NCBI GenBank assembly: GCA_903908535.1
Contig: CAIVSE010000033.1
Location: forward strand, 1 to 53,059
Length of the DNA stretch: 53,059 bases
DNA from: Candidatus Doudnabacteria bacterium
GTDB lineage: Bacteria > Patescibacteriota > Doudnabacteria > UBA920
Reading direction: 5' to 3'
The notes under the pieces are model-generated. The model had not been told where the DNA came from. It worked only from the letters and a program-made list of their open reading frames with translations, and ran no database searches. The translations under genes and the position numbers were made by a program. Positions within the stretch are counted from its first letter, which is position 1. Each line of letters starts with the position of its first letter. Shown here piece after piece: positions 1-53,059 of this stretch.

Positions 1-2
1 TA

Positions 3-2081
3 AAAAGCAGCTACAGCGAATTGGCCAAAAGGTTAAAATTAAAAAATGTGGACGTGGCTGTAAGGTCCAGTGCCACGGCCGAAGATTTGCCCAACGCCAG
101 TTTTGCCGGCCAGCAGGAAAGCTATTTGAATATTGTCGGCGAGTACCAGCTGCTGGAAGCCATAAAAAAATGCTTTTCATCTTTATTTACCAACCGCGCC
201 ATTTCTTACCGCGTGGACCAAAAGTTTGACCATTTTAAAATTGCGCTCTCGGCCGCGGTGCAAAAAATGGCCAGGTCAGATAAAGGCGCCAGCGGAGTGA
301 TGTTTACCCTGGATACCGACACCGGCTTCCGCGAAGTGGTACTGATTAATGCCGCTTACGGTTTGGGCGAATTTGTGGTCAAAGGAATTATCACGCCGGA
401 CGAATATATGGTTTTTAAGCCCACGCTAAAAAAGGGTTTTGCCTCGGTGGTATCCAAACAGCTGGGCAGCAAGGAAAAAAAATTAATTTACGCCAGCGAG
501 GGTGTAATCCCGACCAGGGAAGTGCCGGTGCCGGAAGCCGAGCGTCACGCTTTTGTGCTGTCCGACGCGCAGATTGTGCAGTTGTCACGCTGGGGCGTAA
601 TTATAGAGGAGCATTACGGCCGGCCCATGGACATAGAATGGGCTTACGACGGCCAAATTAACCAGTTGTACATTGTCCAGGCCAGGCCGGAAACCGTGCA
701 GGCGCGCAAAGACCAAAATGTTTTGGAAGAATACGTACTGGAAGAAAAAGGCGGCAAGATTTTGGCGCACGGGGCAGCAGTAGGGGCAAAAATTGGCCAG
801 GGCAACGCCCATTATATAAAAGATGCCTCGCAGATTTCCGAGTTTAACAAAGGCGAAGTCTTAATTACCGAAATTACAGATCCTGACTGGGAGCCGATTA
901 TGAAGATGGCCTCGGCCATTGTCACTAACGCCGGCGGCCGGACTTCCCATGCCGCCATTGTCAGCCGCGAACTGGGGATTCCGGCCGTGGTTGGCTGCGG
1001 CGATGCCACTAAAGTTATCAAAACCGGACAGCCGGTTACGGTGAGCTGCAGCGAAGGCGAAGACGGCCGGGTTTATGACGGCCTGCTGAAATTTACCATC
1101 AACCGCCATGACTTAAAAGATTTTAAACAGCCTAAAACTGAAATTAAAATGATAGTGGCTGACCCGGATTTGGTGTTTGGTTATTCATTTATCCCCAATA
1201 AAGGCGTGGGTTTGGCGCGCGAGGAATTTATCATTTCCAATTACATCAAGGTTCACCCTAATGCTTTATTAAATTTTGATAAATTGCAGGATACCGGCTT
1301 AAAAAAACAGATTGAAGAATTAACGGTGGGTTATGACAGCAAAATAGATTTTTATGTGCATAAACTGGCTTACGGCATTGGAATACTCGCCGCGGCGTTT
1401 TATCCCAATGACGTCTTATTAAGGTTTTCCGACTTTAAGACCAATGAATACGCCAACTTAATTGGCGGCAAGGATTACGAACCGCACGAGGAAAACCCCA
1501 TGATAGGCTGGCGCGGGGCCAGCCGATATTACGACCCGAATTTCCGCGACGCTTTTGCCCTGGAATGCCGGGCCGTTAAAAAAGTCCGCGAGGAAATGGG
1601 GCTTACAAATTTGCAGACCATGATCCCGTTTTGCCGCACGCCGGAAGAAGGGCAAAAGGTTTTGGACGAAATGGCCAAGAACGGATTAAAGCGGGGCCAA
1701 AATAATTTGGAAGTTTGGGTGATGGCGGAAATTCCCTCCAACATTTTGCAGGTGGAAGATTTTGCCGCTATTTTTGACGGCTTCTCTATTGGCTCCAACG
1801 ACTTAACACAACTGACCTTGGGGCTGGACCGGGATTCTAAACTGGTGGCGCATATTGGCAATGAAAAGAATAAGTCAGTATTAACCTTAATTCATAACTT
1901 GATTCAAAAAGCCCACAAAGCCGGACTCAAAGTCGGCATTTGCGGCCAGGGACCCAGCGACTTCCCGGAACTGGGCGAGTTTTTGGTTAAAGAGGGGATA
2001 GATTCCATTTCCTTAAATCCGGATACAGTGCTTAAGGCTACAGTTCAGATTCAGAAAGTGGAAGACGGGTTAAAAAGGTAA
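3..2081 (+). CDS. ppsA: Phosphoenolpyruvate synthase (pyruvate, water dikinase), 5'-truncated by the window edge
   Basis: The frame is open back to position 3. It contains VRSSATAEDLPNASFAGQQ, the phospho-His swivel motif GGRTSHAAIVSRELGIPAVVG and a C-terminal PEP-utilising domain (GSNDLTQLTLG). Confidence 0.92.
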   Translation, partial: KSSYSELAKRLKLKNVDVAVRSSATAEDLPNASFAGQQESYLNIVGEYQLLEAIKKCFSSLFTNRAISYRVDQKFDHFKIALSAAVQKMARSDKGASGVMFTLDTDTGFREVVLINAAYGLGEFVVKGIITPDEYMVFKPTLKKGFASVVSKQLGSKEKKLIYASEGVIPTREVPVPEAERHAFVLSDAQIVQLSRWGVIIEEHYGRPMDIEWAYDGQINQLYIVQARPETVQARKDQNVLEEYVLEEKGGKILAHGAAVGAKIGQGNAHYIKDASQISEFNKGEVLITEITDPDWEPIMKMASAIVTNAGGRTSHAAIVSRELGIPAVVGCGDATKVIKTGQPVTVSCSEGEDGRVYDGLLKFTINRHDLKDFKQPKTEIKMIVADPDLVFGYSFIPNKGVGLAREEFIISNYIKVHPNALLNFDKLQDTGLKKQIEELTVGYDSKIDFYVHKLAYGIGILAAAFYPNDVLLRFSDFKTNEYANLIGGKDYEPHEENPMIGWRGASRYYDPNFRDAFALECRAVKKVREEMGLTNLQTMIPFCRTPEEGQKVLDEMAKNGLKRGQNNLEVWVMAEIPSNILQVEDFAAIFDGFSIGSNDLTQLTLGLDRDSKLVAHIGNEKNKSVLTLIHNLIQKAHKAGLKVGICGQGPSDFPELGEFLVKEGIDSISLNPDTVLKATVQIQKVEDGLKR

Positions 2082-2106
2082 TTAACAACATCGCCCACAA
2101 CCTTAA

Positions 2107-2140
2107 AGGCAGCAGCTGAACTTCAGCCGCTGCCTTTTTT
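2107..2140 (+). terminator. Rho-independent terminator after ppsA
   Basis: Hairpin AGGCAGCAGCTGAA-C-TTCAGCCGCTGCCT is followed by TTTTTT. Confidence 0.7.
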
Positions 2141-2147
2141 ATCTATT

Positions 2148-2417
2148 TTATATTCTTATTTTTTGGCAGCTTTCCATGTGCTCTTGCAGGGGAATGGCTA
2201 TAGTTTCCGCAATGTAGGCAGCCAGGGTTTCGGTCTGGTCTTCGGCGTATTCCTTAAGACTCTTTTCCATAGACACTAGATCATCCTTTGTGGCAAATGC
2301 TTTAAGATCATCCTTTGTGGCGTAAGGGACTAAGGCTGCTTTTAAGTCTTCCTTGGTCGCTACTTTGGCAAACCTTTTATCCAAAGCTTCTTCAAATTCA
2401 GTTAGGGTAATTTCCAT
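2148..2417 (-). CDS. Small helical protein of unknown function, paralog of 18290-18601
   Basis: An internal Met of the 152-aa track ORF was chosen because MEITLTEFEEALDKRF and the C-terminal EDQTETLAAYIAETIAIPLQEHMESCQKIRI align with the 18290-18601 product. The longer ORF would run through the tRNA-Ser gene. Confidence 0.65.
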   Translation of the reverse strand: MEITLTEFEEALDKRFAKVATKEDLKAALVPYATKDDLKAFATKDDLVSMEKSLKEYAEDQTETLAAYIAETIAIPLQEHMESCQKIRI

Positions 2418-2486
2418 ACAATGGATTATTAATAATAAATCAATAATGCCATATAGGCGAGCAAATACATCGACCTTGATTCTTAA

Positions 2487-2515
2487 ACAATAACTCCTGG
2501 ATTTTTTACTGTCAA
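2487..2515 (-). promoter_or_regulatory. Sigma70-like promoter of 2148-2417 (TTGACA-17 nt-TATTGT on the minus strand)
   Basis: The minus strand reads TTGACAgtaaaaaatccaggagtTATTGT. The same arrangement is conserved upstream of the paralog at 18668-18696. Confidence 0.5.
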
Positions 2516-2564
2516 ATTGTGGACAAGTGTATACAAAAAAACCCGACATTATGTCTGGCTTTTT

Positions 2565-2654
2565 TGGCGGAGAGAGGGGGATTCGAACCCCCGAGGGCTT
2601 TGACACCCTGCGCGCTTTCCAAGCGCGTGCACTCGACCACTATGCGACCTCTCC
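2565..2654 (-). tRNA. tRNA-Ser (anticodon GGA), CCA encoded
   Basis: The reverse complement GGAGAGGTCGCATAGTGGTCGAGTGCACGCGCTTGGAAAGCGCG...GGGGGTTCGAATCCCCCTCTCTCCGCCA folds as a cloverleaf. It has a long variable arm, the anticodon loop TTGGAAA and a GGGGG/CCCCC T-stem. Confidence 0.9.
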
Positions 2655-2871
2655 TCGTCGCAATCGGCTTTACCTTCGTATCCTGCTAACGCAGGCTACT
2701 GCGGTAAGCCTATTGCTCCTCTCCCCAAATTTTCATCGCAAAATCTTGGCGGTAAAATTTGGGGACCCCCATTTACCTGGTTATTCTACCAGAAATCAGG
2801 TTTGCTATCAATAGACCTTTTCTGTTACATTTAGGGTAGCTTAGCGTCTATATTCTATAATAAAGTCTCTC

Positions 2872-3068
2872 GTACAGACCTTAATTTTTTATACCGCGGC
2901 CGGCGATTGGCAGTTGTCAGACCATAACTTTGGCCAAAAAGCTTGGCCTTTTACGCCAGTAAAAGTTTTTGGACAAAGTTTTGAGTGAGGTTTTCCGCAG
3001 GAGAAAACCGAACGTGTCTGGCAATCTGCCAACGTTGGACGGACTAAAAAAATTAACGGTCTGTACAG
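2872..3068 (-). repeat. Nested-hairpin intergenic element, copy 1 (TTAA-type termini)
   Basis: The reverse complement aligns with the 13645-13830 copy (..ACGTTCGGTTTTCTCCTGCGGAAAACCTCACTC..TTTGTCCAAAAA..GCTTTTTGGCCAAAGTTATGGTCTG..). An outer inverted repeat GTACAGACC..TTAA / TTAA..GGTCTGTAC bounds it. Confidence 0.8.
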
Positions 3069-3152
3069 ATATAATTTTATGCCTGACCAAACCCTGCAAG
3101 CCGAACCAGTCGCTTCGCTCCGGTCCGGGGCAGGCCGGCTTAAATCTTATTT

Positions 3153-4880
3153 ATGGACAACACTCTACAGGATATAAAAGATAGATTAAACATTGCCGAT
3201 GTCTTAAGCGGATACATCCAGCTCAAAAAGAGCGGGGCCAATTTTAAGGCGGTCTGCCCGTTCCATAACGAAAAATCGCCGAGTTTAATGGTCTCCACCC
3301 AAAAGCAAATTTGGCACTGTTTTGGCTGTGGCGAGGGTGGGGATATTTTTGGGTTCGTGATGAAGTACGAAAATTTGGAATTCCGCGACGCTTTAAAATT
3401 GTTGGCCGACAAGGCCGGCGTCAAATTGCCTTCATTCCGTCCCAGGGACAAAAATGTAATAGATAAGGAAGAGCAATTGTATAAGATAAATGACTTTGCC
3501 GCGCGTTTTTATCACGAAATTTTGATTAAGGGCAAATTGGCCGCGCCCAGGGAGTACCTAAAAAAAAGGGGCCTGGCCCCTTTAATCATCACGCAATGGC
3601 AAATTGGTTTTGCGCCCGAAGGTTTCCATACGCTGGAACAGGTTTTAGTGAAAAAGAAAGTCGCGTTAAGCGATTTAGTCGCAGCCGGCGTGAGCGCTAA
3701 AAACGAGCGGGGGCAAATTTATGATAGGTTCCGCGGCCGCATCACCTTCCCTATTTTTAATTCCGTAGGTAATATTGTGGGGTTTTCAGCCAGGATTTTG
3801 ATGGATGATGGCAAAAGCGCTAAGTATATTAATTCCCCCGAAACCGCCATCTATAATAAAAGTAAAGTTTTGTTTGGTTTTAATTTCGCGCGCACGGAAA
3901 TTCGCCAAAAAGACGAGGTTATAGTGGTGGAAGGGCAGATGGACTGTATTGCCTGCCATCAGGCCGGTTTTAAAAATGTGGTGGCCAGCAGCGGCACGGC
4001 TTTAACCGCCGAGCAGTTAACCATAATCGGCCGCTTTACCAAAAACGTGAAGTTTTGTTTTGACGCTGATGCTGCCGGTTTAATGGCCACGCGCCGGGCC
4101 GTGGAAAATGCCCTGGCCCAGGGTTTTACCATTAAAATTTTAAGCCTCATAGGCGCCAAAGACGCGGATGAATTGATAAAAAAAGACGCCAAAGAATTCG
4201 CCCGCCAGGCCGCGGCTGCCCCGCTGTTTTTAGATTTTTATATTGCCAAACAATTTAGTGATTTTAACCAGTCCATTAGCGATAAAAAACGGGTGGAAGC
4301 CGAACTTCTGCCGTTGCTGAATTTATTGACGGATCCATTGGAATTGGACCATTATTTAAGGATTGTGGCGGAAAAATTGGGCACTACGCCGCACGTGCTG
4401 CTGGAAACTTTGCATAAGCTGAAAAAGGGGCCGGGAGCCGTTTTTGTGGTTGCTTCCAAAAACGCTCCCCAACTTCGTCAAGACTACGTAGGGCAAGCTG
4501 ACCCCGTTTCCCCAAACGCTTTAGAAAAGCAAATTTTGGGCGGCATACTTTTATATCCGGAATTCCGGCAACTGGCCATGGACGAAGGCGTGGCCAAAAG
4601 CCTGCCGTATAATATTGACGGTGAAAATTTCCTTGCCAAAGAATGCATTTTTATGGTAGAATCACAACTAGCAGAGCTGGGCAATGATGAAGCTATGATT
4701 AGGGAACTAAAAAAATCTTTGGCCCAGTTAAAATTGGTTTCAATTAAGGAACAGCAAAAAAAACTCACGGATGAAATTCGGAAGGCTGAATCCCAAAAAG
4801 ATAGCCCGAAGTTATTGGAGTTGAATAAACAATTTATGGTATTGAATGCCAAAAGGCTGGAGCTGGAAAAATTACTTTAA
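3153..4880 (+). CDS. dnaG: DNA primase
   Basis: It has the zinc-finger motif CPFHNEKSPSLMVSTQKQIWHCFGCGEGGD and a TOPRIM region (VIVVEGQMDCIA). Confidence 0.93.
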   Translation: MDNTLQDIKDRLNIADVLSGYIQLKKSGANFKAVCPFHNEKSPSLMVSTQKQIWHCFGCGEGGDIFGFVMKYENLEFRDALKLLADKAGVKLPSFRPRDKNVIDKEEQLYKINDFAARFYHEILIKGKLAAPREYLKKRGLAPLIITQWQIGFAPEGFHTLEQVLVKKKVALSDLVAAGVSAKNERGQIYDRFRGRITFPIFNSVGNIVGFSARILMDDGKSAKYINSPETAIYNKSKVLFGFNFARTEIRQKDEVIVVEGQMDCIACHQAGFKNVVASSGTALTAEQLTIIGRFTKNVKFCFDADAAGLMATRRAVENALAQGFTIKILSLIGAKDADELIKKDAKEFARQAAAAPLFLDFYIAKQFSDFNQSISDKKRVEAELLPLLNLLTDPLELDHYLRIVAEKLGTTPHVLLETLHKLKKGPGAVFVVASKNAPQLRQDYVGQADPVSPNALEKQILGGILLYPEFRQLAMDEGVAKSLPYNIDGENFLAKECIFMVESQLAELGNDEAMIRELKKSLAQLKLVSIKEQQKKLTDEIRKAESQKDSPKLLELNKQFMVLNAKRLELEKLL

Positions 4881-4903
4881 AGGCATAATATATTTTAATT
4901 TTC

Positions 4904-6172
4904 ATGAAGAAAAAAAGCCATAAGCACAAGGTAAAATTCGGCGGATCCGGATCCCGCTCCGCGGGAAAACCGCAGAAGAAGAAAATTAAACCCGCCAAAA
5001 AACTGGCCAAAAAGCGGGCGTCTTTAAAGGCGAAATTTACCGCGCCGCAGAGTTTGGAAGAATTGTCCGGCGCCAACGCGGTGTTAAAAAAATTGGTGGA
5101 TATTGCCAGCGAACGCGGATTTGTTACCGAGGCCGAGCTTATGCACGCCCTGCCGAATTTTGAAGACGACGTGGTCGCCCTGGAACGGGTGATGGACGAG
5201 CTGGAAAAGCGCGGCATAGAAATTGTCGACCAGGAAGTGGCCAGCGTCTGGGAGCAGAACAAAAAGCCGGAAGTTACGGAAATTGTGGTTAAAGGCAAAA
5301 AGAAAAAAGTCGAAGACATGGTGGATGCTTTTGACCTGGGTGATATTTACGACGACTCCATCCAAATGTATCTGCGGGAAATCGGCAAGGTCCCGTTAAT
5401 TACCGGTGCCGAAGAAATCGAACTGGCCAAGCGCATTGGCAAGGGTGATGTTTCGGCGCGCAAAAAATTGACCGAAGCCAACCTGCGTTTGGTGGTGAGC
5501 ATTGCCAAGAAGTATATGGGCCGCAATTTGGGGCTTTTGGATTTAATTCAGGAAGGCAACTTGGGTTTGTTCCGGGCTGTGGAAAAATTTGACTGGCGCA
5601 AAGGTTATAAATTTTCCACTTACGCCACCTGGTGGATCCGCCAGGCCATTACCCGCGCGTTAGCTGACCAGTCGCGCACTATCCGCATCCCGGTCCACAT
5701 GGTGGAAACCTTAAACAAGTATGCCCAGGCCGAGCGCCAGCTGGTGCAGGATTTAGGCCGCGAACCTTTGCCCGAAGAAATCGCCGCCGAGATGGGCATA
5801 GAGGTGGAAAAGGTCTATCATTTAAAAAAGATTTCCCAGGAAACGGTGTCCATAGATTCTCCGGTAGGGGAAGACGAAGGCGAAGATTCTTCACTGGGGG
5901 ATTTTATTGTGGATGAAGACACCACCAAGCCCAACGAAATGGCCGGCCGGCAGATTTTAAAGGAATACGTGGGTAATATTTTAAAGGATTTAGACCCCAG
6001 GGAGCAGAAAATTCTGCGCATGCGGTTTGGGCTGGAAGACGGCGTCACCCACACTTTGGAAGAAGTCGGCGAGGAATTTGGCGTGACCCGAGAACGTATA
6101 AGGCAAATTGAAAGCAAGGCTTTGGAACGCATAAGGGAGCATATTGACATTAACAAGTTAAGAGATTACTAA
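4904..6172 (+). CDS. rpoD: RNA polymerase sigma-70 factor
   Basis: Region 2 ([13 protein letters not shown]), region 3 and region 4 ([24 protein letters not shown]) are present, preceded by a basic N-terminal extension. Confidence 0.93.
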
Positions 6173-6393
6173 CTCCGGCGTCACTATATGTGTATTCACT
6201 AATTAAGAAAGGAATACACGGATGTCTAGTTTGTACCGCGGGAGTGCTTTTAAGCTTCCGGCGAACATCCTTAAAGGCGGTTAAGCCTTTTTGCTTCGGC
6301 ATCAATAATAAGAACAGTTTCGCCATGAACAAAAGCACCCCCTAAAAGCAGCCCACTCCATTAAGGACACGGCTGCTTTTGTTATAGCTTTAA

Positions 6394-6575
6394 TTTTCCT
6401 CTAGCACCTCGCCGACTTGTTTTTCAGAACACGTTCGAATTTTCCCAGCGAAAATTCTCACTCCGCTTTCAGCCCAAAAACTTTTTGACTTTCAGTCAAA
6501 AAGACCGGGCTTTTTGGGCTGAAAGAGGGTTCTAAAAAACAAGTACGGCTCGGCCTATTATTGGGAAAATGAAGG
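6394..6575 (+). repeat. Nested-hairpin intergenic element, copy 2
   Basis: Layout: TTTTCCTC..CCTCGCCG / ACTTGTTTTTCAGAAC / ACG / GAATTTTC-CCAGC-GAAAATTC / CTTTCAGCCCAAAAA / CTTTTTGACT-TTC-AGTCAAAAAG / ACC / GCTTTTTGGGCTGAAAG / GTTCTAAAAAACAAGT / CGGCTCGGCC..GGGAAAATGAAGG. Confidence 0.85.
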
Positions 6576-6600
6576 CTAAAAAAAATAGTGCCAGGAACAA

Positions 6601-7143
6601 TTAAGTTTCCAGGCACTTTTCAGTCAGGGGGTTGATTTGCTTTATGCTGTCGAATCCCTGGTCGAGACTTACCGGTTGTGACTGACAATATTTATAATGA
6701 TCATAGTAGGAGTGAATGTGGCTTTGTAGACAGATTTTTTTCCATTTGTCCTTATGCTGTCCAAAATCCGGCTGTTCCCGTTTGAACCACCATTTTAAGC
6801 AAATTTTCCGTGGGGTGGCAAAGTGCCATGCTTCAATGATTTCCGCCCCCAGAGAGCGAAGTTTGGCGGTAATTTCCCTGCGATCATATTCGTGGTTGTT
6901 CCAGGTGTCGAGAATAACAGTCGTGCTGTTTTTTTGCAGACATTCGGCCACTCTTTTCCACATGAGCTCAAGGCCAACCAAATGACCTCCTGTATATTTA
7001 TCCAGCCATGGTGTGCCGTAGAGTTCGTTTAAAATGGCGTCCCTGCTGATTAAAACTATTTCCGGATGAGCGGCAACAACTTTTTGGCAGTAAGTGGACT
7101 TGCCGGCGCATTGCGGGCCAACAGTTAATAGTACGCGTCTCAT
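6601..7143 (-). CDS. P-loop NTPase/kinase-like protein (AAA_33-like)
   Basis: An N-terminal Walker A motif (GPQCAGKST) in a ~180-aa protein gives the overall look of small nucleotide/polynucleotide kinases. The family assignment is approximate. Confidence 0.6.
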   Translation of the reverse strand: MRRVLLTVGPQCAGKSTYCQKVVAAHPEIVLISRDAILNELYGTPWLDKYTGGHLVGLELMWKRVAECLQKNSTTVILDTWNNHEYDRREITAKLRSLGAEIIEAWHFATPRKICLKWWFKREQPDFGQHKDKWKKICLQSHIHSYYDHYKYCQSQPVSLDQGFDSIKQINPLTEKCLET

Positions 7144-7240
7144 AAACCCCCTTTAAATTGAAGCTGTAGTATACCAATAAATGGGATGGTTGTCCAGAGT
7201 TACTCTTGACTCTTAGTAAACAAACGTATACCATAAAATT

Positions 7241-8398
7241 ATGGATACCGAGCCCTTGGCTAATAAAATAAGGCCGCAGAATTTACAGGATTTTGCCGGG
7301 CAGGAGCATTTGGTGGGGCCGGGCAAGCCTTTGAGGGTGGCTATTGAACAAAAGCATTTGTTCAGTTTTTTGCTGTGGGGGGCGCCCGGAGTGGGGAAGA
7401 CGACTTTGGCCAGGATGTATGCCAAGGCAGTTAATGCCGAATATTTTGAACTTTCGGCAGTATCTGCCGGCAAAGATGACATCCGCAAAATTGTGGACCG
7501 GCCTTCCATGCTCGGCCAGCCTAAGATATTGTTTTTGGACGAAATTCACCGTTTTAATAAAGCCCAGCAGGATTATCTTTTGCCTTTTGTGGAAACCGGC
7601 AAGCTTTATTTAATCGGGGCGACAACAGAAAATCCATCCTTTGAAGTCATCCCGGCCCTGCTTAGCCGCTGCCGCGTTTTTACCTTGAGTGAGCTGACGG
7701 ATGAAGATATTAAAAAAATTATCATCCGCACCGGTTTTAAGCTAAAAAAAGACGCGCGTGACTGGCTGGTTAAAATGGCCAACGGCGACGCCCGGCAGGT
7801 TATTAGTATGATAGAAAACACGGCGCGGCTGTATAATCAGGTCACAGTAAAAACTCTAACCGATACTTTGCAGTCAAAATTTTTGCGTTATGATAAACAG
7901 GGCGAAGAGCATTACAATATTATTTCCGCTTTTATTAAATCTATGCGCGCCAGCCAGCCGGATGCGGCTTTATATTATCTGGCCAGGATGGTGGAGGCGG
8001 GGGAAGACCCATTATTTATTGCTCGCCGGATGGTGGTATTTGCCAGCGAAGATATTGGCCTGGCCCAGCCCACGGCGTTAGTTGTGGCCAATGCTGTGTT
8101 TCGCGCCTGCGAAACCATTGGCTACCCGGAATGCGGCATTAACCTGGCCCATGGTGTGGCCTATTTGTGCCAATGCAAAAAAGACCGCAGCAGCTATAAT
8201 GCCTATCAGGCCGCGCTGTCTGATGTCAAAGATCTGGGAAATTTACCGGTACCGCTAAAAATCCGCAACGCGCCCACTAAACTAATGAAGGATTTGCAGT
8301 ACGGTAAGGGTTACGAAAAATATGACAGCGAAAGTTATCTTCCAGACAAAATTAAAGGGAAGAAATATCTTAAAAACCCAAAGCTTCCTTTGCAATAA
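7241..8398 (+). CDS. rarA: Replication-associated recombination protein A (AAA+ ATPase)
   Basis: It contains IRPQNLQDFAGQEHL, Walker A GAPGVGKTTLA, Walker B LFLDEIHRFNK and the MgsA C-terminal region (YYLARMVEAGEDPLFIARR). Confidence 0.9.
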   Translation: MDTEPLANKIRPQNLQDFAGQEHLVGPGKPLRVAIEQKHLFSFLLWGAPGVGKTTLARMYAKAVNAEYFELSAVSAGKDDIRKIVDRPSMLGQPKILFLDEIHRFNKAQQDYLLPFVETGKLYLIGATTENPSFEVIPALLSRCRVFTLSELTDEDIKKIIIRTGFKLKKDARDWLVKMANGDARQVISMIENTARLYNQVTVKTLTDTLQSKFLRYDKQGEEHYNIISAFIKSMRASQPDAALYYLARMVEAGEDPLFIARRMVVFASEDIGLAQPTALVVANAVFRACETIGYPECGINLAHGVAYLCQCKKDRSSYNAYQAALSDVKDLGNLPVPLKIRNAPTKLMKDLQYGKGYEKYDSESYLPDKIKGKKYLKNPKLPLQ

Positions 8399-8999
8399 TT
8401 ACCAGGATTTTCCGGCCCATAGCGGTAAGTTCTTTGTGGAGAATGAGAGTTTTGGCGTGCAGGGTGCCGGCCGCGCCGGTAGATTTCATGCGGGCGTCTT
8501 CCAAGGGTACTACGTATTCTTCAATGCGCTGGAAACCTTGCTTTAAATCCGTCACAATTTTTTGCGCGCCAACAACCAAAATAATATTCGGTGAGGTAAA
8601 GGCCAGGTGAGGGAGTTGGCTGCCGCTGGCCGAAGCAAACATTAATTGCCCGTCTTGGGTTACGGCATGGGAGCTGCCTAAATAGTAGTCGGACAATTCA
8701 GCCTGTTTGCGTAAAGCGGCCTGTTTGGTTTTGTCGGTTTCGGCCAAAATTTTGGCATGCAGGTTGTCCCAGCCATGCTGCCCGGAGCTTAAAAATTCAA
8801 TGAAGCCAATTTCCTGCAGGGTCCGTGACGAACCGTTCATGACCGAAGCTCCCCGGGGAATAAGCTCTTTAATTTTTTCCAGCGCCTGCTGCCCGGTTTC
8901 CACTATTACGCTGTCAAAATTATTGTTTTTTAGGGCGATGGCGGTTTTGTTTATGGCCTCTTCGGAGGCCGGAGTATTATATGGCATATGTTTAGGCAT
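8370..8999 (-). CDS. LUD-domain (lactate-utilisation LutC/YkgG-like) protein
   Basis: Length and motifs recalled for DUF162/LUD proteins are present (GSSRTLQEIG..., HAVTQDGQLMFASASGSQLP, IILVVGAQKIV). It overlaps the arsR-like stop by 8 nt, which suggests an operon. Confidence 0.6.
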   Translation of the reverse strand: MPKHMPYNTPASEEAINKTAIALKNNNFDSVIVETGQQALEKIKELIPRGASVMNGSSRTLQEIGFIEFLSSGQHGWDNLHAKILAETDKTKQAALRKQAELSDYYLGSSHAVTQDGQLMFASASGSQLPHLAFTSPNIILVVGAQKIVTDLKQGFQRIEEYVVPLEDARMKSTGAAGTLHAKTLILHKELTAMGRKILVIIAKEALGF

Positions 9000-9279
9000 T
9001 AATGGTTTTAATAAGGGAATTAATAAACTTGTCTTTGGTCAGGAAATAATAAATATTGTTGCCGCTGCGTTCTGTGGCCACCATTTTGTTGTCCTTCAGC
9101 AGCTGCAAATGGTGGGACACGCAGGGGAGGTTCATACCAATTTCCCTGGCAATTTCTGTGACGTTGGCCCGATCCCTTTTTGACAGCAGCTGCAAAATGC
9201 GGATGCGCGCAGTGTCGCCGGCCAGCTGCAACAGGCGGGTTTGACGTTCCAGTTTTTTGGTTAAAGTGATAGGAGACAT
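8992..9279 (-). CDS. ArsR/SmtB-family transcriptional regulator
   Basis: It is a 95-aa winged-HTH protein: LAGDTARIRILQLL....NVTEIAREIGMNLPCVSHHLQLLKDNKMV. Confidence 0.8.
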   Translation of the reverse strand: MSPITLTKKLERQTRLLQLAGDTARIRILQLLSKRDRANVTEIAREIGMNLPCVSHHLQLLKDNKMVATERSGNNIYYFLTKDKFINSLIKTINA

Positions 9280-9471
9280 AGTTTAAGTAATTTAGTATTT
9301 AAACAACTATTTGAATAGTAAACAATTTTTGATATACCGTCAAGGGGGGCTAGCTATGCGAGACCGCCGTAGTTTTCAGTTGACAAACTCGTACAACAAA
9401 AAGCCTCTCTTAAATATGAGGGCCTTTATTTACCTAATAAAAAAACCGAGACAAGTTCAGGGTTTTTTGTT

Positions 9472-9546
9472 TGGTAGCGCCACGGAGAATCGGACTCCGA
9501 TTCACAGCTTGAAAAGCTGTTGTCCTAACCATTAGACGATGGCGCC
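9472..9546 (-). tRNA. tRNA-Glu (anticodon UUC), CCA encoded
   Basis: The reverse complement is GGCGCCATCGTCTAATGGTTAGGACAACAGCTTTTCAAGCTGTGAATCGGAGTCCGATTCTCCGTGGCGCTACCA. The anticodon loop is TTTTCAA. The T-loop reads TCCGATT, with C where U55 is expected. Confidence 0.85.
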
Positions 9547-9665
9547 ATATTATATGCAGTTTCAACTTAGGCTATTTTACCATAAAAGCTTGGCTTTTTC
9601 AAGCCGCCAATACATGCTATAATTGGGGCAAAAGGTCGAAGCTTAAGAAACAAAACAACAATTTT

Positions 9666-10043
9666 ATGGACTCTGTAATAGTTCTAGCCAGGATTAGCGG
9701 CATTATGTGCCTGCTCATCGGTCTTTCGGTGATGAATAAAAGCAACATGGCCGCTATTATGTATGAGTTGGAAAGCAGTAAGGGCCTGTTTTGGTTTATT
9801 GGCTTTATGGCGGCTTTAATTGGTGCCATTATGTTGGCTGTTTACAGCACCTGGAGCGCCCATTGGCCGGTATTACTGACCATTTTGGGCTGGCTGGCCC
9901 TGCTGAAGGGGATTGCCATTATGCTCTTCCCGTCTTCAGCCTGGCATTCATTTTACCGCAAATTCAAAGCCAGCGGCATCGTTATGTTTAGCGGCATTAT
10001 TGCGTTATTGGTGGGTATTATTTTATTGTATAAAGGTTTTTAA
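9666..10043 (+). CDS. Small integral membrane protein (about 4 TM segments)
   Basis: Hydrophobic segments run throughout the product. No family was recognised. Confidence 0.6.
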   Translation: MDSVIVLARISGIMCLLIGLSVMNKSNMAAIMYELESSKGLFWFIGFMAALIGAIMLAVYSTWSAHWPVLLTILGWLALLKGIAIMLFPSSAWHSFYRKFKASGIVMFSGIIALLVGIILLYKGF

Positions 10044-10046
10044 GGC

Positions 10047-10092
10047 CGCAAAAAAACCGATCCGTTTTTGCGGGCCGGTTTTTTATTTTTTT
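10047..10092. terminator. Bidirectional terminator between convergent genes
   Basis: Stem CCGCAAAAA...TTTTTGCGG has an A-run on one side and a T-run (TTTTTTATTTTTTT) on the other. Confidence 0.6.
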
Positions 10093-10483
10093 ATTGCGCA
10101 GTAATGTTATCCAGGGTAAAGCTGGCCAAGCCACCGGTGTAGCTAATATTTACCGGCTTGCCGACCAGCGCGCTGTAGTCGCGGCTGGTGTTGAGGTAAA
10201 TAACGTGGCCGGAGACGGTTATCATGTAGTTGCCTTTGGCCGTGTTATTGGAAGCCATCAGCGTGGTCTGCCAGGTGGCGCTGGCTGACGGCATGGCCGA
10301 AGAAGGCGCCGGGGTGGAATTATTAGCCGGCTGGTTAACGCTTTGGCTGGTGGACGGCGTGCTGGAAGGTTCGGGGGCGGCAGAACCGCATCCGGCGGCC
10401 AATAAGACTATCACAGGCACTAACAACAGGAGTTTTTTTCCCGCGAAGCGGGATCCCGCTTTGCGGGACATAAGCTTGTTCAT
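10091..10483 (-). CDS. Putative lipoprotein
   Basis: The signal peptide carries a lipobox (LLAAGCGS) and is followed by an S/T/P/A-rich linker. Confidence 0.65.
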   Translation of the reverse strand: MNKLMSRKAGSRFAGKKLLLLVPVIVLLAAGCGSAAPEPSSTPSTSQSVNQPANNSTPAPSSAMPSASATWQTTLMASNNTAKGNYMITVSGHVIYLNTSRDYSALVGKPVNISYTGGLASFTLDNITAQ

Positions 10484-10526
10484 AATTAGGTAATTTTAAT
10501 TACCCTAATTATAGCACTTTTTTATT

Positions 10527-10778
10527 CTATGCCGTGTTCCGATGGAATATCCTGCCAATCCAGATAATAATCATAGCTCCAACTATAGCTACAATAAAGC
10601 TATAGAGATTAAAGCCGGTTACGCCCTGGCTGCCCAAAGCGTTCATAATAAAGCCGCCCAACAAAGCGCCGATAATCCCCAAAATAATGTCCCAGACTAT
10701 CCCGTGGCCGCTGCCCATAATTATTGAGGCCAGCCAGCCCACAATTGCGCCAAAAATTATCCAAAGTATGATATTCAT
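10527..10778 (-). CDS. GlsB/YeaQ/YmgE-family (transglycosylase-associated) membrane protein
   Basis: The 83-aa product has Gly-rich TM helices: IIFGAIVGWLASIIMG...GIIGALLGGFIMNALG. Confidence 0.8.
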   Translation of the reverse strand: MNIILWIIFGAIVGWLASIIMGSGHGIVWDIILGIIGALLGGFIMNALGSQGVTGFNLYSFIVAIVGAMIIIWIGRIFHRNTA

Positions 10779-10879
10779 GAGGTATTTTTTTAATGATTCT
10801 CTTTAATTAGACGCAAAGGTAGGCTCACTGTTGCCGATGACTTGAAATTCCCGGCAATTCATGGAATAATGAACATACC

Positions 10880-11656
10880 ATGCCAAACAAAAATGTTGAC
10901 GGGATAAAAGACCGGCGGCCTAAAATCGGCAAATCGGCCGCGCCCAGGGTAAAAAGCCGGATAGCCGCAAAAAGGCCGGTCAAAACATCGGTTTATGCCC
11001 CGCAAGCCTCTTTTAGTTTTATTTGGAACAAAACTTATTTATTAACGGCAGTGGTTGTTGTTATTGTCTTTATCGCTTTTGCCTCGGGTATGGGTTTTGC
11101 CCTGGAAACCCCCAAAAGCGACGCTGACAGTATTGCTCCGCCAGTACCGGCAGGTATGGTGGCCAATTTCGGAAACGTACCGACCGCCCCTTCCACCACC
11201 ACAAGCAGTCTTTCCGGCGTTGACATTTTTAATGTTCCGCTCCAGATTTTGCAAACTTATCTGCAAAACCCCGAGACCGGCAACTTGGCCTTAGACCAGC
11301 GCAAAGTTGAGCTTAAACAATTTTTAACCGACCATAATTCTCCTTTGGTGGATGTGTCTGATACTATTGCCGAACAGCCCCACTGGCAGCTAATACTTTC
11401 CATCTCCTTTGCCGAAAGCACGCTGGGAAAAAACTGCTATAATTTTAACTGTAGCGGAATTGGAGGCGCAACCAGCATTAAATCTTATAAGAGTCTGACC
11501 AACTGGATTTTGGATTTTAACCGTTTGCTGGACCAAAAGTACAATAACTGGACTTTGGATGAAATGTGCGGCGTCTATGTGAAGCCGTGCACCAACAGCT
11601 GGCTAAACGCCACCAGCCAAATTTTAGACCAATTAAAACAAGCTAATATTAATTAA
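10880..11656 (+). CDS. Membrane-anchored hypothetical protein (possible glucosaminidase-like C-terminal domain)
   Basis: It has a basic N-terminus and one TM segment. The C-terminal FAESTLGKN..NCSGIGG weakly resembles muramidase/glucosaminidase motifs. Confidence 0.5.
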   Translation: MPNKNVDGIKDRRPKIGKSAAPRVKSRIAAKRPVKTSVYAPQASFSFIWNKTYLLTAVVVVIVFIAFASGMGFALETPKSDADSIAPPVPAGMVANFGNVPTAPSTTTSSLSGVDIFNVPLQILQTYLQNPETGNLALDQRKVELKQFLTDHNSPLVDVSDTIAEQPHWQLILSISFAESTLGKNCYNFNCSGIGGATSIKSYKSLTNWILDFNRLLDQKYNNWTLDEMCGVYVKPCTNSWLNATSQILDQLKQANIN

Positions 11657-11657
11657 C

Positions 11658-12713
11658 ATGAATAAAGATTTTGCAAAGGGATTAGCCGCGGCTGGCATTG
11701 TGGCCGGTTTATTCCTGACGTTCCAGAGTTTTGGCGCTACTACCAAAACTGTGGTTCTTTCCGATGAACAACAGGGAATTATGGCCGTGCGTACAGCTAA
11801 AGCTTCAGTGGTCAGCATTGTGGGCGCTACAACGGCAAATGCCACAGTAACCAGCCCCAGCCTGACGCCCGTGGATACCGTGGCCGGTACGGGTTTTGTG
11901 GTCAGCTCCAGCGGTTTAATTGTCAGTAACGACCACGTGGTTTCCGATCCGACCCTAACTTATAACGTCAGCTTAATTGACGGTACGGAATATCCGGCCA
12001 AGATTTTGGCCATGGATAAATATGATGATATTGCTATTTTAAAAATCCAGGCCGACGGCCTGACCCCGGCCGCGCTGGGGGACAGCGGCAGTTTGGAAAC
12101 CGGTCAGACCGTGTTTGCCATTGGCAATGCCCTGGGCCAGTACCAGGACACTGTCACCCGCGGAGTGGTTTCCGGACTTAACCGCGCGGTTGAGCCGCCC
12201 AGCGACACCAGCGCGCCCACGCCCAGGCTGCAGGATATGATCCAAACTGACGCGGCCATTAACCCCGGCAACAGCGGCGGCCCGTTAATAGACATGAACG
12301 GGGACGTGATTGGCATGGATACGTTAATAGATACCGGCGGCGCGGGCCTGGGTTTTGCTATTCCCATTAATACCATCAAAAGCGTGGTCAGCCAGCTGGA
12401 AACTTACGGCAAGGTGGAAAAGGCTTACCTGGGCGTGGAATTTGAAACTGTGGACCCGGAAATTAAGGCTGCGGAAAATTTGACGGTATCCAATGGCGCT
12501 TTTGTTGACCAGGTGGCGTCCGGTAGTCCGGCAGCCGCGGCAGGACTACAGGCTGGCGATGTGATTGTGGCCATTAACCACCAGCAGCTGACCCAGGAAA
12601 ATGAACTGGATACCGTGGCTTCCCAGTATGCTCCCGGCGCGCAAATTTTAGTTACTTATGTGCGCAACGGCCAGCAAACCGACGCGGCCTTGGTGCTGGG
12701 GGTGTTGCCGTGA
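11658..12713 (+). CDS. htrA: HtrA/DegP-family serine protease with PDZ domain
   Basis: The catalytic serine motif GNSGGPL, trypsin-like His/Asp regions and a C-terminal PDZ domain (GSPAAAAGLQAGDVIVAIN) are present. Confidence 0.88.
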   Translation: MNKDFAKGLAAAGIVAGLFLTFQSFGATTKTVVLSDEQQGIMAVRTAKASVVSIVGATTANATVTSPSLTPVDTVAGTGFVVSSSGLIVSNDHVVSDPTLTYNVSLIDGTEYPAKILAMDKYDDIAILKIQADGLTPAALGDSGSLETGQTVFAIGNALGQYQDTVTRGVVSGLNRAVEPPSDTSAPTPRLQDMIQTDAAINPGNSGGPLIDMNGDVIGMDTLIDTGGAGLGFAIPINTIKSVVSQLETYGKVEKAYLGVEFETVDPEIKAAENLTVSNGAFVDQVASGSPAAAAGLQAGDVIVAINHQQLTQENELDTVASQYAPGAQILVTYVRNGQQTDAALVLGVLP

Positions 12714-13630
12714 TTTATAGCACGATAATTATTGGCGGCGGGCCGGCCGGATTGACTGCGGCTCTTTACGCGTCCCGCGCGGAGTTAAAGCCGTTGCTGT
12801 TTGCCGGGCTGGCTCCCGGCGGCCAGCTGATGCAGACTTCGGAAGTGGAAAATTTTCCGGGCTTTCCGGAAGGCATTTTAGGGCCGGATTTAATGATGAA
12901 CATGATAAAACAGGTGGAGCATTTTGGCACGGAGATAAAAAACGAAAACGTTACGGCCGTGGATTTTTCATCTAATCCTTTTAAAGTGATTTCGGATAGC
13001 GGTACATTTTTGGCAAAAACCGTAATTATTGCCACGGGCGCGGAAGCTAACTGGCTGGGTTTGCCCAACGAACAAAGGCTGCGCGGCCATGGTGTGAGCG
13101 CTTGCGCCACCTGCGACGGTTTCTTTTTTAGGGATAAGGATGTAGTGGTAATTGGCGGCGGCGACAGCGCCATGGAAGAAGCCAATTTTTTAATTAAATT
13201 TGCCAAGAGCGTGACGATTATCCACCGGCGGGACGAATTTAAAGCCTCCAAGATTATGCTGCGGCGTGCCCAGGACAATAAAAAAATCAGTTTTTTGATG
13301 AATACGGAAGTGGTGGATGTATTGGGCGACAAAGTTGTGGAAGGGATAAAGGTAAAAAATAAGGTGACCGGCGAAGAACAGGTTTTGAATGTCCAGGGAT
13401 ACTTTGCGGCTATTGGCCATACGCCGACCACCAAAATGTTTTCTGTCGCGGGAGTGGAAGTGGACCAAAAAGGCTATGTGGTCGTTAAAAATAATACACG
13501 CACAAATATAGAAGGCGTGTTTGTGGCCGGGGATGTTAATGACCACCGTTACCGCCAGGCGGTTTCGGCCGCGGGTATGGGCTGTATGGCGGCGCTGGAT
13601 GTGGAAAAGTACCTGGCGGAAAAAGAATAA
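12710..13630 (+). CDS. trxB: Thioredoxin-disulfide reductase
   Basis: It has GGGPAG FAD motifs, the redox-active CATCDG, a GGGDSAMEEA NADPH motif and GVFVAGDV. Confidence 0.93.
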   Translation: MIYSTIIIGGGPAGLTAALYASRAELKPLLFAGLAPGGQLMQTSEVENFPGFPEGILGPDLMMNMIKQVEHFGTEIKNENVTAVDFSSNPFKVISDSGTFLAKTVIIATGAEANWLGLPNEQRLRGHGVSACATCDGFFFRDKDVVVIGGGDSAMEEANFLIKFAKSVTIIHRRDEFKASKIMLRRAQDNKKISFLMNTEVVDVLGDKVVEGIKVKNKVTGEEQVLNVQGYFAAIGHTPTTKMFSVAGVEVDQKGYVVVKNNTRTNIEGVFVAGDVNDHRYRQAVSAAGMGCMAALDVEKYLAEKE

Positions 13631-13644
13631 TTCCCGCAGAGCGT

Positions 13645-13830
13645 TAATTTTTCTTAGTCCGTCGCCAAGTCCTTTTGCCGGACACGTTCGGTTTTCTCCT
13701 GCGGAAAACCTCACTCAGAACTTTGTCCAAAAACTTTATTTTATTGCTTCAAAATAAAGACCAAGCTTTTTGGCCAAAGTTATGGTCTGGACAAAAGGAC
13801 GTTGGTTCCGACTGTATAGGAAAAATTAAG
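13645..13830 (+). repeat. Nested-hairpin intergenic element, copy 3 (TTAA-type termini)
   Basis: The termini TTAATTTTTCTT...AGGAAAAATTAA pair with each other. The internal modules are the same as in copies 1 and 4. Confidence 0.85.
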
Positions 13831-14014
13831 CCTAACACCGGTCAGACCTTATTTTTTTGAGGCGAGGATTGTATGAGGTAATAATTTATCTTTATAAAGT
13901 CAAGGCCACACCCCCAACGGTTCCCTAGGGTGTGGCAAATAAGTAAAACATTATAGTAAATTATGGACGAGTTCCGCAGACCAAAAAAATTATGGTCTGG
14001 ACGGAAGTATATTT

Positions 14015-14362
14015 ATGGTTATAATTATAGGCAAAGTTATCAAAGGGGAGCAGTATGGCCGGAAGTTAGGTTTTCCCACTGCCAATTTGGACCGGAGAGA
14101 GTATAATAGGAAAGGGTTGAAGATAAAATTTGGGGTATATGCCGGCACATCCAGCACCGGGCATAAAGCGGCTATTGTGATTGGTCCAATGGATAAAAAA
14201 GGTTTACCCAAGCTTGAAGCGCATCTGATAGGTTACAAAGGAAATTTGTACGGCAAAAAAGTAACGCTGACATTAATAAAATATCTTAGGCCATTTAAAA
14301 AATTTAAAACAGAAGGCGAGCTAAAACAGGCCATCGCGAAAGATATTAAAGCTATTAAATAA
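14015..14362 (+). CDS. Riboflavin kinase (stand-alone RibF C-terminal-type domain)
   Basis: The motif GKVIKGEQYGRKLGFPTANL is present. At 115 aa there is no FAD-synthetase domain. Confidence 0.8.
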   Translation: MVIIIGKVIKGEQYGRKLGFPTANLDRREYNRKGLKIKFGVYAGTSSTGHKAAIVIGPMDKKGLPKLEAHLIGYKGNLYGKKVTLTLIKYLRPFKKFKTEGELKQAIAKDIKAIK

Positions 14363-14433
14363 AGATAAATCTGTATTAACTCCTCGGCTCGCAAATTAAT
14401 AAATTAATTTTCTCGCACTACGTCGTTAATAAT

Positions 14434-15033
14434 ATGTTTACCGGGATTATCGCCGCTTCATCAAAAATAACTTCCGCCAAAAAAACCCCGGGCGGTATGC
14501 TAATTTCCCTTAATACTCCCATAGGCTGGAAGGTTAAAGTGGGCGACAGTATAATCGTTAACGGTGTCTGTTCCACTGCCAAAAAAGTCGGCAAACAGAT
14601 TGAGTTTTTTTATATGCCCGAAACCCTGGCCAAAAGCGCGGCCGGGAGTTTAAAAATCGGCGACTTGGTGAATTTAGAACAATCCATGCGTCCCTCGGAC
14701 CGTCTGGACGGCCACATTGTCCAGGGGCATGTGGATACCACTGGTAAAATTGCAAAAATAGGCAAACGCGGCGATTCTTATGTTTTGGAAGTCGCTCCGG
14801 TGTTAAAAGACAAAAGTTTGATGAAACTTTTGGCGCCCAAAGGCTCCATTGCCATAGACGGAATCAGCTTGACTGTGGTGGATGTGTTTAAAAATTCTTT
14901 TACCGTGAACTTAATTCCTTATACCTGGGAGGTGACGGATTTACACACAAAAAAAGTTGGGAATTTGGTGAATTTGGAGTTTGACGTTTTGGCTAAATAT
15001 TTAAAAAGATTAATACCACAGATACACAGATAG
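14434..15033 (+). CDS. ribE: Riboflavin synthase alpha chain
   Basis: It starts MFTGII, has duplicated lumazine-binding repeats (GDSIIVNGVCST / GSIAIDGISLTV) and is 199 aa long. Confidence 0.9.
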   Translation: MFTGIIAASSKITSAKKTPGGMLISLNTPIGWKVKVGDSIIVNGVCSTAKKVGKQIEFFYMPETLAKSAAGSLKIGDLVNLEQSMRPSDRLDGHIVQGHVDTTGKIAKIGKRGDSYVLEVAPVLKDKSLMKLLAPKGSIAIDGISLTVVDVFKNSFTVNLIPYTWEVTDLHTKKVGNLVNLEFDVLAKYLKRLIPQIHR

Positions 15034-15103
15034 AAACAGATAACACAGATGATGCGCATGGCGCAGTTATCCGTGCAATCAGTGGTATCCGTGTATCTGT
15101 GGA
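15015..15103. repeat. Intergenic inverted repeat with ACAGATA iterations between ribE and ribH
   Basis: The perfect 12-nt arms are CCACAGATACAC and GTGTATCTGTGG. Inner pairs are AGATAAC/GTTATCC and TGCGC/GCGCA. ACAGAT(A/G) occurs four times within 15018-15051. Confidence 0.6.
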
Positions 15104-15111
15104 ATATATTT

Positions 15112-15555
15112 ATGCAAATAGAAAATAAAGAAGTCCGAAAAATATCCGCGGCCGGGAAAAAAGTCGGCATTGTGACCTCGCGATTTAACCGTGAAATTAC
15201 GGAAGCCTTGCTGCAATCGGCTAAACAAGCTTTAAAAGATGCCGGAGTGGCGGAGGCGGATTGCCAATTTATCAGCGTGGCGGGAGCCATGGAAATTCCT
15301 TTTGCCCTGCAGAAGCTGGCCCATGATAAAACTTTTGATTGTTTAGTGGCCATTGGCTGCGTTATCCGCGGCGAGACCCCGCATTTTGATTACGTCTGTA
15401 AAATGGCGCAGGAAGGCCTGCTGCGCGTAAGTTTGGACAATGCTATTCCCATTGGGTTTGGAATTATTACGGTTAACGATTTGGCGCAAGCTCAATCCAG
15501 GCTGCGCCTTGGCGGTGAAGCGGTGTTAGCGGCTTTGGAATTGGCCCTTCTGTAA
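15112..15555 (+). CDS. ribH: 6,7-dimethyl-8-ribityllumazine synthase
   Basis: The internal Met gives MQIENKEVRK..KVGIVTSRFN, AGAMEIPFA and GCVIRGETPHFDYV. The longer track ORF begins inside the intergenic hairpin. Confidence 0.88.
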   Translation: MQIENKEVRKISAAGKKVGIVTSRFNREITEALLQSAKQALKDAGVAEADCQFISVAGAMEIPFALQKLAHDKTFDCLVAIGCVIRGETPHFDYVCKMAQEGLLRVSLDNAIPIGFGIITVNDLAQAQSRLRLGGEAVLAALELALL

Positions 15556-15557
15556 AT

Positions 15558-16043
15558 ATGTACGATGTTATAATTATCGGCGCCGGTCCGGCCGGCTTAA
15601 GCGCGGCCTGGCACGCCAAACAAAAAATGCTTCTGACCCTAATTTTGGCCAAGGATGTGTTTTTGGGCCACACTGTTTATGGGATGGATTTTTCCGAAAT
15701 TATCCCCGAGGTTGAAAAGTGTGATGTTATTGCGCTGGAAAAAAATATTGTCAGTTTTAGCGTGGAAGTTAAAGCGGGGCAGCAATATTTTGGGCGGTCT
15801 GTTATTATTGCCACCGGCTGTACGGAAACGGAAGGTAATACCGTTTTCGATAGGCTGACTTTAAAGGATGCCTATAACAAAATTATGGTGGATGCCAATA
15901 TGCAGAGTAACATTCCCGGCTTGTACGCGGCCGGGGATGTGTCGGTAACCTTGGCCAAAGGTATTGCGTCTGCTATATTGGAGGGGGGTAAAGCCGTTTT
16001 AACGCTTGACAAAATTCTCAAAAAGACTGATAATAAAGCTTAA
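15558..16043 (+). CDS. Short FAD-binding oxidoreductase (TrxR-like, no NAD(P)H domain)
   Basis: It has an N-terminal IIIGAGPAGLSAA and a C-terminal GLYAAGDV but is only 161 aa. Its start lies 3 nt after the ribH stop. Confidence 0.65.
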   Translation: MYDVIIIGAGPAGLSAAWHAKQKMLLTLILAKDVFLGHTVYGMDFSEIIPEVEKCDVIALEKNIVSFSVEVKAGQQYFGRSVIIATGCTETEGNTVFDRLTLKDAYNKIMVDANMQSNIPGLYAAGDVSVTLAKGIASAILEGGKAVLTLDKILKKTDNKA

Positions 16044-16091
16044 ATGTTATATATTTTAAGCATTATTTGTAAAAACCTATAACTAACTTCT

Positions 16092-18239
16092 ATGAAGACA
16101 CTTAGCAAAATTGGTATATTTTTCTTAATTATAAGCGGAATTTTGGCCTATGCCGCTCCGGCTTTGGCTGCCACGCCCTATTTAAGCATTACCAGTTTAA
16201 ATAATAATTTAGAGCAGATTTCCATTAGCTATGCCAATCCTTACAGCCAAATTAGCCTGTATGAGCAGCAAAATAGCTCGGTGTGGACTGTAATTAATAA
16301 TTTGGGCACTACAGACGGTACGGGGTCATATAACCAGCAGACGACTTTAGGTAATGGCAGCGGAACTTTGACCGCTTATGTGGTAGTTGGTGGGTTGCAA
16401 TCCAACACTGTCACGGTTTCTCCCGGCGGCCCATGCGTTTATAGCGGCTATAATTATGGATATGGTAATACTTGCGGCTGTACTTATAACTGTGGCAGCG
16501 GTCTTAGCTTAAGCCAGACTTCGGTTTCCATGACCGTTGGCCAAACCGCCAGCGTTAGCGTGCAAAATTCCAGCGGCTCTTTATATATTTCCAATAATTC
16601 CAACCAAAGCATAGTTACGGCTACGGCTTCCTATAATTCCATCAGTCTTTACGGGTTGGCCGCCGGCAGCGCTACCATTACCATTTGCGCCAGCAGCTAC
16701 AGCCAGTGCGCCACTTTGTTTGTCACGGTCACGGGCAATGGCACCGGTAACGGCAGCGTAACCTTCAGCCAAAGTAACGTCAATTTGGCCTTAAACCAAA
16801 ATATCACTATTTACGTTTATGGCACCAATGGCTACAATTCTTTTTATCTTTCCAATAATTCCAACAACAATTCGGTCATTGCCTCGCTGTCCGGCAATAT
16901 CTTAACTCTGACCGGCTACAATGCCGGCAGTAGCACCTTAACCGTTTGCCAGAGCAGTGGCGGCGGCTGCGGCAGTTTGTATGTCACAGTGGGCGGCGGC
17001 ACCGGCGGCGGTATAATTTTTAGCCAAAATAACTTGGTTTTAACTGCCGGCCAAACCTCCACGGTTTACATTAATGGCTACAGCGGTTATTACGTATCCA
17101 GCAACAGTAACGGCAGTGTGGCTTCGGCCGCTGTTAACGGCAGCGTTTTAACGGTGACAGCCATGGCCAGCGGCAACACTATTTTTACCGTCTGCCAGAA
17201 TAACAATAACACCTGCGGCAGTCTTAGCGTGGCCGTGAGCGGCAACAACTGCGGCTACGGTTATAATTGCGGCAGCGGCACGGTCAGCTTTAGCCAAAAT
17301 AATGTTAGTTTAACTTCGGGACAAAGCCAAACTGTAACAGTTTACGGTAATGCCCCGTTTAATATTTCTTCCAATTCCAACTCCGGCGCGGTTTCGGCTT
17401 CTGTTTCCGGCAACATTATCACTCTTTACGGTTACAGTAGCGGCAGTAGCAGTATTTCGGTTTGTTCCAATACCTATGGCGGCAGCGCTTATGGCGGCTG
17501 TGGCACGCTTTATGTAACAGTTAATGGTTATAACAATTGCAGCTATCCTTACAACAATAATTGCGGCAATAGCGGTTCCATTTCTTTAAGCCAAACCAGC
17601 GTGTCTGTGAACGTAGGCCAAACATCCTCTATAAGCGTTTATGGCAACGGTCCGTTCATCCTTTCTTCTAATGGTTCCTCTAATATTGCCTCCGGCGTTA
17701 TGTCCGGCAACACCTTAAATATTTATGGCAGCCAGCCGGGCTCATCGACCATTACGGTTTGCCAGCAAAATTACAGTTCGTCCTGTGCCAGCGTTTATGT
17801 TACTGTTACCGGTAACGGTTGTACTTATAATTGCGGCAGCGTGCTGGGCTCATCCATTTATGCCAACGGCCAGTTGTTGAACATTGGCGGCACGGTTTAT
17901 ATTGTTTACCAAAATACTCTCACGGCTTTTGGCAACGCTTCGGCCTTCCTTGGCCTGGGCTTTAGCTTCAGTAATGTCATTAACGCGGGCTATCAAAACG
18001 GCCTGACCATTTCCTCTTATGTTATTTCCACTACCGCCGGGGCGCATCCCTGGGGCAGCTGGATAAAAAATGGCGCCGCGGTTTATTTTGTCAGCCAGTT
18101 GGGGCTTATTCCAGTGCCCGATTGGAATACCTTCCTAAACAACGGTGGCAGCGCCGGGCTGATTGTGCCGGCTAATGCCTGGGACTTCCAGCTGCCCACA
18201 CTGGCGCCCATGGCCTATGGTGATGGTAGACTGAGATAG
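16092..18239 (+). CDS. Secreted repeat protein with 5 Ig-like (Big_2-like) repeats and Cys-rich linkers
   Basis: The signal peptide ends in APALA. Five ~85-aa repeats follow (..S(L/F)SQ..V.(L/V)..GQ(T/S)..(V/I)..G......S.NS.......V.G..L.(L/I).G...G(S/N)(S/T).I.VC......C..L.V.V). Linkers are of CTYNCGS type. Confidence 0.85.
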   Translation: MKTLSKIGIFFLIISGILAYAAPALAATPYLSITSLNNNLEQISISYANPYSQISLYEQQNSSVWTVINNLGTTDGTGSYNQQTTLGNGSGTLTAYVVVGGLQSNTVTVSPGGPCVYSGYNYGYGNTCGCTYNCGSGLSLSQTSVSMTVGQTASVSVQNSSGSLYISNNSNQSIVTATASYNSISLYGLAAGSATITICASSYSQCATLFVTVTGNGTGNGSVTFSQSNVNLALNQNITIYVYGTNGYNSFYLSNNSNNNSVIASLSGNILTLTGYNAGSSTLTVCQSSGGGCGSLYVTVGGGTGGGIIFSQNNLVLTAGQTSTVYINGYSGYYVSSNSNGSVASAAVNGSVLTVTAMASGNTIFTVCQNNNNTCGSLSVAVSGNNCGYGYNCGSGTVSFSQNNVSLTSGQSQTVTVYGNAPFNISSNSNSGAVSASVSGNIITLYGYSSGSSSISVCSNTYGGSAYGGCGTLYVTVNGYNNCSYPYNNNCGNSGSISLSQTSVSVNVGQTSSISVYGNGPFILSSNGSSNIASGVMSGNTLNIYGSQPGSSTITVCQQNYSSSCASVYVTVTGNGCTYNCGSVLGSSIYANGQLLNIGGTVYIVYQNTLTAFGNASAFLGLGFSFSNVINAGYQNGLTISSYVISTTAGAHPWGSWIKNGAAVYFVSQLGLIPVPDWNTFLNNGGSAGLIVPANAWDFQLPTLAPMAYGDGRLR

Positions 18240-18257
18240 GAATCATTTAGTACTTAT

Positions 18258-18290
18258 AAAAAATCCCGACATTAGTCGGGATTTTGGTTT
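18258..18290. terminator. Bidirectional terminator
   Basis: The hairpin AAAAAATCCCGAC-ATTA-GTCGGGATTTTGGTTTT lies between convergent genes. Confidence 0.75.
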
Positions 18291-18601
18291 TATATCCGTA
18301 TTTTTTGACAGCTTTCTATATGCTGCTGGAGCGGTATAGCTACGGTTTCCGCAATCATAGCAGCTAAATTTTCGGTTTGTTCAACCGCGAACTGTTTTAG
18401 GTCCTTGGATTGTTTTTCAAATCTTTCATCGAGCTTTTTGTCCATTTCCTGGCCAAAAGCTATGAATCTTGCATCCATCTTTTTGTCTATAACCTGGCCA
18501 AAAGCATCAAAACGCTTATCCAGAACCTCTTCTAATTCTTGTTTGTTGGTTTTAAAGCGTTTATCCAAGGCTTCTTCCAATTCAGAAAGTGTAATTTCCA
18601 T
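18290..18601 (-). CDS. Small helical protein of unknown function, paralog of 2148-2417
   Basis: MEITLSELEEALDKRF and the C-terminal VEQTENLAAMIAETVAIPLQQHIESCQKIRI match the paralog. The middle part differs and consists of (L/M)D(K/A/E)(R/K)F-type repeats. Confidence 0.7.
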   Translation of the reverse strand: MEITLSELEEALDKRFKTNKQELEEVLDKRFDAFGQVIDKKMDARFIAFGQEMDKKLDERFEKQSKDLKQFAVEQTENLAAMIAETVAIPLQQHIESCQKIRI

Positions 18602-18667
18602 AATATGGATTATTAATTATAATCAATAATGCCACATGGGCGGTCAAAAAATCGACCTTGTTATTTT

Positions 18668-18696
18668 ACATTACTCCCGCAGTTCTTAAGTGTCAA
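18668..18696 (-). promoter_or_regulatory. Sigma70-like promoter of 18290-18601 (TTGACA-17 nt-TAATGT)
   Basis: The minus strand reads TTGACActtaagaactgcgggagTAATGT. Two tandem TGTGGATA motifs (18699-18714) sit directly upstream. Confidence 0.5.
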
Positions 18697-18781
18697 ATTG
18701 TGGATATGTGGATACAAAAAATTCTGTTCGCCATTTGGCGGAGGGGTTTTAAAATAGCCAATATTTAGATATAATGAGTAT

Positions 18782-19459
18782 ATGAAAATCGCTGTTATCA
18801 CCGGAGCCAGCCGGGGCATTGGCTTGGCCACGGCTAGGAAGTTTTTAAATGAGGGTTGGAAGGTCGTGGGGATTTATAATCATACCACAATTCCTTTTGA
18901 GGATGAAAAGTTAATTCCGGTCAAGGTTGATATTGCAAATTCCGCCGAAATTGATAAGAGTTCAGCAAAAATAAAACAGGCTGTCACGTCTGTGGATGTT
19001 TTGGTTAATGCTGCCGGAGTGATTTTTGACAATCACACAGAAGAAGTAATTGTGGAAAACATTAAAAAAACTTTTGATGTTAATGTTTTTGGGTTGGTTG
19101 AGTTTACGAATCAACTCCTTCCGTTAATAAGCCAGGGTGGCCATATTATAAATATAGATTCAAACTACGGCGCCATGAGCACGCCGATTGACGACAAAAC
19201 CTCCACGGCTTACCGGATGTCCAAAGCGGCGCTAAATATGTATACCAGAATTCTAGCTTTCCATTTAAAAGGCAAAGGCATTAAAGTTTCGTCTATAGAT
19301 CCGGGATGGGTGAAGACAGATATGGGAAAAGCGGTTGCGTCGGAAACTGAACAACCGGACAGGGAGCCGGAGCAGCCGGCTGAAGAAATTTATAATTTGG
19401 CCACCGGTGACGTAGAGTCAGGACTGTTTTGGAGGTTTGGAAAAGTAAGGGAGTGGTAA
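18782..19459 (+). CDS. Short-chain dehydrogenase/reductase (SDR)
   Basis: It has the cofactor motif TGASRGIG and the catalytic YRMSK. Confidence 0.88.
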   Translation: MKIAVITGASRGIGLATARKFLNEGWKVVGIYNHTTIPFEDEKLIPVKVDIANSAEIDKSSAKIKQAVTSVDVLVNAAGVIFDNHTEEVIVENIKKTFDVNVFGLVEFTNQLLPLISQGGHIINIDSNYGAMSTPIDDKTSTAYRMSKAALNMYTRILAFHLKGKGIKVSSIDPGWVKTDMGKAVASETEQPDREPEQPAEEIYNLATGDVESGLFWRFGKVREW

Positions 19460-19463
19460 AGAA

Positions 19464-20858
19464 ATGCTTGACCATAAGCAAAAGCTAGGAAAAATTGCCG
19501 GACAAATGGTTTCGGCGGCGCGTGAACATAGGAAACTTCGGATTTTTCACGGTTTTTCCCATACTACCAGGGAATTAAACTATCAGGAAAATGAAGTCAT
19601 AGATATTAGCGCTTTAAATAATATTTTGGAAATAAACGTTGAAGGTAAATATGCTTTGGTGGAACCTAATGTCACCATGCAGGTTTTGGTTGAGAAGACC
19701 ATGGACAAAGGCCTGGTTCCGTTGGTTGTTCCGGAACTTCCTAAAATAACTCTTGGTGGATCGGTGCAGGGGGGGGCGGGTGAAAGCAGTTCTTTTAAAT
19801 ATGGCGGTGTTCACAATATATGCGATGAATATGAAATTGTCCTGGGAAATGGTGAAATAGTTACTGCCTCCAAAGATGTAAATCCAGATTTATTTTGGGG
19901 CTTACCGTGTTCTTATGGGTCACTGGGTATTACGACTTTGGTAAAAATAAGACTGACCGAAGCCAAAAAGTTTGTGAAATTATCCTATTTGCCGGTGGGC
20001 AGCTTTTTAGAGCTTAACCGGATTATTAAAGAACAGAGAGAACAGCCTATAGATTTTGTTGACGCCATTTTATTTGGCCCAAACAGCGGGGTGGTAATGG
20101 TAGGAATAATGGTGAACGAGCCGGATGATGACGATAAGGTCATGACCTTTTCCGGCGAATCTGACGAATGGTTTTATTTATATGTTCAAAGCAAGGTAAA
20201 AAAACAAAACTTTGTTCCCGACCATATTCCTTTAAAAGATTATCTTTTTAGGTATAATCAGGGGGCTTTTTGGACCGGTAAATTAGTTTTTGATAAGCTA
20301 AAAATCCCGTTTACAAAACTTAGCCGAACTTTATTGTACAAACGCCTTAACGCCGAAAGCCTGGGCAAGGCCGTGCATTCTGTAAATAACTCGCAATCCG
20401 GCATCTGTCAGGATTTTTGCTTGTCACAGGAAAAACTCACGGATTTTTTGGATTATTTAAATACAACTTTGTCCATTTATCCTTTATGGATATGTCCTTT
20501 GATGGTATCCAAAGAAAATGATAAATTATCTCCCACAAATATTAATAGTGAACAAGCAGTAAATGTTGGAATGTATGCCAAATTTGATGGAGGTTATAAC
20601 AAGTTTGTCGCGGTTAATCGAGCTCTAGAGCAAAAGCTTGCGGAGCTTGGAGGCAGAAAAGTCTTATATGCCCACCAATATTACTCACCCGAAGAATTTT
20701 GGAAAATATATGATTTAGATTGGTATAATAAATTAAGGAATAAATACTTTGCCAATAATGTCTTCCCGGATATTTACGAAAAAACCAACGTTAATAAAAA
20801 ATATCAAACGAAGGTTTTAAAGACGGTATTATCTTTTTTGGGTTTATCAAAGCACTAA
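19464..20858 (+). CDS. FAD-binding oxidoreductase resembling delta(24)-sterol reductase (DHCR24/DWF1 family)
   Basis: The segments VEPNVTM, VPELPKITLGGSVQGGAGESSSFKYGG, DLFWGLPCSYGSLGI, YPLWICP and EEFWKIYD..YNKLRNKY....FPDIYEK parallel the recalled human DHCR24 segments (VEPLVTM, LPELDDLTVGG..GIESSSHKYG, YPIWLCP, EEFWEMFD..YHKLREK..FPEVYDK). Confidence 0.75.
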   Translation: MLDHKQKLGKIAGQMVSAAREHRKLRIFHGFSHTTRELNYQENEVIDISALNNILEINVEGKYALVEPNVTMQVLVEKTMDKGLVPLVVPELPKITLGGSVQGGAGESSSFKYGGVHNICDEYEIVLGNGEIVTASKDVNPDLFWGLPCSYGSLGITTLVKIRLTEAKKFVKLSYLPVGSFLELNRIIKEQREQPIDFVDAILFGPNSGVVMVGIMVNEPDDDDKVMTFSGESDEWFYLYVQSKVKKQNFVPDHIPLKDYLFRYNQGAFWTGKLVFDKLKIPFTKLSRTLLYKRLNAESLGKAVHSVNNSQSGICQDFCLSQEKLTDFLDYLNTTLSIYPLWICPLMVSKENDKLSPTNINSEQAVNVGMYAKFDGGYNKFVAVNRALEQKLAELGGRKVLYAHQYYSPEEFWKIYDLDWYNKLRNKYFANNVFPDIYEKTNVNKKYQTKVLKTVLSFLGLSKH

Positions 20859-20887
20859 AAAATTCCGCACAATGGGTCCCATTGTTC

Positions 20888-21448
20888 CTACTGGCTAACT
20901 CTTTCCACATATTGCCCGTCGCGTGTATCTATGCGGATCATATCGCCTTCTTTTATAAACATGGGGGCGTTTACACTTAGTCCTGTTTCTAACTTTACAG
21001 GTTTGGTGACGTTGCCGCCGCTGTTGCCTTTGGTATCCGGCGGGGCTTCGGTAACTTTAAGCTCTATCTTAATTGGCAGTTCTATGGAAACGGGGCGGTT
21101 GTTAAAGCGCAAAATGCTGACTTCCATGCCTTCCTTTAAGTAGGCTTCCTGCTCCTGGGTGACTTCCTTGGCAATATCCACGGTTTCAAAGGTCTCATTG
21201 TTCATAAAGTGCGTGCCCTCGGCATCGGCATACAAAAAATTGGCTTTTTCGCGCACCACATCGGCTTCATCTATGCGTTCGCCAAACTTAAAGGAATATT
21301 CGTATTGCTTGCCGGTAATAACATTGCGAAGCTTGGTCTGCATCACGGGTTTGCGCTGGGCCGTGCGCATGCGGTTGCTCCAAATGACCTGCACGGGCTG
21401 GTTTTCCCACAGGATAATGGTCCCGATTTTCATGTCGTTTAAATCCAT
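20888..21448 (-). CDS. efp: Translation elongation factor P
   Basis: The EF-P layout is present over 186 aa (FMNNETFE, EAPPDTKGNSGGNVTKP, GDMIRIDTRDGQYVERV). The loop that normally carries KPGKG reads NRMRTAQRKP. Confidence 0.88.
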   Translation of the reverse strand: MDLNDMKIGTIILWENQPVQVIWSNRMRTAQRKPVMQTKLRNVITGKQYEYSFKFGERIDEADVVREKANFLYADAEGTHFMNNETFETVDIAKEVTQEQEAYLKEGMEVSILRFNNRPVSIELPIKIELKVTEAPPDTKGNSGGNVTKPVKLETGLSVNAPMFIKEGDMIRIDTRDGQYVERVSQ

Positions 21449-21478
21449 GGTGTATAAATAATAAGATTAATTGATTTG

Positions 21479-21578
21479 TTTTCCGGAGCCCGGATTCACT
21501 TCGGGCGGAGGAAAATCTTTGAAGGGAAAGGATGAGGCGAGCGAAGCGAGCAAGTTGAGAAGGAAAACCGACAAGGTT
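21479..21578. repeat. 100-nt direct repeat, copy 1 (between rpsR and efp)
   Basis: It matches 21872-21971 at 99 of 100 positions (TTTTCCGGAGCCCGgATTCACTTCGGGCGGAGGAAAATCTTTGAAGGG...AACCGACAAGGTT). Confidence 0.9.
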
Positions 21579-21593
21579 GTCCTTTTCAAAATC

Positions 21594-21851
21594 TTACGCT
21601 GCGACAAAAGGCAACAATGCCATGTGCCTGGCGTGTTTTAAGGCTTTGGTGACCATGCGCTGGTGCTTGGGGCAGGTGCCGGTGCGGCCATGGGCCAAAA
21701 TTTTGGCGTGCGGCGACATAAAGCGGCGCAGGGTTTGCGCGTCTTTGTAGTCCACGGTGGAAATTTTGTTGGAACAAAAATAGCACTGCTTTTTTACGGC
21801 AGGGGTGCTGTTGTTGTTTCGGCGGTCATAGCTGTTTTGGTGGGGTCTCAT
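21594..21851 (-). CDS. rpsR: 30S ribosomal protein S18
   Basis: It contains CYFCSNKISTVDYKD...LRRFMS and KHQRMVTKALKHARHMALLPF. Confidence 0.92.
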   Translation of the reverse strand: MRPHQNSYDRRNNNSTPAVKKQCYFCSNKISTVDYKDAQTLRRFMSPHAKILAHGRTGTCPKHQRMVTKALKHARHMALLPFVAA

Positions 21852-21871
21852 AATATTATTAAGATTAATAG

Positions 21872-21971
21872 TTTTCCGGAGCCCGAATTCACTTCGGGCG
21901 GAGGAAAATCTTTGAAGGGAAAGGATGAGGCGAGCGAAGCGAGCAAGTTGAGAAGGAAAACCGACAAGGTT
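21872..21971. repeat. 100-nt direct repeat, copy 2 (between ssb and rpsR)
   Basis: See copy 1. The flanks also share TTAAGATTAAT on the start-codon side. Confidence 0.9.
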
Positions 21972-21988
21972 TGCCTTCTCAAATTTTC

Positions 21989-22471
21989 TTAAAACGGGAT
22001 TCCATCCACGTTAATTTCTTCATCCTGGTTGATTACCGGTAATTCCTCGGCCGGGGGGTTGGGGATAAAATCGGTTCCTTGGGATTTTGGCGCTGGCTGG
22101 GGAGTACTGTTATAGCTTCCGGAAGAAGCGGATTGCCCGGCGGCCCGCTGCAGCATTATCATGTTATCGGCCACAATTTCGGTGCGGTAATTTTTTTTGC
22201 CGTCCTGGCCTTCCCAGCTGCGGGTTTGCAAACGGCCTTCTATATAAACCTGGGTGCCTTTTTTGAGGTACTGGTGGGCAATTTCTCCCAACTTGCGCCA
22301 CAGGACTACGTTGTGGTATTCCGGCGTATCAATTTTTTGTCCGGTTTCTTTGTTGGTGTAAGAATAATTAGTGGCCACAGAAAGGCTGGTGACATTGATT
22401 CCGGAAGGCGTGGTGCGCATTTCCGGGTCTTTAGTTAGCCGGCCAATTATCATGACTTTGTTTAAATCCAT
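21989..22471 (-). CDS. ssb: Single-stranded DNA-binding protein
   Basis: The OB-fold N-terminus reads MDLNKVMIIGRLTKDPE. A Gly/Pro/Gln-rich linker and an acidic C-terminal tip DGIPF follow. Confidence 0.92.
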   Translation of the reverse strand: MDLNKVMIIGRLTKDPEMRTTPSGINVTSLSVATNYSYTNKETGQKIDTPEYHNVVLWRKLGEIAHQYLKKGTQVYIEGRLQTRSWEGQDGKKNYRTEIVADNMIMLQRAAGQSASSGSYNSTPQPAPKSQGTDFIPNPPAEELPVINQDEEINVDGIPF

Positions 22472-22486
22472 AAATTTATAGATTAA

Positions 22487-22960
22487 TTACTTGGTTAAAT
22501 CTTCGGTCAAAGCGGCTTCTATCTTTTCATCCAAAGCCTTTTCGTCCAGTTCAATTATTGGTGCAACCGGTTTTTTGGCCCTAACTTCGCTCTTGCTTTC
22601 GGTTGCTTCGGCAGGAATGCGGCGGATAATTTTGGATTGCGCTATTTTATCTTTGGCCATGCGCTCCAAATATTCATCCAGATTGATAATGAGATAGCGG
22701 ATAATGCTCTGGTCCATGGAGTGGATTCTGGCATCCAGTCCAAAAACTTTTTTTGGCTCCATGGCGAAGTTGACCACAACATAATGTCCGTTGCGGGTTT
22801 TTTTAATGGTATAGGCCAGTTTTTTTTTGCCCAGTTGGGTTTCCACCACATCTGTGCCGCCAAAATCTTCTACTAGTTTTTTTACTTGCGCCGAAACTTG
22901 CGGCACGTCTGTGTCGGCCACATTGGCGCCGAGCAGGTACATAAGCTCATATTGAGGCAT
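22487..22960 (-). CDS. rpsF: 30S ribosomal protein S6 (with C-terminal extension)
   Basis: It starts MPQYELMYLL and has GKKKLAYTIKK. It occupies the usual position in the rpsF-ssb-rpsR order. Confidence 0.88.
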   Translation of the reverse strand: MPQYELMYLLGANVADTDVPQVSAQVKKLVEDFGGTDVVETQLGKKKLAYTIKKTRNGHYVVVNFAMEPKKVFGLDARIHSMDQSIIRYLIINLDEYLERMAKDKIAQSKIIRRIPAEATESKSEVRAKKPVAPIIELDEKALDEKIEAALTEDLTK

Positions 22961-22975
22961 AAGGAGTGTTCCTTA

Positions 22976-22999
22976 TTCCTCCCGATTCATCGGGAGGAA
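22976..22999. repeat. Perfect 9-bp hairpin TTCCTCCCG-ATTCAT-CGGGAGGAA between ychF and rpsF
   Basis: Read directly from the sequence. It resembles the TTTTCC..CCCG/CGGG..GGAAAA hairpin inside the 100-nt repeats. Confidence 0.7.
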
Positions 23000-23113
23000 A
23001 TATGATTAATAATATTAAGTTATTGCAATTATAGCATTTCTATTGGAGATTGTCACTATTGACAAAAAATAATAAATAAGGGATAATATAGCTTTTTATG
23101 GGTTCCGGCCTCT

Positions 23114-24190
23114 TTAATTGGCAAACCTAAAGTGCACCACGTCGCCATCCTGTACTACATATTCTTTGCCTTCTACCCGAAGCCATCCCTTTTCCCTGGC
23201 CTGCACGTATCCGCCCGCTTCCAAAAGTTTATCCCACTGTATGACTTCAGCGCGGATAAAACCCTTTTCAAAATCAGTATGGATTTTACCGGCCGCCTGC
23301 GGGGCACGACTGCCGGCTTTGCAGGTCCAGGCTTTGCTCTCTTTTGGGCCGGCCGTTATAAAGGTAATCAATCCCAAAGTTTTATAAGCCGCAGTAATAA
23401 TTTTGTGCAGGCCGGATTCCTTTAATCCTAATTCTTCCAAATATTGGGCCCGGTCTTCGTCGGAAAGTTCGGAGAGTTCACTTTCCAATTGGGCGTCAAT
23501 CAGAATTTCCCCGGGTGCACAATGGGTCCCATTGTGCAGATAGGTTTTGGTATCTAAATCAAACTTATCGTTGGCCACAAATAAAAACGGTTTTTGGGTT
23601 AACAATTGGATATCCTTGCTGTGCTCTTTTTCTTCATCGGTCAGCGTTACGGTATTGGCCATATGCCCGGCTTCCAGGACGTGTTTGTATTTTTCCAAAA
23701 CCGCCTTTTTAACAATACTTTCGCGGTCGCCGCCTTTAGCCTGTTTGGCAACGTCAGGCAGGCGTTTTTCTACTGTTTGTAAGTCTGCTAATTGTAGTTC
23801 AATGGCAATGGTTTCCATATCCCGTTTAGGGTCTACATTACCGTTCACGTGGATAATATCTTTGCTTTCAAAAACTCGTGTAACTTCCATAATGGCGTCC
23901 ACTTCGCGGATGTGCGACAAAAATTTATTGCCCAAACCTTCGCCCTGGCTGGCACCCTTAACCAGGCCGGCAATATCTACAAATTCAATAGATGTGGGTA
24001 CAATTTTTTCGGATTTTTCCAGTTCCGCCAGTTTAGCCAAACGTTCGTCGGGCACGGCCACCACCCCGACATTGGGGTCTATAGTCGCGAACGGGTAGTT
24101 GGCGGCTTCCACCTTGGATTTAGTGATGGCGTTAAATAACGTTGATTTGCCGACGTTGGGCAGGCCGACAATGCCGATTTGGAAAGACAT
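23114..24190 (-). CDS. ychF: Ribosome-binding ATPase YchF
   Basis: It has GIVGLPNVGKSTLFNA, the coiled-coil insert and a C-terminal TGS-like region (WTCKAGSRAPQAAGKIHTDFEKGFIRAEV). Confidence 0.93.
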   Translation of the reverse strand: MSFQIGIVGLPNVGKSTLFNAITKSKVEAANYPFATIDPNVGVVAVPDERLAKLAELEKSEKIVPTSIEFVDIAGLVKGASQGEGLGNKFLSHIREVDAIMEVTRVFESKDIIHVNGNVDPKRDMETIAIELQLADLQTVEKRLPDVAKQAKGGDRESIVKKAVLEKYKHVLEAGHMANTVTLTDEEKEHSKDIQLLTQKPFLFVANDKFDLDTKTYLHNGTHCAPGEILIDAQLESELSELSDEDRAQYLEELGLKESGLHKIITAAYKTLGLITFITAGPKESKAWTCKAGSRAPQAAGKIHTDFEKGFIRAEVIQWDKLLEAGGYVQAREKGWLRVEGKEYVVQDGDVVHFRFAN

Positions 24191-24269
24191 AAGGAATTTA
24201 GGATTTAGGATGTAACATTTATCATTTTAATCCAATTTGCCTGTTTAGCCAAGGGTTAGTGCGTCCCTG

Positions 24270-24299
24270 TTGTCGGATGCCCCGTTTTTTTGTTATAAT
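24270..24299 (+). promoter_or_regulatory. Candidate promoter (TTGTCG-18 nt-TGtTATAAT)
   Basis: An extended -10 TGTTATAAT ends at 24299, about 55 nt upstream of the 24355 ATG. Confidence 0.4.
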
Positions 24300-24354
24300 A
24301 AGGGCAAGAACCGGCCTTGGCCGGCAACTACAATCCAATGGGGGTAACATATAG

Positions 24355-24756
24355 ATGAGAAAGATAGGTTTTGGAAGGCAGTTAGGCATTAGTCGACCGT
24401 GCGCGCGTTGTCCGCACCAGCTTCGGAATTCCCGTAAGAGGAGCCGGTACAAGGACAGTAGCACTCATGTTTTAAATAAGCTGGAGCAGTGCCCGGAGGA
24501 CATTCGCGACTGCATTTCGGAATTGAAGTCCCGCGCAGAAATTGGAAGCAGGCAGCCATCGCATCTGGCCCGGCAGATTTATTATGTGGCCAAGGAAATC
24601 GGCCGCCGCATAAAAAAGATCGGATGGTATATCGAAGAGTTTGCCATCACGGTTTTGGCCATCCAGGCCAAAAGCGAGGCGGTACAGTTCCGGTTTTTGT
24701 TCGGATCTTCCATTTTTGTCATTAACCTCCTGCCGGAGGACGCCCTGTCAGCGTAG
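24355..24756 (+). CDS. Hypothetical protein (uncertain; the unit could instead be non-coding)
   Basis: This is the only long sense ORF between a promoter-like site and a strong terminator. The Arg/Cys-rich N-terminus looks atypical and no family was recognised. Confidence 0.35.
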   Translation: MRKIGFGRQLGISRPCARCPHQLRNSRKRSRYKDSSTHVLNKLEQCPEDIRDCISELKSRAEIGSRQPSHLARQIYYVAKEIGRRIKKIGWYIEEFAITVLAIQAKSEAVQFRFLFGSSIFVINLLPEDALSA

Positions 24757-24768
24757 TTTTCTTTCCGT

Positions 24769-24803
24769 GGCCGCCCGCCAGTTTTATCCGGGCGGCCTTT
24801 TTT
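24769..24803 (+). terminator. Rho-independent terminator
   Basis: GGCCGCCCG-CCAGTTTTATC-CGGGCGGCC is followed by TTTTTT. Confidence 0.8.
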
Positions 24804-24820
24804 ATGCTAAAATACAGTAT

Positions 24821-25618
24821 ATGCAAATTGCTAACTTTAACAAAATCAAACCCAAGCAACTGATAGTTTTTGACATGGATGGCACCTTAACCCCCACCAA
24901 AGCCCCCATGGACAGGGAAATGACGGCTTTAATGGCCAAATTACTTTTGGTTAAAAAAGTCGCGGTTATTGGCGGCGGCAAATACCAGCTGTTTAAACAG
25001 CAGCTGCTGCAGCCGCTAAAAGTCAAAAAAGAATTATTTAAAAATTTATTTTTATTTCCCACCACCTCCACGGCTTTTTATAAATACAATGGCGGCTGGA
25101 AAAATGTTTATCTTTTACAATTAAGCCAACAGGAACGCCAAAAAATTAAAGCAACCTTTCAAAGAGTGTTTGATGAGATAGGCTACCGCCAGCCCGAAAA
25201 GATTTATGGCAAGGTTATAGAGGACCGCGGCACCCAGGTGACATTTTCGGCTCTGGGGCAGGAAGTAGTGGCAATGCTCGGCAGGGTTAAGGGCGTGGCT
25301 TTAAAGGAGCAATGGAAGGAACACAATACTCCGGTGAAATTAAAAATCGCCGGACTGATGCAAAAATATTTGCCGGAACTGGAAGTCCGAGCCGCCGGCC
25401 ATACATCCGTTGACGTGACCAAAAAGGGGATAGATAAAGCTTACGGACTGCGGCAAATAGAAAAGCATCTTAAAGTTAAAATTAAGGATATGCTGTTTGT
25501 GGGGGACGCCATTTTCCCCGGCGGCAACGATTACGCCGTGACTAAAACCCCGGTGGATTATATTGCCGTTGCCGGACCGGAGCAGACAAAGGATATTATC
25601 AGGAAAATTTTAGGGTAA
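24821..25618 (+). CDS. HAD-IIB family hydrolase (phosphomannomutase-like fold)
   Basis: The internal Met gives MQIANFNKIKPKQLIVFDMDGTLT (HAD motif I). The protein also has VGDAIFPGGNDY (motif IV). The longer track ORF crosses the upstream terminator. Confidence 0.8.
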   Translation: MQIANFNKIKPKQLIVFDMDGTLTPTKAPMDREMTALMAKLLLVKKVAVIGGGKYQLFKQQLLQPLKVKKELFKNLFLFPTTSTAFYKYNGGWKNVYLLQLSQQERQKIKATFQRVFDEIGYRQPEKIYGKVIEDRGTQVTFSALGQEVVAMLGRVKGVALKEQWKEHNTPVKLKIAGLMQKYLPELEVRAAGHTSVDVTKKGIDKAYGLRQIEKHLKVKIKDMLFVGDAIFPGGNDYAVTKTPVDYIAVAGPEQTKDIIRKILG

Positions 25619-25623
25619 AAAAT

Positions 25624-25661
25624 AGCGGCCGTCCAAATGAATGGGCGACCGCTGGTTTGTT
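25624..25661 (+). terminator. Terminator after the HAD gene
   Basis: AGCGGCCGTCC-AAATGAAT-GGGCGACCGCT is followed by GGTTTGTT. Confidence 0.55.
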
Positions 25662-25683
25662 ATGCCGCGACAGATGAGGCCTC

Positions 25684-26028
25684 CTAAATTTGGTAGACCG
25701 CAGAGGCGGCGTTCAGGAATTTTTCCGGCCCGAGCGCTTCATATTTCATCCTGGCCTGCCTGGGCGAGAAGGGATGCAGGGCCAGAAGGACAATATTCTC
25801 CCGCGACAGTTCACATACCGGGCGTTCCGGGAACGGCTCGGTTACTCCGTAGAACCCAATTTTGTCTGAAGGGATAACCTGGGGCAATTTGTCATCGTGG
25901 TTTGGGTTATAGTACTTCATGGTAAACCCAAACACAGCTTGCGGTTGTTCCGGCGGCGTCCAGAATGGCCGTGGGAGCGCATTTGCGTCAGTCGTCAGCA
26001 CTGCTAAACACCAGTTTTGCGTCAACAT
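25684..26028 (-). CDS. Hypothetical protein (114 aa)
   Basis: The ORF overlaps the upstream gene by 41 nt in another frame. No family was recognised. Confidence 0.5.
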   Translation of the reverse strand: MLTQNWCLAVLTTDANALPRPFWTPPEQPQAVFGFTMKYYNPNHDDKLPQVIPSDKIGFYGVTEPFPERPVCELSRENIVLLALHPFSPRQARMKYEALGPEKFLNAASAVYQI

Positions 26029-26410
26029 GGACTTTCTCCTTGTGTTGCGTTGCGGCGAGTTGCCTGCTTCTTAAGGCCAAAATCCCTTCTTTATTCAAAG
26101 TATCTAACGTCTTGGTCACAGAAAGGCCTACTACCAACAAAGCTTGCGGCTTCGGGCACCTCCTGGTTGGGTGAAAATGGTTTCTGGTGTGGGAGTTGTC
26201 TATCCCAAAGGCCATAAAGTCCTTTGGCCCTTCGGGAGTAACAAATCCAAAACATTTGTAGGAACGCCACGCAACATCGTGGACGTCCGGCTGGAGAAGC
26301 AAATATCCCATGAGTCTGGGATTAGCTTTTAATCTTCTTTTCCAATATTCCTTGTAGGCGTTTGTGAGGCTGTCGGGATTATCGTAAAATGCCAGGCATG
26401 TACATTCCAT
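25988..26410 (-). CDS. Hypothetical protein (140 aa; possible HTH near the C-terminus)
   Basis: The start was chosen at MECTCLAF because AAGGGGGA lies 5 nt upstream. No family was recognised. Confidence 0.55.
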   Translation of the reverse strand: MECTCLAFYDNPDSLTNAYKEYWKRRLKANPRLMGYLLLQPDVHDVAWRSYKCFGFVTPEGPKDFMAFGIDNSHTRNHFHPTRRCPKPQALLVVGLSVTKTLDTLNKEGILALRSRQLAATQHKEKVHVDAKLVFSSADD

Positions 26411-26457
26411 ATTATCCCCCTTAAGTTTTTCAAAACCAAACAAAAAACCGGATGCTG

Positions 26458-27432
26458 TTAAAGCAATCCGATTTTTTGTTTGACTTCAAATAATGTTTGG
26501 GCTGCGACTTTGTGGGCACGGTTTGCCCCGTCAGCCAGCACTTCGGCCAGATACTCCTTTTTTCCCAATAATTCCTGTTTCTTTTCCCTGTATTCCACAA
26601 AGTAATTCCCAATGTCCCGGGCTAGAATTTCTTTGAGTTCGCTGAATTTTAAGCTATCATTTTTTTGCTGGCCGCGGAAGTAATCCGTTTGTTCCTTAGT
26701 GCCAAAATGTTCCAGCAGCAAAAATAAGTTTTCCACTCCCGGGGATTTTTTGCCTCCCTCTGTGGCCGTAACCGCTTTTTTTAACTTTCGCATTATTTCT
26801 TTTGGTTCGTCATCCATTAACAGCGCTTCGTCGCCGGTTTTGCTCATTTTCTTTTCCGGGTCGGTAAGGCTCATAATCCGCAACGGTTTGCGCATGTAGG
26901 TTTGCGGTTCCGGAAAAATTTTGCCAAAGCGATTATTAAATTTGCGGGCTACCGTACGGGCAAGTTCTATGTGTTGTGTTTGGTCGTCTCCCACCGGCAC
27001 CGCAGTGGCTTTATAGATTAAAATATCGGCCGCCATCAAAATTGGGTAGGTAAGCAAGCCGGAGTTTGCCTGGTCTTCTGATTGGGCTTTGTCCTTAAAT
27101 TGTGTCATCCGGTACAGCTCGCCAAGCGGGGTCAGGCAGTTAAAAACCCAGGATAGGGTTGCGTGTTCCAAAACGTGGTTTTGCAGGAAAAATATTGATT
27201 TTTTAGGATCTATTCCCGCGGCCAAGTAGGTTGCGGCAACATCTAAAGTATTGCTTGAAAGCTCTTTTGGATTAAAGCTTGTAGTCATGCCGTGCAAATC
27301 GGCAATAAAAAAGTAGCATTGGGTAGTTTCTTTTTTTTGCAATTCCAGCCATTGCTTGAGGGCGCCCAAGTAGTTACCAATATGTAGCTTGCCTGAAGCT
27401 CTGGCGCCTGATACTATGGTCTCTGATTTCAT
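26458..27432 (-). CDS. trpS: Tryptophan--tRNA ligase
   Basis: The class I signatures KLHIGNYLGA (HIGH) and KMSKT are present in a ~325-aa protein. Confidence 0.92.
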   Translation of the reverse strand: MKSETIVSGARASGKLHIGNYLGALKQWLELQKKETTQCYFFIADLHGMTTSFNPKELSSNTLDVAATYLAAGIDPKKSIFFLQNHVLEHATLSWVFNCLTPLGELYRMTQFKDKAQSEDQANSGLLTYPILMAADILIYKATAVPVGDDQTQHIELARTVARKFNNRFGKIFPEPQTYMRKPLRIMSLTDPEKKMSKTGDEALLMDDEPKEIMRKLKKAVTATEGGKKSPGVENLFLLLEHFGTKEQTDYFRGQQKNDSLKFSELKEILARDIGNYFVEYREKKQELLGKKEYLAEVLADGANRAHKVAAQTLFEVKQKIGLL

Positions 27433-27459
27433 ATAGGTATTATAGCACAAGAGTTAATT

Positions 27460-28149
27460 TTATTGGGTTATCTCCGCCACGGTCGCATCGGCTAAGATTT
27501 TCATGGTGTCATAGATCTTGATGTTGTTTTGCTGGGGGATTAGCAATTGTAAATCGGTACAGGCCAAAATGATATTTTTGACATTCTTTTTTCCAAAATC
27601 TTGGATTACTGTGAGTAGCATATCCCTATCCTTGTTGTCGTATCGGCTGGAGACTATATTGTGTAAAAGTTTGCCAATTTTGGCTTGTTGCAGATTATCT
27701 GGTATTATAGAGGTAATGCCTTTTGCTTTGAGTGGTTGTTCATAGAGTTTACTTTTGGTGGTTATAGGTGTGGCAATAATCCCAACTTTTTTTATCGGTT
27801 GCTTTTTTAAGAATTTTGATGTTTCTTCTAAGATACTTAAGACCGGTATTTTTACCGATTCCCTTACCCCTTTTATAAATTTATGCAAAGAATTGCAGGG
27901 TAGAACTATAAAATCAGCCCCAGCTTTTTCCAAATTTTTTGCTGCTGCTAATAGTAATGGTAGGATTCTTTCTTCTCCGATACCGTCCGCTATGGCGTTT
28001 TTCTCGACATCAAATCGTAGGGGAATACTATCCACAAGGACGTGTGGATAACTAATTTTGTTTATCTTTTTGCACGAGAAAATTAGCTCTAAATAAAATT
28101 CAGAGGTTGTTTCCGGACCGAGACCGCCAATTATGCCAACTGTTTTCAT
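27460..28149 (-). CDS. Aspartate/glutamate racemase-family protein
   Basis: It starts MKTVGIIGGLGPETTSEFY and has the two catalytic Cys regions (VLPCNSLH, ILACTDL). Confidence 0.85.
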   Translation of the reverse strand: MKTVGIIGGLGPETTSEFYLELIFSCKKINKISYPHVLVDSIPLRFDVEKNAIADGIGEERILPLLLAAAKNLEKAGADFIVLPCNSLHKFIKGVRESVKIPVLSILEETSKFLKKQPIKKVGIIATPITTKSKLYEQPLKAKGITSIIPDNLQQAKIGKLLHNIVSSRYDNKDRDMLLTVIQDFGKKNVKNIILACTDLQLLIPQQNNIKIYDTMKILADATVAEITQ

Positions 28150-28305
28150 AAAATATTGTTTAATGTTAAAGAAAAACACCTGTGCGAAGCCTAGGTGTTA
28201 CATGACAAAAACCAAGGACTTTGCTATTGCAAGTCCCAGCGCCAAGTTATTAAATTTAGTCCGTTACTTTTCATAGTTAAATACTACAACGTTTAATAGT
28301 AGATG

Positions 28306-28893
28306 TCAATCTAAGTCATCCAAGGGGCGCCCTTGCAAACCCATTACAAACTGTAAGTATTTGAGGGGATCGTTATTGAATACATTTAAAATTATATTTT
28401 TATCACATAATGGATCGTCAATAAGGCCTAAAATTCCTTTAAGACTAGAATATTGATAGTTTACAGAGTCTTTTGGGTTTAGGTGAATATAGGCAGATAA
28501 ATTACTAAAATAACTGTCGGTGGTGACCAATTTGGCTTTAAACCTGTCCTGAAACACATGCCCTATATGATTATACTTTTTGTTAAAGTACATTGAATAG
28601 CTGGTGCAAAGTTTTAACACTAATTTGGATATTGGGATTTCCGCGTTTTGCCTAATAAAAAAATGGTAATGGTTAGTCATTAAACAGTAGCTGACTATAG
28701 TAAAGGAGCTTTTTGGCAACGGTTTGACTTTCAAGGGGCGCCCTAGGTAAGGGATATCCAAAATTATGTACAATCTTTTTAAAAAGTTGGAAAAATCTTG
28801 TTTATCCACAAAGATGTCTTGTTTATTATTACCCCTGTTGAAAACGTGATAAAATTGGCCCTTTTGAAGATTTTTGTTATCCCGGAATTGCAT
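28306..28893 (-). CDS. REP-associated tyrosine transposase (RAYT; Y1 HUH transposase, IS200-like fold)
   Basis: It contains QFYHVFNRGNN, the HUH motif in LMTNHYHFFI, GHVFQDRFKAK and the catalytic Tyr region AYIHLNP. The start was set at MQFRDNK because tandem repeats occupy the longer 5' extension. Confidence 0.85.
   Translation of the reverse strand: MQFRDNKNLQKGQFYHVFNRGNNKQDIFVDKQDFSNFLKRLYIILDIPYLGRPLKVKPLPKSSFTIVSYCLMTNHYHFFIRQNAEIPISKLVLKLCTSYSMYFNKKYNHIGHVFQDRFKAKLVTTDSYFSNLSAYIHLNPKDSVNYQYSSLKGILGLIDDPLCDKNIILNVFNNDPLKYLQFVMGLQGRPLDDLD
28322..28334. repeat. GC palindrome AAGGGGCGCCCTT (copy in the 3' codons of the RAYT gene)
   Basis: Read directly from the sequence. The motif was seen only at this locus in the window. 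Confidence 0.8.
28732..28747. repeat. GC palindrome CAAGGGGCGCCCTAGG (inside the RAYT ORF)
   Basis: Read directly from the sequence. It translates as LGRPL. Confidence 0.8.
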
Positions 28894-28914
28894 ATCTAAA
28901 TCATAACAAGAAGC

Positions 28915-28958
28915 AGATAACAAATAGATAACAAAAAGTTAACAGAAAGATAACAAAA
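28915..28958. repeat. Four ~11-bp-phased direct repeats AGATAACAAA / AGTTAACAGA
   Basis: AGATAACAAA starts at 28915, 28926 and 28948, and AGTTAACAGA at 28938. All lie upstream of the RAYT start. Confidence 0.75.
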
Positions 28959-28968
28959 GAGCACCCTT

Positions 28969-28984
28969 CTAGGGGCGCCCTTGT
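28969..28984. repeat. GC palindrome CTAGGGGCGCCCTTGT upstream of the RAYT gene
   Basis: Read directly from the sequence. It sits between the rnj stop and the RAYT start. Confidence 0.8.
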
Positions 28985-28988
28985 AAGC

Positions 28989-30842
28989 TTAGACCTCGAT
29001 GACTACCGGCAATACCATTGGCCGTCTTTCGGTCTTTTGGTACAGATATTCGCCAATTTCATCACGGATGACATTGCGGAGATAAGCCCAGTTGGGCTCC
29101 AGTTTTTCTTTACCCTTAGATTCAACCAGCTTCCGGACCTCGTGTTTAACCTCGCGAATTAGGTCATCATTACCCTTCATATAGATGAAACCGCGGGAAA
29201 TAATATCCGGCTGGTTCACCAGCTTGCCGCTGCGGCGGTCCAAAGTCATAATAATCACGAACATACCGTCCTGGGCCATAACCTGGCGGTCGCGGATAAC
29301 GACTTCACCCACGTCGCCAACGCCAAGACCATCTATAAAGACGTAGCCGGAGGCAATTTTGGCGTCTTCGGTAATTTTGGCTTCGCCGGCCGAGGTAATC
29401 TCCAGAATCTGGCCGTTGTCCAGCGAGAAAATCCGTTCCGGCGGAATGCCCATGGTCTGCGCCAGTTCGGCGTGGGTGACTATCATGTGGTGTTCGCCGT
29501 GGATAGGCATAAAGAACTTCGGTTTGACCAAGGCAATCATTAATTTTAATTCTTCCTGGTGCGCGTGGCCCGAGGTGTGGATGTCCAAAGTTTTGTTATA
29601 AATAACATGTGCCCCTAATCGGGTAAGATTCGACATGACTACGGCCACGGCGCGTTCATTGCCGGGAATGGGGGAGGCGCTGATAATGGCGGTATCACCC
29701 TTTTTAATTTTAATGGTTTTGTGGTCGCCGCGGGCAATGCGGGCCAAACCGGCGCCTTCTTCACCCTGCGAACCGGTGGTCAAGATGACAATCTGGCTGT
29801 CCGGATACTTTTTGGCCATCTCCGACTTAATAATTATTTTGGGCTGGATTTTAATGTAGCCTAAGGACAGCGCGATTTCTATATTGTTAACCATAGAACG
29901 TCCCGTAACAATAACTTTGCGGTTATATTTAGCCGCCGCGTTAAAGACCTGCTGGATGCGGGAAATGCTGGTGGAAAAGTTGGCAAAGACAATACGCCCT
30001 TTAATTTCGCTAAAAGTGCGCTCTATGGTGATGCCAATTTCGCGTTCACTGGCGCAGTAGCCGGGTTTAATGGCGTTGGTGGAGTCGGACATTAATAGCA
30101 GCACGCCTTCGGCGCCGAACTTGGCAATTTTATCAAATTCGGTGGGTTTGCCGTCCACCGGGGTGTGGTCGAATTTCCAGTCGGTGGCATAAACAATTTG
30201 CCCCACCGGCGTGGTAATGCACAGCCCCATACTGTCGGGAATGCTGTGGTTTAAGCGGAAAAAGCGAACTTTAAAGTTGCCCAAAGGCAACACGTCGTCT
30301 TTAGTTAAAACGTTAATTTTAGAGCGGCCCAAAAGACCAAACTCTTCCAAACGTTTTTTGATGAACCCGGCGGTTAAGGCCATGGTGTAAACCGGCGGGT
30401 CGCCGAGTTTGGGTAAAATATAAGGCACGGCGCCAATGTGGTCCAAATGGCCGTGGGTAATAATTACGCCGCGGATGCGCTTTTTATTGTCTTCCAGCCA
30501 TTTGGTGTCCGGAATAATATAGTCAATGCCGGGCATGGTGTCGTCCGGGAAGGCCAAACCCATGTCGATGATAATAATATCATCGCCATATTCAATGGCC
30601 GTCATGTTTTCCCCGACTTCTTCCACGCCGCCCATGGGGATAACGCGCAGGTTCTGGCGGGACGCCGTATAGCGGCTGGTCGCCAAAGGCACCGGCATTT
30701 TTTGCGGCTCGGCTATTGCCGCGGTAGTGGTGTTGGTGGCTTTATTGATTAAAGCCTCCAGGCGGTCTTCGGCCGCGCCCACAGGTTTTGGGGCCTGGGA
30801 CTTATTTTTACTATGGAACATATTTTTTCTCATCATGAGCAA
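28989..30842 (-). CDS. rnj: Ribonuclease J
   Basis: It has the metallo-beta-lactamase motif ITHGHLDHIGA, a beta-CASP region and a C-terminal domain. The N-terminal extension makes the exact start uncertain. Confidence 0.9.
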   Translation of the reverse strand: MLMMRKNMFHSKNKSQAPKPVGAAEDRLEALINKATNTTTAAIAEPQKMPVPLATSRYTASRQNLRVIPMGGVEEVGENMTAIEYGDDIIIIDMGLAFPDDTMPGIDYIIPDTKWLEDNKKRIRGVIITHGHLDHIGAVPYILPKLGDPPVYTMALTAGFIKKRLEEFGLLGRSKINVLTKDDVLPLGNFKVRFFRLNHSIPDSMGLCITTPVGQIVYATDWKFDHTPVDGKPTEFDKIAKFGAEGVLLLMSDSTNAIKPGYCASEREIGITIERTFSEIKGRIVFANFSTSISRIQQVFNAAAKYNRKVIVTGRSMVNNIEIALSLGYIKIQPKIIIKSEMAKKYPDSQIVILTTGSQGEEGAGLARIARGDHKTIKIKKGDTAIISASPIPGNERAVAVVMSNLTRLGAHVIYNKTLDIHTSGHAHQEELKLMIALVKPKFFMPIHGEHHMIVTHAELAQTMGIPPERIFSLDNGQILEITSAGEAKITEDAKIASGYVFIDGLGVGDVGEVVIRDRQVMAQDGMFVIIMTLDRRSGKLVNQPDIISRGFIYMKGNDDLIREVKHEVRKLVESKGKEKLEPNWAYLRNVIRDEIGEYLYQKTERRPMVLPVVIEV

Positions 30843-31147
30843 AAAACCTTTATAATTTAGGTTGCGCGCCTAAATAACTAAATTAATTAAGATATTAAAC
30901 ATCAGCGCTTCCCCAAGCACAGTGGGAAGTTAATGTTTCTACAATATGATGGCCTATACGGCCGATCAGATCGATTGCCAGCGCAAATTAACAAATGACA
31001 ACACAAAATAGGAGGATTTTTAAACTGTCATTTACTAATTTACCTTTTGTTTCTAAGGAATTTTAGAATCAGTACAGTCATTATAGCATAGGGGTGGAAT
31101 TCCGTCAAATTTGGATTTTTTATCCGTCATGTTATAATATGGTTACT

Positions 31148-31360
31148 ATGTATACAGCGGTTTATAAAAAATCAGGTAAATATTATTGTGGCTGGGTTTT
31201 AGAGGTACCCGGAGCAAACAGTCAAGCGACCACTAAAAAAGGGTTGGAAGCCAATTTAAAGGACGCTATAGAGTTGGTTTTGGAAGCCAGGGAAAAATAT
31301 TTACGTAAAGAACTGGGTACTGTTAAGATTTCCAAGTTGCCTTTAATATTGGCCAGTTAA
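31148..31360 (+). CDS. hicB: HicB-family antitoxin
   Basis: MYTAVYKKSGKYYCGWVLEVPGANSQATTKKGLEANLKDAIELVLE has the HicB/UPF0150 pattern. The gene lies directly upstream of hicA. Alternative starts are at 31139 and 31094. Confidence 0.75.
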   Translation: MYTAVYKKSGKYYCGWVLEVPGANSQATTKKGLEANLKDAIELVLEAREKYLRKELGTVKISKLPLILAS

Positions 31361-31368
31361 ATTCCTTT

Positions 31369-31563
31369 ATGAAGCGCAGGGATTTAATACGGTACATTTT
31401 GTCATTTGGATGTTTAGTAGGCCGGGAAGGTTCCAGACATACAGTTTTTATTAATCCCAATTCCGGTCAGGTGTCAACGGTCCCCAGGCATAATGAAATT
31501 AAAACTTTCTTAGGAAAAAAGATTTGCCAGGATTTAGGGATTCCGCTAATAAAGACAAAGTAA
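31369..31563 (+). CDS. hicA: HicA-family mRNA interferase toxin
   Basis: The 64-aa product carries EGSRHTVFINPNSGQVSTVPRHNEIKTFLGKKICQDLGI. Confidence 0.85.
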   Translation: MKRRDLIRYILSFGCLVGREGSRHTVFINPNSGQVSTVPRHNEIKTFLGKKICQDLGIPLIKTK

Positions 31564-31664
31564 AAATACTCATCTTTCAATGAGTATTTTTGGTGCAACC
31601 TGTTTGACGAAGTTGGAACCGTTTTAACCCAGAACTTGCTTTGATTTTGCCTATAAAATTACTG

Positions 31665-31934
31665 TCATTGGTTTTGCTGTGGGTTTAATGGCACCGCTTT
31701 GGCTACATTCTTAAATCTCCATTTGAAATAAAGGTAGCTGACCAAATAAGCAAAAATTGTATACCCAAAAAGTTCAATTAGGCTTTGCGCATCACGTGCG
31801 GCAACAACACTAAATAGGCATAAGACAAAGTTCGTAATTGTATAACCCGTTGTTATTTTTTTTGCATCTTCCGGCACAAAAATTTTATACAAAATCAGTA
31901 ATGCCCCCGCTAAGGATAATATATATAAAATCAA
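31665..31934 (-). CDS. Small membrane protein (3 TM segments)
   Basis: The product is hydrophobic. No family was recognised. Confidence 0.5.
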   Translation of the reverse strand: MILYILSLAGALLILYKIFVPEDAKKITTGYTITNFVLCLFSVVAARDAQSLIELFGYTIFAYLVSYLYFKWRFKNVAKAVPLNPQQNQ

Positions 31935-32036
31935 AGCAATTATAGCCTGTGAAGATAAGCCGCCTTGCGTTAAACTAGCCGGAAGAAGCGCGCCTAAGAT
32001 TACAAAAATGATAAACTGAATTATAATGAAATAGAT

Positions 32037-32576
32037 TTCTCCGCAGCTTGCTGCGGGGGCCCCTGCCCAGCTACAATAGGAGTATGAGTGAACCCATACG
32101 GAAACGACACAACGTCAATTGCCTGCTTTACCACCTGGTATGCCCTGCCAAGTACCGCAGAAAAGTGTTTTCCGAAGCCGTGGAGGCCACATTGAAGACC
32201 GTATGCTGTGATGCCATAGAATTTGGCTTTGAGATGCGCTTTGTGGAAATCGGGGCTGATGAAGACCATGTGCACTTCCTGATCCAGACTGTCCCGACAA
32301 TGCAGCCAAGCCGCATGGTCCAAATCATCAAAAGTATCACCGGACGCCAAATCTTCGAAAGACACCCGGAAGTCAAGAGAATGCTGTGGGGAGGGCAGTT
32401 TTGGACCAGCGGCTACTACATTAACACGGTAGGCCTCCACGGGAACGAGGAAACGATTAGGAAATACGTGGAAGGACAGGGAAAAGATTACAAATTAATA
32501 CACCGCGGACAGCTGACGTTGTTTGAAGGCCTGACATCCATCGGGCACTGATACCTCGCAGCTTGCTGCGGGGTGA
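32037..32576 (+). mobile_element. IS200/IS605-family insertion sequence (TnpA only)
   Basis: The same 17-nt hairpin-forming sequence CGCAGCTTGCTGCGGGG occurs at both ends (32042-32058 and 32557-32573), flanking a Y1 transposase gene. Confidence 0.85.
32084..32551 (+). CDS. tnpA: IS200/IS605-family Y1 transposase
   Basis: It contains YHLVCPAKYRRKVF, the HUH motif in DHVHFLIQ and the catalytic Tyr region WTSGYYINTVG. Confidence 0.92.
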   Translation: MSEPIRKRHNVNCLLYHLVCPAKYRRKVFSEAVEATLKTVCCDAIEFGFEMRFVEIGADEDHVHFLIQTVPTMQPSRMVQIIKSITGRQIFERHPEVKRMLWGGQFWTSGYYINTVGLHGNEETIRKYVEGQGKDYKLIHRGQLTLFEGLTSIGH

Positions 32577-32682
32577 TTCATTAATAAGTATCATTTTCAG
32601 GCTAAATTTGTTTTGCATATTTTATGTTAATTTTTTTTTTGAATTTACAAACATCCTTTATTTTTTTAAAGTTTTTAACATG

Positions 32683-33063
32683 CTAATCACCCCACAACTT
32701 ATGGTGCGGGGAATTATCAGCAGCGCTTTCTGAATTAGCAGCCACTAGCGGGTTTGGTCCATATTCATTAGTACCATTAACCCCTTTTTGGGCTAGAAGC
32801 AAAATTCCCAAATAAAGACCATACAATGGCACTAATAATAACCAGAAATGCCAGCTACGCCTCCCTAGGTCATGAAGTCTTTTGACTGTGATAAAAGAGA
32901 ATAAAAAAGCTAAAAATATTTGGACTATAAAAATTAAAAACAAATTTGCATGAGAGTCATAGTTTTTCCAAGTATCCATAAATTCTAAAATAATGGAGAA
33001 CCCTATTGCTGCCCAGATATAGGGTGCGCGATTTATACGTCCTTGGTAATTCAAATATTTCAT
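32683..33063 (-). CDS. DUF805-family inner membrane protein
   Basis: It has GRINRAPYIW, VKRLHDLGRRSWHFWLLLVP and the C-terminal GTNEYGPNP. Confidence 0.85.
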   Translation of the reverse strand: MKYLNYQGRINRAPYIWAAIGFSIILEFMDTWKNYDSHANLFLIFIVQIFLAFLFSFITVKRLHDLGRRSWHFWLLLVPLYGLYLGILLLAQKGVNGTNEYGPNPLVAANSESAADNSPHHKLWGD

Positions 33064-33221
33064 GGTTTTTGTTACTACTTATTTATGCCCCTATTATACC
33101 ATATCTGTAAAAAGCTGGCTTATTTTCTATGTTTTGGTGACCAACTTTATTAAATTGAGCCGTAATTGTTTCCTTTCATTTTTTGCCTTTTCATGCTAAA
33201 TTAAGTACATAAACAACAGCT

Positions 33222-33683
33222 ATGAAATACCTCAAAACCCTCAAAATCGAACTGGTAAAAGGCGAGTATAAAAACCCCATTAAAGGGCAGGTGAAGGAAC
33301 CGAGCCAGATTTATGATGTCTTTAAAAAGATTAAGGACAAGGCACAGGAAACCTTAATCGGGGTATATTTAGCTAACGATTTACAGGTAAATGCCTATGA
33401 CGTGTTGAGTTTAGGCTCGTCCACGGAAACCGATGTTTCCCCGGATGAAGTATTCAGCCGCGCTGTTATTACCCGCTCACCTTACATTATCCTTATCCAT
33501 AACCATCCGTCCGGCAACGCCAAACCGTCCCCGGATGACTTGAAAGTAATGAAATCGCTGCAAGCAGGAGCAAGAGCCCTTAAAAAGACCTTACTGGATT
33601 TTATTATTGTGGCCGACGAGAGTTATTGGAGCATGTTCGAAGAAATGGATGGCGGGGAGTACGCTTTGGGGCCAATTGAGTAA
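33222..33683 (+). CDS. RadC-like JAB/MPN domain protein
   Basis: The JAMM-like motif ILIHNHPSGNAKPSPDD is present. Confidence 0.85.
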   Translation: MKYLKTLKIELVKGEYKNPIKGQVKEPSQIYDVFKKIKDKAQETLIGVYLANDLQVNAYDVLSLGSSTETDVSPDEVFSRAVITRSPYIILIHNHPSGNAKPSPDDLKVMKSLQAGARALKKTLLDFIIVADESYWSMFEEMDGGEYALGPIE

Positions 33684-33816
33684 TTTTTAAAGTTATCCAC
33701 AAAATCCACAGGCCGTTCAATTTTTTACCCTGTGATATAATAAATTTACTTGCAAAACAAACAAATTTGTAACGAAACAAAAACAGCTAACGTCTTATAG
33801 GTTGGGGGAAGTAACC

Positions 33817-33844
33817 TTGACAAACGTTAAAAACCAGCTAAAAT
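33817..33844 (+). promoter_or_regulatory. Sigma70-like promoter (TTGACA-16 nt-TAAAAT)
   Basis: Read directly from the sequence. It lies 74 nt upstream of the 33918 start, and the leader contains the hairpin AAAGCCGC.AACCCC-TAATTTGT-GGGGTT....GCGGCTTT (33871-33909). Confidence 0.55.
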
Positions 33845-33917
33845 GTTAAGACATCCAAATTAATCAACAAAGCCGCAAACCCCTAATTTGTGGGGTTACC
33901 AGCGGCTTTAAATATAT

Positions 33918-34244
33918 ATGCCTACAAAATCCGCTTCCATTAGAGCCATTGAACTGACCAGGGCCGTGTTTGAATCTATACACGGTAATTTAGGGTTGTT
34001 AAAATTTTCCGTGGAAGAACTAATTCCGACAAATGGTAGTAATGGGGAAGAATCCAAAAAGTGGGACATTATTTGCAGTTTTTTTGAAACTCTGGGTAGC
34101 ACTTCACCCTCACGTTATAAGGCGTCTGTAAATTTAAACGATAATACCATTACGATTAAAAAATTAAGCGGCGAAGCAGCCGCGCCGGAACAAAAATTTA
34201 CCGTTAAACCCGTTGACGAAAATCCAAACCCCGAACCAAAATAA
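33918..34244 (+). CDS. Hypothetical protein (108 aa), upstream partner of the PIN-like gene
   Basis: Its stop codon directly abuts the next ATG (TAAATG). No family was recognised. Confidence 0.6.
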   Translation: MPTKSASIRAIELTRAVFESIHGNLGLLKFSVEELIPTNGSNGEESKKWDIICSFFETLGSTSPSRYKASVNLNDNTITIKKLSGEAAAPEQKFTVKPVDENPNPEPK

Positions 34245-34796
34245 ATGTTTTTAAACTTAGCGGAGCACGAATACGATAGAGACATAACCCCATTCTTGAG
34301 AAATGGGGTTATTATTGATACGGTGGTAATTTTGGATATTATTTACGGATTGGTTGAGACGCGGATTAGCAGGAAAAAACTATCAGAATTGCCCGATTAC
34401 AAAAGGTTACTGGATTTTTTTGATCGGCTAAAATTGACCAACCAATGGAATAAGTTTTATATTACGCCCCACATTTTGACCGAGGTCTGTAGACATGTGC
34501 GGGACACTTATTGCAAGTGGCAGAACTACAAAGAAATTATAGCAACCGTTTTGCCGATTATGGAATATATGGGCGAAAAACAAATAAGTAAAAATGACTT
34601 TTTAAAGCGAATAGAACTAAAAAACCCCATTATTGAAGCCGGGGATATTTCAATTTACGTAAGCGCGGACGATTTGCTTAATAAAAAGCAAAAAGTTGCC
34701 ATTTTGTCCCGCGACCATGCCTTGAATAAGCAGTATCAGGATATTCCAAATGTTATGGTGATGGATTATCAGAGCATCATTTTAAATAGCCTTTAA
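34245..34796 (+). CDS. PIN-like domain protein (putative nuclease)
   Basis: Four spaced acidic positions occur in PIN-like contexts: VIIDTVVILD, ITPHILTEV, EAGDISIYVSA and ILSRDHAL. The assignment was made by eye. Confidence 0.5.
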   Translation: MFLNLAEHEYDRDITPFLRNGVIIDTVVILDIIYGLVETRISRKKLSELPDYKRLLDFFDRLKLTNQWNKFYITPHILTEVCRHVRDTYCKWQNYKEIIATVLPIMEYMGEKQISKNDFLKRIELKNPIIEAGDISIYVSADDLLNKKQKVAILSRDHALNKQYQDIPNVMVMDYQSIILNSL

Positions 34797-34928
34797 AGTT
34801 ATCCACTTTACAGGATTTTAATTATGGTGTAACTTGTAAATAAGTTCATTAACAAGGTAATACTTTTCCTCACCCGCAACCCTCACCATTTGCGTAAAGT
34901 AACAACACGCTCACTAAGGGTTTTTTTA

Positions 34929-35156
34929 ATGTCTAAATTCTCAAAAGAATTAATGGCGCGGTGCCAAAAGTATTTTGCCAGTAAATACCGCATTGAATTA
35001 ACCTCGGAACAAGCCGGGGTTTTTTTAGATTCTTTGGGAGACCTGTATTTACTGGTGGTAAACAAGGGGGATAGGCGGCGGGCCGGCAGCGCCAGCCCAA
35101 GCGGCGCGCCGGCCGCCGCCTGTGTCCCCGTTACACTTGATATAACTAATACTTAA
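34929..35156 (+). CDS. Small hypothetical protein; its 3' third is encoded by a GC-rich palindrome
   Basis: The ORF starts MSKFSKELMARCQKYF. Its tail GDRRRAGSASPSGAPAAACVPV is translated from the 35066-35130 hairpin, so the true end is uncertain. Confidence 0.4.
   Translation: MSKFSKELMARCQKYFASKYRIELTSEQAGVFLDSLGDLYLLVVNKGDRRRAGSASPSGAPAAACVPVTLDITNT
35066..35130. repeat. 65-nt GC-rich imperfect palindrome
   Basis: GGGGATAGGCGGCGGGCCGGC-AGCGCCAGCCCAAGCGGCGC-GCCGGCCGCCGCCTGTGTCCCC. Confidence 0.8.
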
Positions 35157-35167
35157 GAAGAAAATAA

Positions 35168-35197
35168 TTACAATTTAAAAACTTTTAGGTGTATAAT
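35168..35197 (+). promoter_or_regulatory. Candidate promoter of the recombinase gene (TTACAA-18 nt-TGTATAAT)
   Basis: The extended -10 ends 13 nt before the ATG at 35211. Confidence 0.45.
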
Positions 35198-35210
35198 GGT
35201 TTAAAAGTTT

Positions 35211-36731
35211 ATGAACAATTCTCCAAAAAACATTCTCTATCTGCGTAAGTCCAGTGAAGCCGAAGACCGGCAGGCTTTGTCTTTGGAATCACAGGCTAGT
35301 GAACTTAATGCTTTGGCCGTTAAGCTAAATATTAGCATTGACCAAACTTTTCAGGAAAGTAAATCTGCTAAAGCTATTGGCCGTCCGCAGTTTAACGAAA
35401 TGATAGCTTTTATTAAAGCCAATCCCTGTAGCAAAATTTTAGTATGGAAACTGGACCGGCTGGCCAGAAACTTTAGGGACGGCGGTGAAATTATTAGCCT
35501 ATTGCAGGAAAGTATTATCGCGGAAATAATTACTCCTTTTGGCAGCTACTACCCACATGATAACGTTTTAACTTTAGCTGTTGAGTTTGGCACGGCTAAT
35601 CAGTTTATAAGAAATTTGTCGGAAGACATTAAGCGCGGAAACAAAACCAAACTGGAAAAAGGGGAATTGCCCGGACCGGCGCCTTTGGGATATTTGGATA
35701 ATCCACTGACCAAATTAAAAACCATCGATCCCGTTAAAGGCAAATTTATCCAAAAGGCTTTTGAGTTATATTCGGATGGTACTTATTCCTTGAGAATGAT
35801 TAACAATTATTTATTTGAAAAAGGTTTTAAAACCAGAGGCGGCCTTAGCTTAAGCAAAGCCATGCTCCATAAAATTTTGCAGAACCCTTTTTATTACGGT
35901 ATGATGAGGCGGGCTGGCCAGCTGTACCCCGGCAAGCACGAAGCTTTAATCACAAAAGAATTATTTGATATTTGCCAAGACATCCTTTCCGGCAAGTCGC
36001 GCCCCCGAAAGCAAAAACATTTCTTCCCCCTTAGAGGTTTTATGACTTGCGCCAATTGTGGCTGCGCTTTAACTTCTGCCACCAAAAAAGGCCATGCTTA
36101 TTATTACTGCACAAACGGCAAGGGTAATTGTGAGCAGCATAAGACCTATTTACGAGACAAATTGGTGGACGGTTTAGTGGCTAATGTTTTAGGAGAAATT
36201 AAATTTGACGCGGAAGCTATTGAATTAGCTTATCTTGCGGCTAAAGAAATAATCCAAAGTCGTGGCAGTTTGAATCATTCCCAAAAATCTAAACTTAGCC
36301 AAGAGCTAAAAACTGCCCAAAGCAAACTCTACAACTTAGTGGACATTGTTTCCTCTGACCCAAGTATGAAAGAATCGCTGAAGCCTAAAATTTTATCTCT
36401 GGAGGCCGATGTAAAATCCATCCTTAACCAAATAGCCCGGTTTGAAGCAGCACCGCAACAAGACCCATTAATTACTTTGGAACTAACAAAAAAGACCTTT
36501 TTACAGGCCTGTTCTGCGTCTTTGGACTACTTAAATGCTGATGGTTTAAAACAATTTGAAATGCTAAAAAAGTTACTTTGGAACCTTAGCGTTAAAGACA
36601 AGAATGTGCAATGTTTTAAGCTCAAACAGCCCTATCAACTTATGGCCGAAGCGCCAAAAAACATGAATTTAGAACAATGGTGCCGCGGGAGGGACTTGAA
36701 CCCTCACGGCCTTGCGGCCATACGCACCTGA
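35211..36731 (+). CDS. Large serine recombinase (resolvase/invertase N-domain, recombinase domain and zinc ribbon)
   Basis: The catalytic Ser region reads ILYLRKSSEAEDRQALSLESQ. It also has KLDRLARN and a Cys cluster CANCGCALTS..YYYCTNGKGNC. The last 54 nt are antisense to tRNA-Leu. Confidence 0.9.
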   Translation: MNNSPKNILYLRKSSEAEDRQALSLESQASELNALAVKLNISIDQTFQESKSAKAIGRPQFNEMIAFIKANPCSKILVWKLDRLARNFRDGGEIISLLQESIIAEIITPFGSYYPHDNVLTLAVEFGTANQFIRNLSEDIKRGNKTKLEKGELPGPAPLGYLDNPLTKLKTIDPVKGKFIQKAFELYSDGTYSLRMINNYLFEKGFKTRGGLSLSKAMLHKILQNPFYYGMMRRAGQLYPGKHEALITKELFDICQDILSGKSRPRKQKHFFPLRGFMTCANCGCALTSATKKGHAYYYCTNGKGNCEQHKTYLRDKLVDGLVANVLGEIKFDAEAIELAYLAAKEIIQSRGSLNHSQKSKLSQELKTAQSKLYNLVDIVSSDPSMKESLKPKILSLEADVKSILNQIARFEAAPQQDPLITLELTKKTFLQACSASLDYLNADGLKQFEMLKKLLWNLSVKDKNVQCFKLKQPYQLMAEAPKNMNLEQWCRGRDLNPHGLAAIRT

Positions 36732-36764
36732 AGCGTACGTGTATGCCAATTCCACCACCGCGGC
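36678..36764 (-). tRNA. tRNA-Leu (anticodon CAG), CCA encoded
   Basis: The reverse complement is GCCGCGGTGGTGGAATTGGCATACACGTACGCTTCAGGTGCGTATGGCCGCAAGGCCGTGAGGGTTCAAGTCCCTCCCGCGGCACCA. It has a perfect 7-bp acceptor stem, the loop TTCAGGT and a long variable arm. Confidence 0.9.
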
Positions 36765-36810
36765 TTGTTCAAACTTTAAACTACCTTGGTTATTATAATC
36801 TATTTTTTGC

Positions 36811-38448
36811 CTATTTCCAAACCCTTTTAGTCAGTATGTACCAATTGGCCGCATTTTCAAAACGGTCGCTTTCATCATACAGAATATTTAAATTGACGTT
36901 TTTAACCTGGATGCTTACCGCGTACTGGTAGAGGCTTTGGTTTAAATACAGCACGGGGTTTTGTTGGCTGATATAATTGTTTAACTGTTCATATAGGGCT
37001 TCGCGCGCGTCTGTGTTAGTGGTGGCGCGGGCCTGGTTAATGAGTTTGTCCGCATTTTGGTCGGCAAATCCGGTAAGGTTAAGCCCCGGGTCTTTCACCT
37101 GGCTGGATTGCCAAAAACTGAACGGGTCAGGGTCCGCGCCCAGCTTAATGGGGAAAATTAATGTGTCGAACTTGCGCGGGCGGATTAAATTATTGGTTAA
37201 ATCCTGGGTCGGCAAAATGGTTAAATCCACCTCCACGCCCAGGGCCCGCCAGCTGTTGGCTATTGCCTGCGCGGTTTGGGAATTAACCAAAGTATCGTTG
37301 GTGGCCAGCGAGAGTTTGAGCTGTGTACCTTTTTTGGTAAGGATTTTAGTATTTGGGTCAATGCTCCAGCCGTCTTGTGCCAAAGCCGCGGCGGCGGCGC
37401 TTGGGCTGTAACTTACGGCCTGGCCCGGCACGCCGTACGGCGCCAGGGTAAACGGCGCGCCCGGCAAGCGGGCATTGCCTTTAAAAATGCTGTCAATAAT
37501 GCTTTGGCGGTCCACGTCTTGGTTTAAGGCCCCGCGCACCGAGGCATCGGCCAAAACCGGATTGTTAAAATTGTAAAATAAAGTTTGGTATTCCGGCAGG
37601 GGGGCGGTTAAAATTTGCGTGTTTTTATTGGGTGTAAGACGCAGGCTGCTGGCCGTGGCACTAAAGCCCAGGCCTAAAATTTCGCGGCTATGCAGGGCGT
37701 TAACCAGGTCATCGCCGTTGTCATAAAATTTAACGGAAATGCTGTTTATTTTAGGCTGGCCGGCGTAGTAGCCGGCGAAGGCCTGGAGGGTAATCTGGTC
37801 AATTTTGCCGCTTTGTTCCTTTTGGATTTCACTGATTTTGTAAGGGCCGGTGCCCACGGCCTGCAGGTTATTGGTGGAGGTTAAAAAGTTTTGCGGACTG
37901 ACGTTTTGCCAGAGGTTTTTGGAAATTATGGGGATGGTCAGGTTGTAGATAAACGGCCCGGAAATGTCCTTGGTGGTAAACTTTATCTGGTAGTCGCCGA
38001 GTTTTTGCACGGTGGTGGACAGCCACAGGTCCCGCTGGGGGCTGGCGTAGTCCGGATCCTGCAGGGTCTCTATGGTGTAAACCACGTCGTCCGCGGTGAA
38101 CGGCTGGCCGTTCTGCCAGGTGACGTTTTGTTTTAAGTTGATGATATATTGTTTTTGGTCGTCGGATATTTGCGGCATGCCTTGGGCCAGGTCCGGGACC
38201 AGTTGCCCATTGCCATCATATTTATAGAGGCCGCTGAAAATTAAGTTCTCCAGGGCGAGGTCAGTTTCACTGCCGGCCAGCAGGGGATTAATGTACTGCG
38301 GCTGGCCCATCAGGCCTTCACTGTAACTGCCACCATTTCCGGGCACCGCTAAGGTGCGGGCCATATAGAAATTTCGGCCGGACCACAGCAGACTGACCGC
38401 TAAAATTGCCAGCAGGCCGCCGGCAATAATTTTTTCTCGCCGCCCCAT
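36811..38448 (-). CDS. ABC transporter substrate-binding protein, family 5 (peptide/nickel type), orphan
   Basis: The start was chosen at MGRREKIIAGGLLAILAV, which gives a signal anchor. SBP_bac_5-like regions run throughout. The longer ORF would overlap secG. Confidence 0.8.
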   Translation of the reverse strand: MGRREKIIAGGLLAILAVSLLWSGRNFYMARTLAVPGNGGSYSEGLMGQPQYINPLLAGSETDLALENLIFSGLYKYDGNGQLVPDLAQGMPQISDDQKQYIINLKQNVTWQNGQPFTADDVVYTIETLQDPDYASPQRDLWLSTTVQKLGDYQIKFTTKDISGPFIYNLTIPIISKNLWQNVSPQNFLTSTNNLQAVGTGPYKISEIQKEQSGKIDQITLQAFAGYYAGQPKINSISVKFYDNGDDLVNALHSREILGLGFSATASSLRLTPNKNTQILTAPLPEYQTLFYNFNNPVLADASVRGALNQDVDRQSIIDSIFKGNARLPGAPFTLAPYGVPGQAVSYSPSAAAAALAQDGWSIDPNTKILTKKGTQLKLSLATNDTLVNSQTAQAIANSWRALGVEVDLTILPTQDLTNNLIRPRKFDTLIFPIKLGADPDPFSFWQSSQVKDPGLNLTGFADQNADKLINQARATTNTDAREALYEQLNNYISQQNPVLYLNQSLYQYAVSIQVKNVNLNILYDESDRFENAANWYILTKRVWK

Positions 38449-38542
38449 TAAAGAAAAAACTTTCCCTAAGTGGGAAAGGCGGAAATGTTTGACGGACTCC
38501 AAATATGAGGTAAAATTTTTGAAAAAAGCAGACACTAAAAAT

Positions 38543-38767
38543 TTACTTAATGAACAAAAAGGACATATTAACCGCCACAAACAGGATTCCTAAAACAATG
38601 GTTGCGTAAAACAGCCATTTTTCGAAGCCGCGGCGGGTTTGCACAATGTTGCCGGCGCCGCCAAACACGGTGGACAGGCCGGAAGACTTATTCTGTAAAG
38701 ATATGATGATAATCAAAATCACCATAATGATGATATCCAGGAAGCGGAACAGGGCTAAAAGGTTCAT
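38543..38767 (-). CDS. secG: Preprotein translocase subunit SecG
   Basis: The 74-aa product has two TM helices and the motif LQNKSSGLSTVFGG. Confidence 0.85.
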   Translation of the reverse strand: MNLLALFRFLDIIIMVILIIIISLQNKSSGLSTVFGGAGNIVQTRRGFEKWLFYATIVLGILFVAVNMSFLFIK

Positions 38768-38843
38768 GGCTTTGAGAGAGGAATAATGATAGGGTCTTAA
38801 CTATTATACAGAAGATGCAGGGGGATTGTCAATATGGATGGTT

Positions 38844-40739
38844 TTACAAATTTTGTTGGATTAATTCCGCAATGCGTTCGCCCACCACTGCGGAAAGCCT
38901 GTCAAACGGCGTGGTCTTAATTTTGGCCACCGTGCCGAATTTTTGCTTCAGCAGTTTTTTGGTTTTGGGGCCAATGCCGGGGATGTTATCCAGGGCGGAT
39001 TTTACCGCTTGTTTTGACCTTAATTGGCGATGGAAAGTTATGCCAAAACGGTGAGCCTCGTCGCGCAGCCTTTGCAACAGTTGCAGGCCGGGATTGTCGT
39101 GCGGTAACACAAGCGGCTCGGGATTTCCGGGAAAGAAAATCTCCTCTATGCGTTTGGCCAAGCCGACTACAGGAAGCTTAAAATTTTTATCCTTTAAAAG
39201 ATCAACCGCGACTCCCAACTGTCCCTTGCCGCCGTCTATAACCATAAGGTCGGGGAGCGGCCAAAGAGACTTTTGATTTCCGCCTTCGCCAAGGCTATGG
39301 CGGACAGGTAAGATTTTTGATTTATCAGACCTTGCCAGCCGCCGCGCCAGCATCTCCTTCATCATGGCAAAATCATCAGGAGTTTGTTGGCCCTGGATTT
39401 TAAATTTCCGGTATTGGCTCTTGGCGGGCAGCCCTTGTTCAAACACCACCATGCTCCCAACCGGATTCGTCCCCTGGATATTGGAAATATCATAGCATTC
39501 TATGCGGTCCGGGGTTTTTGGCAGGTTCAGCTGATTTTTTAGTTCCGACAGGGCTTCATTAATTTTATCCAGATGGCCAGCCTGTGAAGAAAGCCAGTTT
39601 TTTAAATATTCCTCCGCGTTGGCCATGCCCAGCTTTTCCAGTTCCAGCGGCTTGCCTTTTTTCGGGCAAATAATTTGGATTTTTTTCTTAAATCTTTGGC
39701 GCGCGATTTGTTCTATTAACTGCGGGTTAAGACAGGGTGTTTGGGTGTAAATAATTTTGGGCAGGCCGGAGCTTTCTAAATAGTATTGTTCCAAAAAGTT
39801 CTGGATAATTTGGCATCCGTAGGCATCCGTATATCCGTACTCCATCCGTATATCCGCATTATATATAAAGTTTTCCTTGTCCTGCAATTTGCCGCGGCGG
39901 ATTTTAAATAAATTAACACAGGCGTAACCGTCCGAAGCCGCGGTGGAGACTATATCCCAGTCCACGGGTTTGGGTAAAATGGCGTTTTGGCGTTCGTCCA
40001 GTAAAGTCAGGGTCTGCAATTGGTCGCGCAGGCGGGCCGCGGTTTCAAAGTGTTTTTTTTGGGCGCAGAGCTTCATCCCTGTTTTTAGTTCCCGCCTGAT
40101 TTTGGCGGTATTGCCCGCCAAAAACCAGGAGATGCGGTCCAGTTGCAGTTGGTATTCTTCCAGGGAAATTTTGCCGATGCACACGCCCGGACAGCGGTGG
40201 AGATAATAGTAAAAGCAGGGGCGCGTGCCCACGGTTTTATTGGCGCAAAAAGGGAAAATTTTTCGCACTAAATTCAGGGTGCTGCGGATTTTGTGGGCCG
40301 CGGAATACGGTCCGAAAAATTTGTTTTTGGGGTTTTCCGCGTCGGTCTTCCGCGCGTAACCAATTTGCGGAATTTGAGTGGAGTAGTCTATTTTAATGAA
40401 GGCAAAATTTTTGTCGTCGCGCAGTAAAATATTGTACCGGGGAAGGTATTTTTTTATTAAAGTATTTTCCAAAAACAGGCTTTCCAGTTCGCTGGCCGCC
40501 ACAGTGTAGGTAACGTCCGCGGCTTCCCGCATCAAATAGGGGAGCTGGGGGCGGTCGTCATGCCCGCTAAAATACTGGCCCACGCGCGACTTTAAATTTT
40601 TGGCCTTGCCTACGTAAATAACCTCACCGTCTTTGTTCAAAAATTGGTAGACGCCGGGGAGCGCGGGAAGAGTGGAAATTTTAGATTTAAGTTTTTTATC
40701 AAACATATTATTTTTAACGATGTAGGCGAGTCTTCCCAT
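38844..40739 (-). CDS. uvrC: Excinuclease ABC subunit C
   Basis: It has a GIY-YIG domain (PGVYQFLNKDGEVIYVGKAKNLKSRV), UVR and endonuclease domains, and a C-terminal (HhH)2 region. An alternative start is at 40706. Confidence 0.92.
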   Translation of the reverse strand: MGRLAYIVKNNMFDKKLKSKISTLPALPGVYQFLNKDGEVIYVGKAKNLKSRVGQYFSGHDDRPQLPYLMREAADVTYTVAASELESLFLENTLIKKYLPRYNILLRDDKNFAFIKIDYSTQIPQIGYARKTDAENPKNKFFGPYSAAHKIRSTLNLVRKIFPFCANKTVGTRPCFYYYLHRCPGVCIGKISLEEYQLQLDRISWFLAGNTAKIRRELKTGMKLCAQKKHFETAARLRDQLQTLTLLDERQNAILPKPVDWDIVSTAASDGYACVNLFKIRRGKLQDKENFIYNADIRMEYGYTDAYGCQIIQNFLEQYYLESSGLPKIIYTQTPCLNPQLIEQIARQRFKKKIQIICPKKGKPLELEKLGMANAEEYLKNWLSSQAGHLDKINEALSELKNQLNLPKTPDRIECYDISNIQGTNPVGSMVVFEQGLPAKSQYRKFKIQGQQTPDDFAMMKEMLARRLARSDKSKILPVRHSLGEGGNQKSLWPLPDLMVIDGGKGQLGVAVDLLKDKNFKLPVVGLAKRIEEIFFPGNPEPLVLPHDNPGLQLLQRLRDEAHRFGITFHRQLRSKQAVKSALDNIPGIGPKTKKLLKQKFGTVAKIKTTPFDRLSAVVGERIAELIQQNL

Positions 40740-40820
40740 TAGTATATATTATATAGCCTTTTTTAGGACTTGCCAAAAAATGGTTTTTAGTGTATAATAT
40801 AAAAGTACAGGAGGAATACA

Positions 40821-41216
40821 ATGAGAAATAAGAAGGATTTTATTGGCATTTTTTGCGTGTGGTTCTTGGCGGCCGTCGGTTTTTATAAAGCCATTAAGTT
40901 CGCTGTGATCCACGCACCGTATCTCTCCGCATCGGCTCTCTGCCTTTTAGTTTTGTGGGTATGGTGGGCGGCGTTCCGCTGCAGTGTTTCCACCGATTGC
41001 CAACAACAGGTAGAGGAAGAGCGTTGGCGAAGCAAGTGGGACAAATTGGAACCTGCAGACAAGCCCCTTACGTCCCATCAGCCTGGGCCGGTTCCCATAA
41101 CTTTGCGCCAAACCGAAATTTGGCGCCGGGAACTGGACCGGGACTGGCAGAAGGCTAAAGAAAAATCTGCCGCCCGCGCGGCCGGCAGAACCACCGGGAC
41201 GGTCACCAAAAGGTGA
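40821..41216 (+). CDS. Hypothetical membrane protein
   Basis: The RBS AGGAGG lies 7 nt upstream. The product has two TM segments and a charged Trp/Arg-rich tail. Confidence 0.6.
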   Translation: MRNKKDFIGIFCVWFLAAVGFYKAIKFAVIHAPYLSASALCLLVLWVWWAAFRCSVSTDCQQQVEEERWRSKWDKLEPADKPLTSHQPGPVPITLRQTEIWRRELDRDWQKAKEKSAARAAGRTTGTVTKR

Positions 41217-41238
41217 TCGTCCCTTTTTTTATTGCCAA

Positions 41239-42747
41239 TTATTTTTTCCTGAAAAACCGCGGCAGGGTGAAATCTTTCAGCTTCAGCTCCTTGACCCTTT
41301 GGATAATGCTTTTGTCGTGCTCATTTAAATAGTGGCGGATTTTATTCCGGGCATTGCCGGTTTTGGCCGCTTCCAGCCAGTCGCGCGAGAGTTTAACTTC
41401 CTTTTTGCTCTTGATGATTTCCACCACGTCGCCCTTTTTTAGTTCCGCGGTCAGTTTGGCTATGCGTCCGTTAATTTTGGCGCCCATCATGTGGTAGCCT
41501 AAATCGGAGTGGACCGCAAAAGCGAAATCTATGACGCTGGCGCCCACTGGCAAATCCTTAATGTCGCCCTGCGGGGTGAAAATAAAAATGCGGTCGCGGA
41601 AAAAATCTATTTTTAAATTTTCCAAATGTTCTTTGGCGTCGCCGGGCTCGTCTGCCTGCCAGGCCTGCAGTTCCTGCAGCCAGGGCGCCCGCAAAGCCTC
41701 GCCGTTTTCCGGCTTGCCGGCTTCCGCGTAAAACCAGTGGGCGGCAATGCCGCGCTCGGCTTCCTCGTGCATTAAGTCAGTGCGGATTTGGATTTCAATA
41801 ACGTTGCCGCTTTGGTCAAACACGGTGGTGTGCAGACTTTGGTAGCCGTTGGGCTTGGGCGTGGCAATAAAATCTTTGATGCGTCCGGGTACCGGCTGGA
41901 AGTGGGAATGGATGACGCCTAAAATGGAATAGCAGTCGGCCGTGGATTTAGCGATGATGCGCACGGCGATGATGTCGTAAATTTTACTGATGTCACCGTC
42001 GTATTTTTTTAGCTTATTGTAGAGGGAATACAGGCGCTTAACCCGGCCTTTAATATCCAAATACTTAGCGCCCTCGGTGTGGAAAATGTGCCGCAGGTTC
42101 TTGACCATAGCCTTAATGTTTTCGTCGCGGCGCAACAGTTCCTGGTCCAGCAAAGTTTTGGTTTGTTCATAATCTTTGGGCAGGACAATTTTAAACGATA
42201 AGTCTTCCAGTTCGTCTTTCCAGGATCCAATGCCAAGACGGCCGGCAATGGGCGCGTAAATTTCCAGAGTTTCGGTGGCGACTTTTTTCCCTTTGTCTTC
42301 CGGTAAAAATTCTATGGTCCGCATGTTATGCAGGCGGTCGGCCAGTTTGATCATAATCACCCGCACGTCCTCGCCCGTGGCAATAAACAGCTTGCGCAGA
42401 TTTTCCAGGTAGGCGCCGTCCGAGCCTTTTTTTAGGCGGACGTGCCCCAGCTTGGTGACGCCGTCCACCAGGCGGGAAATTTCCGCGCCGAAATCTTTTT
42501 TAATGTCTTCCAGGGTAATTTTGGTGTCTTCGGAGACGTCGTGGAGCAGGGTGGCGGCCAGAGTGGTGGCGTCCGGAAAAATTTGGCCTAAAATTATTGC
42601 CGCCCCCATGGGATGGGTAAAATAGTTTTCGCCGCTTTTGCGTTTTTGGCCGGTGTGGGCCTGCCGCGACAGCTCAAAAGCACGCTTTAAAAGTTTTGTT
42701 TCTTCGGCGCTGAATTTATGGGGAATGGATTTAAGGAAATCGTCCAT
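41239..42747 (-). CDS. rel: Bifunctional (p)ppGpp synthetase/hydrolase, RelA/SpoT homologue (HD, synthetase and TGS domains; no ACT region)
   Basis: It has the HD motif LLHDVSEDT, a RelA_SpoT domain (YQSLHTTV) and a TGS domain (IFIFTPQGDIKDLPVGASVIDFAFAVHSDLG). Confidence 0.9.
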   Translation of the reverse strand: MDDFLKSIPHKFSAEETKLLKRAFELSRQAHTGQKRKSGENYFTHPMGAAIILGQIFPDATTLAATLLHDVSEDTKITLEDIKKDFGAEISRLVDGVTKLGHVRLKKGSDGAYLENLRKLFIATGEDVRVIMIKLADRLHNMRTIEFLPEDKGKKVATETLEIYAPIAGRLGIGSWKDELEDLSFKIVLPKDYEQTKTLLDQELLRRDENIKAMVKNLRHIFHTEGAKYLDIKGRVKRLYSLYNKLKKYDGDISKIYDIIAVRIIAKSTADCYSILGVIHSHFQPVPGRIKDFIATPKPNGYQSLHTTVFDQSGNVIEIQIRTDLMHEEAERGIAAHWFYAEAGKPENGEALRAPWLQELQAWQADEPGDAKEHLENLKIDFFRDRIFIFTPQGDIKDLPVGASVIDFAFAVHSDLGYHMMGAKINGRIAKLTAELKKGDVVEIIKSKKEVKLSRDWLEAAKTGNARNKIRHYLNEHDKSIIQRVKELKLKDFTLPRFFRKK

Positions 42748-42838
42748 ATTGTGTATTATGACGGATTAAGGCGGAATTTACAATAAGAAAAGCCCCGTCT
42801 GCGTTAAGCAAGCGGGGCCGGCCCAAAGGCCGGAAGAG

Positions 42839-43360
42839 TCATTCCGGGAACCATATATCCAGCTGGTTCCGGAGTTTGAGGTAGAACGGGCCGGTTTCAT
42901 CAAACCGGTGGCAGAACCCTCTCATGTCGAGCTCCCGCCACAAACCGTTTATGAGGATGTGAAAAATTTGGCGCTGATCGCACACCTTCGGATAGCTTTC
43001 GCCGTCTTCGGCCATGACCAGGTCCGAGTTAACCATCCAGTTTTGGCTGCCCGCGTTGTTCCAGGCCTGGAGGATCTCGTCCAGGGAGTCTGACACGGAG
43101 CGGTCGTCGTAAACCGCAAATGTCAGGAATTCGCCGTCCGAACCTCGGGTTGAGAAGTGCTTAATTTCATAGAGCAGCTCTTCGCGCCCCAGGATGACAT
43201 AGAGGCGGAAGTCAAATTGCCTGCGGCCGTATTGGTCACGCCATAAAATGCCTCTGGCTATGGGACCCCGTAAAAGACTAAAACACAACTTCTCCGCCAA
43301 AATTTGGTGTTTGATGGCCAGCCGGGTCGGCTGGCTGACAGCTACTGCAGCCATCGCCAT
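42839..43360 (-). CDS. Hypothetical protein (173 aa)
   Basis: The start was set at MAMAAV, with GGAGG 9 nt upstream. No family was recognised. Confidence 0.55.
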   Translation of the reverse strand: MAMAAVAVSQPTRLAIKHQILAEKLCFSLLRGPIARGILWRDQYGRRQFDFRLYVILGREELLYEIKHFSTRGSDGEFLTFAVYDDRSVSDSLDEILQAWNNAGSQNWMVNSDLVMAEDGESYPKVCDQRQIFHILINGLWRELDMRGFCHRFDETGPFYLKLRNQLDIWFPE

Positions 43361-43455
43361 TGTATTGTCCTCCTTGATTGTATTGTATAACAATTGCGTT
43401 TCGGTATCAATTATTATATGATGAAAGTGTAAACCTGTCAATAGCCTTTATTTTT

Positions 43456-44382
43456 ATGCCAGAACTTCCCGAAGTCCAAACCATTGTTTCCGAATTGAAC
43501 CGGAAACTTAAAAATAAAACTATTAAATCGGCGGCAGTTAACGAGCCGAAAATGGTCAGTCTGGGGCCGCGTACCGTGAGTAACCGGCGGTCAGTTCCGG
43601 CGCGCGACGTTAAGGTGTTTATTGGTTTGCTGAAGGGGCGGATAATTCTTTCGGTCAAACGGCGGGCAAAGCTGCTGATATTTGACTTGTCCGGACAGTT
43701 AGCGATTTTAGTTCATCTTAAAATGACCGGGCAGTTTATTTTTGAGGACAAAAGATTGCGGTTGCTTACCGGCGGCAAATATAAAATGTTCAATAATCCG
43801 GGCGCGCCATTGGTGCAATTACCTGGCAAGCATACCCACGTAGTCCTTACGTTTACGGATGGGTCACATCTGTATTTTAACGATATCCGCAAGTTTGGCT
43901 ACATGAAGCTGGTGCGGGAAGATGAACTGGGTTCGGTGAAAGAATTACAGGGCTACGGGCCGGAGCCGCTGGGTAAAAAATTCACGTTTAATGTCTTTCA
44001 ATCCATTTTATCCCAAAGGCCCAAGGGAAAAATTAAGCAGGTGCTGATGGATTCTTCCCTGGTGGCCGGCATCGGCAATATTTACAGCGATGAAATTTTA
44101 TTCCATGCCAAAATCAGGCCCGCGCGGGCGGTGGCCGGCCTTACAGAAAAAGATATTAAAGCCGTCTATAAATACATCCCCTTTGTGTTAAAAAAAGCCA
44201 TTGCGGCCAAGGGCTCCAGCGTTGGCGACTTTGTCAGAAGCGACGGCAGCTGGGGGCAAATGGGCAAGTTCCATTTTGTCTACGGGCGCAAAGGCCAGCC
44301 CTGTAAAATTTGCGGGACTCCGATTGAAACAGTCAGGATGAACGGGCGCACTGGCTCGTATTGCCCGAGCTGCCAAAAATAG
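43456..44382 (+). CDS. mutM: Formamidopyrimidine-DNA glycosylase
   Basis: It starts MPELPEV, has an H2TH region (LMDSSLVAGIGNIYSDEILF) and a C-terminal zinc finger CKICGTPI...YCPSCQ. Confidence 0.9.
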   Translation: MPELPEVQTIVSELNRKLKNKTIKSAAVNEPKMVSLGPRTVSNRRSVPARDVKVFIGLLKGRIILSVKRRAKLLIFDLSGQLAILVHLKMTGQFIFEDKRLRLLTGGKYKMFNNPGAPLVQLPGKHTHVVLTFTDGSHLYFNDIRKFGYMKLVREDELGSVKELQGYGPEPLGKKFTFNVFQSILSQRPKGKIKQVLMDSSLVAGIGNIYSDEILFHAKIRPARAVAGLTEKDIKAVYKYIPFVLKKAIAAKGSSVGDFVRSDGSWGQMGKFHFVYGRKGQPCKICGTPIETVRMNGRTGSYCPSCQK

Positions 44383-44391
44383 CGCTTTCAT

Positions 44392-44575
44392 TTTTCCCCT
44401 GGTCCCTCGCCGACTGGCTTTTTGGGACACGCTCATGTTTCTCCAGCGGAAACACTCGCTCATAACTTTGTCCAAAAACTTTATTTTACTGCTTTAAAAT
44501 AAAGACCAAGCTTTTTGGCCAAAGTTATGGTCCCAAAAAGCCAGTTCGGCTCGGCCTAGTATGGGAAAAATGAAG
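44392..44575 (+). repeat. Nested-hairpin intergenic element, copy 4
   Basis: TTTTCCCCTGGTCCCTCGCCG / ACTGGCTTTTTGGGAC (perfect 16-bp pairing with GTCCCAAAAAGCCAGT) / ... / CGGCTCGGCC..GGGAAAAATGAAGC. Confidence 0.88.
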
Positions 44576-44584
44576 CAATTCAGA

Positions 44585-44768
44585 CCCCTAATTTTTTAGC
44601 AAAGACCGAGCCGTTGTTGTTTTTCGGGACCGTCAGTTGGCCCAAAAAGCCTGGTCTTTTTGACTTAAAGTCAAAAAGTTTTTGGGACAACTGCCGAAGG
44701 AGTATTTTTGCTGGGAAAATACGACTGTGTCCTGAAAAACAACACGGCGAGGGACCAGGGGAAAATGG
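44585..44768 (-). repeat. Nested-hairpin intergenic element, copy 5 (convergent with copy 4)
   Basis: The reverse complement aligns module by module with copy 2. The 21-nt terminus is identical to that of copy 4. Confidence 0.88.
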
Positions 44769-44825
44769 AGGCATGGAGGCTTTGGCGCCTTTACTCGCCA
44801 GGCCCTATTTGTTAAACTTAATTAT

Positions 44826-45314
44826 ATGGCTATCAAACTTGGCAACCAAGCTCCGGAAATTAACTTGCCGGATCAGGACGGAAAAACGCACAAACTTTCT
44901 GATTACCTCGGCCAGTGGGTTTTGGTTTATTTTTATCCCAAGGACGATACGCCGGGATGCACTGCGGAAGCCTGCAGTCTGCGCGACAACCTGCCCAAAT
45001 TCGCCAACACCGGCGCCGTGGTTTTGGGTGTCAGTACCGACAGCGTGGACAGCCACAAAAAATTCGCGGATAAGTATAAACTGCTGTTTACTTTGCTTGC
45101 AGACGAGGATAAAAAAACCGTGGCGGCCTATGGCGTGTGGCAGGAAAAAAGCATATATGGCAAAAAATATATGGGCATCGCGCGGACATCATTTTTAATC
45201 AGTCCTGCCGGCAAAATCGCCAAAATTTATGAGCAGGTCAAGCCGGAAGCCCATGCTGAAGAAGTTATTGAAGATTTGAAACAATTAAAATCCGCCAGCC
45301 GGCTGAACAAATAA
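44826..45314 (+). CDS. bcp: Thiol peroxidase / peroxiredoxin Bcp
   Basis: The motif FYPKDDTPGCTAEAC is present in a 162-aa protein. Confidence 0.9.
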   Translation: MAIKLGNQAPEINLPDQDGKTHKLSDYLGQWVLVYFYPKDDTPGCTAEACSLRDNLPKFANTGAVVLGVSTDSVDSHKKFADKYKLLFTLLADEDKKTVAAYGVWQEKSIYGKKYMGIARTSFLISPAGKIAKIYEQVKPEAHAEEVIEDLKQLKSASRLNK

Positions 45315-45317
45315 AGT

Positions 45318-45620
45318 ATGTTTAAATTTTTTGGCGGCCCCGAGAAAACCGCCCCAATGTCCCCCGTCGAATCCGGGGAAGATAAATTAAAACGCCTGGC
45401 GGAAGAATACAGGCTGCATTTTGGGGACATAAGGGAAATAAAGATGACTGATGTGGAAGCGGCGATCCAGCATAAGATTTTGTCTGATATAAAAAGGCAA
45501 AGTTCGGATTTTGGGGCCACGACACATTTGGACATTTACCGGCTGTTAAAAAGCCATAACGTGGAAAATGTCTTGGCCGCGGAGATTGCTACAAAAATTA
45601 ACGACTTGGACAAGGCATAA
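45318..45620 (+). CDS. Hypothetical protein (100 aa)
   Basis: The ORF begins 4 nt after the bcp stop. No family was recognised. Confidence 0.55.
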   Translation: MFKFFGGPEKTAPMSPVESGEDKLKRLAEEYRLHFGDIREIKMTDVEAAIQHKILSDIKRQSSDFGATTHLDIYRLLKSHNVENVLAAEIATKINDLDKA

Positions 45621-45662
45621 AAAAGCCTTTATCGGTCAAGGCCAATTTGTTACTATTTAATT

Positions 45663-46880
45663 ATGCCTAAAAAGTCCTGTCCTTACTGCGGCAACAATCC
45701 GGTGCCGCATTTGATCAATTGGTATTTCGAAAGTTTAAACGTGCTGTTTACGCCCATCCGCCAGCGCCTGTTTTATAACGCCCTGTCGGAAAAAATAGGG
45801 AAGATGGCCCAAAATTGGGATTTGGGCTTAAAGGCCGTGGGTTTGCTACAATCGGTAAAAATTATCACGTCCCAAAGCGACATCCATGCCTGCAAAGTCG
45901 GGCGGGCGGAAGTTTTGTGGGAAGATGCCCTTAGGCGCGACATTAATATGCAAGAATTACTGCTGTTTGGTCGGCCGTTTGATACCTACCTTGCCGAAAA
46001 AAACGGGCGGACTATTTTATTCAGCGGTTTGCCGCGGCCAAAAAATTACAGCAAGTCAGCGCTGGAAACCATGGATGACAAAATAGCGTTAAAACATAAA
46101 CTTAAGGAAATAAATTTACCGGTGCCGCGGGGCGGCGTGGCCCTTACTTTTTTACAGGCCAAAAAGATATTTAACGAAATTAGCAAGCCGGTAATAGTCA
46201 AGCCGCGCGAAGGCAGCCGCGGCCGTCACAGCACCACCCATGTTTACACTTTAGAGCAGCTGAAGAAAGCCTTTAAAGTCGCCAAGCAGTTATGTTTGTG
46301 GGTGATTGTGGAAGAACATTTAAAGGGGCCGGTTTATCGCGGTACAGTGATTAACTATAAAACCGTTGGCGTATTGCGCGGCGACGCGCCCAGGGTGACG
46401 GGAGATGGAACCCATAGTATACTCGACCTGGTCACTGCCAAAAATGCCGCGCCGCATGAACGGATAGCGGATATAAAATTAGATGACCGCGCCAAAGTTT
46501 TTTTGTCCAGGCAAAATTTAAGCTTCGGATCCATTCCTAAAAACGGCGAAGTCGTGGAGACTTCGGAGAAAATTGGCTTGAGCTATGGCGGCAGTTCCAG
46601 CGAAGATTATGACATTTGCCACCCGGATAATCTTAATATGTTTGAAGACGCGGCTAAAATAATGGGCGACCCAATTGTGGGCTTTGATTTTATTATAGAG
46701 GACATTGCCAAATCCTACAAAGAACAAAAGTGCGGATTTATAGAAGCCAATTCTTTGCCGTTTATAGATTTGCACCACCATCCGCTGCTCGGCCGGCCGC
46801 GCAATGCCGCGGCCGCGGTCTGGGATTTAGTCTTCCAAAAGGACATTGGCTCTGTCTGTGTGGAAAAATTAAGGTTTTGA
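45663..46880 (+). CDS. ATP-grasp enzyme resembling the N-terminal ATP-grasp module of cyanophycin synthetase (no Mur-ligase module)
   Basis: The segments DDKIALKHKLKEINLPVPRG, PVIVKPREGSRGRH, VIVEEHLKGPVYRGTVIN, PRVTGDGTHSILDL and FIEANSLPFIDLHHHP follow the recalled CphA ATP-grasp pattern. Confidence 0.7.
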   Translation: MPKKSCPYCGNNPVPHLINWYFESLNVLFTPIRQRLFYNALSEKIGKMAQNWDLGLKAVGLLQSVKIITSQSDIHACKVGRAEVLWEDALRRDINMQELLLFGRPFDTYLAEKNGRTILFSGLPRPKNYSKSALETMDDKIALKHKLKEINLPVPRGGVALTFLQAKKIFNEISKPVIVKPREGSRGRHSTTHVYTLEQLKKAFKVAKQLCLWVIVEEHLKGPVYRGTVINYKTVGVLRGDAPRVTGDGTHSILDLVTAKNAAPHERIADIKLDDRAKVFLSRQNLSFGSIPKNGEVVETSEKIGLSYGGSSSEDYDICHPDNLNMFEDAAKIMGDPIVGFDFIIEDIAKSYKEQKCGFIEANSLPFIDLHHHPLLGRPRNAAAAVWDLVFQKDIGSVCVEKLRF

Positions 46881-47055
46881 TTTTCCCCTGCCATAGAGGG
46901 AGTCGGAACCATTTTTTAGGACCGTCAGTTGGCCCAAAAAGCCTGGTCTCCGACGATACGTCGGAGTTTTTGGGACAACTGTCGAGTGCAGTATTGGCGC
47001 TGGCCAATACAAACGTGTCCTGAAAAATGGGCCGGCGACGACTTTGGGGAAAATG
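46881..47055 (-). repeat. Nested-hairpin intergenic element, copy 6 (fills the whole gap between two convergent genes)
   Basis: It has TTTTCCCC...GGGGAAAA termini. The P2/P3 helices match copy 5, while both side hairpins are replaced by unrelated but still self-complementary sequences. Confidence 0.88.
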
Positions 47056-47058
47056 AAA

Positions 47059-48336
47059 CTATCTTAGCCTCCACTTAATCTGTTCCTCTACTAATAGTTT
47101 AGGCAAAGCGTACCTGAGCCGGCTAAGGTTAACCACCTGTTCGGTTGCGGCAGTGTGTTCTGTGGCCACGGGCGCCAGGCTGGTGCCGGAAAAAGCCTGG
47201 CTGGTCTGGCCGTCTATCATCAGTTTTAAGTAAAAATTGAACTTGTCCAAATTGGCCAAATCCCGGGCCTCAAACGGCTGGAATTCGCGTGCCAGCATTT
47301 CGGCGTCTTCCTGCCCGACCTGAAAAGCCAGCAGGGTACCGCAGTTGCCCAAAATGGCGGTCTGGATTTTTTTGGGCAGCTGGGCGAAATATTGGTTGGT
47401 CAAATGCACGCCCAGGCCGTATTTGCGGGATTCGGAAAGCATGCCGGCAAAAGTTTCGGTGGTTAAATTTTGGAACTCATCCACGTACAAATAAAACGGG
47501 TAGCGCTGTTTGGCGTCCACAGAGGCCCGTTTTAACACCGCGGCCTGCAGCTTGGAAATGACGATCAGTCCCAGCATAAAAGCGTTGAGCTCGCCGATTT
47601 TACCCTTGCTTAAATTGACCAAAAAAATTTTTTCACCGGTCAGTATATCATCAAAACTAAAACTGCCGCGGGTTTGGCCGATAATATTGCGGCAAAGTTC
47701 ATTGCCCAAAAAGTGGCCGAATTTGGAATTAAAGTAATTCAGCATTTCGCTGCGGTGGAAATCGGAAGTCCGGGACATTTGGCCGCCCCAAAATTCCCGC
47801 ACCAACGGGTCGGCCACATGCGAGCGTTTTTTAAGCTCAAAATTTTTATCCACAAACAGCTTGGGAATTTCCGCCAAACTCGCGCCGTGGGGATCCGCCA
47901 TCAAAGTTAGCGCCGCGTTGCGCAGCCAGTGCTCAAACTGCGGGCCAATAATGCCGGTGCGTTCGGGATCGAATAATTTGTAAAAAATTTCAATGAGTTC
48001 GCCGACCAAAAAATCCTGTTCGCCTTTGGTCTGGGCTTCCAGCAAATTCAGCCCCACCGGGAATTGGCCGTCCGCCGGGTTTAAGTAAACCACGTCCTCC
48101 AGGCGGGAAGCCGGAATGCGCGAAAGCAGCCATTCCACGCTTTCACCGTGCGGGTCCACAAAACACACGCCGCGGTGGTTTAATATGTCCTGCAAAGCCA
48201 TGTTGGCAAACAAAGTGGATTTACCCACGCCGGTTTTGCCTATCATATACATATGGCGCAGGCGGTCGGCATTGTTAAAAACAATGGGTGTGGATTTTCC
48301 TCTGTAAATATTATGGCCTAAGGTAATGGAATTCAT
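47059..48336 (-). CDS. Soluble P-loop ATPase of the VirD4/TraD/HerA (FtsK-like, DUF87-type) class
   Basis: It has Walker A GKTGVGKST, VDPHGE, Walker B FYLYVDEFQN and SESRKYGLGVHLTNQ. There is no N-terminal TM segment. Its start overlaps the upstream stop (ATGA). Confidence 0.75.
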   Translation of the reverse strand: MNSITLGHNIYRGKSTPIVFNNADRLRHMYMIGKTGVGKSTLFANMALQDILNHRGVCFVDPHGESVEWLLSRIPASRLEDVVYLNPADGQFPVGLNLLEAQTKGEQDFLVGELIEIFYKLFDPERTGIIGPQFEHWLRNAALTLMADPHGASLAEIPKLFVDKNFELKKRSHVADPLVREFWGGQMSRTSDFHRSEMLNYFNSKFGHFLGNELCRNIIGQTRGSFSFDDILTGEKIFLVNLSKGKIGELNAFMLGLIVISKLQAAVLKRASVDAKQRYPFYLYVDEFQNLTTETFAGMLSESRKYGLGVHLTNQYFAQLPKKIQTAILGNCGTLLAFQVGQEDAEMLAREFQPFEARDLANLDKFNFYLKLMIDGQTSQAFSGTSLAPVATEHTAATEQVVNLSRLRYALPKLLVEEQIKWRLR

Positions 48337-48629
48337 AAAAATATTTGTTCAAAATATTGCGTGTCCAAAACATTGCTGTATTTGGAGCGGCTTGCCGCGA
48401 TGTTTTTATCCAGCCCCAAAAGATGTTCCAGTTCCTGTTTTTGCGCGTTAAGTTTTGCTTCCAGCATAAACAGCAGTTTTCGGCTGATGTTGGGCCTTAA
48501 ACTTTCCAGCATTTGGAATTCTAAACCCATAAGAGCGCCGACATCTTTGGGCGTCAATTTTAAATCCTCCGGCGGCTTGGGGCCCGTAGAGGGGAGGTAT
48601 TCGTTAGATTTTAACAATTCTGGCGGCAT
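48333..48629 (-). CDS. Hypothetical helical protein (98 aa)
   Basis: It lies within the operon and is translationally coupled to the downstream ATPase. No family was recognised. Confidence 0.6.
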   Translation of the reverse strand: MPPELLKSNEYLPSTGPKPPEDLKLTPKDVGALMGLEFQMLESLRPNISRKLLFMLEAKLNAQKQELEHLLGLDKNIAASRSKYSNVLDTQYFEQIFL

Positions 48630-48650
48630 ATAGTAAAGGTTTAATATTCT

Positions 48651-50315
48651 TTATTTCAGCAGCTGTTGCGCGATAAGGTTTTCGCACAGTTCTTCCACAA
48701 AGCGCTTGACCGGCCGGGCGCCAAAGCGCGGGTCGGCCAAAGTCCTGACTTTTTGCTCCAAAATTTCGCGCGTAATGGAAAATTTAATCTTGTGTTCCTC
48801 CACCCTGCGCTCAATTTTTTGAATCTCCAAAAGGGCGATGTCGGTAAGGGCGTCCACGGACAGGGGATTGTAAATTAAAATGCCGTCAAAGCGGTTTAAA
48901 AATTCCGCGCGGAAGCTGCCCCTTAAAATTGGCATAATTACCTCCCGCAAAAACAGGGGACCGGAAATATCAATATGGTTCTCGGCGTGTTTAATGATGT
49001 CGTCCACGGCCAGGTTGGAGGTGGCCATAAAAATAGCGTGCGTGGCGTCCATGGTATCGCCCTGGCCCGAGGTCAGCCGGCCGTCATCCAACAGCTGTAA
49101 AAAAATGTCAAAAATTTTGGGGTGGGCTTTTTCTATCTCATCCAGCAAAATTAAGGAATGGGGCGTATTTTTTAAGTGGTTGGTCAGCTGGCCGCCTTCG
49201 CTTGAGCCTACGTATCCGGGAGGCGAGCCAATAAGCCTGGCCACGGTGTGGGGTTCGGAGAATTCCGACATGTCTATCCTCAAAAAAGCCGAGGGCTTGC
49301 CGAACATTTGCCGGGCCAAAACTTTGGCGGTTTCGGTTTTGCCCACGCCGGACGGCCCCAGCAACAAAAATGAGCCTAAAGGGCGGCTTTGGTTTTTTAA
49401 TCCCAATTGGGCCCGCTGGATGACGGAAGTAATTTTTTTTAAAGCGCCCGATTGGCCGATGACGCCGGCTTCCAGGCTGGGCAAGAGATTTTTCAATTTC
49501 TGCCGCTGGCTTTGGGCCAGGCTGGCCACGGGGATGCCGGTTTTTTCCGCCACAATGGCGTTAATGGTTTCCGCTTCCAGTTCTGTGCCGGCAACGGGGT
49601 TGGTTTTAATGGCAGCCAGGACCTCATCCATCAATTGTCCGGCCGACCTTGGCAGCTGCCCCAGGCTGGGAAACTGGGCGCAATATTTTAAAATTTGTTC
49701 AATGGCCCGCGCTGAAATCTTTAAACCGGTTTTGCCGGTAAGTTCCGCGGCTAAGGATTTAATGATTTGTTTCAGTTCGGCTTCGGGTTGCGGTTCTAAA
49801 ATCAACGCGTCAAAACTCCGGAAAAAATTGGGCGCTTGGACCAGGCACCATTCCCAATCCTTGGTTTCCAAACCTAAAATAAGCTTGGTGGCAGGTTGCT
49901 CCAACAGGGGCTGCAGCAGCTGGGTGAAAATGTGCAGAGCCCCGGGCTGGTTCTGCGCCAGCCGGCCAAAGTCATCTATTATTATAATGCCGTTGTTAAT
50001 GGTGCCCAGCGCGTCTTTGTATTTGCCCAGCGGCGCCGAAGCTGAACCGGCGGCCTGTAAACTTGCCGGTGACAATTCAACTAGGGGCTGTTTTTGGAAA
50101 GGCGCCAAACCGGCAATGCCTCCGGCCCAAGCCCGGAGCAGGGCCGTTTTGCCAATGCCGCCCGGGCCAACCACAGCCGCGTTGTTCTGCTGCTGCCTGG
50201 CCGCGATGCGGGTTAAGCGCTGCAGTTCCTTTTGGCGGCCAAAAAATTCCGGCAGGCGTCCGGCCTGTTTTTCCAGCCTTAAATCGTAATATTGCAGTTT
50301 TGAGAAATCGGACAT
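48651..50315 (-). CDS. Clp/Hsp100-family double-AAA+ ATPase lacking N- and M-domains; D1 Walker B degenerate
   Basis: D1 has GPGGIGKT and IIIIDDF. D2 has LLLGPSGVGKTETAKVLA, GSPPGYVGSSEGGQLT, LLDEIEKAHP, RAEFLNRFD and a D2-small domain. Confidence 0.85.
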   Translation of the reverse strand: MSDFSKLQYYDLRLEKQAGRLPEFFGRQKELQRLTRIAARQQQNNAAVVGPGGIGKTALLRAWAGGIAGLAPFQKQPLVELSPASLQAAGSASAPLGKYKDALGTINNGIIIIDDFGRLAQNQPGALHIFTQLLQPLLEQPATKLILGLETKDWEWCLVQAPNFFRSFDALILEPQPEAELKQIIKSLAAELTGKTGLKISARAIEQILKYCAQFPSLGQLPRSAGQLMDEVLAAIKTNPVAGTELEAETINAIVAEKTGIPVASLAQSQRQKLKNLLPSLEAGVIGQSGALKKITSVIQRAQLGLKNQSRPLGSFLLLGPSGVGKTETAKVLARQMFGKPSAFLRIDMSEFSEPHTVARLIGSPPGYVGSSEGGQLTNHLKNTPHSLILLDEIEKAHPKIFDIFLQLLDDGRLTSGQGDTMDATHAIFMATSNLAVDDIIKHAENHIDISGPLFLREVIMPILRGSFRAEFLNRFDGILIYNPLSVDALTDIALLEIQKIERRVEEHKIKFSITREILEQKVRTLADPRFGARPVKRFVEELCENLIAQQLLK

Positions 50316-50321
50316 AGGTTA

Positions 50322-52595
50322 TTACGCGGTTATTTGCAGGGCTTGTCGCCTGCCGCCGGAACGGTTGTTCTGTTCATTTATAATTTGGTCTATGGGAATG
50401 GCGCGGCGGGTATTAATCTCGTTCATCCCCGGCCTAGGTATTTGGGCCTGCGTTTCCGCAGTTGAAATGTTTTGTTTTATGGGGACTGCCTTTGCCATTG
50501 CCGGCTGCTGGGGCGCCGTTTTTAGGTGCGTTGAGGATAGTAAAATAATTTGCTGCAATAGGTTGGGTTTGGCCGGTTTTGCAGCCTTTGCGGGGCGGCC
50601 CTCAAGGGGAGTTGGAATTGTGGCTCTGCGGGTCGGTTGCGATTTAAACCCTCCAACAGGGCCAACCTGCTTGTTAACCTGATGGTTGACCTGTGGGACA
50701 ATTTCTCTTTGCGGCGGAATTATTCTATGCAGGATTTCCAGGGTTGCACGGGGAGCGGTTAATGTTTTGTTTTCCCTAACAATAGGCTTGGTCTGGATAG
50801 GTTGCGCTGGTTGTGCCGGTTCCGCTATACCCCCTTGTTCCAGGAAATTATAAAAAGCTTCTTGCAGGTTTTTTGCGGGGAGCGGTTTTAAAACTCGTTC
50901 AGCTTGAATTCCCGCTGCCTTCTTCGGTTCGTCCTTTGTGATTATCTGCTCTTTAATATCAATTTTAAGCGTCGGAATTTCCGTTTCCAATTCATTAATA
51001 ACCGGGATTGTAATTTCAGGTTTGTCCAGTGGAAGTGCATTTTTGTATTTAGATTCAGTCTCTGGCGCTATTTTTAGAGCTGCTTTCCGGACTATTTGTT
51101 TAGATGCGTCTTGCCTGTGTTCCTGTTCCGGTTCGCTTTTAAGGTTATTTATATATTCCGACTCAATTTTTGTAATAATCTCCTGACCGGTCTCAATTTT
51201 AGGTGTAAAAATTTTGGTAGGAAATTCCGTTTTTTCCAAAGCCGGGATTGAGATTTCGCGTTTTTGAACTTGTGGTATTTCCCGACGGATGATTTGATCT
51301 TTTTGGGCTGGTTGTATCTCTAAGTCTGTAGACCTATCCTTAATTTTATTTTCAAAATTGTTTTTGGGTTCGGTAGCTTCTGTAATCGGTCCAGCCTTTT
51401 CCTTTACCGCAAGTTCTCCTTCAAAAACAATTTCCCTCACAAAGGTATTGTCCGCCAATTCCTTTATTAACTGTTTTGATTCCTGTGCGACAGTTATTTT
51501 TATTGCTTCCGGCTCTGCCGTATCCATATGAGCGTCATAAAGAGGTTCTTTAATAGGTTCTTTCGCGTAGGCCACGTCAGCCGCAGCAGGCTCCATAGCT
51601 AACCGGACTTCAGGGGCCTTCAAAATATGACCGCTAGTTTTGATTTCTTCGTTAACCGGCTCGTCCAAGATTAATTTAATACCAAAACTTTCCGCGACAT
51701 CTTGTTGGACAGCGCTGTGCTCAACTGCCGCCCGTTGTCCTAAGGTAGGTCCCAAATTATGGGTGGTCATTTTTTCATAGGTCTGGCCGGAGCCAGTTTT
51801 GGCGTCTGACGCTTCCCGTTCAAAAAATTCCTGGAAATTAAATTGTTCAGTCTTTGACGCAGAACTTATCTCCTCAATGATGGGCGAGTAAAAATTAAAT
51901 TCTTGTCGAGGGCGAAATTCCGTGGTTAATGGCACGGCTAGGTTTTCCACAGCATCAGCGACATTTTTTTCTCCAACGTCATATTTCCGCGCCGGTCCCA
52001 AAATTTCATCCAGGGAAATAACAATAGGTTCAGCGTCAGCGGGGGAGAGGCCCGGCGCGCCAACTTCATCCGCCGGCGGAATTTCGGATATGTTTTCCTG
52101 CCTGCCGGTTTCCTGAAATTTATAAATTTCGTAACTGATGCGCCCGTTCTCGTCGGCGAAATAAATATGCAGCTCCCTGGACAGTTCTCCCGGGGTGTGG
52201 CTTATAAAGCCACTGACCGCGTAGCCATAATTATAGAGTCCATCTAAAATTTGCAAATGAGAACTTTCTATGGAGCTGCCTTTTACTTGTTCGGTGTTAG
52301 AAACTTTTTCACCCTCTTCAGTTTCAAATAACCATTCTTTGCCGTCTTTTTTTAAAATATCGCCCCCCATTGACTGTGCTGTTTTTTCCCATTGCGAAAA
52401 GTCCAGTCCCAAGGAAATTTTAACTTCTTCTAAAGATCCATGCTGAAAATTATTTTCGCCTGTTAAGCCTTCGGCTAATTTGGCCGTGTGTCTTCCAAAA
52501 TCATCAGTTGCTGTTTCCGCGGGATTTACAATTTCAAAACCAGCTTCATCTTTATTCCCGTCTTCTTTTATTGTTAGTTGTTCGGTTTGCTGCAT
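50322..52595 (-). CDS. Large acidic, low-complexity protein (757 aa) of unknown function
   Basis: This is a long uninterrupted ORF at the head of the operon, rich in E/K/I/P/T/Q. No TM segment or signal peptide was seen. Confidence 0.7.
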   Translation of the reverse strand: MQQTEQLTIKEDGNKDEAGFEIVNPAETATDDFGRHTAKLAEGLTGENNFQHGSLEEVKISLGLDFSQWEKTAQSMGGDILKKDGKEWLFETEEGEKVSNTEQVKGSSIESSHLQILDGLYNYGYAVSGFISHTPGELSRELHIYFADENGRISYEIYKFQETGRQENISEIPPADEVGAPGLSPADAEPIVISLDEILGPARKYDVGEKNVADAVENLAVPLTTEFRPRQEFNFYSPIIEEISSASKTEQFNFQEFFEREASDAKTGSGQTYEKMTTHNLGPTLGQRAAVEHSAVQQDVAESFGIKLILDEPVNEEIKTSGHILKAPEVRLAMEPAAADVAYAKEPIKEPLYDAHMDTAEPEAIKITVAQESKQLIKELADNTFVREIVFEGELAVKEKAGPITEATEPKNNFENKIKDRSTDLEIQPAQKDQIIRREIPQVQKREISIPALEKTEFPTKIFTPKIETGQEIITKIESEYINNLKSEPEQEHRQDASKQIVRKAALKIAPETESKYKNALPLDKPEITIPVINELETEIPTLKIDIKEQIITKDEPKKAAGIQAERVLKPLPAKNLQEAFYNFLEQGGIAEPAQPAQPIQTKPIVRENKTLTAPRATLEILHRIIPPQREIVPQVNHQVNKQVGPVGGFKSQPTRRATIPTPLEGRPAKAAKPAKPNLLQQIILLSSTHLKTAPQQPAMAKAVPIKQNISTAETQAQIPRPGMNEINTRRAIPIDQIINEQNNRSGGRRQALQITA

Positions 52596-52891
52596 ATGGA
52601 TGTTATCCGACTTGGCGTAAAGCTATGTCAGATTATTTTCTATAAATATAATAAAGTAAATAAAAATCCGCCCACGCAGGACGGAAAAAAATTCTTAAGA
52701 ATTCCTGCGCGGGAGAAAATAAACTTATTTAGTAATCCGGCTTAATCCGTCTTGGCGGATTTCACGGTTGCGGCACAGCGTTGGATTTTCATCCCCCTTC
52801 GTTAAGACTTCCGCCTACGTTAAAATTTCGGCGGACAAATCGGAGGACAATACCAAACTTCCCTAGACAAGTTTTCAAATTGTTAAAACTC

Positions 52892-52969
52892 TGTATCCAC
52901 ATATTAGCCCCGGCTGGGGACAATGTCAATAAAAAATTACTGTATTTTTACAAAAAAAGTTGTGGATAA
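52892..52969. promoter_or_regulatory. DnaA-box-like motifs near the window edge (possible oriC or dnaA promoter vicinity)
   Basis: TGTATCCACA lies at 52892-52901 and a perfect TTATCCACA (reverse strand) at 52961-52969, in an AT-rich non-coding stretch. Confidence 0.35.
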
Positions 52970-53059
52970 CTTAAAAAGACAAAAGACCGTTTAAAACTGT
53001 GGTTTGCCAATTTTAGCAAACTATGTTCCGGCAAGAAAAATAAAAAAGCTTGGCTGGAA

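Follow-up and report, generated by a model that had tools for sequence, protein, structure and literature searches.

Copies of the Repeat and Their Neighbours

The stretch of DNA considered in this study (the window) is 53,059 nt of a contig from Candidatus Doudnabacteria (CAIVSE010000033.1). Its genes include dnaG and rpoD, trxB and a riboflavin kinase gene, mutM and bcp, and two genes for Y1 (HUH) transposases, all of them named in the initial annotation of the sequence and all borne out here. That annotation also described six copies of a repeat lying between genes, and all six are present at the positions given, within a few bases. As it had suggested, a covariance model (R1) was built from the six copies and used to search the window. 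The search found these same six, full-length, at 149-194 bits (139-194 bits as an overall range), and no others; a broader model (R2) likewise found the six and no seventh. A core pattern with 23 specified bases matches the window six times, as compared to 0.00 matches expected (100 shuffles).

Copy 1 (6379..6580, model core 6392-6574, plus strand; 191.6 bits with R1 and 170.8 bits with R2) lies between the terminator hairpin of rpoD and the 3' end of a minus-strand AAA_33 gene, the two genes being convergent. It is 87.6% identical over 6379-6580 to its closest relative, at positions 733-933 of a locus from another metagenome (L065), the flanks being unrelated. The window-type unit is therefore about 200 nt long, a correction to the ~180 nt first given. 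The predicted fold of copy 1 has an energy of -70.1 kcal/mol (z = -6.2).

Copy 2 (13643..13833, model 13645-13830, plus strand; R1 177.8 bits) starts 13-15 nt past the stop codon of trxB (13630), upstream of the riboflavin kinase gene. Copy 3 (44385..44577, model 44390-44575, plus strand; R1 194.3 bits) starts 3-8 nt past the stop codon of mutM (44380-44382) and opens a tail-to-tail dimer. The second unit, copy 4 (44578..44772, model 44586-44767, minus strand; R1 179.6 bits), lies upstream of bcp and belongs to a subfamily other than that of copy 3; the two arms of the dimer are complementary to each other at only 74%. Tail-to-tail dimers are also present in L065 and in a further locus, L083.

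Copy 5 (46877..47059, model 46877-47055, minus strand; R1 149.4 bits) occupies the entire gap between the convergent genes for an ATP-grasp protein and a TraG/TrwB-like protein. Its ends hold or abut both stop codons, the TGA of the ATP-grasp gene at 46878-46880 and the stop of the TraG/TrwB-like gene at 47059-47061. Copy 6 (2872..3066, model 2878-3056, minus strand; R1 154.7 bits) lies between a tRNA gene (2568-2654, minus strand) and dnaG (plus strand), and its terminal pairing reaches outward to GTACAGACC/GGTCTGTAC.

Both transposase genes encode a Y1_Tnp domain. One, at 32048-32551, is an IS200 TnpA gene. The other, at 28306-28923, had been called a RAYT, but it is a weak relative of RAYTs: its best NCBIfam match, REP_Tyr_transpos, scores 32 bits, as compared to a cutoff of 80.

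Breadth of the Family

The family as gathered here by pattern, synteny and model searches amounts to 28 full-length copies from the window and 15 further loci, 27 of the copies having entered the scored alignment (A8). The ATP-grasp protein of the window had no exact match on record, and the loci of relatives were reached by a homology search; most of the distant copies were retrieved through a pattern that required the core motif. Copies measure 172-202 nt, six of them lying in the 53 kb of the window, and across the family the unit is about 150-200 bp long. The hosts of the other copies are Patescibacteria/CPR genomes of several lineages, with full-length copies in Candidatus Berkelbacteria (OY969116.1, three loci) and Candidatus Collierbacteria (UBA2277). 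Among the three copies in Berkelbacteria, a core of about 140 nt is all but identical, although they lie within unrelated flanks at unrelated loci on one chromosome. A search with the pattern CTCGCC..GGCTCG returned known copies only.

Rfam 15, applied to the whole window at its gathering threshold, recognizes three tRNAs and leaves the repeat unmatched. With the E-value relaxed to 10, two copies drew chance miRNA-like matches of 11-20 bits, against thresholds of 40-160, so that the suggested check yielded no family match at either setting. Searches of plasmids, phages and viral contigs left the repeat unmatched as well, and a survey of the accessible published work on MITEs, REPs, palindromic elements and structured RNAs in CPR/Patescibacteria turned up no description of it. 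The family is apparently undescribed so far.

Fold and Covariation

All six window copies share one nested fold, consisting of helices P1 and P2, a side hairpin (Ha), helix P3 and a tip hairpin (Hb). This is the modular layout first claimed for the repeat, and it is what both RNAalifold and single-sequence folding give; the strings that had been listed for P2, P3, Ha and Hb can all be read in the alignment. The RNAalifold consensus has 56 pairs, 28 of which show compensatory change within the six window copies alone. In copy 1 (all positions on the plus strand), folding pairs the 5' strand of P1 (6394..6400, TTTTCCT), which lies inside an imperfect terminal inverted repeat, with GGGAAAA at 6563-6569, and the 5' strand of P2 (6411..6430) with 6529-6549. 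Alignment places Ha at 6437..6457, with stem GAATTTTC/GAAAATTC and loop CCAGC. P3 and Hb, from folding and alignment, fill 6466..6525, P3 pairing 6466-6480 with 6511-6525 and Hb occupying 6481-6503. The unpaired ACC at 6504-6506 is part of a conserved (A/G)GACC motif.

Family-wide, P1 is paired at 78-82% and shows changes on both sides at 7/7 pairs, P2 is paired at 88-89% (20/20 pairs) and Ha at 96-98% (8/8 pairs). The Ha loop keeps the motif (T/C)CC(A/T)GC(G), while the sequence of its stem is free to vary. Over the whole of A8, 88.8% of cells pair, with both-side changes at 49 of the 56 pairs, counts that are somewhat inflated in that the alignments were fitted to the covariance model. None of 500 shuffles reached this level, and sliding the partners by one to three columns lowered pairing to 36-53%; a second alignment (A6) gave similar values. 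The fold is a very stable one (z = -4 to -12). The initial proposal of a fold kept by covariation and more elaborate than a terminator thus has strong support, and it holds in other CPR lineages too.

The pairs are overwhelmingly of the Watson-Crick type (1235 of 1460 cells in A8). Stem mismatches show no clear excess of G·U over A·C, whether in a first count (48 vs 33) or in A8 (62 vs 49). The apparent invariance of CCAAAAAC/GCTTTTTGG is partly an artefact of retrieval: copies found by synteny, and not through that pattern, vary there, with compensation. The stretch GTTCGAAT in copy 1 was considered as a look-alike of a tRNA T-loop and rejected, because it is not conserved in other copies.

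Ends of the Repeat and Occupancy of Orthologous Gaps

Copies of the window subfamily end in terminal inverted repeats that are imperfect and roughly 17-20 nt long (..AGCYTTMATTTTCC / GGAAAATKAAGSCT..). In Berkelbacteria-type copies, similarity stops at GCTCGCC...GGCTCGC, with no recognisable inverted repeat beyond. The centre of the element is its most conserved part and the ends are the least conserved, opposite to what is seen in classical MITEs driven by terminal inverted repeats. No consistent target-site duplication, of TA or any other sequence, emerged when the ends were inspected by eye in every window copy and in six Berkelbacteria-type copies. The idea that the core is nested in a smaller outer palindrome was dropped, the window having no stand-alone outer hairpin.

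The initial annotation had also called for a comparison of orthologous gaps in relatives. The gap between mutM and bcp, which holds two copies in the window, is empty in L082, where about 20 nt separate the genes. The gap between the ATP-grasp and TraG genes holds one minus-strand copy in the window, a plus/minus pair in L083 and a truncated plus-strand copy in L081. L083 also carries a copy upstream of the ATP-grasp gene, where the window has none. Orientation relative to neighbouring genes is inconsistent, both being found. No pair of empty and filled sites matches exactly at nucleotide resolution among these relatives, since the closest shares only about 80% amino-acid identity.

Copies inside Protein-Coding Genes

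Five of the 28 copies lie within genes: those for AlaRS, TsaD, MiaA and a glycosyltransferase, in four other genomes, plus a fifth copy at the TsaD site in L085. In AlaRS, TsaD and MiaA the coordinates of the element coincide with insertions relative to solved homologues, while the copy in the PMT_2/TPR glycosyltransferase gene was assigned solely by a spanning ORF and Pfam matches. The copies are antisense in AlaRS, TsaD and MiaA and sense in the glycosyltransferase gene. The host frame is open through all five, as compared to 13.5% of frames in intergenic copies (p ~ 4e-5 from that base rate, with the caveat of ascertainment). The frames used differ from one gene to another, with both orientations represented, and no frame is consistently open across the family. 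The initial annotation did not foresee in-frame insertions into genes, which are the most informative feature of the repeat.

Many TsaD orthologues have no insert. AlphaFold models the TsaD protein with a mean pLDDT of 85; the insert falls below 50 and the remainder folds normally. The insert peptide of TsaD P0121 contains ...HRPKSMVPALAGF..., and a word-index protein search with the 58-residue insert peptide gave no candidates. When the open-frame translation of the window copy at 44586 was scanned with HMMER against the full set of 1.84 billion representatives, no match resulted.

Two orthologous TsaD copies differ by 10 double (compensatory) changes, two single changes and five lost pairs, which indicates that the hairpin is kept up inside coding sequence as well. 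Third-position identity is 0.43 in the insert and 0.49 in the host gene, so divergence is near neutral. Pairing kept in spite of this points to constraint in place or to correction at the level of DNA; an insert that was selfish and simply decaying would not show it. A 24-nt stretch at Ha is identical between the two orthologues amid diverged surroundings.

Interpretation

The occurrence of both orientations, the variable occupancy, the absence of a G·U excess and the in-frame genic copies argue that the repeat behaves as mobile DNA and not as an oriented RNA gene; the family itself, its covarying fold and its presence in several CPR lineages are, like the occupancy and the genic copies, direct observations. 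I consider it probable (roughly 0.6) that the six sequences belong to a family of selfish DNA repeats in Patescibacteria/CPR that is mobile but non-autonomous. Of the two explanations first offered, the non-autonomous hairpin element thus fits better, and the ncRNA or 3'-UTR module is weakened.

I regard the repeat as a new MITE/RPE-like family and infer the mechanism of its mobilisation as follows. Either single strand folds back on itself as one long, imperfect hairpin (P1-P2-P3), from which Ha branches to the side and which Hb closes at the tip. A trans-acting enzyme may recognize this folded form, a hairpin or cruciform, probably of single-stranded DNA. The stems would be needed as structure only, and sequence-specific contacts would presumably be made with the constant unpaired motifs, namely the ACNCG preceding Ha, the loop CCWGC(G), the bulged GACC and the A5/T5 at the base of P3. 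Copies would spread to new sites and persist at those that the host tolerates, whether intergenic, next to a stop codon or, as an extra in-frame loop, within a protein, which is how Rickettsia palindromic elements and other MITE-like repeats behave.

A bolder version of the same idea is possible but doubtful. According to it, the folded single-stranded form is under ongoing constraint everywhere, essential coding sequences included, as the substrate of a mobilisation or processing machinery specific to CPR, which might carry out a new kind of hairpin-dependent transposition or homing, or else excision at the level of RNA. Horizontal moves between CPR phyla might also take place.

The repeat might instead be a structured ncRNA or 3'-UTR module that serves the host in transcript stabilisation, RNase processing or bidirectional termination and has multiplied owing to its value at positions downstream of genes. 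Of the six window copies, four do start 0-220 nt downstream of a co-oriented gene, and the very stable fold, the conserved loop and bulge motifs and the extensive covariation are what one would expect of such a module. On the strand that was modelled, wobble pairs appear repeatedly at two positions (U·G as the closing pair of Ha in 15/27 sequences, G·U at pair 96/158 in 9/27). A simple scan finds that antisense Hb followed by T5 (TTTTTGGG) resembles a terminator in three of the six copies, each facing the upstream gene, the stems being A+T-rich and a small part of the unit. However, a module of this kind would not be expected to lie in inconsistent orientation to flanking genes, antisense in some genes and sense in another, nor to differ in occupancy among close relatives, and a strong terminator within AlaRS or TsaD would harm the host. 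Nor does the repeat have an Rfam match even at E = 10. Because G·U mismatches (62) hardly exceed A·C (49), neutral decay of DNA copies after insertion fits better than a strand-specific RNA. Inconsistent orientation and the G·U/A·C symmetry together weaken this explanation, and I consider it unlikely.

Mobile DNA remains the preferred reading, and the question arises of what moves it. Enzymes of the IS200/IS605 and RAYT classes recognize hairpins and tolerate variation in their sequence, a mode that would suit this repeat, and the initial annotation pointed to the two HUH genes of the window as movers of a REP/REPIN- or PATE-type element in the form of single-stranded DNA. Besides their Y1_Tnp domains and the match of the first gene to REP_Tyr_transpos, one may cite the paired doublets, which REPINs likewise form, and the CGTC just 5' of P2 in three of the six window copies, which is the tag of one REP superfamily (PMC3733652). 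The link found no support. The LE and RE hairpins of the IS200 (CCGCAGCTTGCTGCGGGG, at 32040-32058 and 32554-32573) are absent from the repeat and unrelated to it. The region around the weakly RAYT-like gene (28100-29100) contains neither a model match nor a similar hairpin. The unit is about five times the length of a REP and has a conserved centre. A tblastn search revealed no Y1 transposase gene in 609 kb of fetched loci, although action in trans needs no linkage. Neither a parent transposon nor a linked enzyme came to light, and no IS ends in the window resemble the element. Mobilisation by either of these two enzymes is quite improbable.

I give a similarly small chance to the view that there is no selection on the fold at all. 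Correction of one arm of a DNA quasi-palindrome by the other is a well-established source of mutation, whether it proceeds by intrastrand template switching or by mismatch repair of hairpins that have extruded, and it could keep the stems of an otherwise neutral repeat complementary. It would produce pairs that are overwhelmingly Watson-Crick on both strands, with G·U about as frequent as A·C, and the predominance of double over single changes in the near-neutral TsaD copies is also consistent with it. Such correction should, however, make the element symmetrical, yet the one-sided Ha, the GACC bulge and the constant loops persist across lineages, and the 24-nt stretch of Ha stays identical between the TsaD orthologues amid diverged surroundings. 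It accounts for the upkeep of stems and not for the origin or spread of the family.

Finally, intervening sequences are known from CPR rRNA genes, and a structured insert in essential genes whose paired ends bring the flanks together might be removed after transcription, in the manner of an intron or by RNase III excision and religation, and so be absent from the protein; this is hardly credible given the open host frame in every genic copy (subject to the caveat above), the mixed orientations and frames, the lack of a match to group I, group II or other ribozyme models, and the fact that every interrupted gene encountered had an open frame.

Significance

CPR/Patescibacteria genomes are very small and streamlined, and a repeat of 150-200 bp present six times in 53 kb is therefore unexpected ballast. 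As mobile DNA, the family would constitute a second, independent case of selfish DNA within protein-coding genes, a phenomenon best known from Rickettsia, also an organism of reduced genome, and it may help account for the many unexplained insertions that CPR proteins carry, among them the variable loops of TsaD. The compensatory divergence of the orthologous TsaD copies provides a natural test between selection on structure and palindrome correction at the level of DNA. Invariant unpaired motifs combined with covarying stems across phylum-level lineages provide a handle for finding the mobilising enzyme. On the practical side, gene callers extend ORFs into the repeat, which also supplies stop codons, and the repeat would be useful as a marker and as an annotation mask for CPR genome bins.

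Comparison with Known Systems

The attC sites of integrons conserve structure with little conservation of sequence, are used as folded single-stranded DNA and lie directly 3' of ORFs. The repeat resembles them in conserved structure, in the paucity of sequence conservation, in the folded single-stranded form proposed here and in position. It differs in that its neighbours are core housekeeping genes rather than cassettes, in its occurrence inside genes and in the absence of the R''/R' organisation (RYYYAAC/GTTRRRY) from its ends; there is no integron integrase near it.

IS200/IS605 ends and PATEs, their ORF-less derivatives, rely as the repeat does on hairpins in DNA and not on terminal inverted repeats. 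An IS200 resides in the window, but its hairpin sequence is unrelated, and IS200/IS605 elements have two separate subterminal hairpins where the repeat has one global nested hairpin. REPs are 20-40 bp long, carry GTAG or CGTC at the head and are usually found flanking a RAYT gene (PMC3733652). As with REPs and REPINs, the repeat is hairpin-forming, lies mostly downstream of genes or between convergent genes and forms inverted doublets, and the window has a Y1 gene with weak similarity to RAYTs. The unit differs from REPs in its length of 150-200 bp and in its centre, which is conserved and branched; only three of the six window copies have CGTC before P2, the flanks of the RAYT-like gene lack the repeat and the dimers join different subfamilies.

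Bacterial MITEs such as Correia, ERIC, QMITE and BOX resemble the repeat in that they are shorter than 500 bp, multicopy and non-coding, yield transcripts that fold stably, and are mostly intergenic with occasional in-frame fusions; the window subfamily also has terminal inverted repeats, though imperfect ones. For the repeat, by contrast, neither a target-site duplication nor a parent IS was found; it is most conserved at its centre and least at its ends, includes a subfamily without recognisable terminal inverted repeats and displays covariation that spans phylum-level lineages.

The Rickettsia palindromic elements (RPEs) are short palindromic repeats without a transposase of their own, found between genes and in-frame in unrelated housekeeping genes (PMC10969869). 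Their host belongs to the Rickettsiales and not to CPR/Patescibacteria, and the likeness considered here is one of described features. The present unit is longer, has a conserved centre and branches at the Ha side hairpin; a conserved peptide in one frame is described for RPEs, whereas here different frames and both orientations are used; and only five of the 28 copies here are genic. What the two have in common is that they form hairpins, encode no transposase, come from genomes that are small and reduced, and are found both between genes and in-frame at positions that the protein fold tolerates.

The Element in the Window and Its Relatives

The initial annotation described six copies in the window of a nested-hairpin element (helices P1, P2 and P3, a side hairpin Ha and a tip hairpin Hb), an observation that is confirmed here and considerably extended. 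The window is one complete contig of 53,059 nt carrying ordinary housekeeping genes: dnaG, rpoD, trxB, riboflavin genes, mutM, bcp, relA/spoT, uvrC, RNase J, TrpRS or TyrRS (class I W/Y family), EF-P, S6-SSB-S18, and genes for ATP-grasp, TraG/TrwB-like and ClpB-like proteins. Homologues of the ATP-grasp protein come from Patescibacteria. A repeat finder places long matches among the claimed sites (direct repeats D1, D5, D6 and D10 and inverted repeats I1-I8), and a covariance model built from the six copies (R1) recovers exactly those six at 149-194 bits, its remaining matches in the window being only weak reverse-strand echoes. A 23-base core pattern matches the window 6 times, with 0 expected.

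Aligned by MAFFT, the six copies have a mean column identity of 67%, with blocks of invariant columns, and the helices spelled out earlier are visible in the alignments. RNAalifold gives 56 consensus pairs, 28 of which are changed on both sides in at least one copy. The copy at 6394-6575 folds to -70.1 kcal/mol, as compared to -40.8 in shuffles (z = -6.2), and its complement folds equally well.

Covariance models were run on the window and on other genomes, as the initial annotation had proposed, and the family grew. The core pattern was scanned against one genome per GTDB species, giving full-length model matches in Candidatus Berkelbacteria OY969116.1 (three loci) and Candidatus Collierbacteria UBA2277; more copies came from a metagenome scan and others from relatives fetched via synteny. 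A broader second model (R2) finds 28 full-length copies, at 38-171 bits.

The claim that compensatory changes keep the helices is borne out across the family. In A8, an alignment of 27 sequences fitted to the model, as are all the alignments behind the pairing figures, standard pairs fill 88.8% of the cells (61% in shuffles) and both sides change in 49 of the 56 pairs, values matched by 0 of 500 shuffles. Pairing falls to 36-53% once the 3' partners are slid 1-3 columns, and a second model alignment, A6, yields similar figures. The plainest example is Ha: 96-98% of it is paired, and a position can show as many as four pair types, while the loop (T/C)CC(A/T)GC(G) remains constant. The apparent invariance of CCAAAAAC...GCTTTTTGG is partly circular, because most of the distant copies were retrieved by a pattern demanding that motif; in two copies reached through synteny these positions are CGAAAAAT/...TTTTTCG and TCAAATTT/AAATTTGA, complementary again.

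The window contains other repeats. A second family consists of direct repeats some 125 nt long (21460-21600 and 21853-21993, 96% identical) that flank the gene for ribosomal protein S18 (21594-21851, minus strand) in the S6-SSB-S18 cluster; the repeat includes a hairpin, TTTTCCGGAGCCCG...CGGGCGGAGGAAAA, as well as a stretch of GCGAGCGAAGCGAGC, and has no Rfam match. Three collinear blocks of direct repeats, 73-86% identical, occupy 2146-2540 and 18288-18721, where a small minus-strand ORF without Pfam match (2148-2606; 18290-18601) is duplicated 16 kb apart along with its upstream region. Inverted copies of the self-palindromic GCACAATGGGTCCCATTGTGC (I9; 20864-20902 and 23502-23540) bracket the block from EF-P to YchF. 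Finally, the arms of I6 (4921-4969 and 10436-10484), a 49-nt inverted repeat 73% complementary and rich in GGATCCCGC/GCGGGATCC, are located at the rpoD start and the 5' end of a minus-strand ORF (10091-10483) that has no Pfam match.

Orientation, Gap Occupancy and Dimers

I take the element to be a family of mobile or selfish DNA repeats, with a probability of roughly 0.6. The initial annotation had offered as alternatives a hairpin mobile element and a structured noncoding RNA or 3'-UTR module, and the RNA reading is weakened by the orientation of the copies, the occupancy of gaps and the balance of stem mismatches. The window copies are co-oriented with some neighbours, downstream of rpoD, trxB, mutM and the TraG-like gene, but head-on to others, bcp and dnaG. 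Orthologous gaps, whose comparison had also been proposed, differ in occupancy: at a fetched locus whose ATP-grasp protein is 77% identical (L082), the bcp homologue follows mutM by about 20 nt, whereas 378 nt, or two elements, occupy that position in the window. Between the ATP-grasp and TraG-like genes lie one (-) copy in the window, a (+) and a (-) copy in L083, and in L081 a (+) copy cut off after the 5' strand of P3; immediately upstream of its ATP-grasp gene L083 carries a further copy that has no counterpart in the window. The three copies on the Berkelbacteria chromosome are nearly identical over a core of about 140 nt, beginning GCTCGCC and ending GGCTCGC, amid unrelated flanks. Three unrelated loci (window 44390/44586, L065 746/927 and L083 11218/11396) carry tail-to-tail dimers, made of units from different subfamilies whose ends abut or overlap.

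The stem mismatches G·U and A·C number 48 vs 33 in A6 and 62 vs 49 in A8. With no excess of G·U over A·C, neither strand is singled out as a functional RNA, and neutral transitions in DNA copies after insertion would leave just such a pattern. Nor is the element a known RNA family: cmscan of the window against Rfam at gathering thresholds finds three tRNAs only, and a permissive scan of the dimer region just chance miRNA-like matches far below threshold.

Elements in the window crowd the ends of coding regions. The TGA of the ATP-grasp gene (46878-46880) falls within one terminus of a (-) copy, whose opposite end directly adjoins the stop codon of the TraG-like gene; the PMT and SOD genes of L010 are arranged around a copy in the same way. 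At 46831-46880 the ATP-grasp ORF extends about 12 codons beyond the end of its homologues, crossing GGAAAAATTAAGG (46862-46875), which resembles the 3' terminus of a (+) copy, before its TGA inside the (-) copy; this tail may be a remnant of a former (+)(-) dimer like that of L083. A 13-nt string on the 3' side of copy 13645, TTATGGTCTGGAC (13779-13792), recurs 210 nt downstream at 13990-14003, as part of a small hairpin (CAGACCAAAAAAATTATGGTCTG) that immediately precedes the riboflavin kinase gene; the recurrence may be due to chance or stem from a fragment of another copy.

Copies within Genes

Long ORFs, identified through Pfam, enclose the element at four other loci: it is antisense to genes for alanyl-tRNA synthetase (AlaRS; L067), TsaD (L040, the same as L088/L089) and MiaA (L027), and sense to a PMT_2/TPR glycosyltransferase gene in Collierbacteria (L005). 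In the first three, the insertion unmatched in solved homologues coincides exactly with the element's coordinates: ORF residues 245-297 of AlaRS (homologue 247-262, 1RIQ), 81-145 of TsaD (87-96) and 120-167 of MiaA (170-186). Many of 22 CPR TsaD proteins have no insert (e.g., P0129, P0130, P0159). It is found at the same site in P0122, whose gene R2 matches (L085 10200-10378, 47.7 bits), and in the Berkelbacteria protein P0134, in whose gene R2 detects no element; the copy there appears degenerate.

The genic copies use different reading frames, and none was seen to close the frame of its host: that frame is open in 5 of 5, compared with 17 of 126 frames (13.5%) of intergenic copies, the nominal p of ~4e-5 being inflated by how genic copies were recognised. 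An AlphaFold2 model of the TsaD protein P0121 is confident overall (pLDDT 85, pTM 0.82), and pLDDT drops below 50 at residues 80-118, within the insert, with the fold around it intact. These comparisons and the predicted structure indicate that genic copies are probably translated, tolerated insertions, the behaviour described for Rickettsia palindromic elements (PMC10969869).

The most interesting point is why the fold persists even inside coding sequence. The folds of genic copies are still much more stable than those of shuffles (z between -4 and -9.5). The orthologous TsaD hosts of L088 and L085 are 73% identical as proteins, with a third-position identity of 0.49; for their inserts the value is 0.43 (first 0.67, second 0.69), a near-neutral rate of divergence. 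On the model structure, 32 pairs of the inserts are unchanged, 10 have changed on both sides and 2 on one side with pairing kept, and 5 are lost; a 24-nt stretch of Ha is identical. Since independent neutral decay gives mostly one-sided changes, the 10 two-sided ones mean that some preserving process must act, which must be one of three: selection on the fold in place, palindrome correction from arm to arm, or overwriting by other copies. Lasting asymmetry in the sequences (the Ha branch, a GACC bulge, the constant loops) argues against purely symmetrising correction.

CPR TsaD proteins have variable insertions at no fewer than four sites in their alignment (A7). In the TsaD gene of another CPR metagenome contig (L090) a repeat of about 95 nt is present twice, in frame and without a difference between the copies (1208-1303 and 1676-1792), encoding ...SEMPVTRTKFESRLARAA...; peptides like this one are found in other TsaDs, at different sites. 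Being neither a tRNA nor strongly structured (z = -0.8), this repeat represents a different intragenic family.

Candidates for Mobilization

The mobile-element alternative of the initial annotation stands in its general form, through gap occupancy and in-gene copies, but its link to the local HUH genes finds no support here. On either side of the window's IS200 TnpA (122 bits with the IS200 model) stands a hairpin of its own, CCGCAGCTTGCTGCGGGG, that bears no relation to the element. The other Y1 gene is only weakly related to RAYT genes (32 bits, cutoff 80), and neither the element nor a comparable hairpin adjoins it. The 609 kb of fetched loci contain no Y1 genes, no target-site duplication is definable at the copy ends examined, and similarity to the element is absent from plasmid records, phage records and IMG/VR contigs. 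A hairpin-dependent HUH enzyme is a reasonable candidate, with no tie found to the window's two Y1 genes. I infer a working mechanism in which an enzyme acting in trans would recognise the hairpin, whether extruded or single-stranded; its specific contacts would be the unpaired motifs that stay constant, the stems being required only as helices.

The IS200 copy, with matching LE/RE hairpins (32040-32573), lies in a low-GC segment (31000-36800; 0.39-0.43), together with genes for DUF805 and RadC-like JAB proteins and two ORFs that have no Pfam match. A large serine recombinase gene (35211-36731) in this segment overlaps a tRNA gene (36681-36764, minus strand) with its 3' end. The segment looks like a separate mobile element integrated at the tRNA, unrelated to the hairpin repeat.

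Comparison with Known Systems

Literature searches found no such element described in CPR bacteria. REP/REPIN sequences, PATEs and attC sites each differ from it in their defining features, as simple terminators probably do. MITEs agree in size and copy number; imperfect terminal inverted repeats are seen in the window subfamily, and neither a consistent target-site duplication nor a parent IS was found. In behaviour, the closest analogue is the family of Rickettsia palindromic elements, from which this element is set apart by its host, branched architecture, lack of a fixed coding frame and pattern of conservation. Both are palindromic, have no ORF of their own, and reside between genes and in frame within genes in reduced genomes.

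Follow-up and report, generated by a model that had tools for sequence, protein, structure and literature searches.

The window, which is the whole 53,059-nt stretch analysed here, constitutes an entire contig of the 1.04-Mb genome of a Candidatus Doudnabacteria bacterium (46.5% GC, 93 contigs, 88% complete). Two elements of a nested-hairpin repeat, designated copy 4 and copy 5, are located in the gap between a mutM/fpg gene and a gene for a bcp-like peroxiredoxin (Table 1). The stop codon of mutM lies 1–2 nt upstream of the head of copy 4, and the ATG of the bcp-like gene lies 55–60 nt downstream of the head of copy 5. The true start of mutM is probably near position 43456 because the Pfam domain starts at residue 27. 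The first-pass annotation had described two tail-to-tail elements in this gap, and both were recovered with a HMM and a covariance model. Because the model hits end at 44575 and 44585, the tails are separated by about 9 nt. A promoter scan of the mutM-bcp spacer found nothing. The exact Bcp protein has no database record. A search for an empty or single-copy site gave none: the bcp-bearing relatives had no adjacent mutM, and 60 metagenomic mutM loci (up to 77% amino-acid identity) had neither bcp nor the element downstream. In the same-genus genome (G001), the mutM matches were only fragmentary and contained internal stop codons.

Table 1. Positions of the genes, repeat copies and helices discussed in the text (window coordinates unless a locus prefix is given)
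Feature	Position	Strand	Evidence or remark
mutM/fpg gene	43378–44382	+	longest ORF; Pfam Fapy_DNA_glyco, H2TH, zf-FPG
Copy 4 of the nested-hairpin repeat	44387–44575	+	covariance model R1, 191 bits; inverted repeats; RNA fold
Copy 4 head/P1	44387–44398 with 44563–44574	+	
Copy 4 head 21-mer	44392–44412	+	TTTTCCCCTGGTCCCTCGCCG
Copy 4 P2	44413–44428/44530–44545	+	
Copy 4 P2a hairpin	about 44432–44456	+	loop TCCAGCG
Copy 4 P3	44461–44478/44512–44529	+	
Copy 4 Hb	44479–44488/44495–44504	+	
Copy 4 bulge	44505–44511	+	ACCAAGC
Spacer between the tails of copies 4 and 5	44576–44584	.	about 9 nt
Copy 5	44585–44770	-	different sub-lineage from copy 4; covariance model, 181 bits; BLAST; RNA fold
Copy 5 P2	44615–44630/44729–44744	-	
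Copy 5 P3	44631–44648/44679–44696	-	
Copy 5 Hb	44656–44666/44668–44678	-	
Copy 5 P2a	about 44697–44728	-	
Copy 5 head 21-mer	44745–44765	-	same as in copy 4; putative converted tract
bcp-like peroxiredoxin gene	44826–45314	+	Pfam AhpC-TSA, Redoxin
Family copy	2879–3055	-	HMM and covariance model
Family copy	6389–6575	+	HMM and covariance model
Family copy	13642–13831	+	HMM and covariance model; followed by a second-family copy
Family copy	46877–47058	-	covariance model
Distant RAYT-like Y1 transposase ORF	28306–28923	-	weak: 32 bits to the REP-associated tyrosine transposase model (cut-off 80)
Bona fide IS200 transposase	32048–32551	+	122 bits
Further Y1 gene	C36:4612–4974		
Further Y1 gene	C26:1949–2290		
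Second-family copy	about 13846–14006		
Second-family copy	C29:29293–29469		
Second-family copy	C29:31306–31480		
Second-family copy	C29:34485–34600		
Second-family copy	C26:6973–7146		
Second-family copy	C85:2594–2772		
Second-family copy	C58:396–570		
Second-family copy	C78:13679–13850		
Second-family copy	C40:2244–2412		

The RNA fold of copy 4 has a predicted energy of −87.4 kcal/mol (z −11.3), and that of copy 5 has one of −67.1 kcal/mol. The internal variants named earlier were all present in an inverted-repeat scan: Hb CTTTATTTTA/TAAAATAAAG and P3 CATAACTTTGTCCAAAAA in copy 4, and Hb CTTTTTGACTT/AAGTCAAAAAG and P3 CGGCAGTTGTCCCAAAAA in copy 5. The outer 21-mers are exact reverse complements, as had been claimed. 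At up to three mismatches, TTTTCCCCTGGTCCCTCGCCG has only these two matches in the window, and shuffled sequences are expected to give 0. With one indel allowed in a T-run, the identity of the two heads reaches about 27 nt. The two copies are 72% identical by BLAST, and the identity of their bodies in the family alignment is 0.61. The body of copy 5 is 93% identical by BLAST to C92:9935–10057. The first 87 nt of copy 4 are 94% identical to C39:141–227, including the same 21-mer and P2.

The pair had been described as a super-palindrome of 377 nt. Such a palindrome is present, but it is imperfect: complementarity is 74% over the 91-nt arms and 77% over the 57-nt arms, and the centre of the pair (the tails and the spacer) is only 42–55% alike. 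When the 399-nt pair region was folded as single-stranded DNA (−120.4 kcal/mol, z = −16), the heads formed an outer stem and the bodies folded on themselves. The head-head duplex (−32.3 kcal/mol) is stronger than the P1 helix of either copy. Extrusion of the whole 377-nt unit as a cruciform, which had been suggested, was judged unlikely given the low symmetry of the centre and the tendency of each element to fold back on itself. Within each element, the near-perfect P3-Hb hairpin is the better candidate for a cruciform.

Both copies belong to a family of repeats of about 183 nt, for which 39 nhmmer hits and 37 covariance-model hits were obtained in this genome. The fold consists, in order, of P1 (head with tail), a junction, P2, P2a, P3, the terminal hairpin Hb and a 3' bulge. 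The junction reads TCGCCG on the head side and CGGCTC on the tail side; P2a is a side hairpin on the 5' arm with a conserved CCAGCG loop, and the bulge is conserved as ACCARGC. P1 is typically 10–18 bp long and includes compensatory variants such as TTCCTTTCCCC/GGGGGAAGGAA. In the family helices, 92.8% of the cells pair, compared with 73.7% in shuffled sequences and 40–58% with slid partners. Both sides were altered in 40 of the 48 pairs of the family alignment. Among the Rfam 15 models, only three tRNAs reached the gathering score in the window; across 44300–44850 there were only sub-threshold, miRNA-type noise hits and no family match for the repeat.

The heads usually begin 0–20 nt past the stop codon of a co-oriented gene, in this genome and in others. 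In most single copies the distance is 0–3 nt, for example TAG/CCTTCA, TAA/CCTCCA and TAG/TTTCA (the slash marks the boundary), and positions 44383–44390 of the window follow the same pattern. The genes upstream of the copies are mutually unrelated; therefore, the repeat is a dispersed element rather than a leader or trailer of particular genes. The post-ORF position, together with the conservation of structure over sequence, had prompted a comparison with integron attC sites. This assignment was dropped because inspection by eye found no R''/R' core sites.

A BLAST search of the pair against 40 relatives gave nothing beyond its own genome, and family relatives elsewhere were found only by the covariance model and a motif scan. 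In the wider survey, species-representative genomes were scanned for the motifs and then searched with the covariance model. Members were identified in MAGs of Wolfe-, Azam-, Moranii-, Pacei-, Collier-, Woese-, Berkel- and Saccharibacteria, with 2–11 copies each. Among the other genomes of the same class, 4 of 145 matched, with one or two copies each, and the same-genus genome had none. The roughly 37 copies found here make this genome an outlier among its relatives and point to a recent lineage-specific burst. The lineage-specific expansion and the patchy spread argue for mobility, and the repeat is probably a non-coding, non-autonomous mobile DNA element. As a structured element of the candidate phyla radiation (CPR), it appears to be undescribed.

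Because the ends of copies 4 and 5 are identical while their bodies differ, the termini had been proposed as the functionally constrained part, for example as a site for a mobilising enzyme. The segments of 26 full copies of this genome (325 copy pairs) were compared, and the termini were no better conserved than the interiors. The mean pairwise identity was 0.56 for the 5' strand of P1, 0.62 for the head junction, 0.64 for the 21-mer and 0.51–0.59 for the tail, against 0.66 for P2a, 0.71–0.75 for P3 and 0.89 for the ACCAAGC bulge. All invariant columns of the family alignment are interior, and the best-kept positions are unpaired interior motifs. The same interior motifs survive in distant genomes. 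When the other adjacent pairs were tabulated, their termini were not shared (head identities of 0.50, 0.81 and 0.46). By the criterion that the first-pass annotation itself had set, the proposal of constrained termini is not supported.

Mosaicism was also not focused on the ends. The identities of head and body show almost no correlation (r = 0.18). Among copies with less than 70% overall identity, the median identical run measures 12 nt and the 90th percentile is 29 nt; the longest run, of 64 nt, is a P3-Hb core common to C29:3090 and C84:18287, the shells of which differ. Identical blocks are thus common and often interior, and mosaicism is therefore a general property of the copies. The family is built from reassorting modules, namely a shell, a core and alternative cores, and short tracts move between copies.

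The 21-mer shared by copies 4 and 5 was examined against this background. It occurs exactly at three sites in the genome: copy 4, copy 5 and C39:141. Copies 4 and 5 are the only pair with 100% identity in this segment among the 325, and they are one of the four intact adjacent pairs. From the per-column frequencies, 0.007 such pairs are expected among 325. The identity is not due to chance. The head-tail duplex of copy 4 has an energy of −14.7 kcal/mol. That of copy 5 has only −7.1 kcal/mol, is out of register and ranks 23rd of 26. The tail of copy 5, GCTAAAAAATTAGGGG, calls for a head of the TAATTTTTT type, and a head complementary to it would be expected to read CCCCTAATTTTTTAGC... In the relatives of the copy 5 body, the head and tail of each copy match. 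At C39:141, the head of copy 4 recurs together with its P2, and this head therefore appears native to the copy 4 lineage.

Gene conversion, which had been offered as the alternative to constrained termini, fits these observations best: among the 325 copy pairs only this adjacent one shares the 21-mer, P1 of copy 5 is mismatched, and the head of copy 4 appears native. The identical tract is bounded by divergence, with 21 nt exact within bodies of 0.61 identity, and it is discordant with the rest of copy 5. The simplest course of events is as follows. Copies 4 and 5 are heterotypic members, probably of independent derivation, of a heads-out doublet, an arrangement that the family strongly prefers. 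Copy 5 would have arrived with a head matching its own tail, and a tract of 21–27 nt would then have been copied from the head of copy 4 onto copy 5, overwriting the original head. The transfer could have proceeded by gene conversion or by intramolecular template switching of the quasi-palindrome-correction type between the inverted neighbours. With moderate confidence, judging from the sequences, we regard the shared head as the footprint of a short local transfer from copy 4 to copy 5 and not of a family-wide constraint; both the event and its direction are deduced from these comparisons. The 21-mer departs from the family consensus at two positions only (CCTGG versus CTTAG). Therefore, the case for conversion rests on these two bases, the adjacency of the copies and the broken P1 of copy 5.

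In quasi-palindrome correction by template switching, or by short-tract conversion between inverted repeats (Ripley; Lovett), an imperfect inverted repeat is made perfect. The present case is similar in that a short tract would have been perfected, the neighbouring arm would be the donor, and the sequence is divergent on both sides. It differs in that the arms are about 330 nt apart, further than in the classical hotspots, and the event is deduced from one locus. A doublet of a Wolfebacteria MAG (MGIR01, locus L097) has outer termini that are identical at 18 of 19 positions on different bodies. It may hint at something more systematic than a sporadic event acting on doublets. Taken alone, the identical 21-mers reflect an event that is minor and local.

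The strong head-head duplex raises another possibility, that selection for mutual pairing made the heads complementary through compensatory evolution and that the doublet acts as one folded unit of RNA or single-stranded DNA, perhaps as a bidirectional module with a 3'-end, stability or terminator role. The outer stem of about 30 bp in the region fold and the placement of heads behind co-oriented stop codons would agree with such a role, as would the Hb hairpin followed by a T-run, which reads terminator-like on the antisense strand. On the head-to-tail strand, G·T wobbles also exceed A·C mismatches (64 versus 28). However, this excess is only a weak sign of strand-specific selection because it is confined to a few positions in related copies. 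Complementary heads were found in one of the four intact doublets, or perhaps two, and the head of copy 4 can pair equally with its own tail. Selection for mutual pairing is consequently considered quite improbable.

The arrangement of the pair recurs throughout the genome. Two full or nearly full copies are adjacent at six loci (C5, C9, C33, which is the present pair, C44, C80 and C92), and at three more (C40, C58 and 46.8–47.1 kb of the window) a full copy has the tail end of a partner behind it. These nine doublets are all convergent; with random orientation, the probability that n doublets are all convergent is 0.25 to the power n. When two-headed and shell forms are counted, the heads point outward at 13 of the 13 multi-hit loci. 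For 37 insertions scattered at random over 769 intergenic spacers, 0.8–1.8 doublets are expected and 6–9 were observed (P for six or more ≤0.004; P<0.005). The spacers are 0–41 nt long, the tails are unrelated, and the module types of the partners differ at every locus. The partner bodies are 0.52–0.61 identical, if anything less alike than random pairs, and the genome contains no homotypic doublet. No doublet has been duplicated as a unit in the genome; the combination of partners and the spacer are different each time. At four of the nine junctions, the spacer is 0–3 nt and the sequence reads ...TKAAG/CTTMA..., which suggests placement exactly at the tail boundary. In MGIR01, both adjacent pairs are also convergent (L097 7616–7953 and L069 3475–3828). 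The heads-out doublet rule is genuine and apparently undescribed. It may stem from self-targeted insertion at the tail or from the selective loss of other arrangements.

This recurrence also bears on the quality of the assembly. A false pair could arise from a chimeric join or from a segment placed in the wrong orientation at a repeat, and several contigs of the draft end in or beside repeat copies; moreover, the locus carries a 21-nt inverted repeat. However, intact single-copy genes flank the pair, which sits in the interior of a 53-kb contig. The shared 21 nt are shorter than any read, and the remainder is 61–74% alike and would not collapse. The heads-out layout is seen at at least eight other loci with different partners and in the independently assembled Wolfebacteria MAG. 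An assembly artefact is thus very improbable.

Several loci carry altered forms of the doublet. The copy at 46877–47058 has lost its plus-strand partner except for a tail remnant at about 46831–46875 of the window; because this remnant adjoins the copy, the locus is also counted as a heads-out doublet. The last 16 or so codons and the stop codon of an ATP-grasp ORF (45663–46880) consist of the P2-3'/tail remnant at 46831–46880. Two-headed forms, in which both ends are heads and no tails are present, were found at C39:135–342, C37:490–609 and C92:11185–11306. They resemble doublets from which a deletion between P3 or P2 strands has removed both tails. Such forms are the expected deletion remnant of a heads-out doublet and are therefore indirect evidence that doublets recombine. 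The earlier suggestion that the palindrome is recombinogenic gains support in this indirect manner from the derivatives at C39, C37 and C92. In MGIR01, L097 and L069 share an identical element of about 140 nt with the ends CGCGCCGCCTGT...ACAGGCGGCGCG, each abutting or nested in other family members; at L097, it comes directly after a head fragment of another type.

The shell and the core can also be separated. At C22, a truncated plus-strand copy lies tail to tail with a core-less shell of about 90 nt (C22:28283–28372), which consists of a head, a P2 hairpin and a tail and has no P2a, P3 or Hb. This shell suggests that shell and core are separable modules. At C40 and C58, the core of the minus-strand partner shell is replaced by a second repeat family. 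The replacement of cores offers another origin for the shared head: the pair could be the relic of a homotypic inverted dimer of the copy 4 type, produced by fold-back or inverted duplication, in which the region from P2 to the tail (about 160 nt) was later replaced by sequence of the copy 5 type. Besides the altered cores at C40, C58 and C22, the A-type head remnant that flanks an unrelated body at L097 of the Wolfebacteria MAG and the reassortment of heads and bodies would be compatible with this origin. It requires a replacement of 160 nt, as opposed to a transfer of 21–27 nt, and would start from a homotypic doublet, a form seen nowhere; the partner bodies tend, if anything, to be less similar than those of random pairs. 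The variable spacers and unrelated tails argue for independent insertions. A relic dimer therefore seems unlikely, and the local transfer from copy 4 to copy 5 is preferred.

For the doublets as a class, we tentatively propose that they could be made by site- and orientation-specific insertion of a hairpin exactly at the tail boundary of a resident copy or into its hairpin. Such hairpin-into-hairpin transposition would be a patescibacterial system not described before and would probably proceed via single-stranded DNA, and head-head complementarity, as in the present pair and at L097, would be a recurrent by-product. The proposal is possible rather than probable, and it is prompted by the 0–3-nt junctions, the core-less shells, the core replacement and the two-headed fusions. 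SbcD (TIGR00619) was not found in the 88%-complete genome, and the same search gave hits in 13 of 14 control genomes. The absence of SbcD may fit a tolerance of long quasi-palindromes.

Candidate mobilising enzymes were sought among the Y1 (IS200/RAYT-like) transposases, for which four genes are present in the genome (Table 1). None of them is flanked by the hairpin repeat, and their flanks have no similarity to the element or its ends. IS200/RAYT ends were thus rejected as the source of the element ends. The copies have inverted ends of the form CTTMATTTT...AAAATKAAG. Outside P1, no consistent direct repeat that could represent a target-site duplication was found in 28 copies, the exact ends of which are not defined by any empty site.

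The second repeat family consists of nine copies of about 170 nt, is unrelated to the hairpin family and has similar ends (AGACCTTATTTTTTT...AAAAAAATAATGGTCT). It has an internal GC hairpin (GGCCACACCC...GGGTGTGGC) and a 3' hairpin, CAGACC-A7TTAT-GGTCTG. It often follows directly on a nested-hairpin tail or takes the place of the core within a partner shell. The ends of this family are the only support for a shared end-recognition signal, which would concern the outermost 10–15 nt and not the 21-mer. The CAGACC-loop-GGTCTG hairpin was also considered as a general insertion target; this was rejected because only four such hairpins exist, all of them within the second repeat family.

REP units are short palindromes of 20–40 nt with a conserved end tetranucleotide, GTAG or CGTC. 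In a REPIN, the doublet is the replicative unit, its members are better conserved than singlets, and the same doublet recurs; the cognate RAYT gene is flanked by the repeats. REPINs and BIMEs are inverted, over-represented and hairpin-forming doublets (PMC3116915). The present family resembles them in that the palindromic repeats are extragenic, inverted doublets with a short spacer are far commoner than chance, hairpins are predicted in single-stranded DNA or RNA, and Y1 transposase genes occur in the same genome. However, the unit here is about 183 nt long with five helices, and the heads begin with CTTMATTTT and have no GTAG/CGTC tag. Each doublet combines heterotypic partners and apparently does not replicate as one unit. 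The mean covariance-model scores of doublet members (about 170) and singlets (about 160) have overlapping ranges. No cognate RAYT flanked by the hairpin repeat was found among the four Y1 genes.

These comparisons are relevant to the idea that the termini are transposase-recognition inverted repeats and that identical heads bound a composite, REPIN-like doublet, which would be the preferred mobile unit. The inverted ends of each element, the similar ends of the unrelated 170-nt family, the excess of always-inverted doublets and the four Y1 genes are consistent with a composite unit. Nevertheless, the termini are no better conserved than the interiors and the other doublets have unlike heads. 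Partners and spacers vary from doublet to doublet, none is duplicated as a unit, and doublet members score no better against the model than singlets. Together with the dissimilar flanks of the Y1 genes and the lack of a visible target-site duplication, these observations make a composite mobile doublet improbable.

The palindromic elements of Rickettsia (RPEs) are structure-conserving selfish repeats of 100–150 nt that occur in a reduced genome without a known transposase. The family described here is likewise a structure-conserving selfish palindrome in a reduced genome, and its tail remnant forms the last codons of the ATP-grasp ORF. It differs in belonging to another phylum and in having no sequence similarity to RPEs. 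We know of no heads-out doublet rule described for RPEs. Bacterial MITEs with structured interiors include Correia/NEMIS, ERIC, RUP and BOX elements (reviewed in PMC2229807 and PMC10969869). The present repeat is similar to them in size, inverted termini, intergenic location beside gene ends, modular or mosaic build and number of copies per genome. In contrast to MITEs, no target-site duplication was seen, and a comparison of the flanks of the four Y1 genes gave no parent insertion sequence. Furthermore, the helices of the element are kept by abundant compensatory change, and its unpaired motifs are conserved across distant lineages. Both of these properties are unusual for decaying MITEs.

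The pair between mutM and bcp is one instance of the heads-out doublet rule in a CPR repeat family, and this rule is a more interesting result than the identical 21-mers. It is strict and is reminiscent of REPINs and BIMEs, although the element is five times as large and lacks a recognisable RAYT partner. If the rule reflects self-targeting insertion, it would offer a way to find the mobilising enzyme in organisms not yet amenable to growth on their own.
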